Shown here: piece by piece, positions 1-64,000 of the stretch
Position numbering within the stretch: the first letter of the stretch is position 1
Layout of the letters: each line of letters opens with the position of its first letter
Assembly: GCF_057098645.1 (NCBI RefSeq)
Contig: NZ_CM169472.1
Length of the DNA: 64,000 bases
Direction: 5' to 3' (one strand)
Position numbers and translations under genes: made by a program
The notes under the pieces: model-generated
Databases searched by the model: none
Seen by the model: only the letters and a program-made list of their open reading frames with translations
What the model was told of the DNA's origin: nothing

Positions 1-68
1 GCCTGACCTTTAACGGTCAATGGTCGCGCTTCGACAACTATGCGGGGCCGCAGTACGACGACGAATAA
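1..68 (+). CDS. dnaB: Replicative DNA helicase DnaB, C-terminal fragment (gene starts upstream of the window)
   Basis: Frame 3 reads ...LTFNGQWSRFDNYAGPQYDDE then TAA at 66-68, matching the DnaB C-terminus; position directly upstream of alr as in E. coli. Confidence 0.75.
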   Translation, partial: LTFNGQWSRFDNYAGPQYDDE

Positions 69-120
69 TAATTATTTTATGAATTAGGTAATTAAAGCAA
101 ACACTTATCAAGGAACACAA

Positions 121-1200
121 ATGCAAGCGGCAACTGTTGTGATTAACCGCCGCGCTCTGCGACACAACCTGCAACGTCTTCGTGAACTGGCTCCTGCCAG
201 TAAAATGGTTGCGGTGGTGAAAGCGAACGCTTATGGTCACGGTCTTCTTGAGACCGCGCGAACGCTCCCCGATGCTGACGCCTTTGGCGTAGCCCGTCTC
301 GAAGAAGCTCTGCGACTGCGTGCGGGGGGAATCACCAAACCTGTACTGTTACTCGAAGGCTTTTTTGATGCCAGAGATCTGCCGACGATTTCTGCGCAAC
401 ATTTTCATACCGCCGTGCATAACGAAGAACAGCTGGCTGCGCTGGAAGAGGCTAGCCTGGACGAGCCGGTTACCGTCTGGATGAAACTCGATACCGGTAT
501 GCACCGTCTGGGCGTAAGGCCGGAACAGGCTGAGGCGTTTTATCATCGCCTGACCCAGTGCAAAAACGTTCGTCAGCCGGTGAATATCGTCAGCCATTTT
601 GCGCGCGCGGATGAACCAAAATGTGGCGCAACCGAGAAACAACTCGCTATCTTTAATACCTTTTGCGAAGGCAAACCAGGTCAACGTTCCATTGCCGCGT
701 CGGGTGGCATTCTGCTGTGGCCACAGTCGCATTTTGACTGGGTGCGCCCGGGCATCATTCTTTATGGCGTCTCGCCGCTGGAAGATCTCTCCACCGGTGC
801 CGATTTTGGCTGTCAGCCAGTGATGTCACTAACCTCCAGCCTGATTGCCGTGCGTGAGCATAAAGTCGGAGAGCCTGTCGGTTATGGTGGAACCTGGGTA
901 AGCGAACGTGATACCCGCCTTGGCGTAGTCGCGATGGGCTATGGCGATGGTTATCCGCGCGCCGCGCCGTCCGGTACGCCAGTGCTGGTGAACGGTCGCG
1001 AAGTGCCGATTGTCGGGCGCGTGGCGATGGATATGATCTGCGTAGACTTAGGTCCACAGGCACAGGATAAAGCCGGGGACCCGGTCATTTTGTGGGGTGA
1101 AGGTTTGCCCGTAGAACGTATCGCTGAAATGACGAAAGTAAGCGCTTACGAACTTATTACGCGCCTGACTTCAAGGGTCGCGATGAAATACGTGGATTAA
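121..1200 (+). CDS. alr: Alanine racemase, biosynthetic (PLP-dependent)
   Basis: 359-aa ORF with the PLP-lysine motif [11 protein letters not shown]; matches E. coli Alr in length and sequence as recalled. Confidence 0.95.
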
Positions 1201-1225
1201 TCGTTCTGTAATATTTGATTGTCTG

Positions 1226-1257
1226 TGCCGGATGCGGCGTGAATGCCTTATCCGGCC
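1226..1257. repeat. REP (repetitive extragenic palindromic) element
   Basis: gccggatgcggcgtgaatgccttatccggcc: imperfect palindrome of the enterobacterial REP family immediately after alr. Confidence 0.6.
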
Positions 1258-1452
1258 AATAAAATCCTACCAATTCAATAAGTTGATATTCTTTCATGCT
1301 CTTATAAAGGTCGTACCTCTGGCGGATGTACGTTTGTCATGAGTCTCACTCTGTTGCTAATTGCCGTTCGCCCCTGAACATCCACTCGATCTTCGCCTTC
1401 TTCCGGTTTATTGTGTTTTAACCACCTGCCCGTAAACCTGGAGAACCATCGC

Positions 1453-2646
1453 GTGTTTCAAAAAGTTGACGCCTACGCTGGCGACCCGATTCTTACGCTT
1501 ATGGAGCGTTTTAAAGAAGACCCTCGCAGCGACAAAGTGAATTTAAGTATCGGTCTGTACTACAACGAAGACGGAATTATTCCACAATTGAAAGCCGTGG
1601 CTGATGCAGAAGCGCGCCTGAATGCGGTGCCTCATGGCGCTTCGCTTTATTTACCGATGGAAGGGCTTAACAGCTATCGCCATGCCATTGCGCCGCTGCT
1701 GTTTGGTGCCGACCATCCGGTACTGCAACAACAGCGCGTAGCAACCATTCAAACCCTTGGCGGCTCAGGGGCATTGAAAGTGGGTGCGGATTTCCTGAAA
1801 CGCTACTTTCCGGAATCAGGCGTCTGGGTCAGCGATCCTACCTGGGAAAACCACGTAGCAATATTCGCCGGGGCTGGATTCGAAGTAAGTACTTACCCCT
1901 GGTATGACGAAGCGACTAACGGCGTGCGCTTTAATGACCTGTTGGCGATGCTGAAAACATTACCTGCCCGCAGTATTGTGTTGCTGCATCCATGTTGCCA
2001 CAACCCAACGGGTGCCGATCTCACTAATGACCAGTGGGATGCGGTGATTGAAATTCTCAAAGCCCGCGAGCTTATCCCATTCCTTGATATTGCCTATCAA
2101 GGATTTGGTGCCGGTATGGAAGAGGATGCCTACGCCATTCGCGCCATTGCCAGCGCTGGATTACCCGCTCTGGTGAGCAATTCGTTCTCGAAAATTTTCT
2201 CCCTTTACGGCGAGCGCGTCGGCGGACTTTCTGTTCTGTGTGAAGATGCCGAAGCTGCAGGCCACGTACTGGGGCAATTGAAAGCAACAGTTCGCCGCAA
2301 CTACTCCAGCCCGCCGAATTTTGGTGCGCAGGTGGTGGCTGCAGTGCTGAATGACGAGGCATTGAAAGCCAGCTGGCTGGCGGAAGTAGAAGAGATGCGT
2401 ACTCGCATTCTGGCAATGCGTCAGGAACTGGTGAAGGTATTAAGCACAGAGATGCCAGAACGCAATTTCGATTATCTGCTTAATCAGCGCGGCATGTTCA
2501 GTTATACCGGTTTAAGTGCCGCTCAGGTTGACCGACTACGTGAAGAATTTGGTGTCTATCTCATCGCCAGCGGTCGCATGTGTGTCGCCGGGTTAAATAC
2601 GGCAAATGTGCAACGTGTGGCAAAGGCGTTTGCTGCGGTGATGTAA
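1453..2646 (+). CDS. tyrB: Aromatic-amino-acid aminotransferase
   Basis: ORF-track entry 1411-2646 trimmed to the in-frame GTG at 1453 ([14 protein letters not shown]...), giving 397 aa as in E. coli TyrB; [20 protein letters not shown]-lysine region present. Confidence 0.9.
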
Positions 2647-2866
2647 TGCAGTAAAGCAGGCTGGAATTACCCAGCCTGCAGTGAAATTAAACTGTCGTCG
2701 CTTTCACACTTTCTTTATAGATGATTTTTTTGATACCATCGTTCTACGTGAGAGATAATAAACGTTGTTAGTTCTTTTATTGTTAAGCTTATCCTAATTA
2801 TCTGGAATTCCTTACCCTGTTTTTTGTGTGGGGTAATAATTTCTGCATTTCTAATCATTATTAAAC

Positions 2867-3391
2867 TTAATAATAAGTGCCGGGTTTGTTACGATAGTAT
2901 TCTGCTATATCCTTAAGAATATGCTTTGCCTTATTGCCTGTGACTTTCTGAGATTCAATTATAGTATCGTTAAATTCTAAAGTTAAAGAGAACTCATTTT
3001 TTCCGCTTTGTGTAAGTTTAACCTTATATTGATTACCAATATCAAATGAAAAGGTCCTGTAATGAGAATAATCACCTTTAACCTCCTCGGCAAAACAGCA
3101 AAGCGTGCAAATATACATACAATCTTTCTTACCCCTGATTTTGTTAACTAAATCAATAAATGCGTGAAAAACTGTACTTGCAATAGAACTTGATGCTTCT
3201 TCTCCAGGTCTACAAAAATCTTTTGCAATTTTTAACTGTGTTTCTATATATAAAAAGAGATCTTTGGCATAAGAGATATCTTTGTTATTTAGTGTATCTA
3301 GCTCTACAGGTAAAGATGTCGTTTTGTTGCTATTCACATATGATATATTCATGTCATCATCTCCTTCGGGAGTAATAAAATTAGTCACCAT
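2867..3391 (-). CDS. Hypothetical protein, 174 aa, AT-rich, no recognisable domain
   Basis: Uninterrupted 174-codon ORF in a markedly AT-rich tyrB-aphA intergenic block; Asn/Lys/Ile-rich; no motif I can assign. Occupies the position of the short K-12 gene yjbS. Confidence 0.45.
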   Translation of the reverse strand: MVTNFITPEGDDDMNISYVNSNKTTSLPVELDTLNNKDISYAKDLFLYIETQLKIAKDFCRPGEEASSSIASTVFHAFIDLVNKIRGKKDCMYICTLCCFAEEVKGDYSHYRTFSFDIGNQYKVKLTQSGKNEFSLTLEFNDTIIESQKVTGNKAKHILKDIAEYYRNKPGTYY

Positions 3392-3490
3392 TGTAGGGTA
3401 GGGTTCTGGTCAATCAGAAATCATCTTTATAAAAATGTTATTTTATAAACTTCGATTGTTTTTGTAATGCTGTATCATTAAGTTCATTAA

Positions 3491-4483
<993 letters not shown>

Positions 4484-4489
4484 CAGAGC

Positions 4490-4525
4490 GGGAGAGCGTG
4501 ACACTCTCCCGAATGCTGTTTTTTT
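4490..4525 (+). terminator. Rho-independent terminator downstream of aphA
   Basis: GC stem gggagag/ctctccc followed by a run of seven T. Confidence 0.6.
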
Positions 4526-4593
4526 AATCACACCTTTATCCTTTCGCTGTCTTGCTGCAAACTGATTAAGAGAGTTTTATCAAGGAGCAGCAC

Positions 4594-5010
4594 ATGTGGT
4601 ATCAAAAGACGCTCACGCTTAGCGCCAAATCTCGTGGGTTTCATCTGGTAACGGATGAAATTCTGAATCAGCTGGCTGATATGCCGCGCGTTAACATCGG
4701 CTTACTGCATCTGTTGCTGCAACATACCTCCGCCTCTCTGACACTTAATGAGAACTGCGATCCCACCGTACGCCACGACATGGAGCGTTTTTTCCTCCGC
4801 ACCGTTCCCGATAATGGAAACTATGAGCATGACTATGAGGGAGCAGACGATATGCCTTCTCATATCAAATCCTCAATGCTGGGAACATCGCTTGTATTGC
4901 CGGTGCATAAAGGGCGTATTCAGACCGGCACCTGGCAAGGCATTTGGCTGGGGGAACATCGCATCCACGGCGGATCGCGTCGCATCATCGCGACACTACA
5001 AGGGGAGTAA
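4594..5010 (+). CDS. yjbQ: UPF0047 family protein YjbQ
   Basis: 138-aa ORF matching E. coli YjbQ as recalled; conserved position between aphA and uvrA. Confidence 0.85.
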
Positions 5011-5013
5011 AAA

Positions 5014-5370
5014 ATGACCATTTCGGAGTTGCTACAATATTGCATGGCAAAACCAGGCGCAGAACAGAGCGTGCATAACGACTGGAAAGCGACGCAGATC
5101 AAAGTGGAAGATGTACTGTTTGCGATGGTGAAAGAAGTAGAAAATCGCCCAGCTGTTTCGCTGAAAACCAGCCCGGAGCTGGCGGAGCTGCTACGTCAGC
5201 AGCACAGCGATGTGCGTCCAAGCCGCCATCTGAATAAAGCGCACTGGAGCACCGTGTATCTCGACGGTTCGCTGCCAGATTCGCAAATCTATTATCTGGT
5301 GGATGCGTCTTATCAGCAGGCGGTGAATTTACTGCCGGAAGAAAAACGTAAATTGCTGGTGCAACTCTGA
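5014..5370 (+). CDS. yjbR: Uncharacterised protein YjbR
   Basis: 118-aa ORF immediately after yjbQ (4-bp gap), same order as K-12. Confidence 0.85.
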   Translation: MTISELLQYCMAKPGAEQSVHNDWKATQIKVEDVLFAMVKEVENRPAVSLKTSPELAELLRQQHSDVRPSRHLNKAHWSTVYLDGSLPDSQIYYLVDASYQQAVNLLPEEKRKLLVQL

Positions 5371-5378
5371 AAGGAAAA

Positions 5379-5397
5379 GGCCGCTCAGAAAGCGGCC
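5379..5397. terminator. Bidirectional hairpin between convergent yjbR and uvrA
   Basis: ggccgct-cagaa-agcggcc stem-loop flanked by A-run upstream and T-rich downstream, between two convergent genes. Confidence 0.5.
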
Positions 5398-5404
5398 TTA
5401 ACGA

Positions 5405-8227
5405 TTACAGCATCGGCTTAAGGAAGCGTGCCGTGTGTGATGCTTCGCACTCCGCGACGGTTTCTGGTGTACCGGAGACGAGGATCTCGCCGCCGCCACT
5501 GCCGCCTTCCGGACCCAGGTCGACAATCCAGTCAGCAGTTTTGATCACGTCGAGATTGTGCTCAATCACCACGATGGTATTGCCCTGATCGCGCAGTTTA
5601 TGCAGCACGTCGAGCAGTTGCTGAATATCGGCGAAGTGCAGACCGGTGGTCGGCTCGTCGAGAATATACAGCGTCTGCCCGGTGCCGCGTTTTGACAGCT
5701 CACGCGCCAGCTTCACGCGCTGGGCTTCACCACCAGAAAGTGTGGTTGCGGACTGCCCCAGGCGAATGTACGTCAGACCAACGTCCATCAACGTTTGCAG
5801 CTTACGCGCCAGAGCTGGCACCGCATCAAAGAACTCACGCGCCTCTTCGATGGTCATATCCAGCACTTCGTGGATGGTTTTGCCTTTGTACTTAATTTCC
5901 AGCGTTTCACGGTTATAGCGTTTACCTTTACACTGGTCGCACGGTACGTAAATGTCCGGCAGGAAGTGCATCTCCACTTTGATCACGCCGTCGCCCTGAC
6001 AGGCTTCGCAGCGTCCGCCACGGACGTTAAAGCTGAAACGTCCCGGCGTATAGCCGCGCGCACGGGATTCCGGTACGCCCGCAAACAGTTCGCGCACAGG
6101 AGTAAACACGCCGGTATAGGTCGCCGGGTTAGAACGCGGAGTACGACCAATTGGGCTTTGGTCGATATCGATCACTTTATCGAAATGCTCCAGTCCCTGA
6201 ATATCGCGATACGGTGCCGGTTCGGCGATGGTCGCACCATTCAACTGGCGTTGGGCAATCGGGAACAGTGTGTCGTTAATCAGTGTCGATTTACCGGAAC
6301 CTGAAACCCCTGTGATGCAGGTAAACAGACCAACTGGCAGCGTTAGCGTCACGTCTTTCAGGTTATTACCGCGTGCACCAGTCAGCTTCAGCACTTTTTC
6401 CGGATTCGCCGGAACGCGTTTCTTCGGCACTTCAATCTTGCGTTTACCGCTCATGTACTGCCCGGTCAACGACTCCGGCACCGCCATAATCGCTTCCAGC
6501 GGACCTTCCGCGACCACTTCACCGCCATGTACACCTGCACCAGGACCGATATCGATCACATGATCAGCGGCGCGAATCGCGTCTTCGTCGTGCTCCACCA
6601 CAATCACGGTATTACCGAGATCGCGCAGATGGATAAGTGTACCCAACAGGCGCTCGTTATCGCGCTGGTGCAGGCCGATAGACGGCTCGTCCAGTACATA
6701 CATAACACCAACCAGGCCCGCACCAATCTGGCTCGCCAGACGGATACGCTGGGCTTCACCGCCAGAAAGCGTTTCTGCCGAGCGGGAAAGTGTCAGGTAA
6801 TTCAGGCCGACGTTAACGAGGAATTTCAAACGATCGCCGATCTCTTTAAGAATTTTTTCCGCAATCTTCGCCCGCTGACCTGCGAGTTTGAGATTGTTGA
6901 AGAATTCCATCGCATGACCAATGCTCATGTCGGAGATGGCGGGCAGCGGCGTATTCTCGACATACACGTGGCGCGCTTCCCGACGCAGACGCGTCCCTTC
7001 GCAGCTGGCACACGGACGATTACTGATAAACTTGGCTAATTCTTCGCGTACCGCGCTGGATTCCGTCTCTTTATAACGGCGCTCCATATTGTGCAGCACG
7101 CCTTCGAACGGATGACGACGAATGGAGGTATCGCCACGATCGTTCATGTATTTGAATTCAATGTTTTCTTTGCCAGAACCGTACAACACCACTTTATGCA
7201 CGTTCGCGCTCAGGCTGCCCCACGGCGCTTCGACGTCGAACTTATAGTGATCTGCCAGCGATTTCAGCATCTGAAAATAATAGAAGTTGCGGCGATCCCA
7301 GCCACGGATCGCACCACCTGCCAGCGACAGTTCCGGATTCTGGATCACGCGGTCAGGATCGAAATATTGCTGTACGCCAAGGCCGTCGCAGGTCGGGCAG
7401 GCCCCCGCCGGGTTGTTAAACGAAAACAGTCGCGGCTCCAGCTCGCGCATACTGTAGCCGCAAATTGGGCAGGCGAAGTTGGCGGAAAACAGCAGCTCTT
7501 CCGCTTTCGGGTCGTCCATATCCGCCACTACTGCGGTACCACCGGAAAGCTCCAGCGCGGTTTCAAACGACTCGGCCAGACGTTGGGTAAGATCGTCACG
7601 CACCTTGAAGCGATCAACCACCACTTCAATAGTGTGTTTCTTTTGCAGTTCCAGTTTCGGCGGATCGGAAAGATCGCAGACTTCGCCATCAATACGAGCA
7701 CGGATGTAACCCTGGCTTGCCAGGTTCTCCAGCGTTTTGGTGTGTTCGCCTTTGCGCTCTTTAATGATTGGCGCGAGCAGCATCAGACGCTTGCCTTCCG
7801 GCTGCGACAGCACGTTATCCACCATCTGGCTGACGGTTTGCGCCGCCAGCGGGACGTCGTGGTCCGGACAGCGCGGTTCGCCGACGCGGGCGAACAACAA
7901 ACGCAAATAGTCGTGGATTTCGGTGATTGTCCCCACCGTAGAACGCGGGTTATGAGACGTCGATTTCTGCTCAATTGAGATGGCAGGAGAAAGCCCCTCA
8001 ATATGATCGACGTCCGGCTTTTCCATCAGTGACAGAAACTGCCGCGCGTAGGCGGAAAGGGATTCAACGTAACGGCGCTGCCCTTCGGCATATAAGGTGT
8101 CGAAAGCGAGCGAGGATTTGCCAGAACCCGAAAGCCCGGTCACGACAATGAGCTTGTCGCGGGGGATAACGAGGTTGATGTTTTTGAGATTATGGGTGCG
8201 GGCGCCCCGAACTTCGATCTTATCCAT
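5405..8227 (-). CDS. uvrA: Excinuclease ABC subunit A
   Basis: 940-aa ORF with two ABC ATPase modules ([10 protein letters not shown] and [10 protein letters not shown] Walker A, two LSGGE signatures) and zinc-finger cysteine clusters. Confidence 0.97.
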
Positions 8228-8312
8228 TCACCTTTCCCGGATTAAACGCTTTTTTGCCCGGTGGCATGGTGCTACCGGCGATCACAAACGGTTAATTATG
8301 ACACAAATTGAC

Positions 8313-8328
8313 CTGAATGAATATACAG
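8313..8328. promoter_or_regulatory. LexA (SOS) box in the divergent uvrA-ssb control region
   Basis: CTGAATGAATATACAG on the plus strand (CTGTATATTCATTCAG on the minus strand), fitting the CTGT-N8-ACAG SOS consensus, located between uvrA and ssb. Confidence 0.8.
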
Positions 8329-8481
8329 TATTGGAATGCATTACCCGGAGTGTTGTGTAACAATGTCTGGCCAGGTTTGTTTCCCGGAACCGAGGTCACA
8401 ACATAGTAAAAGCGCTATTGGTAATGGTACAATCGCGCGTTTACACTTATTCAGAACGATTTTTTTTCAGGAGACACGAAC

Positions 8482-9018
8482 ATGGCCAGCAGAGGCGTAA
8501 ACAAGGTTATTCTCGTTGGTAATCTGGGTCAGGACCCGGAAGTACGCTACATGCCAAATGGTGGCGCTGTTGCCAACATTACGCTGGCTACTTCCGAATC
8601 CTGGCGTGATAAAGCGACCGGCGAGATGAAAGAGCAGACTGAATGGCACCGCGTTGTGCTGTTCGGCAAACTGGCAGAAGTAGCCAGCGAATATCTGCGT
8701 AAAGGTTCTCAGGTTTATATCGAAGGTCAGCTGCGTACCCGTAAATGGACCGATCAATCCGGTCAGGATCGCTACACCACAGAAGTCGTGGTGAACGTTG
8801 GCGGTACCATGCAGATGCTGGGTGGTCGTCAGGGTGGTGGTGCTCCTGCAGGTGGCAATATCGGTGGTGGTCAGCCGCAGGGCGGTTGGGGTCAGCCTCA
8901 GCAGCCGCAGGGTGGCAATCAGTTCAGCGGCGGCGCGCAGTCTCGCCCGCAGCAGTCCGCTCCGGCAGCGCCGTCTAACGAGCCGCCGATGGACTTTGAT
9001 GACGATATTCCGTTCTGA
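8482..9018 (+). CDS. ssb: Single-stranded DNA-binding protein
   Basis: 178-aa [47 protein letters not shown]..., Gly/Gln-rich linker and acidic C-terminal tail DFDDDIPF. Confidence 0.97.
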
Positions 9019-9086
9019 TTTGTCATTAAAACAATAGGTTATATTGTTTTAAGGTGGATGATTAAAGCATCTGCCAGCCATAAAAA

Positions 9087-9111
9087 AGAAGCCTCCGTTA
9101 TGGAGGCTTCT
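9087..9111. terminator. Hairpin terminator between convergent ssb and yjcB
   Basis: agaagcctcc-gttat-ggaggcttct stem-loop; A-run on the upstream side gives a U-tract for the minus-strand gene. Confidence 0.5.
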
Positions 9112-9116
9112 ACGTA

Positions 9117-9398
9117 TCAGGTCAAAATCATTGGCCATTGTGGCGGTGTCTGATTCATCTCTTCTATCATCACCGACTCGATGTTGTGCCAGATGGCGGT
9201 GATGTCCGCCATTGTGATGCCAAGCAACCCCATTGCGAACCAGCAGGCGGAAACCACGCCCAGACCGCTGCTGATCACTGCAAGCCCGACATAATCAGAC
9301 CGACGAAAACGGATGTTGAGTGTGCTGGCCAGAAACATCATTACGGCACTAAGAAGTTGCCAGCGAAGAAGAACCACGCCAGTGGTGAGGGTAGCCAT
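9117..9398 (-). CDS. yjcB: Small inner-membrane protein YjcB
   Basis: ORF-track entry 9117-9497 trimmed to the internal ATG (MATLTTGVVLLRW...), 93 aa, two hydrophobic segments. Confidence 0.7.
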   Translation of the reverse strand: MATLTTGVVLLRWQLLSAVMMFLASTLNIRFRRSDYVGLAVISSGLGVVSACWFAMGLLGITMADITAIWHNIESVMIEEMNQTPPQWPMILT

Positions 9399-9824
9399 CA
9401 AACAATTCCTCTGAAAAGAGCCGATGCCCTGGACAGCGCGGCGTTGTTCACGGGAGGCGTGGTACACTCTGGCTATCGCGGGGCTTGCAGAACACAAAAA
9501 TGAAACACTCTGTTTGTTTCATTAATTTTGTGAACTATATCACAATTGATTGTTTGTTAGCCAGATTAGGTCGTGACTTTTATTGCTGTACAGATTATGT
9601 GGTTTTTCTGTGGCATTAAGGGCATATCTTCCCGCCGCCCTGCATTCCTGAAGAAAATTAATTTGAATATCAATGAATTATTTTCATCCAGGTGACGATT
9701 AAAAAGGTATCAATTTCAAATCAGGCAAAAGTGCTATTTATACCGTAAGATTTATCTAAAGACGTCGGTAGCCAGGGTTTCACCTTGCAATGGCCGGGTA
9801 TAAACAGGCAGGAAATTGATAGCA

Positions 9825-11411
9825 ATGAGTCATCGTGCACGACACCAATTACTGGCGTTGCCGGGCATTATCTTTTTAGTTCTCTTTCCCATCATTCTTT
9901 CGCTATGGATTGCCTTCCTTTGGGCAAAATCAGAAGTGAATAATCAGCTCCGAACCTTTGCTCAACTGGCACTGGATCAATCCGAGCTGGTCATTCACCA
10001 GGCAGATTTAGTGAGCGATGCAGCAGAACGCTATCAGGGGCAAGTTTGCTCTCCAGCCCATCAAAAGCGAATGTTAAATATTATTCGTGGCTATCTTTAT
10101 ATTAATGAATTGATCTATGCCCGTGATAACCATTTTTTATGCTCATCACTGATAGCGCCTGTAAACGGCTATACGATTGCACCGGCCGATTATAAGCGTG
10201 AACCTAACGTTTCTATCTATTATTTCCGCGATACGCCTTTTTTCTCTGGCTATAAAATGACCTATATGCAGCGGGGAAATTATGTGGCGGTTATCAACCC
10301 TCTCTTCTGGAGTGAAGTGATGTCTGATGACCCGACATTGCAATGGGGTGTGTATGATACGGTGACGAAAACCTTTTTCTCGTTAAGCAACGAGGCCTCG
10401 GCAGCAACGTTTTCTCCGCTGATTCATTTGAAGGATTTAACCGTACAAAGAAATGGCTATTTATATGCGACAGTTTATTCGACAAAACGCCCAATTGCAG
10501 CCATTGTTGCGACTTCATATCAACGTCTTATAGCCCATTTTTATAATCATCTTATTTTTGCGTTACCCGCCGGTATTTTGGGGAGTCTTGTTCTGCTATT
10601 ACTCTGGCTACGTATTCGACAAAACTATTTGTCTCCCAAACGCAAATTGCAACGCGCCCTAGAAAAACATCAACTTTGTCTTTATTACCAGCCAATAATC
10701 GATATCAAAACAGAAAAATGTATCGGCGCTGAAGCGTTGTTACGTTGGCCTGGTGAGCAGGGGCAAGTAATGAATCCGGCAGAGTTTATTCCGCTGGCAG
10801 AAAAGGAGGGGATGATAGAACAGGTAACTGATTATGTTATTGATAATGTCTTCCGCGATCTGGGCGCGTACCTTGCAACACATGCTGATCGCTATGTTTC
10901 TATTAATCTGTCGGCCTCCGATTTTCATACGTCACGGTTGATAGCGCGAATCAATCAGAAAACAGAGCAATACGCGGTGCGTCCGCAGCAAATTAAATTT
11001 GAAGTGACTGAGCATGCATTTCTTGATGTCAACAAAATGACGCCGATTATTCTGGCTTTCCGCCAGGCCGGTTACGAAGTGGCAATTGATGATTTTGGTA
11101 TTGGCTACTCTAACTTGCATAACCTTAAATCATTGAATGTCGATATTTTGAAAATCGACAAATCGTTTGTTGAGACGCTGACCACCCATAAAACCAGTCA
11201 TTTGATTGCGGAACATATCATCGAGCTGGCGCACAGCCTGGGGTTAAAAACAATCGCTGAAGGCGTCGAAACGGAGGAGCAGGTTAACTGGCTGCGCAAA
11301 CGCGGCGTGCGCTATTGCCAGGGATGGTTCTTTGCGAAGGCGATGCCGCCGCAGGTGTTTATGCAATGGATGGAGCAATTACCCGCGCGGGAGTTAACGC
11401 GCGGGCAATAA
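9825..11411 (+). CDS. pdeC: Cyclic-di-GMP phosphodiesterase (CSS-motif sensor plus EAL domain)
   Basis: 528 aa from MSHRARHQ...; N-terminal TM, periplasmic domain with conserved cysteines, second TM, C-terminal EAL domain ([30 protein letters not shown]). Confidence 0.85.
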
Positions 11412-11413
11412 AA

Positions 11414-11737
11414 CTACAGGCGGTGGCGATAATCGCTGGGAGTGCGATCAAACTGCCGACGGAAAACGCGGGAGAAGGTCTGCTGCGAGACATAACCCAG
11501 GTCCATTGCGATATCAAAAATCGGACGCTCGGTGGTGCGCAACTCAACGGCGGCCAGTAACAGGCGGCGTTGGCGAATGTAATCGCCAAGCGTCTGATGC
11601 GTCACCGTGCGGAACATCCGTTGCAAGTACCACTTTGAATAGCCTGATTTTTTTGCGACAACATCAATGTTAAGCGGCTGGTCAATATGCTCGTCAATCC
11701 ATGCGATAAGATCCTGAATAATTTTCTGATGGGACAT
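11414..11737 (-). CDS. soxS: Superoxide-response AraC-family transcriptional activator
   Basis: 107-aa ORF MSHQKIIQDLIAWIDEHIDQPLNIDVVAKKSGYSKWYLQRMFR... matching SoxS. Confidence 0.95.
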   Translation of the reverse strand: MSHQKIIQDLIAWIDEHIDQPLNIDVVAKKSGYSKWYLQRMFRTVTHQTLGDYIRQRRLLLAAVELRTTERPIFDIAMDLGYVSQQTFSRVFRRQFDRTPSDYRHRL

Positions 11738-11793
11738 AAATCTGCCTCTTTTCAGTGTTCAGTTCGTTAATTCATCTGTTGGGGAGTATAATT

Positions 11794-11811
11794 CCTCAAG
11801 TTAACTTGAGG
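11794..11811. promoter_or_regulatory. SoxR operator palindrome within the soxS promoter
   Basis: Perfect 18-bp palindrome CCTCAAGTTAACTTGAGG in the 85-bp divergent soxS-soxR intergenic region. Confidence 0.8.
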
Positions 11812-11822
11812 TAAAGCGATTT

Positions 11823-12287
11823 ATGGAAAAGAAATTACCCCGCATTAAAGCGCTGCTAACCCCCGGCGAAGTGGCGAAACGCAGCGGTGTGGCGGTATCG
11901 GCGCTGCATTTCTATGAAAGCAAAGGGTTGATTACCAGTATCCGTAACAGCGGCAATCAGCGGCGATATAAACGTGATGTGTTGCGATATGTCGCAATTA
12001 TCAAAATTGCTCAGCGTATTGGCATTCCGCTGGCGACCATTGGTGAAGCGTTTGGCGTGTTGCCCGAAGGGCATACATTAAGCGCCAAAGAGTGGAAGCA
12101 GCTTTCTTCGCAATGGCGAGAAGAATTAGATCGGCGCATTCATACCTTAGTGGCGCTGCGTGACGAACTGGACGGATGTATTGGTTGTGGCTGCCTTTCG
12201 CGCAGTGATTGCCCGTTGCGTAACCCGGGCGACCGCTTAGGAGAAGAAGGTACCGGCGCACGCTTGCTGGAAGATGAACAAAACTAA
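11823..12287 (+). CDS. soxR: Redox-sensing MerR-family regulator with [2Fe-2S] cluster
   Basis: 154-aa ORF; MerR HTH ([26 protein letters not shown]) and C-terminal cysteine cluster [12 protein letters not shown]. Confidence 0.95.
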
Positions 12288-12316
12288 AGCGCCACAAGGG
12301 CGCTTTAGTTTGTTTT
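12286..12316. terminator. Rho-independent (bidirectional) terminator after soxR
   Basis: aaagcgcc-acaa-gggcgcttt stem-loop followed by agtttgtttt; A-rich on the other flank. Confidence 0.65.
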
Positions 12317-12430
12317 CCGGTCTTTGTCTTTCTCTCTATCCCGCTGGTACACAGGAGGGTTTCCCCCGACGTCAACACACCTCATTCGAGCACGTGGTGG
12401 AGGTTCCGGTTGGTGTTGATGCTTTAATTG
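12290..12430 (-). ncRNA. ryjA: Candidate small RNA in the soxR-ghxP spacer (position of K-12 ryjA); boundaries approximate
   Basis: K-12 carries sRNA RyjA in this intergenic region, antisense to soxR direction; the shared hairpin at 12286-12316 could serve as its terminator. Not verified by alignment. Confidence 0.25.
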
Positions 12431-28834: not shown

Positions 28835-30148
28835 ATGAAAAATATAAAATTCAGCCTGGCCTGGCAGATTCTGTTTGCTATGGTGCTGGGCATTCTCCTG
28901 GGAAGCTACCTGCACTACCATAGCGACAGCCGCGACTGGCTGGTCGTCAATTTGCTCTCTCCGGCGGGTGATATCTTCATCCATCTGATCAAAATGATTG
29001 TTGTGCCGATTGTGATCTCCACGCTGGTGGTGGGTATCGCGGGTGTTGGTGATGCCAAACAGCTCGGGCGTATTGGCGCGAAAACCATTATCTACTTCGA
29101 GGTGATCACCACCGTCGCCATCATTTTGGGGATCACTCTGGCGAACGTCTTCCAGCCCGGTGCCGGGGTGGATATGTCGCAGTTGGCGACCGTCGATATC
29201 TCGAAATATCAGAGCACTACGGAAGCGGTACAAAGCAGTTCCCACGGCATTATGGGCACGATTTTGTCGCTGGTGCCGACGAACATTGTGGCGTCGATGG
29301 CGAAAGGCGAAATGCTGCCGATCATCTTCTTCTCGGTGCTGTTTGGTCTGGGGCTTTCCTCCCTGCCCGCGACGCATCGTGAACCGCTGGTGACCGTGTT
29401 CCGCTCCATCTCTGAAACCATGTTTAAAGTGACTCACATGGTGATGCGTTATGCGCCGGTGGGTGTGTTTGCGCTGATTGCGGTGACGGTGGCTAACTTT
29501 GGTTTCTCTTCTCTGTGGCCACTGGCGAAACTGGTGCTGCTGGTGCATTTCGCCATTCTGTTCTTCGCGCTGGTAGTGCTGGGAATTGTGGCGCGCCTGT
29601 GCGGGTTAAGCGTCTGGATCCTGATTCGTATTCTGAAAGATGAGCTGATTCTAGCGTACTCCACTGCCAGCTCTGAAAGCGTACTGCCGCGAATTATTGA
29701 GAAGATGGAAGCCTACGGAGCACCGGCGTCGATCACCAGCTTCGTGGTGCCGACCGGTTACTCTTTTAACCTTGATGGTTCGACGCTGTATCAAAGTATT
29801 GCCGCTATTTTCATCGCTCAACTGTATGGCATTGACCTGTCCATCTGGCAGGAAATCATTCTGGTGCTGACGCTGATGGTGACCTCGAAAGGGATTGCTG
29901 GCGTGCCGGGCGTGTCGTTTGTGGTGTTGCTGGCAACGCTGGGTAGCGTAGGTATTCCGCTGGAAGGTCTGGCGTTTATTGCCGGTGTTGACCGTATCCT
30001 CGATATGGCGCGTACTGCGCTGAACGTGGTGGGTAATGCGCTGGCGGTGCTGGTGATTGCCAAGTGGGAACACAAATTTGACCGTAAGAAAGCGCTGGCT
30101 TATGAGCGTGAAGTGCTGGGCAAATTTGATAAAACTGCGGATCAGTAA
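28835..30148 (+). CDS. gltP: Glutamate/aspartate:proton symporter (DAACS family)
   Basis: 437-aa membrane ORF matching GltP as recalled. Confidence 0.9.
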   Translation: MKNIKFSLAWQILFAMVLGILLGSYLHYHSDSRDWLVVNLLSPAGDIFIHLIKMIVVPIVISTLVVGIAGVGDAKQLGRIGAKTIIYFEVITTVAIILGITLANVFQPGAGVDMSQLATVDISKYQSTTEAVQSSSHGIMGTILSLVPTNIVASMAKGEMLPIIFFSVLFGLGLSSLPATHREPLVTVFRSISETMFKVTHMVMRYAPVGVFALIAVTVANFGFSSLWPLAKLVLLVHFAILFFALVVLGIVARLCGLSVWILIRILKDELILAYSTASSESVLPRIIEKMEAYGAPASITSFVVPTGYSFNLDGSTLYQSIAAIFIAQLYGIDLSIWQEIILVLTLMVTSKGIAGVPGVSFVVLLATLGSVGIPLEGLAFIAGVDRILDMARTALNVVGNALAVLVIAKWEHKFDRKKALAYEREVLGKFDKTADQ

Positions 30149-30185
30149 TTGAAGATTGCCGGGGTTATCCCCCGGCAATGTGTGG

Positions 30186-30335
30186 ATGCCTGATGCGACG
30201 CTGGTGCGTCTTATCAGGCCTACGTCAGACAGCGCAATAGCCTGATTTAGCGTGATTTTGTAGGTCGGATAAGGCGTTTACGCCGCATCCGACATCAACG
30301 CCTGATGCGACGCTTAACGCGTCTTATCGGGCCTA
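30186..30335. repeat. REP/BIME cluster downstream of gltP
   Basis: Three or four REP palindromes (gcctgatgcgacgctggtgcgtcttatcaggcctac; gtcggataaggcgtttacgccgcatccgac; gcctgatgcgacgcttaacgcgtcttatcgggcc). Confidence 0.7.
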
Positions 30336-30337
30336 TC

Positions 30338-31027
30338 TTAACCGTTGGTTAATTTTTCAAACTCTTCACACCCGGTATCAAACCCTTCCATACAGCTCAG
30401 GTTCAACCAGTGCAGCGCCTTTTGCTTGTTCTTCTCGATAAAACCTTCTTCACCGTTTAAGAACATCATTCCCGCCCAGTACTCGGAATAACCGGTTCGG
30501 GAAATTGCAGAGCTGCGTTTGAAATACCAGGTTGCCTTGTCATCGTCGGCCTTAATGCCCACGCCGTTGGCGTAAATCAAACCAAGCAGCATTTGGGCAT
30601 CGACGGCAGAGTCGTTCTCCAGATCTTCCGAGGCGTTTTCTAACAGCGAAATCGCCTTTGGATAATCCGGTTTACCCGCTTGAGTATTTACCAGAATATG
30701 CGCCAGCGTTACTTCACCTTCTTTACTGCCCGCTTGCGCCGCTTTCTCTGCAAGAACTTTTGCTTGTGGATAGTCCAGACTGACCGGATTGGTGATTTTG
30801 ATCTGCGCCAACAGCGCGCAGGCATCAGCATCACCGCTGTCGGCGGCTTTCTGTGCCCAATATTCGGCTTTGCTCAAATCGCCGGAGCTAAACCAGCTGT
30901 CGGCAAGAAAATATTGTGCGCGTCGGTCCCCGGCCTCTGCTGCCTTTAAATACTGGCTGCCAGGCTCGGAGTCGTTCGCGTGGGCAAAGAATGTCAAAAA
31001 CAACATCAATGCGATAATTTTTTTCAT
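30338..31027 (-). CDS. yjcO: Sel1-repeat periplasmic protein
   Basis: 229 aa, signal peptide MKKIIALMLFLTFFAHA, repeated Sel1/TPR-like units. Confidence 0.8.
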   Translation of the reverse strand: MKKIIALMLFLTFFAHANDSEPGSQYLKAAEAGDRRAQYFLADSWFSSGDLSKAEYWAQKAADSGDADACALLAQIKITNPVSLDYPQAKVLAEKAAQAGSKEGEVTLAHILVNTQAGKPDYPKAISLLENASEDLENDSAVDAQMLLGLIYANGVGIKADDDKATWYFKRSSAISRTGYSEYWAGMMFLNGEEGFIEKNKQKALHWLNLSCMEGFDTGCEEFEKLTNG

Positions 31028-31086
31028 TTTGATAATACGATTGGGTAGGGAGTAACCAGTATAAAGAGTTCGAATGGATAAAAAAA

Positions 31087-31106
31087 CAGCCTCCGAAAGG
31101 AGGCTG
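31087..31106 (-). terminator. Rho-independent terminator after fdhF
   Basis: cagcctcc-gaaa-ggaggctg hairpin preceded on the plus strand by an A-run (U-tract on the minus-strand transcript). Confidence 0.6.
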
Positions 31107-31120
31107 TAGAAAGGACTGTA

Positions 31121-33268
31121 TTACGCCAGTGCCGCTTCGCGCAGGCGAGTTTTCAACTTGTTGTACTCGTCAATCACGTACTGCTCGGCGGCGCGCTGAT
31201 CGGCGATCGGCTCGACGCGCACGGCGCAGTATTTGTATTCCGGCGTTTTCGTAATCGGGCTTAAGTTTTCGGTAACCAGCTCGTTACAGGCACCAATCCA
31301 CCACTGGTAGGTCATATAAATCGCCCCTTTGTTCGGACGATCGCTGACCTGCGCACGGGTGATAATTTTGCCTTTACGCGAGTGCACCCAAACCAATGCC
31401 TCATCTTCAATACCCAGACGTTTGGCGTCTTCGGTATTGATTTGTGCGTAGCCAGGTTCATCAGCCAGCGCCGCCAGTGCCGCACAGTTACCGGTCATCG
31501 AACGGCAAGAGTAGTGACCAACTTCACGCACCGTTGACAGTACCATCGGGTACTCGTCGGTGAGTTTGTCGATTGGCGCTACCCAGTCGCAGGTGAAGAA
31601 CTGCGCCAGACCGTTTGGGGTATCAAACTTCTCTTTAAACAGATAAGAAGTCCCCTGATCGGCATCTGAAGTATCGCGGCAAGGCCACTGAATGAAGCCC
31701 AGTTCGCCCATTTTCTCGTAAGTCGCACCGTAGAAATCCGGGCACAGATGACGCAACTCATCCCAGATCTCCTGGGTGTTGTTGTAGTGCATCGGATAAC
31801 CCATACGGGTGGCGATTTCACTGATGATTTGCCAGTCCGTTTTCAGATCCCATTTCGGTTCAACCGCCTTGAAGAAACGCTGGAAGCCACGGTCAGCCGC
31901 AGTAAACACGCCTTCATGCTCGCCCCACGACGTTGACGGTAAAATAACATCCGCCGCCGACGCGGTTTTGGTCATAAAGATGTCCTGAACGATAACCAGT
32001 TCCAGATCTTCAAAGGCTTTACGTACTGCCGACAGCTCCGCGTCAGTTTGTAGCGGATCTTCGCCCATAATGTACGCGGCACGCACTTCGCCATGCGCTG
32101 CGCGGTGCGGCAGCTCGCTGATGCGATAGCCGGTATGCGCTGGCAGGCTTTCCACGCCCCAGGCTTTGGCGAATTTCTCGCGGTTAGCCGGATCTTTCAC
32201 ATACTGGTATCCCGGATACGTATCCGGCAGCGCGCCCATATCGCAGGCACCCTGAACGTTGTTCTGACCACGAACCGGGTTAACACCCGCATGTGGCTTA
32301 CCGAGGTTACCGGTCAGCATCGCGAGGCTGGTCAGAGAACGCACGGTTTCCACGCCCTGGTAGAACTGGGTTACACCCATGCCCCACAGGATGGCGGCGC
32401 TTTTCGCCTGGGCATACATCCGTGCCGCCTGACGAATCTCACTGGCGCTGACGCCGGTGATATCTTCAACCGACTCCGGCGTGTAGCCTTCAACGATTTT
32501 ACGATACTCTTCAAAGCCTTCTGTACGGGAAGCGACGAATGCTTTGTCGTACAGATTTTCTTCAATAATGACATGGCCCATCGCATTCAACAGCGCGATG
32601 TTCGAGCCGTTTTTCAGTGCAATGTGCATGTCAGCAATGCGCGCGGTTTCAATTTTGCGCGGATCGCAGACGATAATTTTCGCCCCGTTACGTTTAGCGT
32701 TAATTACGTGATTCGCCACGATTGGGTGGGAATCCGCCGGGTTGTACCCGAAAACGAACACTAAATCGGTATTATCAATTTCGTTAATAGCATTGCTCAT
32801 TGCGCCATTACCGACCGATTGGTGCAGACCTGCAACCGATGGGCCGTGTCAGACACGAGCGCAGCAGTCAACGTTATTGGTACCAATAACGGCGCGCGCA
32901 AATTTTTGCATTACATAGTTGGTTTCGTTACCCGTACCACGCGAGGAGCCGGTCGTCTGGATGGCATCCGGACCGTACTTCTCTTTGATGGCGCTCAGGC
33001 GCTCGGCAACGTAATTCAGTGCCTCATCCCAGGAAACAGGTTCGAGTTTGCCGCCACGCTGGCGACGGATCATGGGGGTTTTCAGGCGCGGGGTCAGGAT
33101 CTGGGTATCGTTAATGAAATCCCAGCCATAATAACCCTTCAGACACAGGGTACCCTGGTTGGTTTTCCCCTGCGCTGCCTCCGCCCGGACGATTTTGCCG
33201 TTATCGACGACCAGGTTGATTTTGCAACCTGATGCGCAATAGGGGCAAACCGTGACGACTTTTTTCAT
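31121..33268 (-). CDS. fdhF: Formate dehydrogenase H (selenocysteine, molybdopterin, 4Fe-4S)
   Basis: Two collinear same-frame ORF-track entries (32849-33268 and 31121-32800) separated by an in-frame TGA at 32849-32851 plus 16 codons; total 715 codons. N-terminal CPYCASGC Fe-S motif; ...VDCCARV-U-HGPSV... context. Confidence 0.9.
32800..32851 (-). other. Selenocysteine UGA codon (32849-32851) with the region expected to hold the bacterial SECIS stem-loop
   Basis: In-frame TGA inside fdhF; bacterial SECIS lies immediately 3' of the UGA on the mRNA. Stem-loop not folded by hand. Confidence 0.55.
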
Positions 33269-33465
33269 CGGTCTCGCTCCAGTTAATCAAATCACGCATA
33301 CGCGCTCTCGACTACAGTATGCATCTTTTATGCCACATTTTATTTGGGGTCATTCCCTGATATTACGGGCACTATTTATTCAAAACTCTGACGAAAAACA
33401 GGCTGTCGTCAGTTTTGACGTGACGAAACGAAATACCGCGTGACAGCCATCACGCGGCAGACATT

Positions 33466-34932
33466 TTATTTTTTCTCGACGACGGGACCTGCCTGATACC
33501 CGCCGCCCAGCGATTTCATCAACTGAATGCTTTGGATCACCCGGCGGCTGTCCAGCATCAGTAATGACATCTCTTCGGCAAGTACTGGCAACCGGGCTTC
33601 AGTGGCCTGTAAGCGGCTGGTTAAGCCGCGCTGATAGGCGGCCTCGGCAGCGCGCTGGGTGAAGCGCGTGGCTTCCACGCGTTCAGCCTGCATCTCTCGC
33701 TCGTCGTTGAGCGTTTGCAGACGCGTGCCGTTGACGGCAACGTCACGCACCGCGTTCAGTACTGACTGGTTGTGACGTTCAATCATCATGTTTCTGGCGG
33801 CGCGCGTGCCTTCGAGATTGGCATTCAACCGTCCACCGTCAAACAGCGGCAATTTCAGACCCGGGATGAAGTTGAACTGGCGACTGGTTTTTTTGAATAA
33901 GGTATCCAGGTGGATGGAGTCCAGACCGAAAAACGCTTTGATATCAAAGCTCGGGTAGAACAGCGCCCGCGCGGAATCCACCTGATCTAATGACGCCTGA
34001 ACATACCAGCGCATGGCTTGCAGATCCGGGCGTCTGGCGAGCAACTCATAAGAGAGTGTCGCCGGAATGCCGGTCTGGACTCGTGGTAATGCCACAGGTT
34101 TGATCTCCGGCATATCGCTGGCTCCCGCGCCAATCAATGCACGCAGAGATTCTCGCGTTTCGGTGATTTGCCCTTTGACGGCAGCAATTTGTTTATCGAC
34201 CGCCAGAATCTGTGCCCGCGCGCCGTGGAAAGGCACTTGCGCTTCCAGACCGTGCGCCACTTTACTTTGGTGCGCTTTCACCGCGTAATCAATCACATCG
34301 CGAGTTTGTTCTAACAGATCGAGCATCTGATAGCTGGCCTGCATACTGTAATAAAGCTGCGCTACGCCCGTGGTCAGCGATAGCTCTACTGCTGCGGTTT
34401 CTGCCAGCGCGGCATTATGCGCGCCAATGGCGGCGGCAACCGCTGAGCGATGCACACCCCACAAATCAAGATCCAGTCCGGCAAACAAACCGACTGTGGC
34501 TTCCGTATAGTACGGCCCGTCCATCCCCAGTGCTGGCGCATCCATTGCATAAGGGCTTAAAAAGCCGTTCGCCGAGACACGTTGGCGGTTGAGCATCCCT
34601 AACGCTGCCACCTGCAACTGTGAACCGGCATCTAACAAATCGGCCTGGGACTGCGCTTTTTCTTCCCGCAGTTTCGCTTCTGCGAGGGTGTGTGAACCGC
34701 TTAGCGTCCGCTGGATCAGGGCATCCAACTGCGGGTCATTGAGTTGTTTCCACCACTGCGCCTGCGGCCAGCCGGAGCTGGCAAGATGAATATCATCGGC
34801 CAGTTTGATTTGTTCCGGTTTGAGCTGTTGATGAGGCGCAGAATCCTTACGTACCAGGGCACAGCCGGAAATCAGCGTCGTGCTGCCGAGAATGCTGCAC
34901 AACAGCAGACGTGAAAGTTGACGATTGATCAT
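33466..34932 (-). CDS. mdtP: Outer-membrane efflux factor (TolC-like lipoprotein)
   Basis: 488 aa, lipoprotein signal (LISGCA), OMF-family length; last gene of the ytcA-mdtN-mdtO-mdtP cluster. Confidence 0.85.
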   Translation of the reverse strand: MINRQLSRLLLCSILGSTTLISGCALVRKDSAPHQQLKPEQIKLADDIHLASSGWPQAQWWKQLNDPQLDALIQRTLSGSHTLAEAKLREEKAQSQADLLDAGSQLQVAALGMLNRQRVSANGFLSPYAMDAPALGMDGPYYTEATVGLFAGLDLDLWGVHRSAVAAAIGAHNAALAETAAVELSLTTGVAQLYYSMQASYQMLDLLEQTRDVIDYAVKAHQSKVAHGLEAQVPFHGARAQILAVDKQIAAVKGQITETRESLRALIGAGASDMPEIKPVALPRVQTGIPATLSYELLARRPDLQAMRWYVQASLDQVDSARALFYPSFDIKAFFGLDSIHLDTLFKKTSRQFNFIPGLKLPLFDGGRLNANLEGTRAARNMMIERHNQSVLNAVRDVAVNGTRLQTLNDEREMQAERVEATRFTQRAAEAAYQRGLTSRLQATEARLPVLAEEMSLLMLDSRRVIQSIQLMKSLGGGYQAGPVVEKK

Positions 34933-36980
34933 TGCGTGGCTCCTTGTACCTGTTCCGTGGCGGGTGTTAATGCCGGGGCTGTCCAGTCTGGCAAGCGGGC
35001 GAAAAGCTGGCAGACGTGTTGCTCCTGTTTTAATAAGGTGGGCAGGATGGCCTGAGAGGCGGGTGTCTCTTCAAGCGTTATTTGAGGAGAACGGCTGAGT
35101 GCGGTTGCCAGACCGGCAGCGTATTTTTCCAGGGCGTCGGCAAACTGACCTGCTCTGTCCGGCTGTAGTGCGTTATCCAGCGCCTGCGCCGAGTTCCAGG
35201 TGGCATCCCAGGCGTGAAGAAGATCGCGGCCCTGACGAATAACCGTTTGCGAACGTTCAATCAGTAAGGCGCGTTCTTCGCTGTCCAGTTGACGCTCCAG
35301 CGCCACGCGTTGGCACATCTCTTCACAGGCATTAAACGCCGCATGCAGACCTATACGAATTTGCAGATAAGTGCGCAGAGCCGTGGCTTCCTGCTGGCGT
35401 GGGATCCGCATTACCTTACTTAACATACCCAGCGCGCCAGCCAGTTTTTGCGGCAGCGTGCGCGCTTCACTTTCAGGCCAGACAAAGGTGTAAATCACCG
35501 CAGACACCACGGTACCAATGATGATACCCAGGGCGCGATCGCGAATTTCCACCAGGTCGTACACCGGACCAAAAACGTTTTCGAGCGTGGCGAGCGCGAA
35601 GGTGACCACCATCTGTGTGCCGATATAAGAAGAGCGTTCAGAGCTGGTGGCAATCCATGCGCCCAACAGGAAAATCGGTGCCAGCACAAACAGCAATTCG
35701 ACAATATTGTCCAGCCAGGGCATGACCAGTAGCGTGAATAACAGCGCCAGAATCGCGCCGCAAAAGGCCCCGCCAAAACGCAGCACCATCTTCTGGTACG
35801 ACGAACCGACATTTGGATTAGCGACGATCACGCAGGTCAGCATACAGGTATGAATGCCTTCCCAGTCCACGCCGCTGTAGAAGGTGTAACAGATCAAACA
35901 GGCGAGCAGCGTTTTTACCGCGTAGCGCATATAGTCTGGATTGGTAAAAGCATCGGCGACCATTGATGGCGGTTTGGCGGCGGGCGTTGGCGGCGTATTC
36001 GGGTCCATCTGACCAAGCTGTAACAGCGTCTGGCAGATATTCTCCAGGTTACATTCCCGTGCCGCCATCGCTTCACTTTCACTGATCTGCCAGTCGCTTT
36101 GCCAGCACTGGCCTTCGGTAATTGAATGTTGCAGCTTGTTGATTTCTGAAGCTAATTTTTGTCGGAGTTCAATAATTGCCTGAGAATCAGCAAAAGAGGT
36201 GGGATCGTAGCGATTCAGCGTCGAGTAAATGTAGGTTACCGTTGCCACGCAGCTTTGCCACCATGCGCTTTGAGTTCGCCAGTTGGCATCGTCCGCGAGG
36301 CAAAAGACATTGAGTTTTTGCAGCGCCAGCGCCTCTCTTTCAATCCGCGTTTCGGGTAGCGGTGCGAGGCTGTCCGTCAGGTGGCTAATGGCATCATCAA
36401 GCCGATCATTAAGCGCCTGATGCATTTGCGAAATGGCACGACTGGGAAACCACAGCACGCCGATTAACGTCATCAGCAAGGTTGGATAGAGGCCAACAAC
36501 GATACACCACAGCGTTAAGCGCACGACCACTTCTGGATAGTCGAGCATGGCGGGGAAGGTTTGCCCGTAAATAGCGACAATGGCGACGGCGAAAAAGACC
36601 AGCCCCAAGCGATGGGTGCGCATCAAAAACATGCAGCCCATCAGGATCGGTCCGGCGATGATCAATCGGATCAACGGTTCGCCGTATGACCATTTGTAGA
36701 TCAAAAACAGGCTGCCGATCTCCAGCACCGTGGCAACCACAAACAAGATCGCGACAAATTTGGTGTAAAACGCGTTCGACTGAATACCGTAAAACAGCAC
36801 TGCCAGCGATAATGCCACAAAAGGGATCTCAAAAGTCATCGAGATCAGAATCACCAGCAGGCAGCCTACCCAGAGTTGCACGGTCTGCGGCACGCGGCCT
36901 GGTCGCCGCTCGCTTAACTCTTCATGAAAGAACGCCAGCAGCCTGACCACCGGTAATGGCAGGGAGTTGAGCGCGCTCAT
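34929..36980 (-). CDS. mdtO: Efflux pump membrane subunit (FUSC/AaeB-like)
   Basis: 683-aa ORF with two hydrophobic domains; 4-bp overlap with mdtP. Confidence 0.85.
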   Translation of the reverse strand: MSALNSLPLPVVRLLAFFHEELSERRPGRVPQTVQLWVGCLLVILISMTFEIPFVALSLAVLFYGIQSNAFYTKFVAILFVVATVLEIGSLFLIYKWSYGEPLIRLIIAGPILMGCMFLMRTHRLGLVFFAVAIVAIYGQTFPAMLDYPEVVVRLTLWCIVVGLYPTLLMTLIGVLWFPSRAISQMHQALNDRLDDAISHLTDSLAPLPETRIEREALALQKLNVFCLADDANWRTQSAWWQSCVATVTYIYSTLNRYDPTSFADSQAIIELRQKLASEINKLQHSITEGQCWQSDWQISESEAMAARECNLENICQTLLQLGQMDPNTPPTPAAKPPSMVADAFTNPDYMRYAVKTLLACLICYTFYSGVDWEGIHTCMLTCVIVANPNVGSSYQKMVLRFGGAFCGAILALLFTLLVMPWLDNIVELLFVLAPIFLLGAWIATSSERSSYIGTQMVVTFALATLENVFGPVYDLVEIRDRALGIIIGTVVSAVIYTFVWPESEARTLPQKLAGALGMLSKVMRIPRQQEATALRTYLQIRIGLHAAFNACEEMCQRVALERQLDSEERALLIERSQTVIRQGRDLLHAWDATWNSAQALDNALQPDRAGQFADALEKYAAGLATALSRSPQITLEETPASQAILPTLLKQEQHVCQLFARLPDWTAPALTPATEQVQGATQ

Positions 36981-38011
36981 TATTGCGGCTCAAGATTAGC
37001 GACTGCCGAAGCGCCGATGCGGAACATTTCCGGGTCAGGTTTATCGACCATGATTTTGACCGGAAAACGCTGGGCAACGCGGACCCAGTTAATAGAGCGA
37101 GAAACTTTTGGCAGGCCGCCCAGCACCAGGCCGCCGTCATCCGGTAGTACGCCGTAGCCAATCGAATCCACTTTACCCTCGAAGGTTTTGCCGCTGTCAC
37201 TCATCAGGCGAATCGTTGCGGGTGTACCTGAGCGAATATTTTTCAGATCGGTTTCGCGGAAGTTGGCGATCACATACCAGTGACGAGTGTCGATTAGGGT
37301 AAAAATAGGGCGCATGGCAGAAGCAAATTGCCCGACGGAGGTTTTGAGGGAAATGACCCGGCCATCAAACGGCGCGCGAACGGTCGCCATTTCCAGATGC
37401 AGTTTGGTCAGGGCAATATCCGCTTCGACCGCCGCACGCTGGGCAACTAATGCATCCACGCCGCTGACGGCGCTGGCAGCTGACTGCGCCTGCAACAATA
37501 CGGCATTAAGATCGGCTTCTGCGGCGTGCTGCGCAGTTCTTGCACGGTCAACGTCTTCCGCTGAGACAAAACCTTCTTTCAGTAATGGCTCGGTGCGGCG
37601 TAATGTATCTGTGGCCTGTTTCGCGGCGGCACGGGCTTTTTCTACCGTGGCATTAACCGAGTCGGCACCAAACTGTTGCGCGTCAACGCTACGCTGGGTG
37701 AGCATAATTTGTTTATCCAGCGCCGCGAGGGAGGCTTCGGCTTTCGCCAGGTTGGCTTCGTACGGGCGCGGGTCGATGCGGAACAGCAAATCGCCCTGTT
37801 TCACCGCCTGGTTGTCGGTGACCGCCAGTTCTACAATGCGACCGCTGACTTCCGGCACCACATCAATGGTATCTGCTGACGCGTAAGCGTCATTAGTTGA
37901 TGGCGCACTGTCTACGCGCCAGATAACGAAAACAAGGGCAACCAGCGCCAACGCAACCACTAACAGAGCAGGGAATTTACTGCGAGGAGCTTTTTTCGGC
38001 GTACTTTCCAT
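36980..38011 (-). CDS. mdtN: Membrane fusion protein (HlyD family)
   Basis: 343 aa, N-terminal TM anchor then coiled-coil and beta-barrel-like regions; 1-bp overlap with mdtO. Confidence 0.85.
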   Translation of the reverse strand: MESTPKKAPRSKFPALLVVALALVALVFVIWRVDSAPSTNDAYASADTIDVVPEVSGRIVELAVTDNQAVKQGDLLFRIDPRPYEANLAKAEASLAALDKQIMLTQRSVDAQQFGADSVNATVEKARAAAKQATDTLRRTEPLLKEGFVSAEDVDRARTAQHAAEADLNAVLLQAQSAASAVSGVDALVAQRAAVEADIALTKLHLEMATVRAPFDGRVISLKTSVGQFASAMRPIFTLIDTRHWYVIANFRETDLKNIRSGTPATIRLMSDSGKTFEGKVDSIGYGVLPDDGGLVLGGLPKVSRSINWVRVAQRFPVKIMVDKPDPEMFRIGASAVANLEPQ

Positions 38012-38029
38012 GAGCGCGTCTCAAATAGA

Positions 38030-38305
38030 TTAGAAAAATGCCAGCCAGAACAGCATGGCGTAGAGAGCAAAAAGGGCGGTATAAATAATTCCGACAAATG
38101 CCAGCTTGATATTTGCCCGCTGAATAACTCGCCTCGTGATGAGCGTCAATATAAGGCTGGCAATGGCGCAGAAAAACCAGCTGGGATAATAAGCGCCGAT
38201 CACCGGGATTGCCGGAGATAATGAGCATCCCGAAACCATGAAGACGGGAATTATCCAGGCTGTTTTTTTGAGTTGCATCGCCATGCGAGAGAGAACTGTT
38301 GGCAT
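38030..38305 (-). CDS. ytcA: Small lipoprotein YtcA
   Basis: ORF-track entry trimmed to MPTVLSRMAMQLKKTAWIIPVFMVSGCS (lipobox), 91 aa. Confidence 0.7.
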   Translation of the reverse strand: MPTVLSRMAMQLKKTAWIIPVFMVSGCSLSPAIPVIGAYYPSWFFCAIASLILTLITRRVIQRANIKLAFVGIIYTALFALYAMLFWLAFF

Positions 38306-38513
38306 ATTAAATACATCCTGTCTGCTGCGAACAATATCTGTAGTGAATATCAATATCCATTGAATGCGTCAGTATGGCTATTTTCTTGATGAATAAAAAT
38401 AGCTTTATTCAGCCACCGCATTCATAACTTATATATTTTATTTATTAATTGGCTGTATATATTTTTAAAATAAATGCTTTTGGGGGCTTCAGCGCCCCCA
38501 AAAGCGAGTGACA

Positions 38514-40499
38514 TTAATTTGGGGTTACGATATTCACCCACAAATCGAAATTATCCAGACAGGCGATAATTTCTTCCAGTTTCGCGCCATTGCCAATAAT
38601 TTTGGCTTTCTTCGCTTTTACCAGATCCGCCATTTTGGCTTGTCCGGTCAGCACGGCGTGCAGATCTTCACGGCTGATGTAGAAAGAGGCGTCAGCTTGC
38701 GGTTGCAGTGTTTTACGGTAGTTAAGCACGCTATCGTTCAGCGTCAGGTTGAGGTTATCGCCGTTGCTCATATTGAAGTTCAGGCTGATATTTTTACCCG
38801 CAGCTTTCGCGCTATCGAGGCGAACGGCCATAAAGTCGAACAGCATTTCGACCGACATTCCGCGAATGGTGTCCGGGGAACCGGTGGTGCCGTGGCTGAA
38901 CTTATGCACCCCTTCGCGCAGCTCTTTCGCGCCGGTCAGGTAGAAACCGCGCCATGTGGCGGACTCGGCCTGATAGCCCAGCTGTTCAAAGTTATTCGCT
39001 TGCAGATTCTTCGCGACCTGGTCACCCGGGTTGGCGGCAATCACCTGTTTCAGCAGTTCTGCCGACCAGCGGTAATCACCTTGCTTGTTCGCTTCTTGCG
39101 CCAGGTTGATGACACGGGCAGAACCGCCCAGCGCTTTCACGTAACGTTTGCCCATCTCTACCTGACCATACGGATGCAGGTTAGCCGGGTTACCGTCGTA
39201 ATAGCCAAGATAGAAGTTATACACCGCGCGGGCGTTGTGGCTGACAGAACCGTAATAGCCGCGGCTGGCCCAGTTATTGGCAAGCGCAGGCGGCAGCTTA
39301 ATCATGTCGCCGATTTCATTCATGGTGTAGCCCTGGTTCGCCAGGTGCAGGGTCTGGTCGTGAATATACTTGATGGTATCGCGATATTTACCAATATAAT
39401 CATTGATATGCTTATTGCCCCAGACCGGCCAGGTGTGCGGCATAAACAGCACTTCCGCGTCGTTACCCCACATATCCAGCGTTTCGTTCAGGTACTCGGT
39501 CCACTTGCTGGTATCGCGGGTTTTCGCGCCGCGCAGAGTGTAGAAGTTGTGCAGAGTATGCGTGGCGTTCTCGGCGGTACACAGGGCTTTCAGGGCCGGA
39601 ATATAGAAGTGCATTTCGGCTGGCGCTTCGCTACCTGGGGTCATCAGGAAGTCAAACTCCAGGCCGTCGATAATCATCTTCTCGCCAGTTCTGACGATAG
39701 TTTTAGTCGGTGCAATAATGCTCGGGTCGCCCGTTGCCAGCGTCACGCCAAGGCCATTACCCACGTTGCCTTGCGCGTTGTGCGGCAGTAACAGACCGTA
39801 AGAGTAGAGCGCACGGCGGCTCATGATGTTACCCGCCAGCACGTTTTCGCTGATGGCTTCGTCCATAAAGCCAGCAGGGGCAATCACCTGAACTTTGCCG
39901 GATTTAACATCGGCTTCAGAGATAATGCCTTTCACGCCACCATAGTGGTCGGTGTGGCTGTGAGTGTAGATAACGGCAACAATCGGTTTTTGCGGACGAT
40001 GCTGGAAGTAAAGGTCAAGTGCGGCTTTTGCTGCAGGTGGCGTCACCAGTGGGTCAATAACAATAATGCCTTTCTCGCCCTCAACGAACGTAATGTTAGA
40101 GATATCCTGGCCGCGCACCTGATACATTTTATCGGTGACTTTGAACAGGCCAGAAATACCGTTGATTTGCGACTGACGCCACAGGCTGGGGTTTACGGTT
40201 TCCGGCGCTGCGGCATTAATATCAAATTTGTAATCGTCCGCGCGGTAGTAAACTTTACCGTTCGCATCACGCAGAATACCTTCATCCAGCAGCGGGGCGA
40301 TAAATCCACGCTGGGCATCGTCAAAATCCTGACGATCGCTAAACGGTAATGATTTGGCGTAATTCTGATTAACCTGTTGGGTATATTGAGTGGCGGCTTT
40401 CGCTTCCTCTTTCGCGTAAGCGGTATTTACCATCATGCCGCTGGCGGCAGTTAACGCAATAACAATCCGGCTCAAACGGAATAACTGAGAGTTATTCAT
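38514..40499 (-). CDS. yjcS: Alkyl/aryl-sulfatase-like metallo-beta-lactamase-fold protein
   Basis: 661 aa from MNNSQLFRL...; signal peptide; MBL motif [11 protein letters not shown]; SdsA1-like length. Confidence 0.85.
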
Positions 40500-40789
40500 A
40501 TAAATCTCCATTTATCATTTATGTCGTAAATATGTAATCCATGCAAAATACGTCATTTAAAGCTGGCGTTATCATAATTGGGAAATTGCGACTTTAATAA
40601 GTGGAAGTGTGAGCGGAACGATCCATTTTATTAGGCATTTGTGCTGAAGAGGGAAAATTACGGCATATTTATTACTATCATCAATAATGTGACCTGACTT
40701 ATATTTTTATTATTTATATTACTTTCAGCTTTCACTTCGACAAGAAGTACGCACAATGATTAATCAGATGAATGATGCGGAGTGTAACC

Positions 40790-41497
40790 ATGAAACCCGT
40801 CGTGCTGGTGGTGGATGATGACACGGCTATCTGCGCACTGTTGCAGGACGTGTTAAGTGAACATGTCTTTACGGTTTCAGTCTGCCATACCGGACAGGAG
40901 GCCATATTGCGTATTGAGGGCGATCCTGACATTGCGCTGGTGGTGCTGGATATGATGCTACCCGATACCAACGGCCTGAGGGTATTGCAGCAAATCCAGA
41001 AACTGCGTCCGACATTGCCGGTGGTGATGTTGACCGGCATGGGCAGTGAGTCTGATGTGGTGGTCGGGCTGGAAATGGGCGCGGATGATTACATCTGCAA
41101 ACCGTTCACCCCGCGGGTGGTGGTCGCACGACTGAAAGCGGTGTTGCGACGGGTTGGTGCGCTGGCGGTTAATGACGAGAAAAGCGCCGGGCTGTCATTC
41201 AATGGCTGGTATCTCGATACCATGCGCTGCCAGTTGCACAATCCGCTTCAGCAACATGTCGAGTTAACTCAGGGCGAATATGGCTTGTTACTGGCACTGG
41301 CGCAAAACGCGCGTCGGGTATTGAGCCGCGAGCAGTTGCTGGCGTTCACCCACAGCGACAGCGTGGAGGTGTTTGATCGCACCATCGACGTATTAATCAT
41401 GCGCTTACGACGCAAAATCGAACTCAACCCGCATCAGCCGATGTTGATTAAAACTCTGCGCGGTCTGGGGTATGTCTTCGCTGCCGACGTGCATTAA
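40790..41497 (+). CDS. OmpR/PhoB-family response regulator (receiver plus winged-helix DNA-binding domain)
   Basis: MKPVVLVVDDD..., phospho-acceptor Asp in VVLDMMLPD, conserved Lys in YICKPF, C-terminal LIKTLRGLGYVF winged helix. Start trimmed to the ATG preceded by GGAG. Confidence 0.85.
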   Translation: MKPVVLVVDDDTAICALLQDVLSEHVFTVSVCHTGQEAILRIEGDPDIALVVLDMMLPDTNGLRVLQQIQKLRPTLPVVMLTGMGSESDVVVGLEMGADDYICKPFTPRVVVARLKAVLRRVGALAVNDEKSAGLSFNGWYLDTMRCQLHNPLQQHVELTQGEYGLLLALAQNARRVLSREQLLAFTHSDSVEVFDRTIDVLIMRLRRKIELNPHQPMLIKTLRGLGYVFAADVH

Positions 41498-42495
41498 TCC
41501 GACATTTCTGTTTGCAGCTCTTCCAGCGTTTTCGCCCCGTCGATGGCATTGGCGCATAACAGGCTTGCCCGCGCGCAGGCGTGTGCCAGTTTGATGCTCT
41601 CGGTAAGCGTCCAGCGTTCATGGCAGCCATATAAAAATCCGGCACAAAATGCATCGCCCGCGCCGACGCTGCCGATAATTTCCCGTTGTTCTAACTTTTG
41701 CGAAGGGATCCACACGCTGCCCTGTTCTGGGGTCTCTCCCCACGCCCCTTCCGGGCAGTGGATCACCACCCGCTGGCGCACGCCCGCATCTAACAGTTCA
41801 CGCGCGGCGGCAGCAATATGCGCGATATGCGGTTCGCCGTTGGGTAACCGAATTTCCAGCCCGCTAAACTCCCCGGCCTCCAGTTCGTTAATTACCAGAT
41901 AATCCAGATGGCGCAACGCGGGCAGCACCAGCGGCTGATAACGCGGATCGCCCTTACGGGAGACCAGGTCGAGTGAGGTTTCAAAGCCAGTATCACGCAT
42001 TTGCGCCAGCAGGCGTGCGCTACGGGTGCCGTAAACATCGTCCGGCATATCCAGGCTGTCGAGCAACAGTAAATAGCCGAGATGGAAAATCTTCATGGTG
42101 TTATCGAGCTGATCGAACGCCGGAAGATCCAAAAGTCTGTTTGCACCCGGCGAATGGAAAAACGTCCGCTGCCCGCTTGGGTCTGTCATCACCTGCGACA
42201 TCGACGTCGGGGCAAAGGTAGTGCGCTGCACATGCTGACGATTGACGTGATATTGCTCAAGCATCGCCATGATGTAATCGCCGTCGCTGTCCTGACCGAT
42301 TAGCCCAACCGCCTGTAACGGCAGCCCGGTGCGCATTTTCGCCAGCGTCAGCAGGACGTTAAGCGGCGCACCGCCGGTGGAGCGTTCGCTGTGGGTGATC
42401 TCCGCCAGCCAGCCGCGCTCTGGCCACTGGATAATCTGATGGACGTGGTCAACCAACATATTGCCTGCGGCGATAATCCCTTTACGCTCCATCAT
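41494..42495 (-). CDS. PfkB-family carbohydrate kinase
   Basis: 333 aa; ribokinase-fold signature near the C-terminus (GSVGAGDAFCAGFLYG) and N-terminal GG dipeptide region. Confidence 0.8.
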   Translation of the reverse strand: MMERKGIIAAGNMLVDHVHQIIQWPERGWLAEITHSERSTGGAPLNVLLTLAKMRTGLPLQAVGLIGQDSDGDYIMAMLEQYHVNRQHVQRTTFAPTSMSQVMTDPSGQRTFFHSPGANRLLDLPAFDQLDNTMKIFHLGYLLLLDSLDMPDDVYGTRSARLLAQMRDTGFETSLDLVSRKGDPRYQPLVLPALRHLDYLVINELEAGEFSGLEIRLPNGEPHIAHIAAAARELLDAGVRQRVVIHCPEGAWGETPEQGSVWIPSQKLEQREIIGSVGAGDAFCAGFLYGCHERWTLTESIKLAHACARASLLCANAIDGAKTLEELQTEMSD

Positions 42496-43352
42496 GCCTG
42501 CCCCGCACTGCCAAAAATACGCATCTGTTGTGCAACCGTATCGCTGATGGCGGCTTCCACTGCCAGCAGTAACTCGGCAAACTCGTCATACATCGGCTGA
42601 CGGTGCGCCATTCGGGCCTCAACGGCAGCCAGCGCCGCTTGCGACATGCCAGTGTAGAAATTGATTTTGTGGATACCCAGTTCGATGGCGCGGCGGAAAT
42701 CGGCATCGCTAATCCCTGAGCCGCCGTGTAATACCAGCGGGATAGCAGCCTGCTGGCGGATAGCGTCGAGGCGCGGGAAATCGAGTTTCGGTTCGCCGCG
42801 ATATTTGCCGTGTGCATTGCCAATCGCCACGGCCAACGCGTCAATGCCGGTACGGTCGACAAAATCACGCGCCAGTTGCGGATCGGTAAACAGGGATTCA
42901 TCGGCATGACCATAGAGCGCACCGCCTTCGTCGCTACCCACCGCGCCCAGTTCAGCTTCTACCGATACGCCAACGGCATGGCACATTTTCACCACTTCCC
43001 GCGTCTGGCGGACATTTTCTTCATACCCCAGCGTGGAGCCATCAAACATTACCGAGCTGAATCCCAGCCGCAACGCTTGCACCACCGATTCAAAATGCAG
43101 TCCGTGATCGAGATTTAACACCACCGGAATGGCATGACGCGCCGCTTCAAATTTCACTGTCTCGACCAGGGAATCCAGCGAGATATATTTAAAATGTACT
43201 TCGGCAATGTTGATAATAAAGGGCGAACGTTCTTGTCTGGCAGCAGCAAACAAGGCGCGTAAAAAGTGCGAGTCCAGCACATTAAACGCACCTAACGAAT
43301 AGTGATGTTCGCGGGCATGTGCCAGCCCTTCAGCGAGACAAATCAATGGCAT
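42492..43352 (-). CDS. Class II (metal-dependent) ketose-phosphate aldolase, FbaA/GatY/KbaY family
   Basis: 286 aa; N-terminal MPLI...LAHAREHHYSLGAFNV, LNLDHG and LHGGSG motifs typical of class II TIM-barrel aldolases. Confidence 0.8.
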   Translation of the reverse strand: MPLICLAEGLAHAREHHYSLGAFNVLDSHFLRALFAAARQERSPFIINIAEVHFKYISLDSLVETVKFEAARHAIPVVLNLDHGLHFESVVQALRLGFSSVMFDGSTLGYEENVRQTREVVKMCHAVGVSVEAELGAVGSDEGGALYGHADESLFTDPQLARDFVDRTGIDALAVAIGNAHGKYRGEPKLDFPRLDAIRQQAAIPLVLHGGSGISDADFRRAIELGIHKINFYTGMSQAALAAVEARMAHRQPMYDEFAELLLAVEAAISDTVAQQMRIFGSAGQA

Positions 43353-43366
43353 AACGTTATCCTTAT

Positions 43367-44050
43367 TCAGCGGAACTGGCGGTATTCGTTACACAATACC
43401 AACTGTGCAGGTTCGTCTTCGTCAATCAGGTTGTAGCGGTCCAGTGGCTGTAAAAAGTGGTTATCGTGGTCGTCGTCATTGACAGAAGAGACTTCGCCAA
43501 CCAGAACATCGCCAAAGCCGGTTTCCGCCCAAAAGCTGTGATACAGGCCGGGCGGCAGGCAGATACTTTCGCCGGGAGACAGGCGCAACTGAGTGCCTGC
43601 AGTATGTTTCTGGCGGCAGCCGTCTATCACCACCGTAATGTCACTATCAGCCGTTTGCTCGTTACTATCGGCATTCCACAGTTCAACAATTAAATTACCG
43701 CCGCCGCGATTGATAATGTCCTCACGCTTACGCCAGTGAAAATGCATTGGCGTGACCTGCGCATCGCGCACATGCATGATCTTCTCGGCGTAACATTTCA
43801 CATACGGCATTCCTTTTGCTGAGCCGTTACGTAGGGTAAACAGCGTCAGCCCGTGTGCTGCAAAGTTGTTGCGACCAAAAGCGGTAACATCCCAGCCGAG
43901 TTTAAGATCAAAAACCTCCTCCCACGCGGCGGTGTCGAGCTGCTGCCATTGAGCAGGCGAGAAACTGGCAAAGGGCGGCAGATGTACGTCATGTTGCGAA
44001 AAGAATTGCCGTGTATGGCCGAGAATGTCGTTTATAGCGGAGCGTTTCAT
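43367..44050 (-). CDS. Cupin-fold sugar isomerase, D-lyxose/D-mannose isomerase-like
   Basis: 227 aa; cupin metal-binding region (TPMHFHWRKREDIINRGGG ... PGLYHSFW); resembles the D-lyxose isomerase family as I recall it from a pathogenic E. coli enzyme. Confidence 0.65.
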   Translation of the reverse strand: MKRSAINDILGHTRQFFSQHDVHLPPFASFSPAQWQQLDTAAWEEVFDLKLGWDVTAFGRNNFAAHGLTLFTLRNGSAKGMPYVKCYAEKIMHVRDAQVTPMHFHWRKREDIINRGGGNLIVELWNADSNEQTADSDITVVIDGCRQKHTAGTQLRLSPGESICLPPGLYHSFWAETGFGDVLVGEVSSVNDDDHDNHFLQPLDRYNLIDEDEPAQLVLCNEYRQFR

Positions 44051-44104
44051 CGAAAGCGTTCTCCTTAGCGGTGACCGGGCAGCTGCGCCGCCCGGCGCGT
44101 GGAC

Positions 44105-45046
44105 TTATTTCACCGTCCAGCCTTTGTAATTGCCGACGTTGTTTTTATCGATCATCGTCACCGGGATCAGCACCGGCTCTTTCGGCGCAGGTTTGCCCTG
44201 CAAAATGTCGTAGCCAATTTCCACCGCTTTCGCTGCCATCACCTGGGGATCTTGCGCCGGAGTAGCGACAAACAACGAGTTCTCACGCTTGAGCGCCTCT
44301 TCGGCGTCCGGGCTTCCGTCCACACCGACAATAAAGAACTCGTTACGTTGCGCCTGTTTTGCTGCCAGATCGGCACCGATTGCGGTGGGATCGTTAATCG
44401 CAAATACGCCGTCGATCTTCGGATTTGCCGCCAGCAGTCCCGTCATTACCTCCAGCCCGCCTTCACGACTGCCTTTCGCGTTCTGGTTGTCAGAGAGCAC
44501 TTTGATGTCAGGATGGCGTTTAAATTCAGTCTGGCATCCTTCGACGCGGTTTTGCACGGCGGATACCGGCGGGCCGTTGATGATCACCACATTGCCTTTG
44601 CCTTTCAGGCGATCGGTGATGTATTTACAGGCCATTTCGCCCGCCTGGGTGTTATCGGAGGTGATGGTGGCATCAGCACCTTCTGCCGCTACGTCAACCG
44701 CGACGACTACGATCCCGGCATCTTTCGCCCGTTTCACCGCCGGGCCGATCCCTTTTGAATCGGCAGCGTTGAGGATAATCATATCGACGTTAGCGGCGAT
44801 AAAGTTGTCTATCTGCGACACCTGCTGACCCAGATCGTAGCCGCTGGAAACCAGCGTCACTTTGACGTTATCGCCTGCCAGTTTGCGTGCTTCCAGCTCC
44901 GCGCCTTTGGTGATCTGCACGAAGAACGGGTTCGCCAGATCGCCCACCGTTACGCCTATCGATTTCAGTTCTTTCGCTTGGGCGAACGGTGCTGCGGCCA
45001 GCAGCGCGCCTGCACAGAGCGCGGTCACTAAGGGCTTCAATCTCAT
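44105..45046 (-). CDS. Periplasmic sugar-binding protein of an ABC transporter (RbsB/AlsB-like)
   Basis: 313 aa, signal peptide ending AQA, type I periplasmic binding fold (GVTVGDLANPFF..., GIVVVAVD). Confidence 0.85.
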   Translation of the reverse strand: MRLKPLVTALCAGALLAAAPFAQAKELKSIGVTVGDLANPFFVQITKGAELEARKLAGDNVKVTLVSSGYDLGQQVSQIDNFIAANVDMIILNAADSKGIGPAVKRAKDAGIVVVAVDVAAEGADATITSDNTQAGEMACKYITDRLKGKGNVVIINGPPVSAVQNRVEGCQTEFKRHPDIKVLSDNQNAKGSREGGLEVMTGLLAANPKIDGVFAINDPTAIGADLAAKQAQRNEFFIVGVDGSPDAEEALKRENSLFVATPAQDPQVMAAKAVEIGYDILQGKPAPKEPVLIPVTMIDKNNVGNYKGWTVK

Positions 45047-45064
45047 GCTGTATTCCTCATGTGT

Positions 45065-46039
45065 TTATGCACTTTGATGGTGTCGGGTACGGTATTTGTC
45101 GATCAGCACCGCAATGATGATCACCGCCCCTTTGATCACCAGTTGCCAGAAGTAAGAGACGCCCATTAAGGTCATGCCATTGTTGAGCGTGGCGATAATT
45201 AGCGCGCCGACCAGCGTGCCGGTGATGGTGCCGATGCCGCCGACAAAACTGGTGCCGCCGAGGATCACCGCTGCAATGGCATCCAGTTCGTAACCCATGC
45301 CTAAGTTGCCGTTGGCGCTGTACAGCCGTGAGGCGCTCATAATCCCGCCAAGCCCAGAAAGCAGGCCGCTCATGCCATAAACAAACAGCAGCACCAGCCA
45401 GACCTTAATGCCGGTAAGACGCGCCGCCTGCATATTGCCGCCGACGGCGTAGATATGAACGCCAAGCGTGGTGCGGCGTAGAATAAACCAGCACACCACG
45501 ATCACCGCCAGCGCAATCACCACCAGCCATGGGACCGGCCCGAGATAGTTGTTGCCTATCCACTCGAAATTAATGTTGGAGTTGATAACCGTGGTGCCGT
45601 CCGCCAGCAGATACGCCGCCCCGCGCAGCGCCGTATAGGTGCCAAGCGTAACGATAAACGGTGGCAATCCGGCAAAGGCCACCAGCGCGCCGTTGAACAG
45701 CCCCAGCAGCAGGCCGAGCATCAGCGCTGCCGGGATCGACAGCATGGCGAACTCAGGGCTAAGGGAGACGACCATCGCCGCCACCGCTGTGGTGCCGAGG
45801 ATCGAACCCACGGAAAGATCGATCCCGCCGGTCAAAATGATGAAGGTCATCCCCGCGGCCAGAACAATGTTGATCGATGCCTGGCGGGTAATATTCAGCA
45901 GGTTGCTTTCGGTAAAAAAGTTTGGCGCGATAAAGCCAAATACCGCCACGATCAGAATCAAAATGGGCAAGATGCCGACCGTTTGCATCAGATCGCTCAT
46001 CAGCATTTTTTTGGCAGAGGTTTTTGCAGAGGTCGTCAT
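45065..46039 (-). CDS. ABC sugar transporter permease (RbsC-like)
   Basis: 324-aa polytopic membrane protein; 4-bp overlap with the upstream ATPase gene. Confidence 0.85.
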
Positions 46040-47556
46040 GAGGTTACCGCCTGGGAATGGGCGTCGTTGACGCCAGTCGCTAAGGTCATAATGTTTTCCT
46101 GGGTGATGTTTTTGCCGTTTAACTCACCGGCAATGCTGCCTTCGCGCATCACATAGACGCGATCGCTCATTCCCACTATCTCCGGCAGTTCGCTGGAGAT
46201 CATCAGGATCGCCACGCCCTTGCGCGCCATCTCGTTCATGATCCGGTAGATCTCACTTTTGGCGCCAACGTCCACGCCGCGGGTGGGTTCATCGAGCAGT
46301 AAAATGCGCGGGCCAATCGCCACCCAGCGGGAGATCAACAGTTTTTGCTGATTGCCGCCGGAAAGCCCGCCCGCGCGTACCTGGGCATGAGGCACGCGAA
46401 TGTTGAGCAACTTGATGGCGTCATCGGAAATGGTTTGCGCTTTTTTGCGATTGAGCATTCCCCAGCTGGCATCGCGCTCCAGGGTTGCCATGGTGATGTT
46501 TTCGGCTGCTGCCATTTCAAGGAATAAGCCTTGTTCTTTGCGGTTTTCGGTGAGAAAACCAATGCCAAGATCGATGGCTTCGCGCGGGGAGTGGATCACC
46601 ACCGGTTCACCATCGACTTCAATCATTCCGCCTGTCGCTTTCCGCACGCCGAAGATCAACTGCGCCAGTTCGGAACGTCCGGCTCCTACCAGCCCGGCGA
46701 GGCCGACAATTTCGCCGGAACGCACCAGCAGGCTACTCGGCTGGACTTTGCCACCGTCGGTCAGGTGGTGAACATTCAGGCGGGCTTTGCCGAGCGGGAT
46801 ATCGCGCTCTTTATTGAACAGATCGCTCAGTGGCCTGCCGACCATCATCCGCACCAGCTCCCCGGCATTGAGGTTATCGCGGGTCAGGCTGCCAACGTAT
46901 TGCCCGTCGCGCAGCACGCTGACGCGATCGGAAAGCTCATACACTTCCGCCATACGGTGGCTGATGTAGATAATCGCCATCCCTTCATCGCGCAGCCGCA
47001 TAATCAGTTCAAACAGACGGTGAGTTTCACGGGAGGAGAGGGCAGCGGTGGGTTCGTCCATCACCAGAATGCGGCTGTTGCGATGCAGCGCGCGGGCGAT
47101 TTCGACCTGCTGTTGCTCGGCAATGGTCAGCATCATGACTTTATCGCTGGCGTTAAACTGCGCGCCGAGGCGGTCGATCACTCTTTGCGCCTGCACCAGC
47201 ATCTCTTTACGCTGCACCAGCCCGCCGTGGGAAAGCTCGCTACCGAGAAAAATATTTTCTGCCACCGTCAAATTGGGTGCCAGCTGCATCTCCTGATAAA
47301 TCAGCGTAATACCGGCACTTAAGGCATCTTTTGGCGTGCGAATGTGAAAGGGCTTGCCGTCTATGAGGATCTCGCCGCTGGTGGCGGTATACGCCCCCGC
47401 CAGCACCTTCATCAGCGTGCTTTTTCCCGCGCCGTTTTCCCCCATCAGGGCATGGATCTCGCCAGGGTAGACCGTCAAATCCACCCCTTTGAGCGCATAA
47501 AATTTGCCGAAGGCTTTGGCAATATTGCGCATCTCCAGAACTGGCCTGCTGTTCAT
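46036..47556 (-). CDS. ABC sugar transporter ATPase, tandem nucleotide-binding domains (RbsA-like)
   Basis: Two Walker A sites ([20 protein letters not shown]) and two signature motifs (LSSRE-like, LSGGNQQK); start trimmed to [16 protein letters not shown] with GGAG RBS. Confidence 0.85.
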
Positions 47557-47669
47557 GGTGGACTCCTGCGAGGTTGTCGATATCAGCACTCCATCACAGG
47601 AAAGTAAATGCAAAATGTCAGAAGCCGTTCATATTTGTCATATTGCGATTTTTCTTCACGGAGCGTGAT

Positions 47670-49934
47670 ATGGCGCACCCCGGACGTCACTTTTTTGCCA
47701 GCGCGCGCGGGCGATTGCTGCTTTTGAATTTGCTGGTGGTGGCGGTGACGTTGATGGTCAGCGGCGTGGCGGTAATGGGCTTTCGTCATGCCAGCCAGAT
47801 GCAGGAGCTGGTGCAGCAGCAAACGGTGGATGATATGACCGGCAGCCTGAATCTGGCGCGCGACACGGCAAACGTGGCAACGGCGGCGGTGCGATTGTCG
47901 CAGGTGGTGGGAGCGCTGGAATATAAAGGCGAAGCCGAGCGGTTGCAGGAGACACAGCGGGCATTAAAAAGCTCGCTTGCACAACTGGCGAACGCGCCTT
48001 TAGCGCAGCAGGAAGCCGGGCTGGTGACGCGCATCATCACGCGTAGCAACGAACTGCAAACCAGCGTCGGCGGTATGCTGGAGCGCGGGCAAAGGCGGCA
48101 TCTGGAGCGCAACGCGCTGTTAAGTTCGCTGTATCAAAACTTAAGTTATCTGCGGCATCTGCAAAAAGTCACTCACGCGCAAGATGATATTTTGCTTAAC
48201 GAGATGAACCGACTAATTGTTGCCGCTATTGCCACCCCCGCGCCGCAGGCGATTATTCATCAACTGGTCGGGGTAATGTCTGCGTTGCCGACCCACAGCG
48301 ATACGCCATTGGTTAATACGTTACTCAATGATTTCAATGATGAAATGCGTAAACTCGCGCCGCTTTCTGCCGCTCTGGAGCAAAGCGATCTGGCAATCAG
48401 CTGGTATATGTTTCACATCAAAGCGCTGGTGGCGATCCTCAATGGCGACATCAACCGTTACGCCGAACAGGTGGCGACGCTCTCCGGTCAGCGTGTGGCG
48501 CAAAGTTACCAGGATTTGCGCTCCGGCGAGAGGGTGATCATGATTTTCGCCCTGTTAGCGGTGGTGATCACCGCGTTTGCCGGCTGGTATATCTATCGCA
48601 ACCTCGGCACTAACCTGACGGCGATTTCCCGCGCCATGAGCCGCCTGGCGCACGGCGAAGCGGACGTCACTTTTCCGGCGTTACAGCGGCGTGATGAGTT
48701 GGGTGAACTGGCGCGCGCCTTTAACGTTTTTGCCCGCAATACCGAGTCACTCGAACGAACCTCACGGCTGCTAAAAGAGAAGACCACGCAGATGGAGATT
48801 GCCCAAACTGAGCGGCAGGGGTTGGAAGAGGCGCTATTACACAGCCAGAAACTGAAAGCGGTCGGGCAACTGACGGGCGGGCTGGCCCATGATTTTAATA
48901 ATCTGCTGGCGGTGATTATTGGCAGCCTGGAGCTGGTGAATCCGGACTCGCCAGACGCGCCGCGAATACAGCGGGCGCTGCAAGCTGCCGAACGTGGGGC
49001 GCTACTGACACAACGACTGCTGGCGTTTTCCCGCAAGCAGTCCTTACATCCGCAAGCCGTTGAACTGAAAACATTGCTGGAAGAGTTAAGCGAATTAATG
49101 CGCCACTCCTTACCGGCAACGCTGGCGCTGGAGATTGAAGCGCAGTCTCCGGCGTGGCCCGCGTGGATTGACATCAGCCAACTGGAAAATGCCATCATCA
49201 ACCTGGTGATGAACGCCCGTGACGCGATGGAAGGGCAGACGGGAATCATCAAAATTCGTACCTGGAATCAGCGCGTTACTCGCAGCAGTGGGCAGCGTCA
49301 GGACATGGTGGCACTGGAGGTCATCGATCATGGCAGCGGTATGTCGCAGGCGGTGAAAAGCCAGGTATTTGAGCCATTCTTTACCACCAAACAGACGGGC
49401 AGCGGCAGCGGGCTGGGGTTGTCGATGGTCTATGGTTTTGTGCGCCAGTCCGGTGGGCGCGTTGAAATTGAAAGCGCGCCGGGGCAGGGGACAACGGTCA
49501 GATTACAGCTTCCCCGCGCGCTGACGGCGGCGAAAAACCTATCGCCAGCGGCAGTAGAACAGGCTTCTGTCAGCGGCGATAAACTGGTGTTAGTGCTGGA
49601 AGATGAAGCCGCGGTGCGCCAGACCATCTGCGAACAGTTGCACCTGCTGGGCTATTTGACGCTGGAAGCAAGCAGCGGCGAACAGGCGCTGGATCTGCTG
49701 GCGGCATCAGCAGAAATCGATATTTTTATCAGCGATTTAATGCTCCCCGGCGGCATGAGCGGCGCAGAAGTGGTCAATGCGGCCCGCAAACTTTACCCGC
49801 ACCTGACGCTGCTACTCATCAGCGGTCAGGATTTACGCCCCAGCCATAACCCCGCGCTGCCAGACGTGGCGCTGTTGCGCAAACCCTTTACCCGTGCGCA
49901 GTTGGCGCAGGCGCTGGGGCAAATTGAGGGATGA
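47670..49934 (+). CDS. Hybrid sensor histidine kinase (periplasmic sensor, HAMP, HisKA, HATPase, C-terminal receiver)
   Basis: Start trimmed to ATG 47670 (MAHPGRHFF...); two TM segments flanking a roughly 270-aa helical periplasmic domain; H-box GGLAHDFNNLL; ATP lid DHGSGM, GSGLGLS; receiver with Asp in IFISDLMLPG. No HPt domain. Confidence 0.85.
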   Translation: MAHPGRHFFASARGRLLLLNLLVVAVTLMVSGVAVMGFRHASQMQELVQQQTVDDMTGSLNLARDTANVATAAVRLSQVVGALEYKGEAERLQETQRALKSSLAQLANAPLAQQEAGLVTRIITRSNELQTSVGGMLERGQRRHLERNALLSSLYQNLSYLRHLQKVTHAQDDILLNEMNRLIVAAIATPAPQAIIHQLVGVMSALPTHSDTPLVNTLLNDFNDEMRKLAPLSAALEQSDLAISWYMFHIKALVAILNGDINRYAEQVATLSGQRVAQSYQDLRSGERVIMIFALLAVVITAFAGWYIYRNLGTNLTAISRAMSRLAHGEADVTFPALQRRDELGELARAFNVFARNTESLERTSRLLKEKTTQMEIAQTERQGLEEALLHSQKLKAVGQLTGGLAHDFNNLLAVIIGSLELVNPDSPDAPRIQRALQAAERGALLTQRLLAFSRKQSLHPQAVELKTLLEELSELMRHSLPATLALEIEAQSPAWPAWIDISQLENAIINLVMNARDAMEGQTGIIKIRTWNQRVTRSSGQRQDMVALEVIDHGSGMSQAVKSQVFEPFFTTKQTGSGSGLGLSMVYGFVRQSGGRVEIESAPGQGTTVRLQLPRALTAAKNLSPAAVEQASVSGDKLVLVLEDEAAVRQTICEQLHLLGYLTLEASSGEQALDLLAASAEIDIFISDLMLPGGMSGAEVVNAARKLYPHLTLLLISGQDLRPSHNPALPDVALLRKPFTRAQLAQALGQIEG

Positions 49935-50346
49935 TTTTCAGAATTTATCAAGAGGCCTGAAGCAAATGTGCTGCTATTGTGAGCAATTCTGTTCTGAATG
50001 GGATATAAAAGGAATTATGCCAGTACTGACAAGAGGCGATTCACATATGATCGTGATGCCAACCACCTATAGCGATTTCAGTGTTTGTATTAGACACTGA
50101 ACAAGGGGCATTTTGGCCTTATGATGGCACGAAAGTGATCTACGATGGCGGTTGCATTCCGGAAGAGCGTATCTGGAGTATTTCACCGGATCAAAAATGT
50201 CATGGCATTGTGCTGGTGGCGGAAAATAAACAGCGAGCTAACCAGCTAATGGAAGAGTCTGCGCCTTACCGAATTTGAGATTACTCCGCTACTCCGGTCA
50301 TTCACACTCAACTAACGTTAAGCCAGTCCATCGCAGAGACTGGCTT

Positions 50347-50676
50347 ATGAAACCTTACTCCACGCTTTTTCTTTTCAGCCTGCTCACGCTGACCACCGTA
50401 CCGGCCCAGGCCGATATTATCGACGACACCATTGGCAATATTCAGCAGGCGATTAACGATGCTTATAACCCTGACCGTGGGCGAGATTATGAAGATTCGC
50501 GCGACGACGGCTGGCAGCGTGAAGTGAGCGACGATCGGCGCAGACAATATGACGACCGCCGTCGCCAGTTTGAAGATCGTCGCAGGCAACTGGACGATCG
50601 CCAGCACCAGCTTGATCAGGAGCGTCGGCAGCTAGAAGATGAAGAGCGGAGAATGGAAGATGAGTATGGGCAATGA
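50347..50676 (+). CDS. yjdP: Secreted low-complexity Arg/Asp/Gln-repeat protein
   Basis: 109 aa from MKPYSTLFLFSLLTLTTVPAQA; repeated DDRRRQ-type units; upstream of phnP as in K-12. Confidence 0.75.
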   Translation: MKPYSTLFLFSLLTLTTVPAQADIIDDTIGNIQQAINDAYNPDRGRDYEDSRDDGWQREVSDDRRRQYDDRRRQFEDRRRQLDDRQHQLDQERRQLEDEERRMEDEYGQ

Positions 50677-50752
50677 TGTTGGGTATGGAGCAGGCATCGC
50701 CCCTCTGGGGAGAGGGTTAGGGTGAGGGGGCCAGCACGCACATTCCCTCTCA

Positions 50753-51511
50753 TCACGCCACCCCAATCTCCATCCCATCAAACCCCGCCTCAAACCCCGA
50801 CGGCAGTGTGTTTTCCATCAGCCATGCATCAAACTGATGGCTGATGTGCGTCAGAATCACGCGCGGCGAGCGGATAACCTGATTCAGCGCAAGCACGGTA
50901 TTTAAATCACAGTGATTACGCGGTGCATCCTCGCACGGCGGGTGGCTGCAATCAATCACCATTACCTGCGGCTGATTATTGCGTAAAAATTTCAGCGTTT
51001 TTTCCGGCAAGCCAGCGGTGTCAGACAGCCACGCCACCCGGCTGTGCGCCGTTTCCAGCAGATAACCGAAGGTCAGTTTTGAGTGGTTGAGCGGCAGGGG
51101 CGTGACCTGTAACCCCTGCAAATCAAACACCACAAACGGTTCCACCGTGTGGCTGAAATCAAGCAGGTCCGGATGTTTAAACAGATCGTCGCAGCCCTGT
51201 TCATCCGGCGGGCCGTAGACCGGGATCGGATCGCCCACGCCCCAGCGCAGCGGAAACAGCCCCTGGACGTGATCCATATGGTAGTGCGTCAGCAAAAACT
51301 GCTGGAACGATCCTGGCGACCAGCGAGCGGTGAGATCGTGCAGCCCGGCGTCGATCAGGGTGATCGCCTCGTTAAACTTCACTACGCCGCTGCACGGTTG
51401 GCGGCGATAGTGCGGTGAGCGCCGCGCTCTGGCGCAGGCCGCACACTCGCAGCCCCATGCCGGAACGCCCTGTGCGCCGCCGGTGCCGGTGAGCGTGAGG
51501 GTCAGGCTCAT
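50753..51511 (-). CDS. phnP: Phosphonate-pathway cyclic phosphodiesterase (MBL fold)
   Basis: 252 aa, HYHMDH metallo-beta-lactamase motif. Confidence 0.9.
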
Positions 51512-51512
51512 G

Positions 51513-51947
51513 TTACAGCGCCTTCGTGAAGCGGAAGTGGCTCTGCTCGTAGCCTTCGCGCAGATAGAAACGGTGTGCGTCGTGGCGCTTCACGTTGGTC
51601 GAAAGCTCGGTCATTTCGGCCCCGGCCTGGCGGGCTTCTTCTTCTGCCCACGCCAGTAACTTACTGCCGACGTTCAGACCGCGCGCCTGCGGCATCACCA
51701 CCAGTTCCTGAATTTCGCCGATCCAGTTGACATGATGCAGATGAAACTGCAAATGCAGGCCGATCATGCCGACAACTTCGCCATCCAGCAGCGCCAAATG
51801 GTAGCGCATGTTCGGGTCGCGTAGGTTAGCGTTAAAGCCCACGCGAAACGCGTGATGGTCAAACTCCGCCTGTTTTAGCTCACAAATCAGCGCGTAAACC
51901 GCGTCGGTGTCGTACTGCGTGGCCGGGCGAAGCTCACAAGCAGGCAT
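51513..51947 (-). CDS. phnO: Aminoalkylphosphonate N-acetyltransferase (GNAT)
   Basis: 144 aa GNAT-fold ORF. Confidence 0.9.
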
Positions 51948-52491
51948 GGTGTTTCTCCTTCTGATGAATCAGCGTCAGCAGCGTGTCGACCGACTGGCGC
52001 AGGCTACCGTCATTATTGAGCGTATGGCAATCCTGTGGAGTATAGCGGGCAGCGCGCGCCAGCCGGGCGTTAATTTCACTGGCGTTTTCGCGTCCACGGT
52101 TTTCCAGGCGCTGGCGCAGGATCTCTGGCGACACCTGTAAGCAGATGGGCAGCAGCGCCGATGCATAGCGCGCCCGCGCCTGCGGCAGATGGGCGCGTGA
52201 GCCGTTGACCAGCACGTCGAATCCGGCGTGCAGCCAGAGGTCAATCTCGACGCCGACGCCATAATACAGACCGTTGGCGTGCCAGCTTAAGGCCAGCAGA
52301 TTTTGCCCCGCGCGGGTAAAAAACTCCTGCTCGCTCAGGGCGATATGGTTTTCGCTTCCAGCGCTGGCATCGCGCGTGATGTAGCGATGCGCCACCAGTA
52401 GCTGCGCCTGTTCCCGCAGGCGGAGTTCCGCCAGCAGGCTGTCTTTCCCGGAGCCGGACGGCCCCATTAACCAAATCAGTTTTCCCGTCAT
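51934..52491 (-). CDS. phnN: Ribose 1,5-bisphosphate phosphokinase
   Basis: 185 aa, P-loop [10 protein letters not shown]. Confidence 0.9.
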
Positions 52492-53627
52492 CAGAACACC
52501 CTTTTACCCTGACGCCAGACGTGGTCGATATGAATGTGATTGCCCTTGCGATGCGCCAGCACCAGGTCCGCGCGATTGCCCTCGCCAATCACCCCGCGAT
52601 CCTGGAGATTAAGCGCTTGCGCCGGATTTTTAGTCACCAGCCTCACCGCCTGCGGCAGCGTAAAGCGGTTGCTCTGGTCATCGGCCACGCGGAACGCCGC
52701 ATCCAGCAGGCTGGCGGGGTAGTAGTCGGAAGAGAGGATATCCAGCAGGCCAAGCTGCGCCAGTTCACTGGCCGCCACGTTGCCGGAGTGCGAACCGCCG
52801 CGCACGATATTCGGCGCGCCCATCAGCACGTTCATGCCATGCTTGCGCGAGGCTTGTGCCGCTTCGAACGTGGTGGGAAATTCGGCGATCACGCTGCCAA
52901 GCTGGTGGGATTCGGCAACGTGGGCGTGCGTGGCGTCATCGTGGCTGGCGAGGGCAATTTGTCTTGCGCGGCACAGGGCGGCGATAGTTTCGCGATTCGG
53001 CTGCGACCAGCGTGCGGCGAGCGCCAGTTGCTCTTCTTCGTACTGCTGCATCTGCGCATCGGTGAGCGAGTATTTGCCCTGATAATACTCGCGATACTTC
53101 TCGCGGTTGGCGAACTGGCGCTGGCCCGGCGAGTGATCCATCAGCGACACCAGCGTCACCGGCTCGCGCTGCACCAGTTTTTCAAACAGCGGCAGCGTAG
53201 TGTGATGCGGCAGTTCGCAGCGCAGATGCAGGCGGTGCTCGGCGCGGTTGACGCCGCGTTTCTGCGTCTCTTCGATGGCGTTGATCATCTTCTCCAGATT
53301 TTCCAGCCGATCGCCGCCGTCGCGCACGTCGCCAATTGCTACGGCATCCAGTACGGTGGTGATGCCGCTCGCCACCATCAGCGCGTCGTGGCTGCTCATC
53401 GCCGAGTGGGCGGGCCAGTCCACTTTCGGGCGCGGGGTGAAGAATTTATCCAGGTTATCGGTATGCAGCTCAATCAGCCCCGGCAGCAGCCAGCCGCCTT
53501 CGCCGTCCATCGCCTCCGGCAGGCGGCTCTGGCTTTCGGCAAAGGCGCGGATTTCGCCGTCCTGCACCTCCAGCGAACCGTGTACCACCTCGTTTTCCAG
53601 CACCAGTTTGACGTTATTGATAATCAT
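52491..53627 (-). CDS. phnM: RPnTP diphosphatase (amidohydrolase fold)
   Basis: 378 aa; metal-binding LHTDNLDK region. Confidence 0.9.
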
Positions 53628-54304
53628 GCAGAGGCTCCCATTGGGTGCAGGCGGTCGGCGACGTCATTGCGTACGGCTTCGTCATGGAAGATGCCGACGA
53701 TGGCCGCGCCGCGGGCTTTGGCTTCGCGGATCAGTTCGACTACGGCGGCGCTGTTTTTGGCGTCCAGCGAGGCGGTAGGTTCGTCGAGCAGCAGAATCGG
53801 GTAGTCGACGATAAAGCCGCGGGCGATGTTGACGCGCTGCTGTTCGCCGCCGGAGAAGGTCGATGGCGCCAGATGCCACAGGCGTTCCGGCACGTTCAGG
53901 CGGGTGAGCAGACGCGCGGCTTTAGCGGCGCAGGCTTCACGCGGAACGCCGGTATCGAGCAGCGGCTGCATCACCACTTCCAGCGCCGAAATACGCGGGA
54001 TGACGCGCAGAAACTGGCTCACCCAGCCAACGGTGGTTTTGCGGATTTCCACCACTTTGCGCGCTGGCGCGGTGACCAGATCGACCCATTCGTCACCGTG
54101 TTTGATCTGGATTTGCCCTTCGTCGGGCAGATAGTTGGCGTACAGCGAGCGTAGCAGGGTTGATTTTCCGCTGCCGGAATGGCCGTGGAGCACCACGCAT
54201 TCGCCCGCGTTGACGGTGAGCGAGGCGCGGTTGAGGACGGGCAGGCGCACGCCGTTTTGCTGGTGCAGGATGAAGGTTTTACTGACGTTTTGTACGTTAA
54301 TCAT
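53624..54304 (-). CDS. phnL: C-P lyase system ATP-binding protein PhnL
   Basis: 226 aa from [11 protein letters not shown]; Walker [11 protein letters not shown]; ORF-track entry has an upstream extension. Confidence 0.9.
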
Positions 54305-54323
54305 TTTTCGCCTCGTGGTTCGG

Positions 54324-54408
<85 letters not shown>

Positions 54409-54414
54409 ACCGGC

Positions 54415-55173
54415 TCAATTCTGCAAAACCGATGACACCAGCAGTTGGGTATACGGATGGTGCGGGTCGTCGAGCACGCGGTCGGTTAACCCACTCTCCA
54501 CCACCTTCCCCTGCTTCATCACCAGCAAACGGTCCGCCAGCAGGCGGGCGACGCCCAGATCATGGGTGACAATCACCACCGCCAGATTCAGCTCCACCAC
54601 CAGACCGCGCAGCAGGTCGAGCAGGCGCGCCTGCACCGACACATCCAGCCCGCCGGTTGGTTCGTCCATAAATACCAGCTTCGGATGCGTCACCAGGTTG
54701 CGGGCAATCTGCAAACGTTGCTGCATGCCGCCGGAAAAGGTGGTCGGCAGGTCGTCGATACGGTTGGCGGGAATTTCCACCTCTTCCAGCCACTTCTGCG
54801 CGGTGGCGCGAATATCGCCGTAATGACGCGCCCCGGTCGCCATCAGCCGCTCGCCGATATTGCCCCCTGCCGAGACCTGGCGGCGCAGGCCGTCGAGCGG
54901 ATGCTGATGCACTACGCCCCATTCGGTGCGCAGCAGGCGACGGCGGTCGGCCTCGCTCATGCCATAGAGGGAACGGTTTTCATAGTGAATCTCCCCCTGC
55001 TGCGGCGTCAGACGCGCGGAAATTGATTTCAGCAGCGTGGTCTTCCCGGAGCCGGACTCCCCGACAATGCCCAGCACTTCCCCCGGCCATAAATCAAAAG
55101 AGACATCGCTAAAGCCTTTGCCCGGCGCGTAAAGGTGGGTCAGGTTATTGACCGAAAGTAACGGTTGATTCAT
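54415..55173 (-). CDS. phnK: C-P lyase system ATP-binding protein PhnK
   Basis: 252 aa from [11 protein letters not shown]; Walker [11 protein letters not shown]. Confidence 0.9.
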
Positions 55174-56015
55174 TGGTTTTTTGCCTCGCTCTGTTGGCGG
55201 CAATAATCGGTATCGGAGCAGACAAACATGCGGTTTCCGGCGTCATCCAGCACCACTTCATCAAGATAGCTGTGGGTCGATCCGCAGATGGCGCATGGTT
55301 CATCCCACTGCTGAACGGTGAACGGGTGATCGTCGAAATCGAGGCTTTCCACGCGGGTAAACGGCGGCACCGCATAGATGCGCTTCTCGCGCCCCGCGCC
55401 GAACAGTTGCAGGGCGGGCATCATGTCCATTTTCGGGTTATCGAATTTCGGGATCGGCGACGGGTCCATTACGTAGCGCCCGTTCACCTTCACCGGATAG
55501 GCGTAGGTGGTGGCGATATGACCGAAGCGGGCGATATCTTCATACAGCTTCACCTGCATCACGCCGTACTCCTCCAGCGCGTGCATGGTGCGGGTTTCCG
55601 TTTCGCGCGGCTCGATAAAGCGCAGCGGTTCGGGGATCGGCACCTGGAAAATAATGATCTGATCTTCCGTCAGCGGCGTTTCGGGGATGCGGTGGCGGGT
55701 CTGGATAAGCGTCGCATCGTCCGTGCGCTCGGTGGTGTTCACCCCGGTCACGCGCTTAAAGAAGTTGCGAATCGATACGGCGTTGGTGGTGTCATCCGCG
55801 CCCTGGTCAATCACCTTCAACACGTCGCTTTCGCCAATCACGCTGGCGGTGAGTTGTATGCCACCGGTTCCCCAGCCGTATGGCATCGGCATCTCGCGCC
55901 CGCCAAACGGCACCTGATAACCGGGGATCGCCACCGCTTTTAAGATGGCGCGGCGGATCATGCGTTTGGTCTGCTCGTCGAGGTAGGCAAAGTTGTAGCC
56001 GCTCAGATTAGCCAT
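55170..56015 (-). CDS. phnJ: C-P lyase catalytic subunit (radical SAM-like, Fe-S)
   Basis: 281 aa from MANLSGYNFAYLDEQTKRMIRRA...; C-terminal cysteine cluster CAICGSTHSYLDEVVLDDAGNRMFVCSDTDYC. Confidence 0.9.
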   Translation of the reverse strand: MANLSGYNFAYLDEQTKRMIRRAILKAVAIPGYQVPFGGREMPMPYGWGTGGIQLTASVIGESDVLKVIDQGADDTTNAVSIRNFFKRVTGVNTTERTDDATLIQTRHRIPETPLTEDQIIIFQVPIPEPLRFIEPRETETRTMHALEEYGVMQVKLYEDIARFGHIATTYAYPVKVNGRYVMDPSPIPKFDNPKMDMMPALQLFGAGREKRIYAVPPFTRVESLDFDDHPFTVQQWDEPCAICGSTHSYLDEVVLDDAGNRMFVCSDTDYCRQQSEAKNQ

Positions 56016-57072
56016 GGTTCTGCTCCTGTTGCAGACGTTTGAGTAGCTCCAGTTCGGCCTGGAAATCGACGTAGTGCGGGAGTTTGAGGTGCGAGACAAA
56101 GCCTGCGGCTTCGACGTTGTCGGCATGCGCCAGCACGAACTCTTCATCCTGCGCCGGGCCTGTCGCGTGCTCGCCGTACTCCGGGGCCTGCAACGCACGA
56201 TCGACTAGCGCCATTGCCATCGCTTTGCGCTCGCTCATGCCGAACACCAGCCCGTAGCCGCGTGTAAAATGCGGTGGTTCATCCGGCGGATCGATAAAAC
56301 CGTTGACCATTTCACACTCGGTCATCAGCAGTTCGCCGACGTTTACCGCAAATCCCAGCTCTTCCGGCACAATCGACACGTCGATGTAACCACTGCGGAT
56401 TTCACCCGCGAACGGGTGATTGCGCCCGTAACCGCGTTGGGTGGAGTAGGCCAGCGCCAGCAAATAGCCTTCGTCGCCGCGCATCAACTGCTGCAAACGG
56501 GAAGAACGTGAGCAGGGGTAAACCGGCGGCGTGCGGGTGATGTCATCCGGCTGTGCGCCGCTATCCTCTTCAAACTTCGCCAGCCCCTGACGCGCAAGCA
56601 GGCTGAAAACGTGCGGCGACGGCTGTTGTTCGCTGTCGGCGGTGGTCAGCGTTGGCGCTTCGCCGTTTGCCAGCAGGGTGAAATCGAGCAGGCGATGGGT
56701 GTAGTCGTAGGTTGGGCCAAGCAGTTGGCCGCCGGGAATATCTTTATAAACAGCGGAGATACGCCGTTCGAGACGCATCCCGGTGGTGTCGAGCGGTTCG
56801 CTCACCGCCAGCTTCGCCAGCGTGGTGCGGTAGGCGCGCAGCAGAAAAATCGCTTCGACGTTATCGCCGCTGGCCTGTTTCAGCGCCAGCGCCGCCAGTT
56901 CGCGGTCGGCAATGCCGCCTTCGGTCATCACGCGATCTACCGCGAGGTTAAGCTGCTGTTCAATCTGGGCGACGCTCAGTTCGGGCAAATCGGTATCGCC
57001 CCGGCGTCGGCTCTCTTGCAGGGCGTGGGCGGCGTCGATCGCCTTTTCGCCCCCTTTTACGGCAACGTACAT
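56008..57072 (-). CDS. phnI: C-P lyase core complex subunit PhnI
   Basis: 354 aa from [16 protein letters not shown]... Confidence 0.9.
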   Translation of the reverse strand: MYVAVKGGEKAIDAAHALQESRRRGDTDLPELSVAQIEQQLNLAVDRVMTEGGIADRELAALALKQASGDNVEAIFLLRAYRTTLAKLAVSEPLDTTGMRLERRISAVYKDIPGGQLLGPTYDYTHRLLDFTLLANGEAPTLTTADSEQQPSPHVFSLLARQGLAKFEEDSGAQPDDITRTPPVYPCSRSSRLQQLMRGDEGYLLALAYSTQRGYGRNHPFAGEIRSGYIDVSIVPEELGFAVNVGELLMTECEMVNGFIDPPDEPPHFTRGYGLVFGMSERKAMAMALVDRALQAPEYGEHATGPAQDEEFVLAHADNVEAAGFVSHLKLPHYVDFQAELELLKRLQQEQNHG

Positions 57073-57656
57073 CAGCACACCTCCACATGAGTGGTTCGCG
57101 GAATAGCCAGCAGGCGTTCGCCGCAGGTCAGGATCAGGTCGATGCCGAGCGGGAACGGGTGCGGGCGCTCGGTGAGTTCGTGCAGAATGCTCTCCGGCAG
57201 CTGCGGAGCGATCATTCGTTCTTCGGCAATACCCGCGCCGGTGAGGCGCAGCATGCGCCCGCCGCTCAGGCTGGCAACCTGTAAAATCAGCGTTGCGCCC
57301 GCTTCCGGCGCAACGGCGGTGCCGGTGGAAAGGGCGTTAAGCTGTTCGCTGGAAATCGCCTCATCCGTTACCGCGAAGGTCGCCTGTTCCGGCTGGCTGA
57401 CCAGCGGCGCGTTGGTATGAAAACGCAGGCTCTGGTTGACGATATCGTTACTTAATGGCGCGGAAAGCCACACCGGCGTGTCGTTATCGGCCAGCGTCAG
57501 CAGCACGCTGGTGGTGGCGATATTCAGCGGCTGCCAGCCGCGTTTGAGCTGATGCAGGGCGACAATCACGCCCGGCTCGCTCATGGCCTTTAACAGGCGA
57601 CGAAAACTGTGCTGGGCATCCTGCACAGGAAGCATAAAAGCGGTTTCCAGGGTCAT
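57072..57656 (-). CDS. phnH: C-P lyase core complex subunit PhnH
   Basis: 194-aa ORF, overlapping neighbours. Confidence 0.9.
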
Positions 57657-58105
57657 GCGTTATCTCCGCGAACCATCGTAAAGAAATCGACCCGGCTGGT
57701 GTTCACTTCGGCCTGGCGTGCGGCAATGCGTGCCATACGGTCAGCGTCCAGCGGGGCAATAAGGGTTTCTGATAAGTTTTGAAAATGGCGGGTTTGCTGC
57801 ATCAGCGCGTCAATCAGCGCGCAGCGTTCGGCGTGCTGTTTGTCGCGCCCCAGCACCCAGCTGTAGCCGAGCGTGCCGTCAGCCAGGCGTACGGCGGCGC
57901 GGGTGAGCGTGGCGTCGCCAGCAAAAAAGCGTTCGCCAGTGCCGCCCATCCGCGCCTGAATCTGTACCAGGCCGGTTTCAGCGGCGCGGATCACCTCATA
58001 GTCGGCGGTGATGTTCAGCGCGTTCAGGCGGGCTGCCAGTTCAGCCGGTTGGCTGTGCGCCAGTACGGACATCCAGTGCTGGCGGGTCGCGGTATCTGCG
58101 TGCAT
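57653..58105 (-). CDS. phnG: C-P lyase core complex subunit PhnG
   Basis: 150-aa ORF. Confidence 0.9.

Positions 58106-64000: not shown

What the first reader, a model, noticed from the sequence alone, without database searches (positions are those of the whole stretch)
2867..3391. Uncharacterised 174-codon ORF in a sharply AT-rich block between tyrB and aphA
The tyrB-aphA spacer (about 1.1 kb) is far more AT-rich than its neighbours and holds a clean 174-aa minus-strand ORF with no recognisable domain, signal peptide or TM segment. K-12 annotates only a short gene (yjbS) here, so this may be the intact form of a gene degraded or mis-annotated in K-12, or a small horizontally acquired cassette.
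Basis: partly seen in the sequence, partly recalled or inferred. Interest (0 to 1): 0.5.

Follow-up and report, generated by a model that had tools for sequence, protein, structure and literature searches.

The report
Intact form of E. coli yjbS
The open reading frame is real: it is the full-length version of an E. coli-only gene of unknown function, of which strain K-12 keeps only a frameshifted stump called yjbS, and it sits in a small foreign-looking AT-rich DNA insert that many strains have broken or replaced, so it is an annotation correction rather than a new biological system.

Summary
Window 2867..3391 (-) is a clean 174-codon ORF in a 32% GC block between tyrB and aphA, far longer than chance allows (0 of 2000 shuffles). 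The likely start is Met14 (ATG 3352-3350, AAGGAG 8 nt upstream), giving 161 aa.

It is the intact form of K-12 yjbS. K-12 has two 1-nt deletions, and its 67-aa YjbS is the N-terminal stump. RefSeq labels intact copies "frameshifted" or splits them.

The ORF lies in a ~983-bp islet (2648-3630). Salmonella-like and one other enterobacterial (Citrobacter-like, unverified) locus lack it and have 186-193 bp spacers. About 20% of complete E. coli genomes lack the ORF, and the one such genome read in full carries the 13.7-kb kgu island at the same junction.

About 80% of complete E. coli genomes carry the ORF. Roughly half of those copies are intact. The rest are broken by at least five separate kinds of lesion.

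Selection on the protein is weak but detectable (dN/dS 0.37). No homologue below 74% identity exists among 1.84 billion representative proteins. No Pfam, NCBIfam, PHROG or PADLOC family matches, and no convincing structural match was found.

Best reading: a horizontally acquired, dispensable, Escherichia-restricted orphan gene, H-NS-bound in K-12 according to published data. It encodes a soluble alpha+beta protein whose function remains unknown.

The parts
2648..3630 (.). AT-rich islet (about 983 bp, GC 0.32) inserted between the tyrB stop codon and the conserved aphA promoter region
   Evidence: Similarity to a kgu-island strain (L021) stops at 2647 on the tyrB side and resumes at 3631 on the aphA side. 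Salmonella-like and another enterobacterial locus have only 186-193 bp here, homologous to 3631-3769.
2867..3391 (-). Longest ORF, 174 codons plus stop (the finding as reported)
   Evidence: No shuffle of 2000 reached its stop-to-stop length of 180 codons.
2867..3352 (-). Probable true coding sequence, 161 codons from Met14 (MNISYVNS...) plus stop
   Evidence: ATG at 3352-3350 is preceded by AAGGAG. Met14 is invariant while Met1 is not (L005 has ILTNF). Public gene calls of 161 or 167 aa start here, as does K-12 YjbS.
3361..3366 (-). Shine-Dalgarno-like AAGGAG, 8 nt upstream of the Met14 ATG
   Evidence: Read directly from the sequence.
3260..3277 (-). 18-nt unit (encodes SYAKD[L/F]) that is present once in the window and as a tandem in-frame duplicate in most intact alleles
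   Evidence: An 18-nt insertion relative to the window at about 3257-3259 occurs in 12 fetched loci. The O145:H28 islet differs from the window only by this unit and one SNP.
2997..3002 (-). T6 run (A6 on the coding strand, in GGA AAA AAT) that is a recurrent frameshift site
   Evidence: A 1-nt deletion here occurs in K-12-type L002, in L012 and in L015. A 10-nt deletion here occurs in O157 L006. The sequence is shown.
3210..3218 (-). Site of the 1-nt deletion, next to an A5/T5 run, that truncates the K-12 protein to YjbS
   Evidence: A deletion at 3213 occurs in L002, L012 and L009. The K-12 product diverges after ...KIAKDF.
2656..2679 (.). Perfect 9-bp GC-rich hairpin (GCAGGCTGG-AATTAC-CCAGCCTGC) just after the tyrB stop; possibly a shared terminator for tyrB and the ORF
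   Evidence: Read directly. It is conserved in other E. coli. The terminator scan did not call it because it lacks a T run, so the terminator role is inference.
3631..3769 (+). Conserved aphA upstream region, outside the islet; not part of the ORF cassette
   Evidence: It is shared with the kgu-type strain and recognisable in the Salmonella-like and other outgroup spacers. It has the lowest diversity of the spacer, pi 0.015.

Best explanation
The ORF is the intact, ancestral-length allele of an Escherichia/Shigella-restricted orphan gene. K-12 carries only its frameshifted N-terminal stump, annotated as yjbS. The gene came in with a roughly 1-kb AT-rich islet inserted between the tyrB stop and the aphA promoter. 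It is probably translated from Met14 into a 161-aa (18.5 kDa) soluble cytoplasmic protein. The predicted protein has a disordered Ser/Thr/Asn-rich N-terminus of about 22 residues (residues 14-35 of the 174-aa ORF) followed by a helix-helix-helix, five-strand meander, helix domain. Shown here: orthology to yjbS, the islet boundaries, absence from the outgroup loci read, the restricted taxonomic range, weak purifying selection, and repeated independent inactivation. Taken from the literature on K-12: H-NS binds the region and it behaves as a transcriptionally suppressed 'promoter island'. Inferred: the gene is silent under laboratory conditions, is conditionally useful at most, and is being lost in several lineages. 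Its biochemical role is not established. My best guess, at low confidence, is a stand-alone protein-binding accessory factor, either inhibitor/immunity-like or a secreted substrate, rather than an enzyme.
For: Of 20 sequences examined (19 fetched loci plus the window), 15 are intact, representing 14 distinct alleles: all eleven 543-nt alleles in that set (a twelfth, O145:H28 L034, was read separately), all three 525-nt alleles, and one 522-nt allele. Intact alleles carry only in-frame indels of 18 and 3 nt. dN/dS is 0.365 in the ORF frame, the lowest of the six frames (the others are 0.54-1.27), and variable sites by codon position number 17, 21 and 30. There are 30 synonymous variants against 21.4 expected under random placement (P=0.018), and 1 nonsense variant against 3.7 expected. 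pN is 0.027, against a diversity of 0.052 in the adjacent non-coding islet DNA. The ORF length is beyond chance. Foreign origin is supported by GC3 of 0.26, by spacers of 186-193 bp in the outgroup loci, and by the kgu island sitting at the identical junction in a genome that lacks the islet. Orphan status is supported by the absence of any hit below 74% identity in 1.84 billion representatives, by Escherichia/Shigella-only names, and by no phage or true plasmid match. Literature: in K-12 the tyrB/yjbS segment is an H-NS-bound promoter island associated with foreign DNA (PMC3661553). It is among the 20 most GC-divergent 1-kb segments of K-12 (PMC2575891).
Against: No expression data exist for an intact allele, and promoter-like sites are no more frequent than in shuffles. 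A dN/dS of 0.37 is high for a maintained gene. The gene is broken or absent in about 59% of complete genomes. Frameshifting indels per base are only modestly rarer inside the ORF than in the flanking islet DNA. The structure models are of low to moderate confidence (pLDDT 55.6 and 70.7) and give no significant fold match. The intact/broken proportions rest on allele lengths in an evenly spaced sample of 60 genomes, with 19 loci read in full, not on all 4350 carriers.
Confidence: 0.8

Rival explanations
1. Dead relic. The gene was functional in its donor or early in E. coli, now has no function anywhere, and the open frame in about half of strains is simply not yet broken.
For: At least five separate kinds of inactivating lesion were seen: 1-nt deletions at 2996, 3213 and 3312, a 10-nt deletion in O157, and IS insertions. 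Whole-islet replacement occurs in at least one genome, and about 20% of genomes lack the ORF. dN/dS is relatively high at 0.37. H-NS binds the region in K-12. No homologue exists elsewhere.
Against: The excess of synonymous variants (P=0.018) and the deficit of nonsense variants. The ORF frame has the lowest dN/dS of six frames. Only in-frame indels occur in the 15 intact sequences, while the adjacent 220 bp carries several 1-2-nt indels. Synonymous diversity of 0.07 implies the frame has stayed open across deep E. coli divergence in DNA where about 4.6% of random substitutions would create stops.
Confidence: 0.3
2. Orphan immunity or inhibitor protein, left over from a polymorphic toxin-immunity module (CDI, Rhs or colicin-like).
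Confidence: 0.07
3. Unrecognised type III secretion substrate (of the LEE or ETT2 system).
Confidence: 0.05
4. Not a gene at all. It is a chance ORF in an AT-rich regulatory spacer, or a de novo ORF born in E. coli.
For: No homologue exists anywhere. No promoter enrichment was found. The region is described as a 'promoter island' rather than as a gene.
Against: A 180-codon open frame in 32% GC DNA was never reached in 2000 shuffles, whose maximum was 148. A codon-position bias and a dN/dS minimum fall in this frame. A strong Shine-Dalgarno sequence lies at a conserved Met. The whole islet is absent from the outgroup loci, so there is no non-coding precursor at this locus.
Confidence: 0.03

Closest known systems
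YjbS of E. coli K-12 (b4621, 67 aa, uncharacterised)
   Same: Same locus between tyrB and aphA, same strand and same start (MNISY...). Identity is 44 of 47 over YjbS residues 1-47.
   Different: K-12 YjbS is a truncated product. A 1-nt deletion at window 3213 shifts the frame, so its last 20 residues are out of frame, and a second deletion at 2996 breaks the remainder. The window allele encodes 161-174 aa.
H-NS-bound 'promoter islands' and xenogeneic AT-rich orphan-gene islets of E. coli (Shavkunov/Ozoline set; PMC3661553)
   Same: The K-12 counterpart of this islet is one of the 78 listed promoter islands. It is flagged as H-NS-bound and associated with foreign DNA. The window shares the composition and the absence from the outgroup loci.
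   Different: That work treats the K-12 segment as non-coding or regulatory DNA next to yjbS. Here the 'island' is shown to be the decayed 3' half of a longer gene that is intact in other strains.
kgu (c5032-c5041) genomic island of uropathogenic E. coli (Cai et al. 2013, PMC3694859)
   Same: It occupies exactly the same tyrB/aphA junction.
   Different: It is 13.7 kb with normal GC content and known function: alpha-ketoglutarate utilisation genes plus the KguS/KguR two-component system. In the one genome read in full it replaces the yjbS islet rather than sitting beside it. There is no sequence relationship to the ORF.
CdiI-type immunity proteins and T3SS effector N-domains (PipB2, EspG, VirA)
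   Different: No sequence similarity and no cognate toxin, chaperone or secretion-system context was found. The structural scores are at noise level on a model of moderate confidence.

Membership tests
YjbS orthologue group (E. coli tyrB-aphA ORF) | Syntenic position between tyrB and aphA on the minus strand | tested here: met
YjbS orthologue group (E. coli tyrB-aphA ORF) | Sequence identity to K-12 YjbS over its in-frame part | tested here: met
   44 of 47 identical, E 9e-30. The nucleotide identity of the ORF to K-12 is 95.4%.
YjbS orthologue group (E. coli tyrB-aphA ORF) | Same length and C-terminus as the K-12 reference (the feature PGAP's naming model implies) | tested here: not met
   The K-12 C-terminus is a frameshift product. 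The window protein continues for about 114 more residues. The reference, not the window, is the aberrant form.
Horizontally acquired, H-NS-silenced islet | Atypical base composition relative to the host | tested here: met
   GC is 0.32 against about 0.52, and GC3 is 0.26 against 0.48-0.63.
Horizontally acquired, H-NS-silenced islet | Absence from the syntenic locus of related genera | tested here: met
   Salmonella-like loci L022, L025, L028 and L029 and a further enterobacterial locus L030 have 186-193 bp spacers with no gene. E. albertii, E. fergusonii and the cryptic clades could not be examined.
Horizontally acquired, H-NS-silenced islet | H-NS occupancy and transcriptional silencing | not testable with these tools
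   The literature reports H-NS binding for the K-12 segment only (PMC3661553). No data exist for an intact allele.
Horizontally acquired, H-NS-silenced islet | Mobility signatures (integrase, flanking direct repeats, tRNA, IS ends) or an identifiable donor | tested here: not met
   No direct repeats were found. The one flanking inverted repeat (I2) overlaps a 16-nt indel absent from most strains. No phage or true plasmid match was found.
Any curated protein family (Pfam, NCBIfam, PHROGs, PADLOC) | Profile HMM match at or near the curated threshold | tested here: not met
   There are no Pfam, PHROG or PADLOC hits. The only NCBIfam hit is BamG at 15 bits against a cutoff of 250.
Polymorphic-toxin immunity proteins (CdiI-like) | Gene immediately downstream of a toxin C-terminal domain, or a remnant of one | tested here: not met
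   The upstream 240 bp holds only a 40-44-codon open piece without a start, without a Pfam hit and without homologues outside E. coli.
Polymorphic-toxin immunity proteins (CdiI-like) | Structural similarity to a solved immunity protein | tested here: inconclusive
Type III secretion effectors | N-terminal secretion-signal composition | tested here: inconclusive
   Residues 2-26 are 44% Ser/Thr/Asn against a 16% background. This is confounded by the AT-rich coding, and no dedicated predictor was available.
Type III secretion effectors | T3SS-dependent secretion or translocation | not testable with these tools
   This needs a secretion or translocation assay.

The most novel reading that the evidence does not exclude
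The 161-aa protein founds a new fold or family with an E. coli-specific role that is switched on only when H-NS silencing is relieved, for example as an unrecognised secreted (T3SS) substrate or a stand-alone inhibitor or immunity factor. Its loss in K-12 and O157 and its replacement by the kgu island in uropathogenic lineages would then reflect niche-specific selection rather than neutral decay.
Probability: 0.1. Interest if true: 0.55.

Novelty: new member of a known kind. Interest (0 to 1): 0.25.

Why it matters
The main value is to annotation. The K-12 reference protein YjbS is a frameshift stump, yet RefSeq annotation labels intact copies "frameshifted" or splits them into pieces. The sign of the annotation is therefore inverted for roughly 2,000 complete genomes. 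Studies that list yjbS as a TraDIS "essential" gene, an IS1 target or a recoding problem are looking at a pseudogene inside H-NS-bound DNA. Biologically, the locus is a clean example of one chromosomal junction (tyrB/aphA) that holds alternative cargo in different lineages. It is also an example of a true orphan gene, with no relative among 1.84 billion representative proteins, caught between weak maintenance and decay. No new mechanism or system is revealed.

Tried and rejected
- **Family searches.** Pfam, NCBIfam, PHROGs and PADLOC scans of the ORF and of the small flanking ORFs gave nothing.
- **Solved structures by sequence.** phmmer against PDB sequences returned only chance hits with E>0.8.
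- **Protein homologue searches.** The word-indexed search of 5.8 billion proteins and the exhaustive phmmer of 1.84 billion representatives returned only Escherichia variants, fragments and assembly chimeras.
- **One-genome-per-species scan.** The only hit was E. coli contamination in a Flavobacterium assembly. The scan used two exact peptide patterns, so divergent copies in other Escherichia species could have been missed.
- **Phages and plasmids.** tblastn and blastn found nothing in phages. The "plasmid" hits are chromosome pieces.
- **Toxin-remnant idea.** It was rejected after reading the upstream frames and searching the 44-aa piece.
- **Downstream 47-aa ORF (2715..2858).** It was rejected as a gene because strains differ there by 1-2-nt indels and K-12 lacks a start codon.
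- **Rfam.** The only match was a sub-threshold STnc150 hit at 16.5 bits against a gathering score of 60.
- **Flanking inverted repeat I2.** It was rejected as a mobile-element end because one arm lies in a strain-specific 16-nt indel.
- **Loci with 90-93% AphA identity.** L023, L024, L026, L031 and L032 turned out to be error-rich E. coli assemblies, not other species.

Full report
**1. What is there**

The first 8.2 kb of the window carries alr, tyrB, a spacer, aphA, yjbQ, yjbR and uvrA in the usual E. coli order. tyrB ends at 2646 and aphA starts at 3770. The 1123-nt spacer falls to GC 0.28-0.34, against about 0.45-0.60 in the flanking genes.

The reported ORF is exactly at 2867..3391 on the minus strand: 174 codons from an ATG, and 180 codons stop to stop. 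In DNA this AT-rich, stop codons are frequent. In 2000 dinucleotide-preserving shuffles of the islet the longest open frame averaged 69 codons (sd 15, maximum 148), and none reached 180. GC3 of the ORF is 0.26, against 0.48-0.63 for six neighbouring genes.

**2. The start codon**

Met1 (3391) has no Shine-Dalgarno sequence and is ATA in one strain. Met14 (ATG 3352-3350) is invariant and has AAGGAG (3366-3361) 8 nt upstream. Most public gene calls (161 or 167 aa), and K-12 YjbS itself, start at MNISY.

The likely product is therefore 161 aa, 18.5 kDa, with pI about 7.6. It has no hydrophobic segment, since the maximum 19-residue hydropathy is 0.89.

**3. Relation to K-12 yjbS**

The spacer matches 5,422 of 5,426 complete E. 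coli genomes at least in part, and 4,327 over most of its length. A multiple alignment of the window plus 19 fetched spacers shows that K-12-type genomes carry two 1-nt deletions inside the ORF, at window positions 3213 and 2996.

The annotated 67-aa YjbS equals residues 14-60 of the window protein at 44 of 47 positions. It then runs 20 residues out of frame to a stop. O157:H7 has a 10-nt deletion at 2996. Other strains have a 1-nt deletion at 2996 in a different background, a further one at 3312, or IS1, IS5, IS150 or ISKpn26 insertions. That makes at least five separate kinds of lesion; how many independent events they represent was not counted on a tree.

RefSeq annotation calls intact copies "frameshifted" or splits them into pieces. 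It is the K-12 form, not these copies, that carries the frameshifts.

**4. How common is the intact form?**

The ORF itself is found in 4,350 of 5,426 genomes. An evenly spaced sample of 60 of these gave the allele lengths below.

| Allele length (nt) | Count in sample | State where read in full |
|---|---|---|
| 543 | 28 | intact (11 of 11 in the set; a twelfth, O145:H28) |
| 525 | 2 | intact (3 of 3) |
| 522 | 2 | one intact, one broken |
| 523 (K-12 type) | 21 | broken |
| 515 (O157 type) | 4 | broken |
| 542 | 2 | broken |
| partial | 1 | broken |

About 31 of 60 carriers, roughly 41% of all complete genomes, therefore keep the full frame. This extrapolates from allele length and from a collection rich in laboratory and outbreak strains.

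The window's allele equals that of O145:H28 RM12581 except that it has one copy instead of two of an in-frame 18-nt unit (SYAKDF) and differs at one SNP. The exact 161-aa product is already in public databases as "hypothetical protein [Escherichia coli]". Related 174-aa forms are recorded from Shigella flexneri.

**5. Is it under selection?**

- Among the 14 distinct intact alleles, pS is 0.071 and pN is 0.027, giving dN/dS of 0.365. This is the lowest of all six reading frames; the others range from 0.54 to 1.27.
- Variable sites by codon position number 17, 21 and 30.
- I re-placed the 81 observed variants at random on sites with the same base. That procedure expects 21.4 synonymous, 55.8 nonsynonymous and 3.7 nonsense variants. 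The observed counts were 30, 50 and 1, with P=0.018 for the synonymous excess.
- Nonsynonymous diversity (0.027) is below that of the adjacent non-coding islet DNA (0.052).
- Intact alleles carry only in-frame indels. The flanking islet DNA carries several 1-2-nt indels, which also dispose of the 47-codon ORF at 2715..2858.

Constraint is real but weak, and loss is frequent.

**6. The islet and its origin**

Similarity between the window and a strain lacking the ORF (PMV-1) stops at the tyrB stop (2647) and resumes at 3631. Between those points PMV-1 carries 13.7 kb: paralogues of sucA, sucB, lpd, sucC and sucD, a DASS transporter, an Ldh-family oxidoreductase, a sigma-54 regulator and a sensor kinase. 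This is the kgu island that Cai et al. 2013 placed "between tyrB and aphA" (PMC3694859). In PMV-1 it replaces the AT-rich islet rather than adding to it.

Salmonella-like loci and a further enterobacterial locus have only 186-193 bp between tyrB and aphA. That short spacer is homologous to window 3631-3769. The 983-bp islet (2648-3630) is therefore an insertion relative to the outgroups.

No integrase, tRNA, direct repeats or donor sequence were found. For K-12, published work lists the tyrB/yjbS segment as an H-NS-bound "promoter island" associated with foreign DNA (PMC3661553). Another paper ranks it among the 20 most GC-divergent 1-kb segments of the genome (PMC2575891). yjbS also appears as a TraDIS-only "essential" gene (PMC5821084) and as an IS1 target (PMC4999529). 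These mentions all concern a pseudogene inside AT-rich, H-NS-bound DNA; neither paper as read here links its result to that.

**7. What the protein might be**

No family matches. No protein below 74% identity exists among 1.84 billion cluster representatives. All named relatives are Escherichia or Shigella.

AlphaFold2 on the full length was poor, with pLDDT 55.6 and residues 1-37 below pLDDT 50, predicted disordered. Residues 37-174 folded with pLDDT 70.7 and pTM 0.69 into three helices, a five-strand antiparallel meander and a C-terminal helix.

I tested the immunity idea by looking for a toxin remnant upstream and found none. The N-terminus after Met14 is unusually rich in Ser, Thr and Asn (44% against 16%), as in secretion signals, but AT-rich coding produces the same bias. 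Function therefore remains unknown. A small protein-binding accessory factor is my low-confidence guess.

**8. Verdict**

This is the intact allele of the gene that K-12 retains as the yjbS stump. It is carried on a small, horizontally acquired, H-NS-type islet, restricted to Escherichia and Shigella, weakly constrained and repeatedly lost.

It is an ordinary kind of object, an orphan accessory gene. It carries a useful annotation correction and shows an interesting two-state junction (yjbS islet or kgu island). I score interest at 0.25. The chance that it hides a genuinely new function or fold with a lineage-specific role is about 0.1.

Noticed in passing
window 2867-3391; loci L001, L003-L005, L010, L013, L014, L016-L020, L034: RefSeq/PGAP marks intact 161-180-aa alleles as 'frameshifted' pseudogenes, or splits them into an 83-aa protein plus a pseudogene. 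The K-12 form, not these copies, is the frameshifted one, so the annotation is inverted for a large share of E. coli genomes.
   Followed up: yes
L021 (E. coli PMV-1) 1246-14957; window junctions 2647 and 3631: The 13.7-kb kgu (alpha-ketoglutarate utilisation, KguS/KguR) island occupies exactly the same junction and replaces the AT-rich islet rather than sitting next to it. About 20% of complete genomes lack the ORF.
   Followed up: partly
L009 (NZ_JAUFQN010000013.1, 'Flavobacterium paronense CECT 8460'): This 9.5-kb contig is 99.6% identical to K-12-like E. coli DNA (tyrB to uvrA), so it is contamination in a Flavobacterium assembly. A 17-kb Klebsiella oxytoca 'plasmid' (NZ_CP069917.1) also carries a K-12-like copy of the islet, annotated yjbS (94.3% identical to the window); what that record is was not examined.
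   Followed up: partly
protein P0057 (metagenome, 106 aa): This is a chimeric gene call: the first 39 residues of this ORF are fused to a haemolysin E-like (PF06109) tail. It is most likely an assembly artefact.
   Followed up: no
L022, L025, L028, L029 (Salmonella-like), about 4600-5400 in L028: Two small minus-strand genes (112 and 147-151 aa, no Pfam family) lie between yjbR and uvrA in the Salmonella-like loci. They are absent from E. coli, which marks a second variable junction a few kb away.
   Followed up: no
window 2647-3769 in other strains (hits H2, H12, H41-H45; L015): IS1, IS5, ISKpn26 and IS150 insertions recur in or beside the islet. An evolution experiment also found IS1 in yjbS twice (PMC4999529).
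   Followed up: partly
window 3426-3441: A 16-nt segment flanked by TTTATAAA repeats is present in the window, its near-identical relative L001, L005 and the O145:H28 islet, but is deleted in the other fetched strains. Where it is deleted, a 44-codon upstream open piece falls in frame with the ORF, separated by a single TGA.
   Followed up: partly
window 2649-2877 (-): A weak, sub-threshold Rfam match to the Salmonella Hfq-binding sRNA STnc150 (16.5 bits against a gathering score of 60, E 0.83). It is probably chance in AT-rich DNA.
   Followed up: no
window 5405-8227 (uvrA): uvrA is 100% identical to E. coli O145:H28 strains, and only 26 genomes are at or above 99% identity. The window therefore comes from an O145:H28-like lineage.
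   Followed up: partly

Follow-up and report, generated by a model that had tools for sequence, protein, structure and literature searches.

Does a single LexA operator between the divergent genes uvrA and ssb serve both of them, or is it in effect the operator of uvrA? We considered this question for a 64-kb stretch of the E. coli chromosome (the window, by which we mean the whole of the DNA that was analysed), in which the two genes point away from each other across a 254-bp spacer, 8228..8481 (Table 1). The original prediction had placed an SOS box in this spacer, and its coordinates and gene assignments agreed with the open reading frames and with RefSeq annotation. At 8313..8328, the plus-strand sequence is CTGAATGAATATACAG and that of the uvrA strand CTGTATATTCATTCAG, and the 20-mer that encloses it (8311..8330, minus strand) is TACTGTATATTCATTCAGGT. 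We hold with high confidence that this element is the E. coli LexA operator common to divergent uvrA and ssb. As such it is already known and textbook material, with nothing new in the element itself; its importance here is that of correct annotation, and it opens no new question. The mildly fresh points are comparative only: the uvrA arm of the regulation looks ancestral, the ssb arm looks lineage-restricted, and there is a polymorphism in the TTGACC motif beside the box.

Table 1 Features of the uvrA–ssb spacer and other sites in the window
Feature	Coordinates	Strand	Sequence, evidence or remarks
LexA operator (SOS box), 16-bp core	8313..8328		CTGTATATTCATTCAG on the minus strand; sequence, matrix score, published box, orthologues
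uvrA CDS, 940 aa	5405..8227	−	ORF and RefSeq annotation of identical DNA (excinuclease ABC subunit UvrA)
ssb CDS, 178 aa	8482..9018	+	ORF and RefSeq annotation (ssb / SSB1)
Putative uvrA extended −10, TGTCATAAT	8295..8303	−	CATAAT 8300..8295, TG 8303..8302; approximate sigma-70 scoring; nearly invariant in Enterobacterales
Putative uvrA −35, inside the box	8316..8323	−	TATTCA 8323..8318 (17-bp spacer) or TTCATT 8321..8316 (15-bp spacer)
Candidate distal LexA-controlled ssb promoter	8308..8337	+	TTGACC 8308..8313, 18-bp spacer, TGGAAT 8332..8337; 7.7 bits
Candidate proximal ssb promoter block	8425..8447	+	Extended −10 TGgTACAAT 8425..8433; TTTACACT 8440..8447; 8.0–8.9 bits
ssb ribosome-binding region, CAGGAGA	8468..8474	+	Invariant in all 15 aligned sequences; 7 nt upstream of ATG 8482
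Decoy LexA-matrix match	31073..31090		AATGGATAAAAAAACAGC; 17.85 bits, unsymmetrised
sraL sRNA	12280..12420		Rfam match at gathering threshold, 153 bits
SECIS (fdhF selenocysteine site)	32802..32856		Rfam match at gathering threshold
naRNA4 (REP-derived)	19658..19729		Rfam match at gathering threshold
naRNA4 (REP-derived)	30263..30333		Rfam match at gathering threshold
naRNA4 (REP-derived)	59650..59730		Rfam match at gathering threshold
naRNA4 (REP-derived)	62206..62282		Rfam match at gathering threshold

On the uvrA strand, the box agrees with the LexA consensus CTGTATATATATACAG at 13 of 16 positions, with both outer triplets present and an A+T-rich centre; one of its arms is CTGT and the other CTGA. 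For quantitative scoring, a LexA position weight matrix was made from 12 boxes in Table 7 of PMC3009722, the uvrA site being left out. The held-out site scored 17.45 bits of a possible 28.4 with the unsymmetrised matrix (rank 2 in the window) and 15.85 bits with the symmetrised matrix (rank 1 in the window). When all 13 published boxes were scored by leave-one-out, the uvrA/ssb box ranked 10th. Its score thus lies inside the range of published boxes, so that the site passed the proposed LexA matrix scan and the predicted consensus match was borne out. The rank also points to a weak operator, in agreement with the published heterology index (HI) of 6.98.

From the exact score distribution, we obtained P = 1.57e-6 per position, so that 64 kb would be expected to hold 0.10 such sites and the 254-bp spacer 0.00037. 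When the 64-kb window was shuffled as a whole, the box score was reached in 9 and in 13 trials out of 200 (4.5–6.5%), and at window scale the score alone is only borderline. What makes the box convincing is therefore its position together with its conservation, rather than its score alone. Within the spacer it is the sole LexA-like site, as had been predicted, the next best site scoring −0.5 bits.

Several other matches and patterns were set aside. The decoy at 31073..31090 was rejected as a LexA box, having only one CTG/CAG arm and consisting of the end of a hairpin stem plus a T-run. This hairpin, CAGCCTCCTTTCGGAGGCTG on the minus strand followed by the T-run, looks like an intrinsic terminator and lies between two ORFs on the minus strand, at 31121..32800 (fdhF region) and 30338..31027 (yjcO position). 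The strict pattern CTGT-N8-ACAG had no match in the whole window, because one arm of the box is CTGA, and was dropped as too strict to be useful. The loose pattern CTG-N10-CAG was dropped as too loose to count as evidence: it occurred 23 times in the window versus 13.6 expected from shuffles, a number that none of 100 shuffles reached, and its matches other than the SOS box have G+C-rich centres. CTG and CAG are abundant as codons, which is probably what lies behind this excess, rather than regulation.

Alignment of the spacer across Enterobacterales revealed three conserved islands. The first comprises AATTATGACACA (TGTGTCATAATT on the uvrA strand, an extended −10 of the form TG-n-CATAAT), nine variable bases and then the box, without gaps. 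On that strand, the box lies 12 bp upstream of the putative extended −10; with the latter at 8303..8295, the −35 position would fall at about 8316..8323, inside the box. The box would therefore cover the uvrA −35, an overlap that PMC9505508 states as well, and this fits the prediction that it is placed to repress uvrA. On the plus strand, the box fills the spacer of the candidate distal ssb promoter, the −10 of which, TGGAAT, is weak and kept only in the Escherichia/Citrobacter group. The single site with its divergent genes is confirmed, and the uvrA side is well supported; on the ssb side, we infer the candidate distal promoter from approximate sigma-70 scoring, next to S1 mapping cited in the literature.

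The second island, conserved across Enterobacterales, is the proximal block, a candidate for the constitutive ssb promoter or promoters, with promoter-like scores. The third is the ssb ribosome-binding region. The sigma-70 scoring was approximate and looser than a default scan, so the promoter hexamer calls are only indicative; a consensus promoter and terminator scan of 8150..8560 at default stringency found neither.

To follow the box across species, we sampled loci from species-representative genomes with a degenerate DNA pattern for the N-terminus of Ssb, a choice that made the sampling blind to the box. uvrA was divergent from ssb in 52 of the 120 sampled loci. At all 14 Enterobacterales loci (two from Citrobacter, two from 'Enterobacter', and one each from Pseudocitrobacter, Superficieibacter, Klebsiella, Mangrovibacter, Rosenbergiella, Pectobacterium, Acerihabitans, Yersinia, Hafnia and a divergent Escherichia), the orthologous box was the best matrix match in the gap, with 9.1–15.6 bits and shuffle p of 0–0.04. 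These boxes follow the pattern ACTG[T/G]ATAT[T/C][C/T][A/G]TTCAG. All 15 aligned sequences kept the outer triplets, CTG and CAG, at their distance of 10 bp, and position 4 of the box was only ever T or G, each of them found in known boxes too. Between the box and the uvrA −10 the alignment contained no gaps, the spacing being fixed across Enterobacterales, whereas the DNA from the box to the proximal ssb promoter was poorly conserved and carried a 19–20 bp indel in many genera. The boxes lie 90–123 nt from the uvrA ATG, except in Yersinia and Hafnia, in which they are farther away because a structured insertion of about 150 nt lengthens the uvrA leader.

Outside Enterobacterales, all five Vibrionaceae loci had a stronger box (21.9–24.2 bits), located 73–86 nt from the uvrA ATG. 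In four Vibrio loci (L026, L053, L079 and L100), ssb lies about 2 kb from the box, behind another gene; in Photobacterium (L108), the uvrA–ssb gap measures 268 bp, as in E. coli, and the box could be serving both genes. The matrix scan of the sampled loci detected no site above background in SAR86, Halieaceae, Methylococcaceae and most Alteromonadales. One Pseudoalteromonas locus, that of strain sp. SMS1 (L091), had a strong box of 20 bits at 159 nt from uvrA, and the other Pseudoalteromonas loci had none. The sampling also recovered second ssb copies that have no uvrA neighbour and occur beside the chromosomal, uvrA-linked ssb, in Citrobacter werkmanii (L022), Hafnia paralvei (L110) and Shewanella (L021 and L085); a further second copy of this kind is plasmid-borne, on Providencia plasmid p8538-NDM-1 (L031).

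The uvrA leader showed some structural features of its own. In the window, an inverted repeat, CCGGTGGCA-TGG-TGCTACCGG, stands early in this leader (8258..8278, minus strand). A short hairpin occupies roughly the same position in other genera but differs in sequence, as in GUUUGUCCUUCAAACAAA and UCUCUCCGUUCGGGAGA. A conserved leader hairpin, suggested by eye, was set aside, as folding of the whole leader in genera without insertions gave z values of −2.3 to +1.1, mostly near 0; the inverted repeat may be nothing. The insertions of about 150 nt in the uvrA leaders of Yersinia artesiana (L070) and Hafnia paralvei (L109) are strongly structured (dG of −77 and −82 kcal/mol, respectively; z about −4.3), and at the latter locus about 100 nt are inserted in the ssb leader as well. 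The Yersinia artesiana insert may resemble an ERIC/IRU repeat. An Rfam scan of the uvrA–ssb spacer found no RNA family; matches elsewhere in the window are listed in Table 1.

Of 5426 complete E. coli genomes, 5425 have the spacer, and several O157:H7 genomes match that of the window at 100% identity. Its only difference from the spacer of K-12 MG1655 is an additional T in the run at 8460..8467, just before the ssb ribosome-binding site (T8 here, T7 in MG1655), so that the comparison with the K-12 uvrA promoter was also passed. This T-run is variable in other E. coli: many spacer matches measure 253 bp, and the run of 14EC007 is shorter. Spacer copies were seen in four plasmid records of the E. 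coli collection as well, and one genome has two copies. The spacer of the most divergent genome is 91% identical; its 22 differences all lie outside a 59-bp block that includes the box and the uvrA −10 and is free of substitutions.

The 46-mer at 8290..8335 was identical in 4699 of 5426 records and had 1–2 mismatches in 727 by a sensitive search. Its apparent lack in 721 genomes by megablast was discarded as a word-size artefact, the sensitive search accounting for 5425 of 5426 genomes. Two of the 727 genomes with mismatches were inspected individually for their alleles. In GN06098, 8310 G>A turns TTGACC into TTAACC; in Z1322HEC0010, the changes are 8312 C>A and 8330 A>G and affect outer positions of the 20-mer. 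Neither genome has a change in the 16-bp core.

A good deal has been published on this operator. According to PMC9505508, the uvrA–ssb intergenic region contains one SOS box with an HI of 6.98, a value credited there to Fernandez de Henestrosa et al. 2000; the box overlaps the uvrA −35 and is described as a relatively weak operator. The same paper, citing Brandsma et al. 1983 and 1985, counts three ssb promoters and assigns it control of the most distal alone, which suits the earlier suggestion that it may repress 'possibly one ssb promoter', and asserts LexA binding at the box through its citations. Transcripts of uvrA are among those that are induced by UV and have a LexA motif, and the 18-mer of the box is printed in Table 7 of that study (PMC3009722). 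The 20-mer appears in the sequence of a uvrA-promoter plasmid vector in the supplement of bioRxiv 10.1101/620195.

A mechanism can be proposed that would accommodate our observations on the box: what it reads and how it scores, that the spacer has no second one, that it is conserved and that its distance to the uvrA −10 is fixed. In the undamaged cell, a LexA dimer would sit on the box and block the uvrA −35. Sancar et al. are said to have found in 1982 that LexA inhibits uvrA transcription in vitro. Of the ssb promoters, the same bound dimer would repress only the most upstream, whose spacer it occupies, leaving the proximal ones untouched, so that the essential SSB protein would always be abundant. 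Upon DNA damage, RecA filaments would trigger self-cleavage of LexA and the site would empty, whereupon uvrA would rise several-fold and ssb modestly. Because the box is a weak match (CTGA arm, HI 6.98), repression would be leaky and basal expression of both genes high. That both genes depend on LexA and that ssb has three promoters is taken from the literature, and the exact hexamers assigned to the uvrA −35 and the distal ssb promoter are putative. The box would tie nucleotide excision repair, through uvrA, to the SOS response, and to a lesser extent the supply of SSB, through ssb.

Only one competing explanation is worth keeping, namely that the box is in effect an operator of uvrA, with ssb next to it by virtue of gene order and responding too little or too indirectly to matter physiologically. 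We consider it improbable, and the evidence divides as follows. The unvarying, gap-free interval to the uvrA −10 in Enterobacterales, set against variable DNA with its indel on the ssb side, is what this explanation would predict, as are the four Vibrio species in which the box stays near uvrA and ssb is elsewhere, and the weak TGGAAT of the candidate distal promoter, kept only in close relatives. The SOS control of ssb has also been disputed for decades: as summarised in PMC9505508, several older studies with radioimmunoassays, fusions and microarrays saw no induction of SSB, and the same paper reports ssb expression during undisturbed growth as equal in wild-type and lexA3 cells. Yet its RT-qPCR data show induction of ssb by UV and by gamma irradiation, blocked in lexA3, as well as overexpression of ssb in an SOS-constitutive strain; Salmonella ssb rises with nalidixic acid in RNA-seq data (PMC8072944); and Brandsma et al. 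1983 and 1985 are the works that PMC9505508 cites for a LexA-controlled distal ssb promoter. We thus favour an operator common to both genes, of which the ssb arm is the weaker part, since the ssb-side DNA is poorly conserved and the Vibrio box stays with uvrA.

Two further readings would deny the box its role as a LexA site. If the conserved block were simply the uvrA core promoter, possibly with the site of another regulator such as ArcA, its resemblance to a LexA box would be incidental; promoter function would indeed conserve part of a box that overlaps the putative −35, and Figure 1 of PMC9505508 places an ArcA site in the same spacer. But the conservation is of the LexA type, down to the invariant outer triplets and the T or G at position 4, the Vibrionaceae site upstream of uvrA scores higher rather than lower, and UV inducibility and LexA dependence are documented (PMC9505508, PMC3009722 and PMC8072944), which makes this reading very improbable. 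A functionless chance match is less probable still, to the point of being negligible. The whole-window shuffles and the decoy of similar score would allow for one somewhere in the 64 kb, but only about 0.0004 sites are expected in the 254-bp spacer, and the box is conserved at 14 other Enterobacterales loci and across E. coli, with extensive published experimental support in the same three papers; conservation and literature together effectively refute it. Both readings are excluded because the arms are invariant across genera, the Vibrionaceae box is stronger and induction has been published.

How the shared operator came about can be sketched only tentatively. LexA control of uvrA may be ancestral to Enterobacterales and Vibrionaceae, with ssb coupled to it later, in the Escherichia/Citrobacter/Salmonella lineage, through a weak TTGACC-18-TGGAAT promoter that arose around the box, and with the CTGA arm selected as promoter sequence; we would put this scenario forward as a possibility and not as the expected outcome. 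If it were true, strains would differ in how much of their ssb expression is SOS-inducible, tuned by the 8310 G>A allele that changes TTGACC to TTAACC.

The uvrA/ssb operator of E. coli K-12 (Brandsma et al. 1983 Nature 305:243; 1985 NAR 13:5095) is, among known systems, this very element: it has the identical 20-mer and the same genes at the same spacing, and nothing of substance differs. Salmonella enterica likewise has one box common to divergent uvrA and ssb, with an HI of 6.99, and nalidixic acid raised uvrA 11.2-fold and ssb 9.6-fold (PMC8072944); this orthologue belongs to another genus, however, and its ssb falls in a group with LexA-independent heterogeneous basal expression (PMC8072944). 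The Vibrionaceae box is also of the LexA type and also lies upstream of the uvrA start codon, but it is a stronger match and in Vibrio, unlike in E. coli, it is not common to ssb, which is about 2 kb away. The operators of sulA, umuDC and dinD share with the uvrA/ssb box the CTG-N10-CAG arrangement, LexA as regulator and the overlap with promoter elements. They are near-perfect palindromes, however, that reach 24–27.5 bits by leave-one-out, compared with 15.9 for uvrA/ssb, and impose tight repression, whereas the uvrA/ssb box has one degenerate arm, stands between two divergent genes and goes with high basal expression. It is thus a classic case of one weak operator for two divergent genes that both need to be expressed at a high basal level.

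Follow-up and report, generated by a model that had tools for sequence, protein, structure and literature searches.

The window analysed here, meaning the whole stretch of 64,000 nucleotides, is a piece of the E. coli chromosome that extends from dnaB to crfC, with strains of serotype O145:H28 as its closest relatives. A 2.5-kb query around the focal site showed 100% identity with many O145:H28 genomes, and the window as a whole aligns with the O145 strain RM9872 at 99.9% identity over its full length, except for a 414-bp indel in phnM. Gene names were taken from the RefSeq annotation of RM9872, moved over by alignment and checked against the lists of open reading frames (ORFs); the gene labels given in the initial annotation proved correct. 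In the window, phnM is intact (ORF 52491–53627, minus strand, 378 aa) and the region concerned by the indel lies at 52766–53167; the RM9872 copy carries a 414-bp in-frame deletion, with a 12-bp direct repeat at its bounds. From about 40800 to 50000, where K-12 has its allose region (alsRBACEK, rpiB), the window carries another island for sugar use, with genes for a response regulator, a carbohydrate kinase, a ketose-bisphosphate aldolase, a D-lyxose/D-mannose isomerase, an ABC transporter and a hybrid sensor kinase. Rfam models additionally placed the sRNA SraL/RyjA at 12280–12420 (minus strand), adjoining soxR, and a selenocysteine insertion element at 32802–32856 (minus strand), within fdhF.

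REP-type palindromes were found at six sites, which together hold 12 palindromic units (PUs) plus one half-unit at 19745–19757. The intergenic fraction of the window is 10.4%, and all six sites fall inside it: five at junctions of same-strand (tandem) genes, one at a convergent junction and none at the eight divergent ones. Such a bias of REPs to the 3′ side of genes has been described before and the placement observed here fits it. The focal element, between the convergent genes gltP and yjcO, is a BIME of three units in the order Z2, linker, Y, S linker, Z2. Its features are as follows, bit scores being those of a covariance model described below.

30146–30148: gltP stop codon
30155–30179, plus strand: perfect 10-bp G+C-rich hairpin (ATTGCCGGGG ttatc CCCCGGCAAT), not a REP, 6 nt past the gltP stop codon and without a U tract
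30186–30223, plus strand: unit 1, class Z2, CTAC at 30220–30223; 60.6 bits, 0 mismatches in the paired-arm scan
30224–30259: tail-to-tail linker of 36 nt between CTAC and GTAG, part of the 113-bp unit that is in tandem in K-12
30260–30295, minus strand: unit 2, a Y variant, GTAG at 30260–30263 (as read on the plus strand); 59.0 bits
30294–30299: S linker ATCAAC, 6 nt, head-to-head between units 2 and 3
30298–30336, plus strand: unit 3, class Z2, degenerate tag CTAT; 52.1 bits
30338–30340, minus strand: yjcO stop codon, 5 nt from the stem of unit 3

The outer arms of unit 2 (GTCGGAT...ATCCGAC) hold a compensated T-A pair. The hairpin at 30155–30179 forms in the RNA fold and has the same stem with another loop in K-12; it is a neighbour of the BIME and lies outside the REP family. 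The whole gltP-yjcO spacer measures 189 bp in the window vs 641 bp in K-12.

The other five sites carry the following elements.

1225–1260, plus strand: lone Y unit in the alr 3′ region, tag CAAT, 26 nt past the alr stop codon; 50.9 bits, identical in K-12
19655–19691 (Y) and 19695–19732 (Z2): head-to-head pair at acs-yjcH, minus-strand genes; 56.5 and 60.6 bits
19745–19757: half-unit remnant at acs-yjcH
54324–54361 (Z2-like) and 54375–54410 (Y), minus strand: tail-to-tail pair at phnK-phnL; 60.7 and 59.6 bits
59647–59682 (Y) and 59696–59733 (Z2-like), minus strand: head-to-head pair at phnD-phnE; 58.3 and 56.7 bits
62203–62240 (Z2) and 62250–62285 (Y), minus strand: pair at yjdM-yjdN, tags CGCC and TTAC; 53.6 and 56.4 bits

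As proposed earlier, the two phn sites lie between adjacent genes of the same strand (phnK/phnL and phnD/phnE), and our gene map adds that the acs/yjcH site does so too. The phn operon is one transcript, and acs-yjcH-actP are co-transcribed. At phnK-phnL, 6 nt separate the phnK UGA from the Y stem, and the phnL ATG (54304) lies 22 nt past the pair; at phnD-phnE, the distance from the phnD UAA is 3 nt to GTAG and 7 nt to the stem; the yjdM-yjdN pair begins 14 nt after the stop codon. This last site is the two-unit allele of a much-studied K-12 locus, REP325/naRNA4, to which it is orthologous and which serves several papers as their model REP. The linker between the stems at phnD-phnE is 17 nt long (59681–59697, ATCAACGCCTGCACATT) and begins like an S linker followed by the first Z2 bases (GCCTG), then stops; it may have been left behind when units recombined long ago. 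REP repeats are a known annotation trap in which mechanical ORF calls run through the repeats, and here the mechanical ORFs for phnL (53624–54418) and phnE (58852–59694), both on the minus strand, run upstream through the BIMEs. The phnE gene itself is intact in the window and a pseudogene in K-12, where the annotated phnE1 pseudogene starts within the Y unit. A literature search on REP together with the phn operon returned nothing relevant.

The units were called with a paired-arm scan (GCCKGATGCGRCG, a loop of 0–14 nt, then CGYCTTATCMGGC, with at most 3 mismatches allowed), which returned 12 units in the window vs none in 30 dinucleotide-preserving shuffles, each of the 12 matches carrying no more than 2 mismatches in total. 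Single arms are far less specific (31 matches vs 5–11 expected by chance), thus the signal is carried by the pairing of the arms. A covariance model built from the alignment of the window's own 12 units was run on the whole window with filters off and up to E = 10. It scored the 12 units at 50.9–60.7 bits and its next best match, inside fdhF, at 15.8 bits, leaving a gap of 35 bits; being circular for its own 12 units, this model shows only that the window holds no further sequence like them. Independent support came from the curated Rfam model RF02564 (naRNA4), which was built on K-12 REP325 and has a gathering threshold of 59.5 bits. Four sites scored over that threshold.

19658–19729: acs-yjcH, 76.9 bits
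30263–30333: gltP-yjcO, 72.2 bits
59650–59730: phnD-phnE, 69.1 bits
62206–62282, minus strand: yjdM-yjdN, full model length, 99.9 bits

At phnK-phnL, where the units stand tail-to-tail and not head-to-head, RF02564 reached 42.7 bits and stayed under the threshold, and the lone unit after alr had no match at the gathering threshold. The initial annotation had announced at least seven sites while itself listing six. The palindromes that it quoted are indeed present in all six of its coordinate ranges, and the formal scans confirm them as REPs (12 units, six sites); no seventh site appeared when the arm scan was relaxed to 4 mismatches, the covariance model to E = 10 and the search to a loose regular expression of the outer 7-mers, so the count is to be lowered to six. 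Within fdhF, a GCCGGAT...ATCCGGC pair at 32187–32228 was rejected as a chance look-alike, its interior being unrelated to REP (15.8 bits).

The 12 aligned units share a mean column identity of 81%. All 144 of the 144 stem cells across the units are paired, and in five of the 12 stem pairs both partners have changed (G-C to U-A, A-U to G-C and C-G to U-A); as a control, sliding the partner columns by 1–3 positions lowered pairing to 26–42%. The internal mismatch of GC opposite TT is invariant, and the GATGCG and CTTATC blocks are unchanged in 12 of 12 units. The GTAG/CTAC tag at the foot of the stem is exact in eight of the 12, the degenerate tags being CAAT (alr), CTAT (last focal unit) and CGCC and TTAC (yjdM-yjdN). 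Both the stem mismatch and GTAG are needed together for binding and cleavage by TnpA-REP (Ton-Hoang et al., PMC3333891). These imperfect palindromes of 30–40 nt thus combine everything by which the REP family is recognised, namely a stem with a mismatch, a tag, an extragenic position on the 3′ side of genes and dispersed copies, and they are E. coli REP family units of classes Y and Z2. The REP/BIME identity put forward earlier is upheld by the arms, the conserved GC/TT mismatch, the paired stems, the placement on the extragenic 3′ side and the Rfam matches at four sites.

An altogether different identity, in which the palindromes would be ordinary Rho-independent terminators or chance palindromes, can point to their being G+C-rich hairpins on the 3′ side of genes. 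However, no U tract follows the REP units at any site (terminator scan of 30000–30500, direct reading at the other sites), which excludes simple intrinsic termination. The 81% column identity and the absence of matches in shuffled sequence speak against it as well, as does the dispersal of the repeat, a phnK-phnL query having a median of 25 matching places per genome. This identity is already refuted by these observations and can be given practically no credence.

Definitions of Y, Z1, Z2, BIME-1 and BIME-2, together with the variation of BIME number between strains, are those of PMC3333891. Inverted pairs of the BIME-2 type occur at five of the six sites, the exception being the lone Y unit after alr. 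The BIME-2 layout of Y-S-Z2 with a 6-nt or 7-nt linker is seen at 30260–30336 and 19655–19732; pairs are present also at the phn sites and at yjdM-yjdN, and the units of the phn sites are hybrid variants in which GTCGGAT accompanies a Z2 inner stem. As to BIME-1, the covariance model and a regular expression found no Z1 unit in the window, and no repeated L motif was seen. The linker of the focal BIME holds only a one-mismatch match to the IHF consensus (30235–30247), and such matches occur about once per kb in the window. An exact consensus (TATCAACTTATTG) lies at 1276–1288 on the minus strand, 16 nt from the lone Y unit, one of seven exact matches in the whole window. It was considered as a BIME-1 L motif and rejected, the alr flank being single-copy per E. 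coli genome.

These observations bear on the possibility that the repeats act mainly at the level of DNA, organising the chromosome as sites where gyrase binds and cleaves (BIME-2), as HU/naRNA4 nucleoid contacts or as IHF sites. BIME-2 elements bind gyrase strongly and the BIME-1 linker binds IHF (PMC2817692), condensation by HU together with naRNA4 was proposed in an mBio 2015 paper, and four sites match the naRNA4 model. Moreover, the focal site lies between convergent genes, where positive supercoils would be expected to build up under the twin-domain model. Yet the window offers neither Z1 units nor a repeated L motif, its sole IHF-like match inside a BIME has a mismatch, and the flank of the lone alr unit is single-copy. 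In K-12, nucleoid volume was reported to be unaffected by REP325, HU formed no stable ternary complex with cruciform DNA and naRNA4, and Hi-C gave no REP-REP contacts (preprint 10.64898/2026.03.23.713779), findings that leave the nucleoid model weaker. A predominantly DNA-level role is, in our judgement, quite improbable.

Folding of the RNA in the transcribed direction gave −23 to −68 kcal/mol over the six sites, with z-scores of −3.7 to −7.9. The acs-yjcH fold reaches −68.0 kcal/mol (z −7.9), that of phnK-phnL −60.7 kcal/mol (z −6.5), starting directly after the phnK UGA, and that of phnD-phnE −50.5 kcal/mol (z −4.3). For phnK-phnL and phnD-phnE alike, the fold of lowest energy joins the two inverted units in a single long hairpin instead of giving each its own, so that the real structure of the RNA there is uncertain.

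The distance from stop codon to stem is 5–7 nt for three genes (phnK 6 nt, phnD 7 nt, yjcO 5 nt) and 14–39 nt at the other three sites. According to Liang, Rudd and Deutscher (2015, in the account given in PMC12306157), translation falls when a REP lies within 15 nt of a stop codon, and a hairpin so placed might stall the terminating ribosome, leading to mRNA cleavage and less PhnK, PhnD and YjcO. Three distances in the window fall well inside 15 nt, and the phnK-phnL fold even begins right after the UGA. The rule was nonetheless derived from genes other than phnK, phnD and yjcO, the remaining three sites lie at or past its limit, and a repressive element suits PhnD poorly, a binding protein being expected in excess. 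Ribosome stalling could also coexist with the protective and terminating role proposed below, and as a rival to it we consider it rather unlikely.

In the orthologous region of K-12 MG1655, REPs were found at the same six sites and nowhere else. The RefSeq record of K-12 lists no repeat features in this region. In the order alr, acs-yjcH, gltP-yjcO, phnK-phnL, phnD-phnE and yjdM-yjdN, K-12 has 1, 2, 11, 2, 2 and 12 PUs and the window 1, 2, 3, 2, 2 and 2; the comparison per site thus gives unequal counts at gltP-yjcO and yjdM-yjdN. The yjdM-yjdN spacer is 157 bp in the window vs 657 bp in K-12, and the two units of the window have their counterparts in the outermost two of the K-12 array, with which they share their degenerate tags.

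To place these alleles among other strains, evenly spaced samples were drawn from 5426 complete E. coli genomes. At gltP-yjcO the sample holds several span classes, and in eight genomes, including K-12 and the window, the units number 1 (two strains), 3 (O157:H7 and the window), 5, 7, 11 (K-12) and 13 (ATCC 25922). At yjdM-yjdN the alleles counted have 2 units (O26:H11 and the window), 4 (O157:H7) and 12 (K-12); the query for this site aligns in one piece in 3703 of 5425 genomes, and 35 of 60 evenly spaced rows have the two-unit span of the window, the commonest class, with five further rows showing one extra 100-bp unit. As in BIME-2 arrays, the variation in copy number follows tandem units, of 113 bp at gltP-yjcO and 100 bp at yjdM-yjdN. 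The phn BIMEs are nearly fixed, 5387 of 5426 genomes aligning over at least 80% in one place, with identical spans in most sampled rows and variant alleles in a minority.

The spread and amplification of the repeats have been attributed to the RAYT transposase (TnpA-REP). A rayT gene was counted in 3575 of the 5426 E. coli genomes and is missing from about a third, a count that matches the two-thirds reported earlier. In O145 RM9872, the nearest relative of the window, the yafL-lfhA locus (L014 1119–1746) carries a hicB-hicA toxin-antitoxin pair in place of rayT, a replacement by hicAB that has been described mainly for B1 strains. A rayT gene flanked by REPs in the same genome, the mark of REP/REPINs mobilised by RAYT, is thus lacking in RM9872, the one genome in which this locus was inspected. 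Since the nearest relative has no rayT, the copies of the window are probably static, and its units are, to judge from that relative, probably not being processed by RAYT at present. Their copy number could change by recombination or slippage between tandem units.

Short alleles were seen in O26:H11 and O104:H4 (two-unit-length spans at yjdM-yjdN) and in O111:H8 (a one-unit-length span at gltP-yjcO), strains which we take to be of the B1 type. Perhaps the number of units in a BIME-2 array is a strain-specific setting of expression, with minimal arrays tracking the loss of RAYT, a speculative idea that we regard as a long shot. If this were so, the expansion of arrays would need RAYT, and the 12-unit REP325 of K-12 would be an unusual and not a typical allele.

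The same survey may be read in a more sceptical way. The repeats could be neutral or selfish relics, non-autonomous and once spread by RAYT, which persist after genes because they are harmless there and have no meaningful effect on their neighbours. Unit number does vary freely among strains (1 to 13 at gltP-yjcO, 2 to 12 at yjdM-yjdN), the tags of edge units have decayed, and the elements persist without the enzyme, as the hicAB pair at the rayT locus of the relative and the absence of rayT from about a third of genomes indicate; REPs also have no general effect on half-life (preprint 10.64898/2026.03.23.713779). On the other hand, mere relics would hardly account for the retention of the phn BIMEs in 5387 of 5426 genomes, mostly at an unchanged span among the rows sampled, nor for a stem pairing kept at 100% through compensated changes, from which the hairpin appears to be constrained. 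In addition, deletion of REP325 changes the mRNA levels of both yjdM and yjdN (preprint 10.64898/2026.03.23.713779). This reading seems to us possible and still on the unlikely side.

The explanation that we favour, with a probability of roughly 85%, is that the palindromes are Y and Z2 REP units arranged mostly as BIME-2 pairs, whose hairpins most likely protect mRNA 3′ ends and bring about partial termination. The identity as REP/BIME-2 is secure, and the function is one that we infer by analogy with other REPs, chiefly REP325. Once transcribed, the units would fold into very stable hairpins that block 3′-to-5′ exonucleases, and the mRNA segment upstream would be protected. The same hairpins would cause partial termination, partly dependent on Rho, and so the gene that lies downstream would be expressed less. 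For the phn genes this would mean an advantage of phnCD over phnE and of the segment from phnF to phnK over that from phnL to phnP; acs would likewise gain relative to yjcH-actP in its own operon; and the gltP-yjcO BIME would define and protect the 3′ ends of both convergent transcripts. The hedged suggestion of the initial annotation, that the phn REPs may affect how stable the mRNA segments are, is in line with reports on other REPs (preprint 10.64898/2026.03.23.713779). In K-12, REP325 stabilises yjdM mRNA and lowers yjdN about 8–10-fold, partly via Rho; one hairpin after another gives transcript ends, which form a ladder, and its effects depend on context (preprint 10.64898/2026.03.23.713779). 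According to the same preprint (10.64898/2026.03.23.713779), there is no general link between terminal REPs and longer half-lives, and the size of the stabilisation varied with expression level, between about 3-fold and about 160-fold. The arrays of the window, with 2–3 units, may act much more weakly than the 12-unit REP325 array.

Everything found in the window is of a known kind and at known sites, and the finding is an ordinary one. REP and BIME elements have been described since the 1980s and the six sites are orthologous to those of K-12, which leaves little weight for discovery. What may be of use lies in the alleles. In the window, as in roughly two-thirds of the genomes sampled, the yjdM-yjdN array is a two-unit or four-unit allele and not the 12-unit one of K-12, and conclusions drawn from K-12 may not carry over to such strains. 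The phn BIMEs, almost fixed and 6–7 nt from the phnK and phnD stop codons, offer handy natural tests of the stabiliser, attenuator and ribosome-stalling models.

Four known systems invite comparison. With REPIN/RAYT systems, the window shares inverted REP doublets, the GTAG/CTAC tag and the stem mismatch needed for TnpA-REP binding; it differs from them in the hicAB pair that occupies the rayT locus of its closest relative and in the four of 12 units without an exact tag. The gltP-yjcO BIME of K-12, which is the source of the TnpA-REP substrate B319 (Ton-Hoang et al. 2012, PMC3333891), occupies the orthologous site between the same flanks, is built of Z2 and Y-variant units with 36-nt and 6-nt linkers, and likewise has its last unit abutting the yjcO stop codon, although it counts 11 units vs three and its Z2 loop sequences differ.

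REP325/naRNA4 (RF02564) is the closest reference for yjdM-yjdN, 62203–62285 being the same locus, with its full-length match to the model on the transcribed strand, and Y-Z2 pairs at three other sites score over the gathering score of its model. The nucleoid role proposed for naRNA4 has become contested (preprint 10.64898/2026.03.23.713779). The K-12 array has 12 units, equivalent to six naRNAs, vs the two units of the window.

Finally, the phn sites may be set beside malE-malF and hisJ-hisQ, where, as Newbury et al. 1987 and Stern et al. 1984 reportedly found, REPs stabilise mRNA within operons. Unlike in those two, the unit at phnD-phnE is only 7 nt from the stop codon of the upstream gene. 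In its gene order, phnD-phnE repeats the classic malE-REP-malF layout, a gene for a periplasmic binding protein being followed in both by a REP element and then by the gene for an ABC transporter permease.

Follow-up and report, generated by a model that had tools for sequence, protein, structure and literature searches.

The question raised by this locus is whether two neighbouring minus-strand open reading frames (ORFs), listed at 32849..33268 (139 aa, C-terminal VDCCARV) and 31121..32800 (559 aa) in the 64,000-nt stretch of DNA analysed here (the window), are the remains of a broken gene, two genes in their own right, or the halves of one gene that is read through a selenocysteine (Sec) codon. 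Our answer is that the locus is almost certainly an intact Escherichia coli fdhF gene for formate dehydrogenase H, in which the UGA at codon 140 is decoded as selenocysteine. The window carries the dnaB-alr ... nrf-gltP-yjcO-fdhF-mdtPON ... phn-crfC region of the E. coli chromosome, and its last 24.5 kb are 100% identical to the E. coli O145:H28 strains RM12761 and RM13516; judged by its sequence, the window is an O145:H28-like chromosome. Strict collinearity with strain RM9872 was tried and rejected (10645 apparent mismatches): a BLAST comparison with that strain gave an 18-bp indel at about 3260 and a difference of roughly 400 bp in phnM, and the window fits RM12761 and RM13516 instead. The gene order yjcO-fdhF-mdtP is identical in K-12 MG1655 and in the O145 strains, and in both backgrounds RefSeq annotates the interval as one 2148-nt fdhF CDS.

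Translation of 31121-33268 (minus strand) in a single frame gave 716 codons, among which the only stops are codon 140 and the terminal codon. Around the internal stop the peptide reads NNVDCCARV on the N-terminal side and HGPSVAGLHQSVGNGAM SNAI on the C-terminal side. Sixteen sense codons (32848-32801, peptide HGPSVAGLHQSVGNGA) lie between the TGA and the ATG at 32800, and this ATG corresponds to the internal Met157 of the full fdhF product. A preliminary description of the DNA had placed the two ORFs in the same frame, split by a single TGA at 32849-32851 and followed by 16 sense codons in the context VDCCARV-U-HGPSV; the one-frame translation agrees, and both the coordinates and the peptide are exact. 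When fdhF was subjected to 2000 mononucleotide shuffles, the frame contained a mean of 30 stops and a minimum of 14. Since shuffled frames hold at least 14 stops, a 715-codon frame with one break is far beyond chance.

The identity of the protein was then established from structures and family models. With Cys in place of the UGA residue 140, the 715-aa product was used as the query of a PDB search and was 100% identical over 715 aa to 1aa6_A, in which an X at position 140 stands opposite the UGA. The same chain is found in PDB 1fdo, 1fdi, 2iv2 and 7z0t, labelled 'formate dehydrogenase H'. The NCBIfam equivalog TIGR01591 ('formate dehydrogenase subunit alpha') scored 1095.7 bits against a cut-off of 666.25, and it alone among the NCBIfam models shown did not score below its own cut-off. 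Three Pfam domains were recognised in the product: the Fe4S4 domain (PF04879, residues 1-54), the molybdopterin oxidoreductase domain (PF00384, residues 61-487), which spans UGA codon 140, and the molybdopterin dinucleotide-binding domain (PF01568, residues 576-682). The gene had been named fdhF from its sequence, and the identity to PDB 1AA6, the TIGR01591 score and the RefSeq annotation in K-12 and O145 all support that name. We take the product to be a selenium- and molybdenum-containing protein that serves as the catalytic subunit of formate hydrogenlyase. In formate dehydrogenase H, Sec140 is a ligand of the Mo centre, and for K-12, whose protein is identical, detection of the 79-kDa full-length selenoprotein has been published. 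PMC4513850 describes UGA140 as the codon for Sec in E. coli fdhF.

Recoding of this kind depends on a SECIS element, and one was found at the expected place. Scanning the whole window with Rfam at the gathering threshold returned SECIS_2 (RF01988) across the UGA on the minus strand (Table 1), with 87.1 bits against a gathering score of 70, an E-value of 1.8e-17, coverage of model positions 1-55 of 55 and all consensus positions matched. A basal helix embraces the UGA, pairing 32852-32856 with 32802-32806, and the main hairpin starts within a few nucleotides of the in-frame UGA, inside the CDS, so that the 40-nt SECIS doubles as the coding sequence for residues 141-153. The fdhF SECIS is defined by a 17-nt minimal stem-loop with U17 and G23/U24, according to the review PMC8659212, which cites Liu et al. 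1998. In the window this minimal stem-loop starts 11 nt past the UGA and the defining bases are present at the correct spacing: bulged U17 at 32835, loop G23 at 32829 and loop U24 at 32828. The preliminary description had predicted the SECIS at about 32800-32848; the hairpin was located at 32812-32848, and its apical loop contains G23 and U24. The element is a bacterial fdhF-type SECIS, namely SECIS_2 (RF01988).

Table 1 Features of the fdhF locus (window coordinates).
Feature	Position	Strand	Basis
Intrinsic terminator, ACAGCCTCC-TTTC-GGAGGCTGT then T7	31086..31107	-	Terminator scan
fdhF complete CDS, 715 codons + TAA	31121..33268	-	One frame with a sole internal TGA
Full Rfam SECIS_2 extent, basal helix and main hairpin	32802..32856	-	RF01988
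Classical 40-nt fdhF SECIS, numbered from U1 of the UGA	32812..32851	-	Hairpin fold
Minimal 17-nt SelB-binding stem-loop GGUUGCAGGUCUGCACC, SECIS positions 15-31	32821..32837	-	Bases verified
UGA codon 140, recoded as selenocysteine (Sec140)	32849..32851	-	Only internal stop; aligns with X140 of the crystallised protein
Shine-Dalgarno GGAG, 8 nt 5' of the ATG (33268-33266)	33277..33280	-	Read from the sequence
Sigma-54 (-24/-12) promoter element of fdhF, GTGGCATAAAAGATGCA	33320..33336	-	Equals ChIP-seq site
Inverted repeats TCAAAACTCTGACGA / TCGTCAGTTTTGA and TCGTCA / TGACGA	33380..33426	.	Repeat search

Folding energy turned out to be a poor guide to this element. The 40-nt stretch that follows the UGA forms a hairpin with a minimum free energy (MFE) of -14.2 kcal/mol, and the MFE structures of the 61-, 48- and 40-nt stretches equal the SECIS_2 consensus structure. 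Against dinucleotide shuffles the z-scores were -1.04 (61 nt), -0.67 (48 nt), -1.55 (40 nt) and -0.67 (17 nt), and 16-49 of 200 shuffles folded equally well across the lengths (16 of 200 for the 40-mer), so no significant energy excess over dinucleotide shuffles was observed for the hairpin at any of the four lengths from 17 to 61 nt. Folding the RNA had been put forward as a check on the Sec reading; the expected hairpin does form at the predicted site, but its stability does not rise above that of the shuffles. The coding sequence is G+C-rich and its shuffles fold alike, and a stable hairpin is therefore weak evidence for a SECIS; equally, with an energy no better than that of shuffles, the lack of a stable hairpin would be a weak test for refuting one. 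Fold energy was accordingly dropped as decisive evidence for the hairpin, as z-scores of -0.67 to -1.55 fail to separate it from shuffles, and the case for the SECIS is carried by the covariance-model match and by comparative conservation.

For the comparison across genera, a plain DNA pattern for C-A-R-V-UGA-H-G-P (TGYGCNCGNGTNTGACAYGGNCC), which leaves everything 3' of SECIS position 11 unconstrained, was run on a collection of genomes from 100,044 species. It matched 120 loci, mostly in Enterobacterales, Pasteurellaceae and Shewanella with some in Coriobacteriia. One locus (L022) was a false positive of the scan, with an in-frame stop soon past the motif, and was left out of the alignment. 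The 62 usable distinct 60-mers align gap-free with the window sequence, giving 63 aligned Sec-fdhF sequences. Throughout these, U17 and the loop GGUCU are invariant. Base pairing was possible in 90.5% of cells under the Rfam/MFE structure and in 91.2% under the register of the literature (U17 bulged, U18-A29 paired), compared with 21-49% in a slid control in which the 3' partners were moved by 1-3 columns. Double-sided changes in the bulged-U17 register numbered 26, against 6.6 ± 2.0 in shuffles, and none of 500 shuffles reached 26, in a control that ignores the relatedness among the 63 sequences. These changes are confined to three of the 20 pairs, and most helices rest on conservation. Two pairs of the apical stem covary: U18-A29 is UA in 50 sequences, AU in nine and CG in two, while G15-C31 is GC in 49, UA in 10, UG in two and CG in one. 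In the MFE/Rfam register 11 cells are unpaired at the U18/A29 pair, and on the counts at this pair the comparative data speak for the bulged-U17 geometry known from experiment rather than for the register of the energy model.

The alignment also separates the constraint on the RNA from that on the protein. The four-fold degenerate third-codon sites U24 (GGU) and G27 (CUG) show no variation and position 21 (GCA) hardly varies, whereas three or four bases occur at comparable degenerate sites beyond the apical stem-loop (positions 12, 33, 42 and 51). Changes of U18 are synonymous in the codon of Val145 and are matched by replacement of His149 with Leu or Arg, which preserves the U18-A29 pairing; changes in the Val145 codon paired with His149 replacements indicate that the RNA structure shapes the protein sequence. 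Across the 63 distinct sequences, covariation and conservation in the SECIS thus exceed what the protein code requires. When distant Sec-fdhF loci were scanned with Rfam, only those of Hafnia and Morganella were recognised; no SECIS family reached the gathering score in Haemophilus, Actinobacillus, Shewanella or a Coriobacteriales genome.

The basal helix calls for more caution. Its cells pair in 97.8% of cases in the 63 sequences, and its variable positions switch almost exclusively between C and U opposite G; no double-sided change was seen in this helix (32852-32856 / 32802-32806) among the 63 sequences. From this pattern we consider it possible, though on balance doubtful, that the basal helix, which lies outside the classical 40-nt SECIS, is selected and contributes to recoding. 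The helix may, for example, influence how accessible the UGA is or when SelB is released; the pairing pattern may instead be explained by protein coding.

Within E. coli the locus is close to uniform. An alignment with fdhF of K-12 MG1655 (b4079), which had been proposed alongside the folding, returned only nine differences over the CDS, all synonymous and none in the recoding region; a 69-nt stretch surrounding the UGA is the same in both. On either side of the gene, the intergenic region carries one base difference from MG1655 (for the upstream region, 1 in 197 nt). The protein, the recoding region, the neighbours yjcO and mdtP and the sigma-54 motif are thus those of K-12; the background here is O145:H28-like instead, and we expect no difference in function. 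Of 5426 complete E. coli genomes, 5418 carry the 2.6-kb locus; 1301 of 5420 matching records reach only 95-99% identity over it. The 81-nt recoding stretch was found in 5419 of the 5426 genomes, and 5403 of 5420 matching records have at least 99% identity to it, which amounts to no change.

These data bear directly on the other ways in which the locus might be read. If a nonsense mutation at codon 140 had turned fdhF into a pseudogene, only a 139-aa N-terminal fragment would be made. TGA is literally a stop and makes the ORF lister split fdhF, and some ribosomes do terminate at the UGA, where Sec recoding has an efficiency of about 30-40% and the remaining ribosomes terminate via RF2 (PMC4513850). 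However, the identical TGA with its flanks recurs in those 5403 of 5420 matching E. coli records, and 62 more distinct sequences, taken from other genera, have a TGA there as well. Downstream lie 575 codons without another stop and with only synonymous differences from K-12, a SECIS follows codon 140, and Sec occupies position 140 of the crystallised full-length protein. Conservation of both the TGA and the downstream frame excludes a pseudogene, to which we assign a vanishingly small probability; the preliminary description had likewise called the UGA a selenocysteine codon and the gene no pseudogene, and the domain that crosses the UGA speaks for the same reading. It is next to impossible that the ORFs are separate genes, one for a 139-aa Fe-S protein and the other for a 559-aa molybdopterin protein translated from the ATG at 32800. 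Each ORF does begin with ATG, but that at 32800 is Met157 of a crystallised single chain, the Pfam Molybdopterin domain (61-487) crosses the junction, the 16 intervening codons are conserved as protein across genera and the RefSeq annotation has one CDS; the junction-spanning domain and the single crystallised chain together exclude this arrangement.

Read-through of the UGA could also proceed without Sec, by a near-cognate Trp or Cys tRNA or by suppression, with the hairpin as a mere roadblock, and hairpins 3' of stop codons can generally stimulate read-through. We regard this as very improbable. The SelB contacts (the bulged U and the apical loop) do not vary, not even at four-fold degenerate positions, while the helices tolerate compensated changes; a frozen loop and bulge on compensated helices are what a sequence-specific protein-binding site, not a roadblock, is expected to display. 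Moreover, Sec140 is present in the solved structures, and the selAB genes are nearly universal in E. coli. Neither selA, selB, selC and selD nor any tRNA gene was found in the window, but all but one of 5426 complete E. coli genomes (5425) have selAB; given this ubiquity at the species level, the source strain almost certainly has them too and probably has the rest of the Sec machinery. Within the window there is no sequence evidence against Sec recoding.

On this basis a decoding pathway can be proposed for the locus. Seryl-tRNA synthetase charges tRNA(Sec) with serine; SelA, drawing on selenophosphate from SelD, then turns the product into Sec-tRNA(Sec), and SelB-GTP holds Sec-tRNA(Sec) through its domains 1-3 and the SECIS through domain 4 (PMC4513850). 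In the fdhF mRNA, the RNA directly 3' of the UGA would fold into the SECIS hairpin, and SelB domain 4 would bind its apical part (bulged U17, loop G23/U24). This would tether the SelB-GTP-Sec-tRNA(Sec) complex, so that Sec-tRNA(Sec) would enter the A site when the ribosome meets the UGA, and ribosomes that do not insert Sec would be terminated by RF2. The resulting Sec140 would become part of the molybdenum active site. To this picture our analysis contributes the single frame, the identity to a crystallised selenoprotein, the covariance-model match, the defining nucleotides, the conservation and covariation, and the sigma-54 motif; SelB binding, Sec insertion and competition by RF2 come from experiments on the identical K-12 sequence (PMC4513850).

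Transcription of fdhF would start at a sigma-54 promoter that FhlA activates when formate is present. The sigma-54 element in Table 1 is identical to ChIP-seq site OS41, assigned to fdhF (b4079) (PMC4591121). Scanning the window for the consensus TGGCAC-N5-TTGCA with at most two mismatches gave 21 matches against 27 expected, i.e. no enrichment in the window; the consensus scan alone is uninformative, and the site was accepted because it equals the published ChIP-seq site. A cluster of inverted repeats lies about 55-100 nt upstream of this element. FhlA has been reported to bind upstream of fdhF (PMC11291172), and the repeats are plausibly the upstream activating site for FhlA, for which we put them forward as a candidate. 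On the other side of the gene, 13 nt past the fdhF stop codon, there is a strong intrinsic terminator, whose hairpin has nine pairs (six of them G-C) followed by a T-run.

Several known systems place the element in context. The SECIS elements of fdnG and fdoG, the other selenoprotein genes of E. coli, and the Rfam family SECIS_3 (RF01989) follow the same principle: inside the gene for a catalytic subunit of formate dehydrogenase, an in-frame UGA precedes a hairpin that SelB binds and that has GU in its loop. However, the element in the window scored only 35.8 bits with SECIS_3, short of the cut-off of 63, and several pairs in this match were non-canonical; proteins of the FDH-N type are also distant from the fdhF product (PDB 1kqf, E 7.6e-45; TIGR01553, 249 bits against a cut-off of 814). 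The SECIS elements of eukaryotes and archaea are likewise cis-acting RNA structures that redefine UGA as Sec; they reside in untranslated regions, involve kink-turn/SBP2-type recognition and act at a distance, whereas the element in the window sits within the CDS, directly 3' of the UGA. Because the fdhF SECIS is inside the CDS, protein-coding and RNA constraints have to be satisfied at once, as the coupled changes in the Val codon and the His/Leu/Arg codon show.

The fdhF gene is the founding example of bacterial selenocysteine recoding. Its recoding site is already known as a textbook case, the element in the window adds nothing new to it, and the locus is functionally unchanged from K-12 in every respect. 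What the locus does illustrate is a matter of annotation, in that gene callers and ORF tracks that treat UGA as a stop split fdhF or turn it into a pseudogene; it is best annotated as a single CDS with a translation exception at codon 140. The comparison across genera, in turn, illustrates how one stretch of mRNA meets protein and RNA constraints together.

Differences between the window and other E. coli O145 genomes were found at two sites. Approximately 400 bp of phnM (window 52766-53167) is missing from strain RM9872 and several other O145 genomes by BLAST, and in the genomes without it phnM is annotated as a short CDS of 723 nt. A 12-base overlap between the BLAST pieces where they join suggests that this loss is a deletion between short direct repeats. 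Intact phnM is common to the window and strains RM12761 and RM13516. Between tyrB and aphA (window position ~3260), RM9872 carries an 18-bp stretch, ATCTTTGGCATAAGAGAA, that is absent from the window; the RM9872 annotation at this site is a frameshifted hypothetical protein.

Genes not in K-12 were found at window ~40800-50300 and 16136-17428 (minus strand). Between yjcS and yjdP lie genes for a response regulator, a hybrid sensor kinase, a sugar ABC transporter, a D-lyxose/D-mannose isomerase, an aldolase and a kinase; in K-12 this interval holds the als-rpiB genes. The type III secretion effector gene espX5 was located between yjcE and actP.

Non-coding RNA families and the elements upstream of fdhF are listed in the table. 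The four naRNA4 matches scored 69-100 bits and are taken to be intergenic REP-type repeats; one of them lies directly 3' of yjcO, two genes away from fdhF. The nested inverted repeats are a likely candidate site for the activator FhlA.

Non-coding RNAs and fdhF upstream elements in the window
Feature	Position	Strand	Remarks
sraL (RF01408), Hfq-binding sRNA	12280-12420	-	full-length match, 153.3 bits; 3' of soxR
naRNA4 (RF02564)	19658-19729	+	Rfam match
naRNA4 (RF02564)	30263-30333	+	Rfam match
naRNA4 (RF02564)	59650-59730	+	Rfam match
naRNA4 (RF02564)	62206-62282	-	Rfam match
Nested inverted repeats TCAAAACTCTGACGA / TCGTCAGTTTTGA and TCGTCA / TGACGA	33380-33426		5' of fdhF sigma-54 promoter
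mdtP terminator hairpin	33434-33459		adjoins the inverted repeats

The 81-nt stretch of fdhF around the recoded UGA was missing from seven of the 5426 complete E. coli genomes searched, and 4 of its 5420 copies in this collection were on records classed as plasmids. Among selenocysteine-type fdhF loci of other genera, two from Pasteurellaceae (L005, L034), one from Shewanella (L069) and one from Coriobacteriales (L029) matched no Rfam SECIS family at gathering score. In each of the four the TGA is in frame, the loop is again GGUCU and changes in the apical stem are compensated; the curated Rfam models do not appear to cover them.

The bulged U17 of the E. coli fdhF SECIS (numbered from the U of UGA) is essential. 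Position 30 is G rather than C, changing His149 to Gln, in the loci from Morganella (L017), Proteus (L050), Providencia (L053), Hafnia (L018) and Edwardsiella (L028). These loci still pass the Rfam SECIS_2 model at 79-81 bits, with Hafnia and Morganella recognised. In place of the bulged U17, a G30-type hairpin could form a U17-G30 pair or a G16 bulge, and fdhF mRNAs of this type may therefore present a slightly different recognition geometry to SelB.

Follow-up and report, generated by a model that had tools for sequence, protein, structure and literature searches.

The lmuKAI genes of E. coli island OI-167 belong to a published D-lyxose and D-mannose route and encode a putative ketose-1-phosphate aldolase

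Between positions 41494 and 44050, the minus strand of the window (the whole stretch of DNA that was analysed, 64,000 nucleotides) carries genes for a PfkB-family kinase, for a class II aldolase and for an isomerase of the cupin D-lyxose/D-mannose type, which raises the question of which sugar is degraded by these enzymes and through which phosphorylated intermediate. The three co-directional open reading frames (41494-42495, 333 aa; 42492-43352, 286 aa; 43367-44050, 227 aa) fill this range exactly, and the stop of the aldolase gene overlaps the start of the kinase gene by 4 bp. The same three genes are annotated by RefSeq in E. coli O145:H28 genomes, with DNA 100% identical to the window; they are genuine genes and not chance reading frames. 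Considering this identity together with the insertion site of the island between yjcS and yjdP, an isomerase sharing 225 of 227 residues with the crystallised D-lyxose isomerase Z5688 (PDB 3KMH/3MPB) and an exact LmvR box, the genes are lmuK, lmuA and lmuI, the 3' end of lmuXYZIAK, an operon carried by island OI-167. The layout agrees with the published description of this operon, named lmuKAIZYX, and of its flanking two-component system LmvK/LmvR (Yang et al., mBio 2023, PMC10128022), which is the RbfS/RbfR system of Liu et al. (PNAS 2022, PMC9860305). Genes, gene order, yjcS/yjdP insertion site and LmvR box are all as in OI-167 of E. coli O157:H7 EDL933 (Z5684-Z5692), with no substantive difference; the DNA is about 99.5% identical to that of O157:H7, and the window carries the O145:H28-type allele, in which LmuI has the conservative substitutions S153T and A177T.

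The remaining operon genes, also on the minus strand, encode an ABC importer. The first gene, lmuX (46036-47556, with the RefSeq start at the ATG at 47556), codes for an ATPase with two ATP-binding domains and AraG/XylG/RbsA-like matches, and lmuY (45065-46039) for a permease, according to RbsC-like NCBIfam matches and the RefSeq annotation. The product of lmuZ (44105-45046) is an RbsB-like periplasmic sugar-binding protein, which matches PDB 4RWE with an E-value of 3.7e-167 and has RbsB-type NCBIfam matches below cut-off. Upstream of lmuX, the direct repeat ATATGA-N3-ATATGA of the LmvR binding site matches exactly at one place only in the window (ATATGACAAATATGA, 47629-47643, minus strand), compared with 0.13 expected by chance; in the lmuX promoter, the published LmvR footprint spans -41 to -62 (PMC10128022). 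Divergent from lmuX lies lmvK/rbfS (Z5692; 47670-49934, plus strand), coding for a hybrid sensor histidine kinase with HAMP, HisKA, HATPase_c and Response_reg domains. At the other end, lmvR/rbfR (Z5684; 40790-41497, plus strand), a mapped RefSeq CDS with OmpR/PhoB-family NCBIfam matches, codes for an OmpR/PhoB-type response regulator and is convergent with lmuK, their 3' ends overlapping by 4 bp (PMC10128022 and PMC9860305 name both regulators). No Pfam family matches the periplasmic portion of LmvK, and LmuZ resembles TorT only weakly (41.9 bits); that LmvK detects the binding protein in the manner of TorS/TorT was set aside as speculation.

The isomerase LmuI (Z5688) was compared with the Gram-negative type of the family (NF051472, "D-lyxose/D-mannose isomerase"; Pfam Lyx_isomer, PF07385) and scores 438.4 bits against the NF051472 cut-off of 350. 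Its translation contains H103, H105, E110 and H171, which we take to be the His, His, Glu and His residues that bind the cupin metal in the 3KMH structure. The sequence-only reading of the window had proposed import of an aldose, isomerisation, phosphorylation by the PfkB kinase and cleavage by the class II aldolase. Yang et al. draw precisely this model in their Fig. 3A (PMC10128022), and the comparative genomics below is in agreement with it; the sugar route is thus genuine but already published. According to that work, LmvK/LmvR switch the co-transcribed lmuKAIZYX genes on in response to D-lyxose and D-mannose via the direct-repeat box upstream of lmuX, LmuXYZ takes up both sugars, and LmuI, a Mn-dependent enzyme, converts them to D-xylulose and D-fructose, respectively (PMC10128022). 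Both PMC10128022 and PMC6746899 cite activity of Z5688 towards D-lyxose and D-mannose, the latter being the source for its kinetics.

Growth on lyxose requires lmuI and lmuZYX, while lmuK and lmuA are dispensable (PMC10128022). On the D-lyxose branch the island would therefore supply only transport and isomerisation, and D-xylulose would enter the pentose phosphate pathway through the host xylulokinase. This fits the earlier argument that xylulose would normally be handled by an FGGY kinase, as does the operon of a metagenomic relative (kinase 51% identical), in which the same module includes its own xylulokinase adjoining the isomerase (TIGR01312, 576.7 bits; cut-off 380). The further step of that argument, that the substrate is a hexose or deoxy-hexose rather than plain D-lyxose, did not survive, as D-lyxose both induces the operon and supports growth through it. 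Nor is there support for a rare sugar as the main substrate, the published hexose substrate being ordinary D-mannose; a manA mutant overexpressing LmvR depends on lmuKAIZYX for growth on mannose (PMC10128022). On this hexose branch, LmuK would form a ketose 1-phosphate by phosphorylating the primary hydroxyl adjoining the keto group, and LmuA would split this monophosphate into DHAP and an unphosphorylated aldehyde (D-glyceraldehyde in the case of fructose 1-phosphate). We give a probability of roughly three in four to this explanation as a whole, in which the lmu genes of OI-167 act with the host xylulokinase on lyxose, and LmuK as a C1 kinase with LmuA as a monophosphate aldolase on the hexose.

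The lyxo configuration rule is the reason for considering, in addition, that the true substrate might be another lyxo-configured sugar (D-rhamnose or another 6-deoxy sugar, D-manno-heptose leading to sedoheptulose, or L-gulose), with D-lyxose and D-mannose as side activities. The Km of LmuI for mannose is high (19.8 mM), the operon adds little to growth on mannose when LmvR is not overexpressed and little to colonisation, and D-lyxose is rare in nature (PMC10128022); moreover, the kinase fits no characterised equivalog and the aldolase resembles YdjI, which uses a long-chain ketose 1-phosphate. Such a substrate is nevertheless very improbable, considering that the cognate sensor mediates induction by both lyxose and mannose, that LmuXYZ is about 60% identical to a Herbaspirillum mannose ABC transporter (Yang et al., PMC10128022), that GH92 alpha-mannosidases lie beside the kinase and isomerase genes in Bacteroidales, and that none of the 84 loci has a neighbouring gene for deoxy sugars or heptoses. 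The suggestions of talose, tagatose or deoxy sugars in the sequence-only reading likewise found no support; for a tagatose/talose route, LmuK reaches 25.7 bits where the tagatose kinase model requires 420, and the scores of LmuA stay below the GatY and KbaY cut-offs.

Residues 29-322 of LmuK (Z5685) match Pfam PfkB (PF00294) over the full length of the domain with an E-value of 1.3e-35, and in an alignment of 15 family members (A2) G278, G280 and D281 of the GAGD motif are invariant and A279 nearly so. LmuK falls below every NCBIfam PfkB equivalog cut-off, the best of its 14 matches reaching 73.6 bits against 300; the equivalogs compared comprised ribokinase, fructokinase, 1-phosphofructokinase, tagatose kinase, IolC and KdgK. 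Its top PDB match is the structure of YihV, at a weak 4.7e-10, and the PDB sequence matches do not discriminate between C1 and C6 kinases. The purified enzyme phosphorylates fructose in vitro in a coupled ADP assay (PMC10128022), and D-mannose to D-fructose, one of the options listed in the sequence-only reading, is on this account the experimentally supported hexose branch.

LmuA, a predicted zinc enzyme, has the F_bP_aldolase fold shared by the class II FBP/TBP aldolases, several of which are its homologues in the PDB, and is 35-44% identical to GatY, KbaY and class IIb enzymes and 23% identical to FbaA; it scores 572.8 bits against NCBIfam NF005284 (cut-off 406), which carries the curated name "ketose 1,6-bisphosphate aldolase". 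In alignment A1 it retains the equivalents of FbaA D109, H110, E182, H226, H264 and N286, the active-site and zinc-binding residues. Two further positions differ: S61 and R331 of FbaA, which we take, from the literature on FbaA mutagenesis and structure, to be the ligands of the C6 (distal) phosphate, are replaced by Ala50 and Ala259 in LmuA and in three orthologues. All six bisphosphate aldolases in the alignment (FbaA, GatY, KbaY and three class IIb FBAs) carry Ser or Thr at the first position and, at the second, the arginine of the DPR motif, while YdjI has Gly and Leu, respectively. Residues 252 to 277 of LmuA contain no Lys or Arg, and the aldolases adjoining LmuK-family kinases in Clostridia likewise have no DPR motif. 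Since the catalytic machinery is kept and both distal-phosphate residues of the bisphosphate aldolases are absent, LmuA is read as a probable monophosphate aldolase. A route via xylulose 1,5-bisphosphate, with xylulokinase followed by LmuK, is implausible, and the ligands for a distal phosphate are missing from LmuA.

The alternative takes LmuK for an ordinary fructose 6-kinase and LmuA for a conventional FBP aldolase, so that mannose would pass through fructose to fructose 6-phosphate and, by the host PfkA, to FBP, with LmuA duplicating FbaA. The name of NF005284, the approximately 40% identity of LmuA to class IIb FBP aldolases and its comparison with the S. aureus FBA by Yang et al. (PMC10128022) are in line with this, and several Bacteroidales loci encode kinase and isomerase with no aldolase, which fits a fructose 6-kinase supplying glycolysis directly. 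On the other hand, the Arg and Ser of every aligned bisphosphate aldolase are missing from LmuA and all its orthologues, and a redundant FBA would leave unexplained a tight, translationally coupled aldolase-kinase pair that is kept across phyla. The replacement of LmuA by DhnA-type class I aldolases in some loci also speaks against it, and we regard this alternative as distinctly unlikely.

Conservation of the eight-gene module extends to Citrobacter, Enterobacter/Lelliottia, Leclercia and Serratia, and kinase, isomerase and aldolase are found together again in distant phyla. Within 6 kb of the kinase gene in 77 non-enterobacterial loci, a lyxose-type isomerase is encoded in 17, a class II aldolase in 20 and a DhnA-type class I aldolase in 5; isomerase and aldolase are both present in 11 of them. 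Neither partner is found in 46 of the 77, and the wider kinase family is therefore not uniform. Taken together, the alignment and the recurrent grouping of the three genes favour LmuA being a ketose-1-phosphate aldolase.

The same logic is represented in E. coli K-12 by YdjH and YdjI, a PfkB kinase and a class II aldolase encoded by adjacent genes of one operon, as are LmuK and LmuA: phosphorylation next to the keto group is followed by cleavage to DHAP and an aldehyde, and YdjI is named a ketose-1-phosphate aldolase in RefSeq. YdjI is 40% identical to LmuA, and both are without the equivalents of FbaA S61 and R331. YdjH, however, is only 24% identical to LmuK, the ydj cluster has no isomerase gene, and the RefSeq substrates are L-glycero-L-galacto-octuluronate and its 1-phosphate, compared with fructose for LmuK; with these identities and other neighbours, the two pairs are not orthologous. 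In the sulfoquinovose EMP pathway, an isomerase (YihS), a PfkB kinase acting at C1 (YihV) and an aldolase yielding DHAP and an unphosphorylated aldehyde (YihT) follow the order proposed for LmuI, LmuK and LmuA, although the sequence similarity of YihV to LmuK is marginal. That pathway also differs in the fold of its isomerase, its class I aldolase and its sulfonated substrate. IolC and IolJ are a further such pair, and since they and YdjH/YdjI already work in this manner, a ketose-1-phosphate route would not surprise specialists. What is new here is the lack in LmuA, as judged by alignment, of both presumed distal-phosphate ligands, and the recurrence of kinase, isomerase and aldolase in distant phyla.

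A wider proposal, to which we give slightly less than even odds, is that LmuK and LmuA constitute a natural bacterial route of ketohexokinase and ketose-1-phosphate aldolase comparable to mammalian fructolysis, possibly also cleaving xylulose 1-phosphate to DHAP and glycolaldehyde, that the module is widespread among bacteria of gut and soil, and that NF005284 is misnamed. Such a route would be the natural equivalent of the xylulose-1-phosphate pathway that has been engineered. No papers were returned when the literature was searched for a fructose-1-phosphate aldolase with a ketohexokinase in bacteria, and nothing relevant was found under xylulose 1-phosphate or YdjI. If LmuA is a ketose-1-phosphate aldolase, the widely propagated name "ketose 1,6-bisphosphate aldolase" would be wrong, and bacteria would possess a fructolysis-like bypass of phosphofructokinase, of use for annotation and engineering.

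For the biology of EHEC, the published interest of the island lies in its two-component system, which couples the detection of both mannose and riboflavin to type III secretion. It could be asked whether the metabolic genes are largely vestigial in EHEC, the island being kept for a system that turns on the type III secretion genes of the LEE on sensing mannose and/or riboflavin. In the mouse, lmvK and lmvR matter for colonisation while lmuKAIZYX do not (PMC10128022), and LmvK/LmvR have been reported, as RbfS/RbfR, to be a riboflavin sensor activating ler (PMC9860305). We consider this somewhat unlikely; it is in any case compatible with the C1 kinase and monophosphate aldolase explanation and does not replace it. 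Against it, all six lmu genes are intact in the window, and the complete module is also conserved in enterobacteria that are not pathogenic. Among 5426 complete E. coli genomes, 410 carry the lmuKAI block, and in 393 of these carriers its identity is 99% or higher.

The region 41494-44050 corresponds exactly to three open reading frames on the minus strand, which code for a PfkB-family kinase (lmuK, 41494-42495, 333 aa; PF00294, E 1.3e-35), a class II aldolase (lmuA, 42492-43352, 286 aa; NF005284, 572.8 bits against a cut-off of 406) and a cupin D-lyxose/D-mannose isomerase (lmuI, 43367-44050, 227 aa; NF051472, 438 bits against a cut-off of 350). The start of lmuK and the stop of lmuA overlap by 4 bp. 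The reading frames and family-model matches thus confirm the three enzyme types that had been proposed from the sequence only. LmuI is identical at 225 of 227 positions to the D-lyxose isomerase Z5688 of E. coli O157:H7 (PDB 3KMH/3MPB) and, judging by this near identity, is the characterised enzyme. According to later papers citing it, Z5688 is Mn-dependent and has a mannose:lyxose kcat/Km ratio of 0.75. The binding protein encoded next to it, LmuZ (44105-45046), also has a very close solved homolog (PDB 4RWE, “sugar-binding transport protein”, E 3.7e-167).

The whole locus is already known from published work. Yang et al. (mBio 2023, PMC10128022) named the two-component system LmvK/LmvR and the six co-transcribed genes in between lmuKAIZYX, and their model (Fig. 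3A) has an aldose imported, isomerised by LmuI, phosphorylated by LmuK and cleaved by LmuA. The route suggested by the sequence-only reading is therefore the one already published and partly tested. The operon is induced by lyxose and mannose via LmvK/LmvR, and the LmvR footprint on the lmuX promoter, from -41 to -62, covers a direct repeat (ATATGA-N3-ATATGA; PMC10128022). This box has a single exact copy in the window (47629-47643), which lies upstream of where lmuX starts (47556). Growth on mannose depends on lmuKAIZYX only in a manA mutant overexpressing LmvR, and colonisation of mice does not need the operon (PMC10128022). The suggestion that the substrate is a hexose rather than plain D-lyxose holds in part. 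In a coupled ADP assay, purified LmuK phosphorylates fructose, and lmuK and lmuA are dispensable on D-lyxose, but D-lyxose is a genuine inducer and growth substrate, its use requiring oxygen, lmvK, lmvR, lmuI and lmuZYX (PMC10128022). No support was found for talose, tagatose or deoxy sugars as substrates.

What is left is a question of modest scope, namely whether the route passes through a ketose 1-phosphate. LmuA has the FBP/TBP aldolase fold, with homologs in the PDB, and was aligned with three orthologs (88, 71 and 68% identical), YdjI, GatY, KbaY and FbaA from E. coli, and three class IIb FBP aldolases whose sequences came from PDB alignments (eleven proteins in total). The positions of the active-site and zinc residues of FbaA (D109, H110, E182, H226, H264 and N286) are all conserved in LmuA. 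The ligands of the C6 phosphate in FbaA, as established by mutagenesis, are S61 and R331. At the first position, all six bisphosphate aldolases have Ser or Thr, while LmuA has Ala50 and YdjI has Gly; at the second, in the C-terminal “DPR” motif, all six have Arg, while LmuA and its orthologs have Ala (Ala259) and YdjI has Leu. There is no Lys or Arg in residues 252-277 of LmuA. YdjI, which is 40% identical to LmuA, is named octuluronate-1-phosphate aldolase in RefSeq, i.e. a monophosphate enzyme, and the DPR motif is also missing from the class II aldolases adjoining LmuK-family kinases in Clostridia. Taken together, the missing S61 and R331 equivalents, the likeness to YdjI and the DPR-less clostridial aldolases make a ketose 1-phosphate the likelier substrate of LmuA than a 1,6-bisphosphate; LmuA would then probably be a monophosphate aldolase, which makes its NCBI label, “ketose 1,6-bisphosphate aldolase”, doubtful. 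The sequence of LmuK does not discriminate between C1 and C6 phosphorylation: it falls far under all curated NCBIfam equivalog cut-offs, has only weak matches among PDB sequences (top E 4.7e-10) and is 24% identical to YdjH.

The alternative, that LmuK is a fructose 6-kinase, draws its main argument from relatives in other bacteria, since some Bacteroidales loci carry no aldolase at all, as such a kinase would allow. Scanning one genome per species gave 80 loci, and together with earlier loci the table holds 77 non-enterobacterial ones. Within 6 kb of the kinase, a lyxose-type isomerase (long or short) was found in 17 of the 77, a class II aldolase in 20 and a DhnA-type class I aldolase in 5; isomerase and aldolase occur together in 11, and neither occurs in 46. 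Some gene arrangements recur: Clostridia have kinase, short isomerase and class II aldolase, while Pedobacter, a Rhizobiaceae bacterium and Chthoniobacter have class I aldolase, oxidoreductase, isomerase and kinase. In another relative, the aldolase and kinase genes still overlap, but their partners differ. In Bacteroidales, kinase and isomerase lie beside GH92 alpha-mannosidases (564 bits against a cut-off of 250), which points to mannose as the sugar. The clostridial kinases also neighbor a PIG-L deacetylase, a NagB-like protein and a mannitol-1-phosphate-dehydrogenase-like protein, which would likewise yield a ketohexose. Seven loci from gut and rumen Clostridia (L027, L036, L065, L069, L079, L083 and L089) have the kinase in AraC-regulated clusters with these three neighbors and often a DPR-less class II aldolase; the clusters may encode an amino-sugar or hexitol route, so far uncharacterised, that finishes with the same two steps, kinase and aldolase. 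In a metagenomic relative (kinase 51% identical), the same module has a xylulokinase (TIGR01312, 576.7 bits against a cut-off of 380) between binding protein and isomerase. This fits the published growth on lyxose without LmuK and LmuA, from which we infer that xylulose goes to a xylulokinase encoded elsewhere in E. coli.

Closer to E. coli, Enterobacter sp. 638 (again near phnO-like and phnP-like genes), Citrobacter and Leclercia all retain the full module of eight genes, both regulators among them. Serratia plymuthica has the same module with the response regulator, the histidine kinase having no match above the coverage filter. LmuK identity is 69-89% across the enterobacterial loci L003 and L013-L018, and Kosakonia and Yokenella have kinase homologs of about 82-85% identity. 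These enterobacteria are likely donors of the module. According to a 2024 review, laterally acquired systems like RbfSR are missing in other intestinal bacteria; this is contradicted by L003 and L013-L018, with the module and both regulators in Citrobacter, Enterobacter/Lelliottia and Leclercia.

The regulators at 40790-41497 and 47670-49934 are one system with two names and two sets of signals, mannose and lyxose for LmvK/LmvR versus riboflavin for RbfS/RbfR. Under the latter name (Z5692/Z5684, island OI-167), Liu et al. (PNAS 2022, PMC9860305) described riboflavin sensing and activation of LEE genes; their text does not mention the sugar genes, and neither “riboflavin” nor “RbfS” appears in that of Yang et al. 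(PMC10128022). In the 2024 review, RbfSR and LmvKR are a single system for sensing riboflavin and mannose, the signals simply being merged. A Pfam search with the periplasmic part of LmvK gave no match, so either ligand might be sensed directly or by way of LmuZ.

About 9.3 kb around the three genes match E. coli O145:H28 chromosomes at 100% identity. Of 5426 complete E. coli genomes, 421 have this region, and in every one of them it is chromosomal. The RefSeq gene order is yjcS, response regulator, kinase, aldolase, isomerase, binding protein, permease, ATPase, hybrid histidine kinase, yjdP and phnP; in K-12 the allose genes occupy this site (PMC10128022). The literature limits the island to O157:H7, O145:H28 and O55:H7; the lmuK-lmuA-lmuI block is also carried, at 99.6-99.8% identity, by an O78 human isolate, a poultry-meat isolate, an APEC strain, a bovine strain and a second human isolate, and more diverged copies are present in strains from a pig (97.9%) and a goat (93%). 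The convergent lmuK and lmvR share 4 bp at their 3' ends (41494-41497), which leaves no space for an intervening terminator, so that transcription of the operon would enter lmvR antisense. Between lmvK and yjdP lies what RefSeq annotates as a pseudogene fragment of a GNAT acetyltransferase without its N-terminus (50075-50278), which may be a scar from the island insertion. Across the window, GC content is lowest (38.5%) at espX5 (16136-17428), which codes for a pentapeptide-repeat type III effector and lies between yjcE and actP; a second low-GC patch (41%) at 2-4 kb extends from tyrB to aphA and contains a frameshifted hypothetical gene.

Follow-up and report, generated by a model that had tools for sequence, protein, structure and literature searches.

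A conserved block in the spacer between rbfS and a divergent sugar operon as a candidate operator of the response regulator RbfR

Published work on RbfS and RbfR (Z5692 and Z5684) presents this two-component system solely as a riboflavin-responsive virulence switch in EHEC O157:H7 and O145:H28, acquired to turn on the LEE and acting by activation of ler (PMC9860305). Their genes belong to O-island 167 (OI-167) of EHEC O157:H7 (genes z5684–z5692), and the whole module sits between yjcS and yjdP/phnP, with rbfR located at the far end of a sugar operon, opposite rbfS. The published account makes no mention of the six-gene sugar operon between rbfS and rbfR, nor of any site in the spacer that separates this operon from the kinase gene (PMC9860305), and our literature search found no later paper on RbfR binding sites.

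The first-pass annotation of the window (the whole 64-kb stretch of DNA that was analyzed) had placed a divergent control region in a 113-bp spacer, 47557–47669, between the ATPase start at 47556 on the minus strand and the kinase start at 47670 on the plus strand. We found these coordinates to be correct, the flanking gene starts agree with the RefSeq annotation of the identical E. coli O145 locus, and the evidence given below supports the assignment of a control function to the spacer, the full sequence of which reads GGTGGACTCCTGCGAGGTTGTCGATATCAGCACTCCATCACAGGAAAGTAAATGCAAAATGTCAGAAGCCGTTCATATTTGTCATATTGCGATTTTTCTTCACGGAGCGTGAT. The annotation had also supposed that an OmpR-family regulator would act here, and the domains of the rbfR product, listed with the other features in Table 1, show that the module does encode a regulator of the OmpR/PhoB family.

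Table 1. Features of the rbfS/rbfR module and of the spacer between rbfS and the sugar operon (positions in the window).
Feature	Coordinates	Strand	Evidence or remarks
ABC ATPase gene (sugar)	46036-47556	-	RefSeq annotation and Pfam
Permease gene	45065-46039	-	RefSeq annotation and Pfam
Sugar-binding protein gene, RbsB-type	44105-45046	-	RefSeq annotation and Pfam
D-lyxose/D-mannose isomerase gene	43367-44050	-	RefSeq annotation and Pfam
Class II aldolase gene	42492-43352	-	RefSeq annotation and Pfam
PfkB kinase gene	41494-42495	-	RefSeq annotation and Pfam
Presumed target operon, six genes, ATPase to PfkB kinase	41494-47556	-	Annotation, Pfam, synteny
rbfS (z5692), hybrid sensor kinase gene	47670-49934	+	HAMP, HisKA, HATPase and REC, without Hpt; PMC9860305
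rbfR (z5684), OmpR/PhoB-family response regulator gene, presumed binder	40790-41497	+	Response_reg and Trans_reg_C (Pfam); PMC9860305
Shine-Dalgarno sequence AGGAG of ATPase gene	47563-47567	-	CTCCT invariant in all orthologues; 7 nt before annotated start
Second conserved block, CGATATC.GCA.T.CATCACAG	47578-47599	no strand	Operon side; candidate -10 and leader start
Conserved non-coding block, GTAAATGCAAAATGTCAGAAGCCGTTCATATTTGTCATATTG	47604-47645	no strand	Candidate operator and overlapping promoter elements
Half-site a, TGTCAGAAGC	47616-47625	+	Includes first TGTCA (47616-47620); TGTCAG in 39/39 enterobacterial loci and Serratia
Half-site b, CCGTTCATAT	47625-47634	+	Tor-box-like decamer, 9/10 to CTGTTCATAT
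Half-site c, TTGTCATATT	47635-47644	+	Includes second TGTCA (47636-47640); doubles as extended -10 (TGn + CATATT) on the plus strand
Candidate operon -10, TGTGAT	47593-47598	-	With -35 CTGACA (47621 to 47616), 17-nt spacer; relaxed scan 9/12
Candidate rbfS -35, ATGTCA	47615-47620	+	18 nt upstream of extended -10 TGTCATATT (47636-47644)

Attention had first been drawn to the spacer by two TGTCA pentamers whose starts lie 20 bp apart, and both are present where the first-pass annotation placed them, at 47616 and 47636. The exact arrangement TGTCA-N15-TGTCA occurs once in the window, against an expectation of 0.06. When any 5-mer repeated at 19–22 bp was counted instead, 23% of dinucleotide-shuffled spacers and 35% of the 113-bp window tiles contained such a pair, and a 5-mer pair at about 20 bp, taken alone, is no more than chance would provide. 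What raises this particular repeat above chance is its conservation across orthologous loci.

Our orthologue scan took one genome per species with the kinase sensor domain as query, and returned 41 loci from Escherichia, Citrobacter, Enterobacter, Leclercia, Lelliottia, Silvania, Huaxiibacter, Phytobacter and Pseudenterobacter. Column conservation was computed on the 33 distinct spacer sequences, while motifs were counted on 39 loci. The divergent arrangement of the ATPase and kinase genes and the whole module are syntenic in these nine genera, mostly adjoining phnP. The first-pass annotation had asked whether the repeats are conserved in other genomes that carry the module, and we found TGTCA-N5-YGTTCA-N4-TGTCA in all 39 loci, from all nine genera. 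Variation within E. coli was uninformative in this respect, because the 410 genomes of the species that carry the 113-bp spacer all have it at 99% identity or more.

Conservation is concentrated in a block of which 31 of 40 columns (47605–47644) are invariant among the 33 distinct sequences, including the stretch ATGTCAG (47615–47621) and a 16-bp run, GTTCATATTTGTCATA (47627–47642). As a control, we examined the first ~120 codons of the two flanking genes in the same genomes, where only 7–9% of third-codon positions (4–9% of synonymous sites) were invariant, as were 0/39 and 3/45 of the four-fold sites, compared with 73–86% of first and second codon positions. Judged from these alignments, the block at 47604–47645 is under purifying selection and is a real, strongly constrained cis-regulatory block. 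The second block, on the operon side, is mostly 94–100% conserved within Enterobacteriaceae, with only its CAC(A/G) part persisting in deeper lineages.

The internal structure of the block differs from that originally proposed, in which two TGTCA pentamers about two helical turns apart formed the operator. A tor-box-like half-site (half-site b) lies exactly midway between the pentamers, and the period is therefore 10 bp rather than 20 bp: TGT or YGT begins at 47616, 47626 and 47636 in 39/39 loci. Tandem half-sites one turn apart are the usual geometry for the OmpR/PhoB family, and the functional unit is probably not a pair of TGTCA pentamers separated by two turns. The motif of half-site b, CYGTTCATAT, has its single occurrence in the window here, and among the 39 loci the half-site takes the form CCGTTCATAT in 25, CTGTTCATAT, a perfect tor box, in 11 and TCGTTCATAT in 3. 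Two observations count against reading these half-sites as an RbfR operator, namely that the most deeply conserved repeat, TCATAWT, has a period of 9 bp, and that the half-sites point away from the operon. The further related repeat that the first-pass annotation had proposed, TTGTCGATA, is present at 47574–47582 but does not stand up as a repeat unit, since its TTGT columns (47574–47577) are only 48–91% conserved; within this region, CGATATC alone is conserved among the orthologues, and TTGT varies.

Relatives of the sensor domain are few, forming 87 clusters at 50% identity, and the full-length ones led us to the same module on contigs of five lineages beyond the nine genera: Serratia (57% sensor-domain identity to RbfS), a Yokenella-like lineage (40%), Pasteurella multocida (26%), a Rappaport-like lineage (25%) and Conservatibacter flavescens (24%). 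The operon itself is syntenic in the nine enterobacterial genera, Serratia and Pasteurellaceae. We aligned the deep-lineage spacers by anchoring them on TTGTCAT. With E. coli counted as one lineage, TTGTCAT(A/C)WT was found in 6/6 lineages, and TTGTCAT was also found in 39/39 enterobacterial loci. Directly before TTGTCAT, (Y/C)(G/A)TTCATAW stands in 5/6 lineages; the pair GTTCATAW+TTGTCAT is present in the homologous spacer of Serratia, P. multocida, C. flavescens and the Rappaport-like lineage, and the Yokenella-like lineage keeps TTGTCAT. Only Enterobacteriaceae and Serratia retain the first TGTCA, which is lost from Pasteurellaceae and from the Yokenella-like and Rappaport-like lineages, where ATGTTGA, ATTTCGT and ATGTTTT are found. 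Since the first TGTCA is lost while GTTCATAW+TTGTCAT is mostly kept, the conserved core consists of the middle and right-hand sites.

This core also holds a fixed position relative to the operon. TTGTCAT lies 79–83 nt from the ATPase start codon in all six lineages, and the start of the core lies 70–72 nt from that codon in 40/40 loci of Enterobacteriaceae. On the other side, the block lies anywhere from 27 to 1175 nt from the kinase gene, owing to insertions of REP-like elements or foreign DNA, and in P. multocida a flavohaemoglobin gene stands between the block and the kinase gene, with the block remaining beside the operon. The constant distance on the ATPase side and the variable distance on the kinase side thus indicate that the element is locked to the operon side.

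We also searched the spacer for promoters. A strict consensus scan for promoters and terminators found none in the spacer, and a relaxed promoter scan gave one candidate per strand, each holding one aligned position across all genera examined. The minus-strand candidate would start transcription near 47586, and its −10 columns are 97–100% conserved; this hexamer lacks the key A at position 2, a point against the operator reading. If the predicted start holds, the pair formed by half-sites b and c would lie at about −41 to −58. On the plus strand, the candidate rbfS promoter, inferred from its match to consensus only, scores 8/12 plus an extended TG and would start transcription near 47651; its −10 hexamer is CATAAT in Pasteurellaceae. 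The first-pass proposal that the TGTCA pentamers act as an operator is partly supported: both are conserved, and they coincide with candidate sigma-70 hexamers on both strands, so that part of their conservation may reflect promoter rather than operator function.

This coincidence suggests the main alternative, in which the block is conserved mainly as two back-to-back sigma-70 promoters, ATGTCA-18-TGTCATAKT for the kinase gene on the plus strand and CTGACA-17-TGTGAT for the operon on the minus strand, with the TGTCA pentamers serving as promoter hexamers and the regulator binding elsewhere or not at all. In keeping with this, both candidates occupy the same aligned position in every genus, both pentamers fall on candidate hexamers, and in all deep lineages the element conserved throughout, TTGTCATAAT/ATT/AGT, can be taken for a good extended −10 (TGn + CATAAT-like). 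The DNA between promoter hexamers does not as a rule need to be preserved, however, whereas the would-be spacer GTTCATAT (47627–47634) is invariant and is conserved as far as Pasteurella. A promoter for the kinase gene alone would not be expected to keep a fixed distance to the ATPase start and a variable one to the kinase gene, the strict scan recognized no promoter, and the minus-strand −35 is degenerate in the deep lineages while the box pair is not. We regard it as unlikely that promoters account for most of the conservation. The two functions are not mutually exclusive, and promoter elements and an operator may complement each other within the same block.

If the block is principally an operator, the protein that binds it must be considered. 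The sole transcription factor encoded by the module in every lineage is an OmpR/PhoB-type regulator, and wherever the contigs of a lineage extend that far, the module includes a regulator of the RbfR type. Its recognition helix and wing, FDRT(I/V)DVLIMRLR(R/K)KIE.NP...T.RG.GY, do not differ among 31 distinct enterobacterial orthologues and are essentially identical in the regulators of Serratia, the Yokenella-like lineage and Pasteurellaceae, the last of which are 53% identical overall; the linker region varies while helix and wing do not. The fact that the motif travels with the two-component module across lineages argues for the module's own regulator as the binder. TorR carries DVLIRRLR at the recognition-helix position and shares 36% identity with RbfR, and the NCBIfam scores of RbfR (OmpR, 191 bits; VirG, 180; PhoB, 178; TorR, 163, with a TorR cut-off of 275) all fall below the respective cut-offs. 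On these scores RbfR is not a TorR orthologue, which counts against it as the binder, and "tor-box-like" is used here for a resemblance between DNA sites, not as a family assignment.

A different regulator, such as TorR, PhoB, CRP or another global factor, is an improbable binder of the block, although each has some sequence in its favor. The tor box is perfect in 11 of the 39 loci and matched at 9/10 in E. coli, but tor regulation uses four boxes upstream of torC. For PhoB, TTGTCATAT resembles a pho half-site, TGTCA corresponds to the pho-box core and the phn operon adjoins the module; the pentamers nevertheless lie 20 bp apart with GTTCAT between them, as opposed to heptads 11 bp apart. CRP is suggested by a TGTGA motif on the minus strand (47594–47598), but a site centered near 47590 would have a poor second half-site and would fall downstream of wherever the operon might start. 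Against all of these candidates, the motif follows the module into Pasteurella, Conservatibacter and Serratia, where the chromosomal contexts differ. We rejected PhoB and CRP sites as weak on geometry read from the sequence.

That the TGTCA pair is a chance repeat, its conservation coming from an unrelated coding extension or RNA element, is hardly credible: such pairs are indeed frequent in shuffles and window tiles, TTG-start open reading frames cross the spacer on both strands and the first TGTCA is lost in deep lineages, but the invariance shows no 3-base periodicity and exceeds that of first and second codon positions, indels and REP-like insertions that are incompatible with coding occur right beside the block in orthologues, and Shine-Dalgarno sequences are conserved at the annotated starts. 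The coding extensions themselves (TTG-start open reading frames at 47574–49934 and 46036–47613) were set aside on the conservation pattern, the orthologue indels and the annotated starts. An RNA element was rejected as well: the block had no Rfam match at E ≤ 1 and a fold z-score of −0.33, and the lack of a family match and of an unusual fold favors a function at the DNA level.

Taken together, we consider it probable that the block at 47604–47645 forms the cis-regulatory core of the divergent promoter region and that its main component is an operator for RbfR, the inferred binder. Such a site has not previously been described for RbfR; the type of element is itself ordinary. The operator would consist of tandem half-sites one turn apart, TGTCAG at 47616, YGTTCAT at 47626 and TGTCAT at 47636, in which the b-c pair GTTCATAW+TTGTCAT would form the ancient, indispensable core and a would be an accessory site of Enterobacteriaceae. 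RbfR~P may bind as a head-to-tail dimer or oligomer ~40–60 bp upstream of the predicted operon start near 47586 and recruit RNA polymerase to the ABC-transporter/lyxose-isomerase operon, the putative −10 of which, TGTGAT, is weak. The same sites overlie the spacer and extended −10 of the candidate rbfS promoter, so that bound regulator would modulate kinase expression and probably damp it. TorR offers a parallel, in that a single set of boxes serves it both to activate torCAD and to repress torR. Expression of rbfS has been found to rise 3-fold on signal (PMC9860305), which fits poorly with simple repression of rbfS.

We looked for similar sites elsewhere. No tor-like box was found in the region upstream of rbfR (40512–40789), and the orthologous rbfR upstream regions showed no conserved box, only a conserved ATGTGAC. 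In Pasteurellaceae, the best matches in the ROK-regulator spacers of a separate catabolic operon were not significant (p = 0.62 and 0.99), and the lack of a second site at either location counts against the RbfR reading. A degenerate copy of the core upstream of the P. multocida kinase gene (12/18, p = 0.12) was considered and discarded.

With regard to what the system is for, the sugar module (ABC transporter, D-lyxose/D-mannose isomerase, aldolase and kinase) occupies the same phnP-adjoining site in many Enterobacteriaceae. We tentatively suggest, as a reading that is plausible though short of an even chance, that RbfS/RbfR is primarily the dedicated regulator of this old sugar-utilization module, that the operator in the spacer is its primary, high-affinity target, that its native signal is a sugar, which the binding protein encoded in the operon would present to the TorS-like sensor, and that ler is a secondary, low-affinity capture. 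The published signal of RbfS is riboflavin (PMC9860305), and Z5688 has been reported to be up at 15 °C (PMC4048457). A position-locked candidate operator in front of a sugar operon provides a lead to what RbfS/RbfR was built to regulate, and the spacer site, likely of high affinity, could serve as a reference for the ler site, which looks weak. In addition, the synteny of this "island" in at least nine genera of enterobacteria is relevant to the view of it as an acquired pathogenicity determinant.

The one published RbfR site, at ler, is a 21-bp DNase footprint, TCTCACATAATTTATATCATT, which holds two T(C/A)TCA pentamers resembling TGTCA (PMC9860305). These pentamers are 14 bp apart and lack a GTTCAT box, unlike those in the spacer. 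When we compared the footprint with the spacer, the best ungapped match was 13/21, on the minus strand at 47622–47602, a score that was not significant, being reached by 14% of shuffled 21-mers, and this dissimilarity counts against the RbfR reading. The two sites also differ in setting: the ler site lies in acquired virulence DNA, whereas the spacer site, next to RbfR's own module, shows conservation that spans orders.

Among the closest known operators are the tor boxes, whose sequence, CTGTTCATAT, is confirmed in PMC9239176. We read these boxes from the K-12 torR-torC spacer, in which four boxes stand upstream of torC and box1 and box2 are adjacent at 10 bp, the period that the half-sites show here. 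CYGTTCATAT matches the tor box at 9–10 of 10 positions. The block and the torC regulatory region have two 11-mers in common, AAGCCGTTCAT, which covers box3 and adjoining bases, and GTTCATATTTG, which does so for box4; the flank of the block resembles box4 plus the downstream pseudo-box of the torC region (GTTCATATTTG[C]TCAT), and a shared word as long as the longest one was reached in 0.15% of shuffles. Both sets of sites lie in a divergent spacer between a signaling gene and the regulated operon. RbfS has a TorS-like periplasmic sensor with a TorT/RbsB-type binding protein encoded beside it (PMC9860305), and this protein is 23% identical to TorT (E = 0.02), a resemblance at the family level only. 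The differences are also clear, as the spacer has one canonical box, with neighbors (TGTCAGAAGC and TTGTCATATT) that are of the TGTCA type, one base shorter and 4/10 ungapped to the consensus. In addition, the divergent gene here encodes the kinase and not the regulator, the target is a sugar transport and catabolism operon rather than TMAO respiration, and the boxes point away from the operon presumed to be activated, while tor boxes have the opposite orientation relative to the activated promoter. Pho boxes, too, are oriented oppositely to the half-sites seen here, relative to the promoter that they activate.

A pho box consists of two CTGTCAT heptads exactly 11 bp apart, with the half-site CTGTCATA. 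The spacer resembles it in having an A/T-rich tract after a TGTCA(T) core and in head-to-tail half-sites about one turn apart; if the predicted weak promoter is real, the position adjoining its −35 would be a further likeness. RbfR resembles PhoB as a winged-helix protein with a conserved RTxDVxIxRLR recognition helix. In contrast to a pho box, the spacer has periods of 10 bp (TGT starts) or 9 bp (TCATAWT) in a mixed TGTCA/GTTCA set, with its TGTCA pentamers 20 bp apart and GTTCAT at 10 bp in place of two heptads with an 11-bp period, and the presumed regulator is RbfR rather than PhoB.

At the level of the whole system, VirA/VirG-ChvE and LuxQ/LuxP provide further parallels, being systems whose kinases sense a ligand through a periplasmic binding protein. 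The vir box is unrelated in sequence to the half-sites described here. The likeness lies in the module, in which a hybrid kinase is encoded beside an RbsB-type sugar-binding protein, and VirA-like and VirG rank among the better of the NCBIfam models that matched below threshold. By analogy with VirA/ChvE, the logic of the rbfS/rbfR locus would be that the binding protein with its sugar engages the kinase, the kinase acts on the regulator, and the regulator controls the transporter operon.

In Enterobacter sp. RIT418 (L026) and Phytobacter massiliensis (L034), we detected no kinase gene apart from that of the sensor kinase, and no aldolase or isomerase gene, in the stretch examined; still present at both loci are the two-component system (sensor kinase and regulator) and the ABC transporter, along with the conserved block of the ATPase-rbfS spacer, which is the candidate RbfR operator. 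Across genera, the binding protein and permease are 94–97% identical at the amino-acid level, but for the sensor kinase and regulator encoded alongside them the figure is just 73–83%, and we regard this rate of divergence as unusually uneven inside one operon.

Coordinates of the features discussed, in the window and in the deep-lineage loci
Feature	Sequence	Coordinates	Strand
Whole module, rbfR to rbfS	window	40790-49934	
ATGTGAC motif upstream of rbfR	window	about 40688-40694	
Isomerase gene (Z5688)	window	43367-44050	
Binding protein and permease genes	window	44105-46039	
Sensor kinase gene (rbfS)	window	47670-49934	
Flavohaemoglobin-type gene (Globin + FAD_binding_6 + NAD_binding_1)	L050, Pasteurella multocida	6708-7862	kinase strand
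Spacer between ROK kinase gene and regulator gene	L052/L053, Yokenella-like lineage	1272-1413	

RbfS itself is a hybrid kinase of 754 aa with the architecture HisKA-HATPase-REC, in which we found no Hpt domain, nor was a separate Hpt gene present within the module. Relatives of RbfS from Serratia and from the Yokenella-like and Rappaport-like lineages are longer, at 860–873 aa, and have an additional PAS_7 domain not present in RbfS.

The interval between the conserved block and the start of the kinase gene has received insertions of several kinds. Enterobacter, Leclercia, Lelliottia and their relatives (loci L013-L038, the spacer of L037 being an example) have REP-like palindromic elements here, of the form CCCTCTCCC...GGGAGAGGG..GGGTGAGGG, numbering from one to about five in tandem; if the predicted kinase promoter is real, these elements would fall within the leader of the kinase mRNA. 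The ATPase-kinase spacer of Enterobacter sp. CC120223-11 (L032) measures 1262 bp, and by eye it runs from a remnant resembling the kinase gene's 5′ end, through roughly 1 kb of foreign, AT-rich DNA containing a small ORF, to the intact kinase gene. The block still adjoins the ATPase gene. In Pasteurella multocida, the insertion separating the block from the sensor kinase gene is a flavohaemoglobin-type gene.

Upstream of the regulator gene, only one motif is strongly conserved, the rest of the region being divergent: ATGTGAC, about 100 nt 5′ of rbfR in the window. It recurs at the aligned position in other genera, and could serve as a half-site for CRP or some other factor. Between the ROK kinase gene and the regulator gene of the Yokenella-like lineage lies a spacer that carries GTTCATTGTTTGTCTTG, a possible second tandem site whose halves have one additional base between them. 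The transporter-kinase spacer of this lineage is without half-site b of the block, but a candidate inverted pair, CTGTTCATGATGATGAACCG, is found downstream.

As for expression, a strand-specific transcriptome showed the isomerase gene Z5688 to be near-silent in LB and upregulated at 15 degrees C, with 2 and 90 reads, respectively (PMC4048457); this temperature is a possible inducing condition for the operon promoter.

The OI-167 module (orthologous loci L002-L042) has been termed a pathogenicity island, said to be laterally acquired by O157:H7 and O145:H28 (PMC9860305). We found the module beside phnP, in the same place, in Citrobacter, Enterobacter, Leclercia, Lelliottia and other genera, and found it too in E. 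marmotae, E. ruysiae, cryptic Escherichia clades, and E. coli from pig and goat; among complete E. coli genomes, 421 of the 5426 carry it. An old locus that most E. coli have since lost seems at least as likely as a recent acquisition.

Follow-up and report, generated by a model that had tools for sequence, protein, structure and literature searches.

The hybrid kinase RbfS/LmvK of the Escherichia coli island OI-167 has no HPt domain and may phosphorylate its partner regulator directly

Introduction

The hybrid histidine kinase VirA of Agrobacterium tumefaciens is a membrane protein with a C-terminal receiver domain and no histidine phosphotransfer (HPt) domain. It phosphorylates its OmpR-type partner VirG directly from the histidine of its DHp domain, and the VirA receiver modulates this step rather than relaying phosphate (PMC4705274). 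In addition, ChvE, a periplasmic protein that binds sugar as part of an ABC system, provides input to the periplasmic domain of VirA (PMC4705274). The TorS/TorR/TorT system of Escherichia coli and Vibrio combines a helical bimodular sensor fold with an OmpR-type partner and an RbsB-like periplasmic protein, TorT, that is encoded nearby. TorS itself is of the unorthodox, tripartite kind, with an HPt domain at its C-terminus, and all three of its phosphorylation sites are required for transphosphorylation of TorR, as stated in the title of Jourlin et al. 1997. Yet other kinases end with a receiver and have no HPt domain of their own, as is the case in the systems RcsC/RcsD/RcsB of E. coli, CckA/ChpT/CtrA of Caulobacter and LuxQ(LuxP)/LuxU/LuxO of Vibrio, all of which depend on a known phosphotransferase that is a protein of its own. 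The signal of LuxQ, too, is read by way of an RbsB-like periplasmic protein.

In the genomic island OI-167 of E. coli O157:H7 EDL933, the gene pair Z5692/Z5684 (EDL5436/EDL5428) was named RbfS/RbfR and described as a riboflavin system (Liu et al. 2022, PNAS, PMC9860305). The same pair, together with the genes lmuKAIZYX, was described in relation to mannose and lyxose under the names LmvK/LmvR (Yang et al. 2023, mBio, PMC10128022), such that Z5684, RbfR and LmvR denote one and the same protein. The riboflavin and mannose reports do not cite each other. The two primary papers disagree on the phosphate route, the one reporting direct transfer in vitro (PMC9860305) and the other describing a hybrid kinase with a postulated Hpt (PMC10128022). 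How phosphate gets to the partner regulator is a minor question that has already been raised in the literature. Here, we analysed this question for the rbfS/lmvK locus in a stretch of 64,000 nucleotides, which is referred to as the window.

Results and Discussion

Identity of the locus

The following gene of the window is almost certainly the rbfS/lmvK gene of genomic island OI-167, as found in E. coli O157:H7 and O145:H28:

47670-49934, plus strand: rbfS/lmvK, hybrid sensor histidine kinase, O145:H28 allele, 754 aa

The DNA of this gene is 100% identical to that of O145:H28 genomes, and the gene is present in 410 of 5426 complete E. coli genomes. The open reading frame begins with an ATG at position 47670, and its coordinates are those of the RefSeq CDS WP_000940957.1, the product of which is annotated as 'hybrid sensor histidine kinase/response regulator'. 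A longer open reading frame starting with TTG at position 47574 was dismissed as a mere mechanical extension. The module is flanked by yjcS and yjdP/phnP in the reference annotation, and the flanks, the gene order and the LmvR box upstream of lmuX are the same as in the published OI-167 system. Likewise, the regulator protein is identical in the window and the published system, the RefSeq CDS WP_000805929.1 being shared by O145 and O157-like genomes. Over 754 aa, the kinase shares 99% identity with the O157-like allele, which has 756 aa. The latter contains a duplication of three residues (FND) that is absent from the O145:H28 allele in the window, and the two alleles further differ by two substitutions (E359A and S556C, as read in the O157-like allele), in the last three residues of the kinase and at the right-hand island junction, where the window has a fragment of a GNAT gene before yjdP. 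Residues H410 and D692 in the published numbering are H407 and D689 here because of the FND duplication. The system itself has thus been published, and our analysis is a correct reading of a known system and no discovery; what is new are the survey of domain architecture and gene neighbourhood in relatives and the TorS-like helical-bundle model of the sensor domain.

Domain organization of the kinase

A Pfam search, combined with the prediction of two transmembrane segments (approximately residues 15-37 and 289-309), gave the following organization of the kinase:

47712-47780, plus strand: first transmembrane segment
47781-48533, plus strand: periplasmic sensor domain, approximately residues 38-288, all-helical in an AlphaFold2 model
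48534-48596, plus strand: second transmembrane segment
48594-48743, plus strand: HAMP domain, residues 309-358 (Pfam PF00672, 4.3e-09)
48864-49517, plus strand: kinase core with HisKA/DHp and HATPase_c domains (Pfam)
49587-49916, plus strand: C-terminal receiver, residues 640-749 (Pfam PF00072, Response_reg, 1.9e-10)

The HisKA match (residues 399-458) contains the H-box LAHDFNNLL with H407 (codon 48888-48890), and the HATPase_c match (residues 501-616) has all of the N, G1, F and G2 boxes. In the receiver, residues E644/D645, D689 (codon 49734-49736), S718 and K738 align with D12/D13, D57, T87 and K109 of CheY. The alpha4 region of the receiver is short and proline-rich.

In a ranking of NCBIfam models, the kinase core was matched best by PRK13557, followed by CckA and a VirA-like model, all far ahead of ArcB and EvgS. 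The core therefore belongs to the CckA/VirA/FixL/AtoS type and not to the ArcB/EvgS type; it resembles CckA and VirA more closely than TorS, and its H-box is of the same type as that of VirA. The two CckA models (NF046020 and NF046026) scored 301.9 and 246.7 bits, below their cut-offs of 1000. The VirA-like model (NF010411) scored 218.2 bits against a cut-off of 647, and aligned solely with residues 376-749, i.e. the core and the receiver. LmvK is thus no orthologue of VirA. Moreover, since HAMP was the one domain detected by Pfam between the second transmembrane segment and the DHp domain, and since the VirA-like match begins at residue 376, there is no detected counterpart of the phenolic-sensing linker of VirA.

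Absence of an HPt domain from the kinase and the module

The original prediction held that the kinase ends directly after its receiver and that the module encodes no HPt domain, and both statements were borne out. The C-terminus lies 5 residues beyond the Response_reg match (640-749 of 754), and the Pfam search returned HAMP, HisKA, HATPase_c and Response_reg, but no Hpt match even at E≤10. The C-terminal HPt domain after the receiver, by which tripartite kinases of the ArcB, BarA, EvgS and TorS type are recognized, is therefore absent from this kinase. We also considered a hidden or truncated HPt domain after the receiver, or one in an adjacent small open reading frame. A six-frame translation of positions 49900-50320 gave no Pfam match, and inspection by eye identified nothing in this region besides the following feature, which is followed by yjdP:

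50075-50278, plus strand: GNAT acetyltransferase gene fragment, 67 aa, at the right-hand island junction (RefSeq pseudogene, translation)

This fragment is no part of the signalling system and leaves no room for an HPt open reading frame. Among the other genes of the module, NCBIfam profiles and annotation revealed neither an HPt protein nor a further response regulator. The same is true for the annotation of the reference stretch that aligns with window positions 1 to about 52500. Beyond this point, the window and the reference are separated by an indel in phnM, and the open reading frames of the window continue the phn operon; what looked odd at phnM/phnL merely reflects that the window and the genome that served as coordinate reference come from different strains.

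The regulator, the sugar operon and the LmvR box

In accordance with the original prediction, the only response regulator of the module is encoded on the plus strand at the far side of the sugar operon. The operon names below follow PMC10128022:

40790-41497, plus strand: rbfR/lmvR, OmpR/PhoB-family response regulator, 235 aa (NCBIfam, RefSeq)
41494-42495, minus strand: lmuK, PfkB-family carbohydrate kinase, last gene of the operon
42492-43352, minus strand: lmuA, class II ketose-1,6-bisphosphate aldolase (NCBIfam NF005284, 572.8 bits, cut-off 406)
43367-44050, minus strand: lmuI, D-lyxose/D-mannose isomerase (NCBIfam NF051472, 438 bits, cut-off 350)
44105-45046, minus strand: lmuZ, periplasmic sugar-binding protein of the RbsB/AlsB type (NCBIfam)
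45065-46039, minus strand: lmuY, ABC transporter permease
46036-47556, minus strand: lmuX, sugar ABC transporter ATPase, first gene of the operon, ATG at 47556
47629-47643, minus strand: LmvR/RbfR binding box ATATGACAAATATGA, a direct repeat ATATGA-N3-ATATGA, in the lmuX-lmvK intergenic region

The operon had been described as convergently transcribed. This applies to its orientation towards the regulator gene, with which the six-gene minus-strand operon (47556 down to 41494) shares a 4-bp overlap at 41494-41497, but not towards the kinase gene, from which it diverges across an intergenic region of 113 bp (47557-47669). The best NCBIfam matches of the regulator were OmpR, VirG and PhoB, all below their cut-offs, and its phospho-acceptor is D54 (codon 40949-40951). 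For LmuZ, the matches were RbsB (1e-43), AlsB (3e-30) and, as a weak resemblance, TorT (6e-11), again all below cut-off.

Phosphorylated LmvR binds the ATATGA-N3-ATATGA box and activates the divergent lmuXYZIAK operon for lyxose and mannose uptake and catabolism. At another site of the genome, it also activates the promoter of the LEE gene ler. The repeat of the box lies within the footprint published for PlmuX, at -41 to -62 (PMC10128022). In the 64-kb window, ATATGACAAATATGA is the only exact match, and there is accordingly no second exact box upstream of lmvR. Matches with two mismatches occur at chance frequency (6 observed, 3.0 expected). In an alignment of window positions 47540-47690 with their counterparts (three sequences), the mean column identity was 96%, and E. 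coli and Citrobacter did not differ in the box or its flanks. In Citrobacter, the sequence upstream of lmvR showed no conservation.

We examined the possibility that the regulator at 40790-41497 is not the partner of the kinase, and that the output is the receiver of the kinase itself or another regulator. The points in its favour are no more than the 6-kb separation, the lack of an operon link and the report that lmvR is induced by mannose or lyxose whereas lmvK is not (PMC10128022). Against this stand published genetics: the single deletion of lmvK or lmvR lowers lmuKAIZYX expression on mannose, and neither lmvK H410A nor lmvR D54Q restores growth on lyxose as well as the respective wild-type allele does, the difference being significant (PMC10128022). 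Furthermore, purified RbfS was reported to pass phosphate to RbfR in vitro (PMC9860305). In our survey, the kinase and regulator genes were co-inherited in every context that was long enough, including two with about 25% sensor identity. The pairing assumed in the original prediction is thus upheld by published data with which our own agree, while the opposite reading has effectively been refuted by published genetics and is highly improbable.

Conservation of the architecture among relatives

To a large extent, the architecture is shared by relatives of the kinase. All 120 of the 120 closest homologues have the same four Pfam domains and no HPt domain (PF01627), with lengths of 724-777 aa when complete. 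Seven distant full-length relatives of 728-873 aa, found through the sensor domain, all end within about 20 residues after the receiver and also have no PF01627. As some of them are about 870 aa long, we considered the loss of an ancestral HPt domain in E. coli. The HPt-sized extra segment of these proteins (about 115 aa) is a PAS domain that follows HAMP and precedes DHp, and their receiver, too, is C-terminal; this idea was therefore rejected.

The residues E/D-D, D, S/T and K were kept in nine of nine aligned receivers, while the sensors were only 21-79% identical, which suggests that the receiver is functional. A comparison of the alpha1 'specificity' residues of LmvR and the kinase receiver in five orthologous pairs gave no usable covariation: these residues are conserved within each class, and the DHp helix is almost invariant.

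The gene neighbourhoods of the kinase were inspected at eight distinct loci (from seven different relatives) over up to 10 kb on each side, several contigs being much shorter. In these neighbourhoods there was no gene with a recorded HPt match and no phosphotransferase gene that could encode a ChpT-like partner. An OmpR-type regulator gene was found in all four contexts that were long enough to show one, and a sugar ABC transporter likewise lies near the kinase gene in every locus of sufficient length. The contexts of six of the seven relatives (the exception being L010) have an ABC-transporter gene immediately or closely upstream of, and divergent from, the kinase gene; a gene for an RbsB-type binding protein is visible in five of them, and the contexts L009 and L011 show one neighbouring gene at most. 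The module has spread horizontally, occurring in Escherichia, Citrobacter and AT-rich relatives with about 25% sensor identity.

The route of the phosphate

The original prediction had named two alternatives, an HPt protein encoded elsewhere or direct transfer, and these are exactly the two positions taken in the literature. By analogy with VirA and VirG, we lean towards direct transfer, albeit with modest confidence. The phosphate would then pass from H407 of the DHp domain to D54 of LmvR, and the tethered receiver would be a competing intramolecular acceptor or gate and no relay station. Drawing off phosphate as a sink, and perhaps also recruiting the regulator, it would set the threshold and the shut-off of the response. 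Such a route is consistent with the spread of the cassette, since the horizontal movement of a cassette that brings no HPt gene is easier to account for if none is needed. It is also consistent with the PNAS paper, according to which purified RbfS autophosphorylates, and the addition of RbfR, with no HPt added, yields phosphorylated RbfR and less phosphorylated RbfS (PMC9860305).

Several points count against direct transfer. The in vitro assay was performed at a kinase to regulator ratio of 1:10, and the main text gives neither the construct nor the time scale (PMC9860305). In competition for the DHp domain, a tethered receiver should have the advantage over a free regulator, and direct signalling would therefore need an extra feature, such as recruitment of the regulator. 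Capra et al. reportedly found in 2012 that hybrid kinases discriminate less strictly between regulators and can transfer phosphate in vitro to regulators that are not their partners. Positive transfer in vitro is therefore weaker evidence here than it would be for an orthodox kinase. Lastly, a relay intermediate would show the same strict conservation of the receiver.

Indeed, the catalytic receiver residues that are kept across the family would also suit a relay from H407 to D689, then to the histidine of an HPt domain encoded elsewhere and finally to D54 of LmvR. In E. coli, the candidates would be RcsD and the HPt domains of ArcB, BarA, EvgS and TorS, or else an unrecognised protein. A short, proline-rich alpha4 recalls the degenerate alpha4 of the CckA relay receiver (PMC9981736), the CckA models were the second and third best NCBIfam matches of the kinase core, and CckA was its best match in the PDB (5idj, 4e-40). 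RcsC-RcsD-RcsB provides an E. coli precedent for a split relay and is cited in the main text of the mBio paper, the model of which draws 'an unknown Hpt' by a dashed arrow (PMC10128022). The same main text names D692 once, in the domain description, and describes no D692 mutant (PMC10128022); the main text of the PNAS paper makes no mention of the kinase's receiver (PMC9860305). A plasmid with rbfSR alone has been reported to work in three other EHEC serotypes and in Citrobacter rodentium, but this experiment does not discriminate between the routes, because these hosts are all enterobacteria and share the core HPt domains.

Points against the relay are the in vitro transfer that took place without any HPt protein, and the negative searches in the kinase, all downstream frames, the module and the recorded matches near the kinase genes of the seven relatives. 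Whereas separate phosphotransferases serve RcsC, CckA and LuxQ, none is encoded in any of the inspected neighbourhoods of the relatives of LmvK. In addition, the cassette has reached hosts as different as Escherichia, Citrobacter and the AT-rich relatives. E. coli is not known to have a stand-alone HPt protein, nor is there a known precedent in this species for a kinase that uses the HPt domain of another. Taken together, we regard a relay as rather unlikely, though worth keeping in mind.

Alternatively, phosphorylation of the receiver could be immaterial, and the receiver could instead serve to dock or recruit LmvR, or inhibit its own kinase by steric means alone. [quoted passage not shown] On the other hand, the resemblance to VirA extends over no more than the core and the receiver. 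A docking-only role is disfavoured because the five catalytic residues, which would be needless for docking, are kept through the 21-79% divergence of the sensors. We therefore consider this role improbable.

The sensor domain and a possible role of LmuZ

The AlphaFold2 model of the periplasmic sensor is all-helical with a mean pLDDT of 85.4. Its best compact Foldseek matches were the TorS sensor of V. parahaemolyticus (3i9y; TM 0.70 when normalised to the target, rmsd 4.6), PilJ (7zjr), McpS (2yfa) and the TorS-TorT complex (3o1h). These matches have E-values of only about 1e-3 and TM scores of 0.4-0.5 when normalised to the query, and searches of the PDB at the sequence level, with the single protein and with a profile of 12 sequences, returned just coiled-coil noise. 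By this model, the sensor would be a TorS-like helical bundle. The likeness to the TorS system would extend to the OmpR-type partner and the RbsB-like periplasmic protein encoded nearby, and the PNAS paper gives RbfS and RbfR as 43% and 56% similar to TorS and TorR, respectively (PMC9860305); LmvK differs in having no HPt domain.

These parallels make LmuZ a candidate co-sensor. The sugar input could at least in part occur through docking of LmuZ on the helical sensor, as TorT docks on TorS or ChvE on VirA. The idea draws on the fold matches to TorS and TorS-TorT and on the adjacency of transporter and binding-protein genes across the family. It is countered by the RbfS/LmvK papers, which attribute sensing to the kinase itself, and by the report that riboflavin raised autophosphorylation of purified RbfS (PMC9860305). 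We put forward a contribution of LmuZ to sugar sensing as a tentative proposal, which we consider less likely than not.

Implications

Combining these views, LmvK/RbfS might be an enterobacterial counterpart of VirA, with a receiver that acts as sink or gate, no HPt protein to be found and sugar read via LmuZ. As a whole, we consider this picture speculative and somewhat doubtful. If it were true, a sensor type with more than one possible input route might accommodate both of the published signals, riboflavin and mannose. The wiring of RbfSR/LmvKR is of practical interest because it links these gut signals to type III secretion, and the system is present in the two most dangerous EHEC lineages. 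The phosphate route decides whether the island forms a signalling cassette that is complete in itself or relies on the HPt domains of its host, and this bears on how readily the island raises virulence after horizontal transfer.

A hybrid kinase without an HPt domain

The features of the kinase and of its presumed regulator are as follows.

Features of the kinase and regulator genes (domains according to Pfam)
40790-41497, plus strand: OmpR-type regulator (LmvR), D54 codon at 40949-40951
47670-49934, plus strand: kinase ORF, 754 aa, ATG start
Kinase residues about 15-37 and about 289-309: hydrophobic segments
Kinase residues 309-358: HAMP
Kinase residues 399-458: HisKA
Kinase residues 501-616: HATPase_c
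Kinase residues 640-749: Response_reg
Codon 48888-48890: phospho-histidine H407 in the H-box LAHDFNNLL
Codon 49734-49736: receiver aspartate D689

The kinase ORF of the original prediction was confirmed, with exactly the stated coordinates; a longer ORF from a TTG at 47574 is a mechanical extension of it. The two hydrophobic segments enclose a periplasmic domain of ~250 residues, the N, G1, F and G2 boxes of the core are complete, and the receiver also has E644/D645, S718 and K738. The protein ends 5 residues past the receiver. No HPt match was obtained in the protein with Pfam, even at E≤10, and there were zero Pfam matches downstream in all frames of 49900-50320, a stretch containing a 67-aa GNAT gene fragment followed by yjdP and nothing else. 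The assignment as a hybrid kinase without HPt is therefore borne out. On all defining features the protein is a hybrid kinase, and the C-terminal HPt that defines unorthodox kinases is absent. Since hybrid kinases lacking an HPt are widespread, RcsC of E. coli being one, this is a correct observation on a known system.

Identity and published work

Several E. coli O145:H28 chromosomes match the kinase gene at 100% DNA identity, and strain 95-3192 is identical to the window across the island. The locus is an allele of RbfS/LmvK, a system already characterised twice, and the eight-gene module is island OI-167. It was found in 410 of 5426 complete E. coli genomes, flanked by yjcS on one side and yjdP/phnP on the other, a site that in other E. 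coli strains is occupied by allose utilisation loci (PMC10128022).

Liu et al. 2022 (PMC9860305) named Z5692/Z5684 RbfS/RbfR and reported that riboflavin increases RbfS autophosphorylation, that RbfR receives phosphate from purified RbfS~P (kinase:regulator ratio 1:10), that RbfR~P binds the ler promoter, and that a plasmid with no more than rbfSR transfers the response to other EHEC serotypes and to Citrobacter rodentium. The REC domain of RbfS is also listed in a 2024 review. In Yang et al. 2023 (PMC10128022) this gene pair is called LmvK/LmvR and the operon lmuKAIZYX, and LmvK is described as a hybrid kinase carrying H410 and D692. Single deletion of lmvK or lmvR lowered lmuKAIZYX expression on mannose, and H410A and D54Q alleles complemented growth on lyxose significantly more poorly than the wild type (PMC10128022). 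Pairing of LmvR with a kinase other than LmvK is contradicted by the published genetics and is effectively excluded; LmvK and LmvR are cognate partners.

The two papers differ in the signal, which is riboflavin in PMC9860305 and mannose/lyxose in PMC10128022, where the word 'riboflavin' is absent from the text. They also differ in the footprints (the ler promoter and PlmuX, respectively), and the ATATGA-N3-ATATGA repeat is not obvious in the 21-bp ler site, TCTCACATAATTTATATCATT.

Regulator, operon and intergenic region

Six genes, all on the minus strand, separate the regulator from the kinase; they encode a PfkB kinase, a ketose-bisphosphate aldolase, a D-lyxose/D-mannose isomerase, an RbsB-like binding protein (LmuZ), an ABC permease and an ABC ATPase. 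This operon had been described as convergent, which holds towards the regulator (4-bp overlap) and not towards the kinase, where transcription is divergent from a 113-bp intergenic region. There, LmvR~P binds at 47629-47643, activating the divergent operon; it also activates ler. The ATATGA-N3-ATATGA repeat at this position is the sole exact match within the window and was spotted on the plus strand independently of PMC10128022, in which the LmvR footprint covers it at -41 to -62 of PlmuX. An alignment that runs through the lmuX-lmvK intergenic region, with Citrobacter and both E. coli alleles, has a mean column identity of 96%, and the LmvR box and its flanks are unchanged in all three sequences.

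Homologues, neighbourhoods and alleles

The 120 nearest homologues span Escherichia clades, Shigella, Citrobacter (82% identity) and Salmonella; all 120 share the four kinase domains and, if complete, measure 724-777 aa. The sensor domain is rare, with matches in 87 of 1.84 billion representatives, mainly fragments. Through it, seven distant full-length relatives (728-873 aa) were found, all of which terminate within about 20 residues beyond the receiver. The ~115 extra residues in the longer relatives were considered as an HPt; this was ruled out, as they proved to be a PAS domain located between HAMP and DHp.

In Citrobacter freundii (2947-19700 of its locus), the identical eight-gene module adjoins the als operon, and the module recurs in identical form in a relative whose sensor is 56% identical. 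At about 25% sensor identity, two relatives keep the gene set, the regulator gene lying there between those for the enzymes and those for the transporter, and in another the kinase is divergent from an ABC transporter and an FGGY kinase. No HPt match was recorded among the neighbourhood genes of the relatives, covering up to 10 kb per side as the contig permitted, several contigs being much shorter.

The O157-like allele contains a 9-bp tandem duplication, GATTTCAAT (window 48300-48345, codons about 216-228), which inserts FND in the periplasmic sensor domain and is absent from the O145:H28 allele of the window. Published numbering is therefore three residues off (H410/D692 for H407/D689). The right-hand junction of the island (49922-50278) also varies by lineage: homology to the O157-like genome ends within the last kinase codons (...GQIEG* in the window versus ...GQEN*), and the 67-aa GNAT acetyltransferase fragment before yjdP is present in the window but not in the O157-like genome. 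This difference fits the independent acquisition put forward in PMC9860305. In Citrobacter, an intact allose (als) operon and rpiB persist next to the module instead of being replaced by it; the E. coli arrangement may reflect insertion followed by als loss, or replacement from a Citrobacter-like donor.

Other features of the window

Between yjcE and actP, espX5 (16136-17428, minus strand) encodes a pentapeptide-repeat type III effector; the stretch carrying it (16001-18000, low GC of 0.385) is a second horizontally acquired insertion. GC is also low (0.41) in 2001-4000, between tyrB and aphA, where a frameshifted hypothetical gene (RefSeq pseudogene, about 3130-3352) lies inside a 174-aa mechanical ORF (2867-3391). 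In fdhF (31121-33268, minus strand), an in-frame TGA at codon 140 (32849-32851) results in two mechanical ORFs; this is the selenocysteine codon known from formate dehydrogenase H rather than a sign of a pseudogene. phnM (52491-53627, minus strand) is full length (378 aa), versus a shortened 240-aa version in the O145:H28 genome RM12581, the annotation reference; the window thus derives from another strain of this lineage.

Sensor domain

No PDB match to the sensor domain was found at the sequence level. Its AlphaFold2 model is all-helical (pLDDT 85), and the best compact structural match is the Vibrio TorS sensor 3i9y (TM 0.70 to target), with further compact matches to PilJ, McpS and TorS-TorT complexes. 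This fold match, and the position of the kinase next to a sugar ABC transporter across relatives, lead us to propose tentatively that sugar could be sensed through LmuZ docking on a TorS-like sensor domain.

Route of the phosphate

Whether an HPt is encoded elsewhere or transfer is direct, with the receiver as a phosphate sink, as the original prediction asked, is precisely where the two papers part ways. PMC9860305 reports transfer in vitro without an HPt, and its main text leaves the kinase receiver unmentioned and lacks the words 'hybrid' and 'HPt'. PMC10128022 assumes a relay without evidence, its model invoking "an unknown Hpt"; its main text confines D692 to the domain description and describes no D692 mutant.

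We lean slightly towards direct transfer, in which phosphate would pass from H407 straight to D54 of LmvR and the kinase receiver would act as a competing acceptor or gate. This reading is based on the transfer in vitro without an HPt, on the horizontal movement of the cassette with its regulator and no recorded HPt gene alongside, on a kinase core of the CckA/VirA/FixL/AtoS group rather than the ArcB/EvgS group, and on VirA as a worked precedent. VirA, a hybrid kinase without an HPt, is itself the direct phosphate donor of the OmpR-type VirG; its receiver has an inhibitory as well as a recruiting role, and its periplasmic domain takes input from a sugar-binding protein (PMC4705274). By analogy the present kinase may operate alike, although it is not a VirA orthologue; its NCBIfam scores are far under the cut-offs of the VirA-like and CckA equivalog models.

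Four points speak against direct transfer. In vitro transfer by hybrid kinases may be promiscuous, as Capra et al. reportedly found in 2012. Five catalytic receiver residues are retained in 9/9 aligned family members, the sensors of which are just 21-79% identical, and the alpha4 region is short and proline-rich; such an intact active site and alpha4 would suit a CckA-like relay intermediate equally well (PMC9981736). Moreover, a tethered receiver is expected to win over the regulator at the DHp, and all hosts shown to respond with rbfSR alone have core enterobacterial HPt domains. A phosphorelay through RcsD or a borrowed HPt is therefore unlikely but still has to be reckoned with. A non-phosphorylated docking role for the receiver appears improbable. 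Direct transfer from H407 to D54 is our slightly favoured reading, and the question of the phosphate route in this system is a genuine but modest one.

Follow-up and report, generated by a model that had tools for sequence, protein, structure and literature searches.

What lies between a sensor kinase gene and yjdP, and does any of it still encode a protein? The window analysed here, a stretch of 64,000 nucleotides, carries on its plus strand a gene for a hybrid sensor histidine kinase/response regulator (47670-49934), a homologue of rbfS/z5692 of OI-167 in O157:H7 EDL933 according to the RefSeq annotation of an identical O145 genome and to PMC9860305. Between the kinase stop at 49934 and the ATG of yjdP at 50347, the ORF list and the sequence leave 412 bp (49935-50346). 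The program-made ORF list has here two short plus-strand frames starting with GTG, one of 68 aa (49894-50100) and another, in a different frame, of 65 aa (50081-50278). An earlier note on this DNA had described some 410 bp with a 68-aa and a 65-aa ORF in different frames, and its coordinates and translations are exact. It proposed a decayed gene remnant marking a recombination joint, or a small protein gene. Taken alone, two ORFs of ~65 aa in 412 bp are unremarkable. They rise above chance because both map onto one conserved gene, from which the window lacks 401 bp relative to intact alleles. The idea of a decayed remnant was thus right.

An 801-bp query across the region matches 26 complete genomes at 100% identity, mostly E. 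coli O145:H28, and one more at 99.9%. RefSeq gives in the identical genomes the order hybrid sensor kinase, pseudogene, yjdP, phnP. The pseudogene, which covers the equivalent of window 50075-50278, bears the label 'GNAT family N-acetyltransferase; incomplete; missing N-terminus'. Of the 30 matches listed for the query, three come in two pieces extending over 1,202 bp rather than 801 bp. E. coli 14EC033 has an intact 633-bp CDS between the kinase and yjdP (WP_032282010.1, 'N-acetyltransferase'), and such an intact CDS occupies this position in six complete E. coli genomes. Alignment of the window with the intact allele shows a single clean 401-bp gap; elsewhere identity is 99.5%, with two substitutions. 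The missing 401 bp correspond to 133 codons and 2 nt and remove codons 20-153. As 401 is not divisible by three, the two ends that remain lie in different frames.

What had been listed as two separate ORFs is instead the N-terminal 19 and the C-terminal 67 codons of one gene. The region between the kinase and this GNAT-like gene (49935-50016) was kept whole and is identical to that of the intact allele. The N-terminal remnant, codons 1-19 in the alignment to the intact allele (MPVLTRGDSHMIVMPTTYS; 50017-50073), ends at the deletion joint ...CCTATAGC|GATTTCAG... (50073|50074), which pairwise and five-way alignments place at the same point. Beyond it, the ORF list and the translation give an out-of-frame tail, DFSVCIRH (50074-50100), closed by the stop at 50098-50100. 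The last 27 codons of the 68-aa ORF are therefore the 19 original codons, from ATG 50017, plus eight frameshift codons and a stop, and its first 41 nt are the 3' end of the kinase gene read in another frame. The 65-aa ORF is read in the same frame as the 67 codons retained from the C-terminal end (50075-50275). Codons 154-220 (ISVFVLDTEQGAFWPYDG...APYRI) with their stop form the C-terminal remnant (50075-50278), which is placed by the alignment and has the same coordinates as the RefSeq pseudogene. Its stop, TGA 50276-50278, falls within a conserved 20-nt element (TTGAGATTACTCCGCTACTC; plus strand, 50275-50294) that opens the yjdP upstream region. There is no microhomology at the joint, not even one shared base; a two-step deletion through AGC and GATTT repeats is conceivable but unsupported.

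One may ask whether the 401 bp were rather inserted in the intact alleles. This is contradicted by the full-length orthologues in other genera and by their dN/dS. A word-indexed search retrieved 61 homologous protein clusters, all from Enterobacterales, at 79-86% identity in Leclercia, Lelliottia, Silvania, Enterobacter and Citrobacter and at 53-59% in Buttiauxella, Yersinia and Cedecea; full-length orthologues of the intact protein are 79-84% identical to it. The earlier note had made its reading depend on homologues and on conservation of the frames. Both exist, with 61 clusters and intact orthologues in at least five genera. Intact orthologues show pN of ~0.1 and pS of ~0.7, and dN/dS of 0.02-0.11 where dS is unsaturated. 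The parent is a real gene. Hence the locus combines the features of a pseudogene: an orthologous full-length homologue, a disabling lesion and intact copies under purifying selection. We are highly confident that it is the pseudogene of an acetyltransferase-like gene of ~220 codons, split by an internal frameshifting deletion of 401 bp, and we met no evidence against this reading.

The 3' part was already flagged as a pseudogene: the RefSeq/PGAP feature (e.g. I3Y_RS25615 in E. coli O145 RM9872) is identical to the window in sequence and position. Yet PGAP flags 50075-50278 alone, as missing its N-terminus, whereas the window retains the upstream region and the first 19 codons and its lesion is internal. 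Our analysis adds that both ORFs belong to one pseudogene, that the lesion is internal, that the start of the family has probably been mis-set, that the parent belongs to PHROG 7522, and that the gene marks the right end of an island.

Scanning a single genome for each species gave 26 loci. The order kinase, GNAT-like gene, yjdP, phnP is common to Citrobacter, Enterobacter, Leclercia, Lelliottia nimipressuralis and Escherichia sp. E1V33. The chromosomal gene of Yersinia, Buttiauxella and Cedecea has only unrelated core genes around it (pmbA/cybC; rsmI/sugar operons), and its neighbours in these three genera give no functional clue, so that guilt by association does not help. Three Lelliottia genomes have the als operon and rpiB inserted between the GNAT-like gene and yjdP. 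A side observation concerns this arrangement. In Lelliottia sp. CP141606.1 a 63-nt direct repeat, 95% identical between copies, flanks the GNAT-like gene, as it does in two further loci. The repeat is made of the last 20 codons of the kinase and its stop (positions 7822-7884 and 8647-8709 of the extracted locus), and after its second copy come the als operon, rpiB and yjdP. The arrangement points to a recombination with a donor whose kinase abutted alsK, by which either the als block or the gene was joined here.

Where does the parent gene start? Probably at ATG 50017, ten codons 5' of the RefSeq start at ATG 50047, which makes a gene of 220 codons. The 11 codons 5' of the annotated ATG read MPVL-x-x-G-(D/S)-S-x-M in 26 of 28 loci, from Yersinia to Escherichia, and the codons for MPVLxxGxSxM vary at synonymous third positions. 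The upstream ATG is preceded by a Shine-Dalgarno-like AGGA/AGGGA, there are in-frame stops further 5', and in the 220-aa form the alignment with the PHROG 7522 profile begins at residue 1. It is the conserved peptide, the synonymous changes, the Shine-Dalgarno-like site, the upstream stops and the PHROG alignment that argue for the longer gene. The block GGGATATAAA(A/G)GGAATT, which lies just 5' of the start codon and includes the Shine-Dalgarno-like AGGA, is kept in Citrobacter, Enterobacter, Lelliottia and Leclercia. The two exceptions to the peptide are Winslowiella and Escherichia sp. E1V33, which has lost ~38 nt including the upstream start. This start region (window 50017-50049) corresponds to positions 3318-3350 of the extracted 14EC033 locus.

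The parent protein is best described as a divergent, mobile protein with a predicted GNAT fold. Pfam Acetyltransf_1 (PF00583) matches 34 residues (80-113) with 20.5 bits and E = 6e-4, just under the gathering score of 20.7; distant members of the family find nothing in Pfam, and the intact protein has no usable match in NCBIfam, in a PDB sequence search or in PADLOC. In GNATs, the acetyl-CoA loop of motif A reads Q/R-x-x-G-x-G/A. A [QR]xxGxA loop is present in 22 of 23 aligned members, as R-D-K-G-L-A in E. coli, and the family alignment has 47 invariant columns, with a C-terminal third rich in invariant residues. An AlphaFold2 model built from this alignment shows a GNAT alpha/beta fold at medium confidence (pLDDT 68, pTM 0.72). 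Compared with the GNAT superfamily, the parent stays below the Pfam gathering score and has ~60 extra C-terminal residues modelled with low confidence, and its best structural neighbour is a regulatory acetyl-CoA-binding domain, not an enzyme. A HMMER scan of 1.84 billion representatives gave 500 relatives at E <= 0.001, most of ~200-220 aa, and those tested had no Pfam domain. The match to the PHROG 7522 profile is strong (E = 4.1e-65), aligning residues 1-204 with profile positions 3-204 of 210.

Some GNATs are toxins of toxin-antitoxin systems, and we rejected this identity for the parent. An AtaT/TacT-type pair would need a small partner, and no small ORF adjoins the gene in any context examined. 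Type II toxin GNATs have ~160-175 aa against 210-220 aa in the parent, PADLOC gives no match, and AtaT is one of many fold matches of equal rank.

The P1-like phage-plasmids RCS47 (gp098), SJ46 and vB_EcoM-673R5 carry a ~50%-identical paralogue of the GNAT-like protein; in RCS47, in SJ46 and in the P1-like plasmids of E. coli this identity extends over residues 1-204. In RCS47, gp098 (positions 5031-5627 of the extracted locus) lies between tail-tube genes and repL. Homologues of ~50% identity are also found on 123 E. coli plasmids, mostly non-mobilizable and of ~90-100 kb. The phage-plasmid members of PHROG 7522 and the chromosomal gene have equal lengths and equal N-termini. Unlike them, the chromosomal gene lies outside any prophage and, in genomes of the window type, between a two-component kinase and yjdP.

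The history of the locus is then as follows. The ancestor was a free-standing gene of ~220 codons (663 bp counted from the upstream ATG, 633 bp in the annotation), the final one of an rbfSR/D-lyxose-isomerase island of the OI-167 type, and its product a divergent protein of predicted GNAT fold resembling acetyl-CoA-dependent acyltransferases. In the lineage of the window, O145:H28 and a few relatives, a deletion took the 401 internal bases and shifted the frame. It left the upstream region, 19 codons that continue as eight codons in the wrong frame up to a stop, and a detached 3' end of 67 codons. Both the core beta-sheet and the [QR]xxGxA acetyl-CoA motif lie in the deleted 401 bp. With the whole core and motif A gone, no acetyltransferase can be made from the window locus. 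We infer that the function has been lost and that the 3' ORF is not expressed. Most likely the locus has no protein function today; at most it could yield the stub peptide of 27 residues.

The region might nevertheless be retained as DNA, as regulatory sequence or 5' leader of yjdP, with transcripts coming from the upstream region of the dead gene or by read-through from the kinase. The 20-nt element (TTGAGATTCCTCCGCTACTC; 50275-50294) is nearly invariant, and its distance from the yjdP ATG is fixed at 72-76 nt in every genus and haplotype examined, whereas the spacer outside it is only ~50% identical between haplotypes. It is single copy in the window; among the extracted loci it was placed at 7797 in L003, 2429 in L007 and 15660 in L010, and it was found in L014-L020, L031 and L035. 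In addition, a stem-loop at 50319-50347 (UAAGCCAGUC...GACUGGCUUA; plus strand) abuts the yjdP start codon, ending on its A. The RNA fold of 50270-50365 has -20.3 kcal/mol (z = -1.96), and 11 sequences keep the pairing of the stem-loop in 96.9% of cells, with covariation no higher than in shuffles. The stem-loop is absent from the spacer haplotypes of K-12 and EDL933. Between the kinase and yjdP a terminator scan found no terminator-like site. Yet the element and the hairpin are 3' of the pseudogene and lend no support to the remnant itself (50017-50274). The TGA of the element ends three genes unrelated to one another: rpiB (K-12 and Lelliottia), the GNAT-like gene (window type) and the kinase (EDL933 type). 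The element occurs just as well where yjdP follows rpiB or the kinase. O157:H7 TR01 and typical O157:H7 manage without the remnant. A promoter scan of the kinase-yjdP region found no consensus sigma-70 promoter, with one chance-level match inside the remnant, and Rfam at a permissive threshold returned for 49800-50800 nothing except noise (E >= 1, scores far below the gathering scores). A regulatory reason for keeping the remnant is thus improbable.

The 20-nt element does not seem to be coding sequence of yjdP either. We considered TTG 50275 as the start of an N-terminal extension of YjdP and rejected it: the 72 nt in E. coli are in frame with yjdP, whereas the 73-76 nt of other genera are out of frame, and no conserved reading frame runs across the element and the spacer.

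The second proposal of the earlier note, a small protein gene, fares worse, and we consider it very unlikely for either ORF. Naturally, the frame at 50075-50278 is open and well conserved in the family, and the 65-aa ORF (50081-50278) had struck the earlier reader as a folded fragment. But this conservation is that of the full-length protein, and in the AlphaFold2 model the fragment is just the end of one alpha/beta domain, its last strands and helix, and part of the fragment has pLDDT < 50. Its sole in-frame start, GTG 50081, has no Shine-Dalgarno sequence. The short form is limited to 27 nearly identical genomes, so that selection has not yet passed on it. As for the 68-aa ORF, it is only by its last 27 codons that it relates to anything, and eight of these are frameshift products. 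The pseudogene reading accounts for both frames.

Does the remnant mark the place where the island was joined to the chromosome? The island replaces alsK-rpiB of K-12, between yjcS and yjdP, and homology with K-12 stops at window 40661 to resume at ~50341-50381. Relative to K-12, the window has 34 of 68 positions identical in the 68-bp spacer before yjdP, 20 of 34 in the first 34 nt of yjdP, and 93-97% identity from 50381 on. Since identity with K-12 starts from ~50381 only, the joint lies inside the beginning of yjdP, in the region of the signal peptide and some 100 bp beyond the right end of the pseudogene. The annotated yjdP (50347-50676; plus strand) therefore begins with ~34 nt of a divergent, island-type haplotype and is K-12-like from ~50381 on. 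Relative to EDL933 the divergent patch is over by ~50356. To the left and right of the gene the intact alleles are flanked exactly as in the window, which implies that the 401-bp deletion came later and was internal to the gene. That the stretch is the scar of the recombination which brought the island, the deletion having been made at the island/backbone joint and marking it, is hardly credible, for although the remnant is the final island gene, ~70 bp from yjdP, and although the right end of the island varies among E. coli, the flanks shared by intact alleles refute it for the 401-bp deletion, the spacer (50%) and the start of yjdP (59%) differ from K-12 and identity reaches at least 93% only from ~50381, and the gene also sits beside yjdP in Citrobacter, Enterobacter and Leclercia. 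The remnant is what is left of the last gene of the island, one that neighbours the kinase in other genera too, and not a mark of the joint as had been proposed.

The island itself is known. OI-167 of O157:H7 EDL933 (z5684-z5692) encodes a D-lyxose isomerase, a sugar ABC transporter and RbfSR (z5692/z5684), a riboflavin-sensing two-component system (PMC9860305). It is the same island at the same chromosomal site as in the window, and the two kinase genes share 99.8% identity in their 3' part. Its right end is structurally variable in E. coli, with NAT-type and EDL933-type haplotypes. Unlike the window, typical O157:H7 and O55:H7 have no GNAT-like gene; the last few codons of their kinase differ and lead directly into the 20-nt element, and the spacer before their yjdP shares just ~50% identity with that of the window. 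PMC9860305 concluded that O145:H28 and O157:H7 obtained rbfSR in separate events. The presence or absence of the gene, which separates an O145:H28-type from an O157:H7-type right end, fits with this. Further to the right, REP-like palindromes between yjdP and phnP (window 50684-50750) vary in copy number: relative to the window, K-12 has ~70 and 14EC033 ~20 extra bases (positions 8230-8345 and 4380-4474 of the extracted K-12 and 14EC033 loci).

How often has the gene been lost? We surveyed 5,426 complete E. coli genomes and found 410 island carriers, i.e. genomes having the 3' part of the kinase. The GNAT-like gene is intact in six of them, and 27 have the 401-bp deletion of the window. One (R32_14_1F) has a different deletion of 300 bp, and in another (O157:H7 TR01) a deletion of 748 bp has taken the entire gene, while the flanks to its left and right are of the window type. 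The gene is absent altogether from ~375 genomes, typical O157:H7, O55:H7 and others (e.g. EDL933, C9, GF4-3); in gene-less genomes the kinase diverges after ...GGGGCAA and terminates within the 20-nt element. There are thus three deletion alleles in E. coli besides that of the window, and more in other genera, such as the ~245-bp deletion of Leclercia sp. 29361 and the ~88-bp deletion with a frameshift of Enterobacter asburiae TN152. Kept in some lineages and independently lost in others, the gene looks like a typical dispensable accessory gene.

Two observations on the neighbourhood deserve mention. O157:H7 TR01 has an O145-type kinase end and yjdP spacer (positions 3976-4042 of the extracted locus) together with its own 748-bp deletion, and its yjdP, phnP and phnL alleles are unlike those of EDL933, which suggests that this genome may carry a recombinant segment. 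In several island-carrying E. coli the adjoining phn operon is largely deleted: C9 and GF4-3 retain phnO only, and R32_14_1F (positions 3858-5000 of the extracted locus) has a phnP fragment, phnO and a phnN fragment beside yjdN.

One might speculate that PHROG 7522, the parent family, is a costly or conditionally harmful mobile accessory gene that is being purged, or that the 20-nt element is a cis-element not yet described. We regard this as unlikely. Active purging of the gene would account for the number of independent internal deletions, which is at least five in a small sample. If the element were a cis-element, it could be a regulatory site of yjdP, or else a preferred boundary of rearrangement that shaped both right ends of OI-167.

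In short, an accessory gene has decayed in a routine way at the border of a known E. coli island, and the case carries little weight for biology at large. Its use for annotation is more immediate. The RefSeq label 'missing N-terminus' does not describe the lesion correctly, and the start annotated for the intact family probably lies ten codons too far downstream. A family with a predicted GNAT fold, common to chromosomes and P1-like phage-plasmids, is now flagged. Finally, an evolutionary marker is provided by the 401-bp deletion and by whether a genome has the gene at all, and this supports separate histories of this virulence-linked island.
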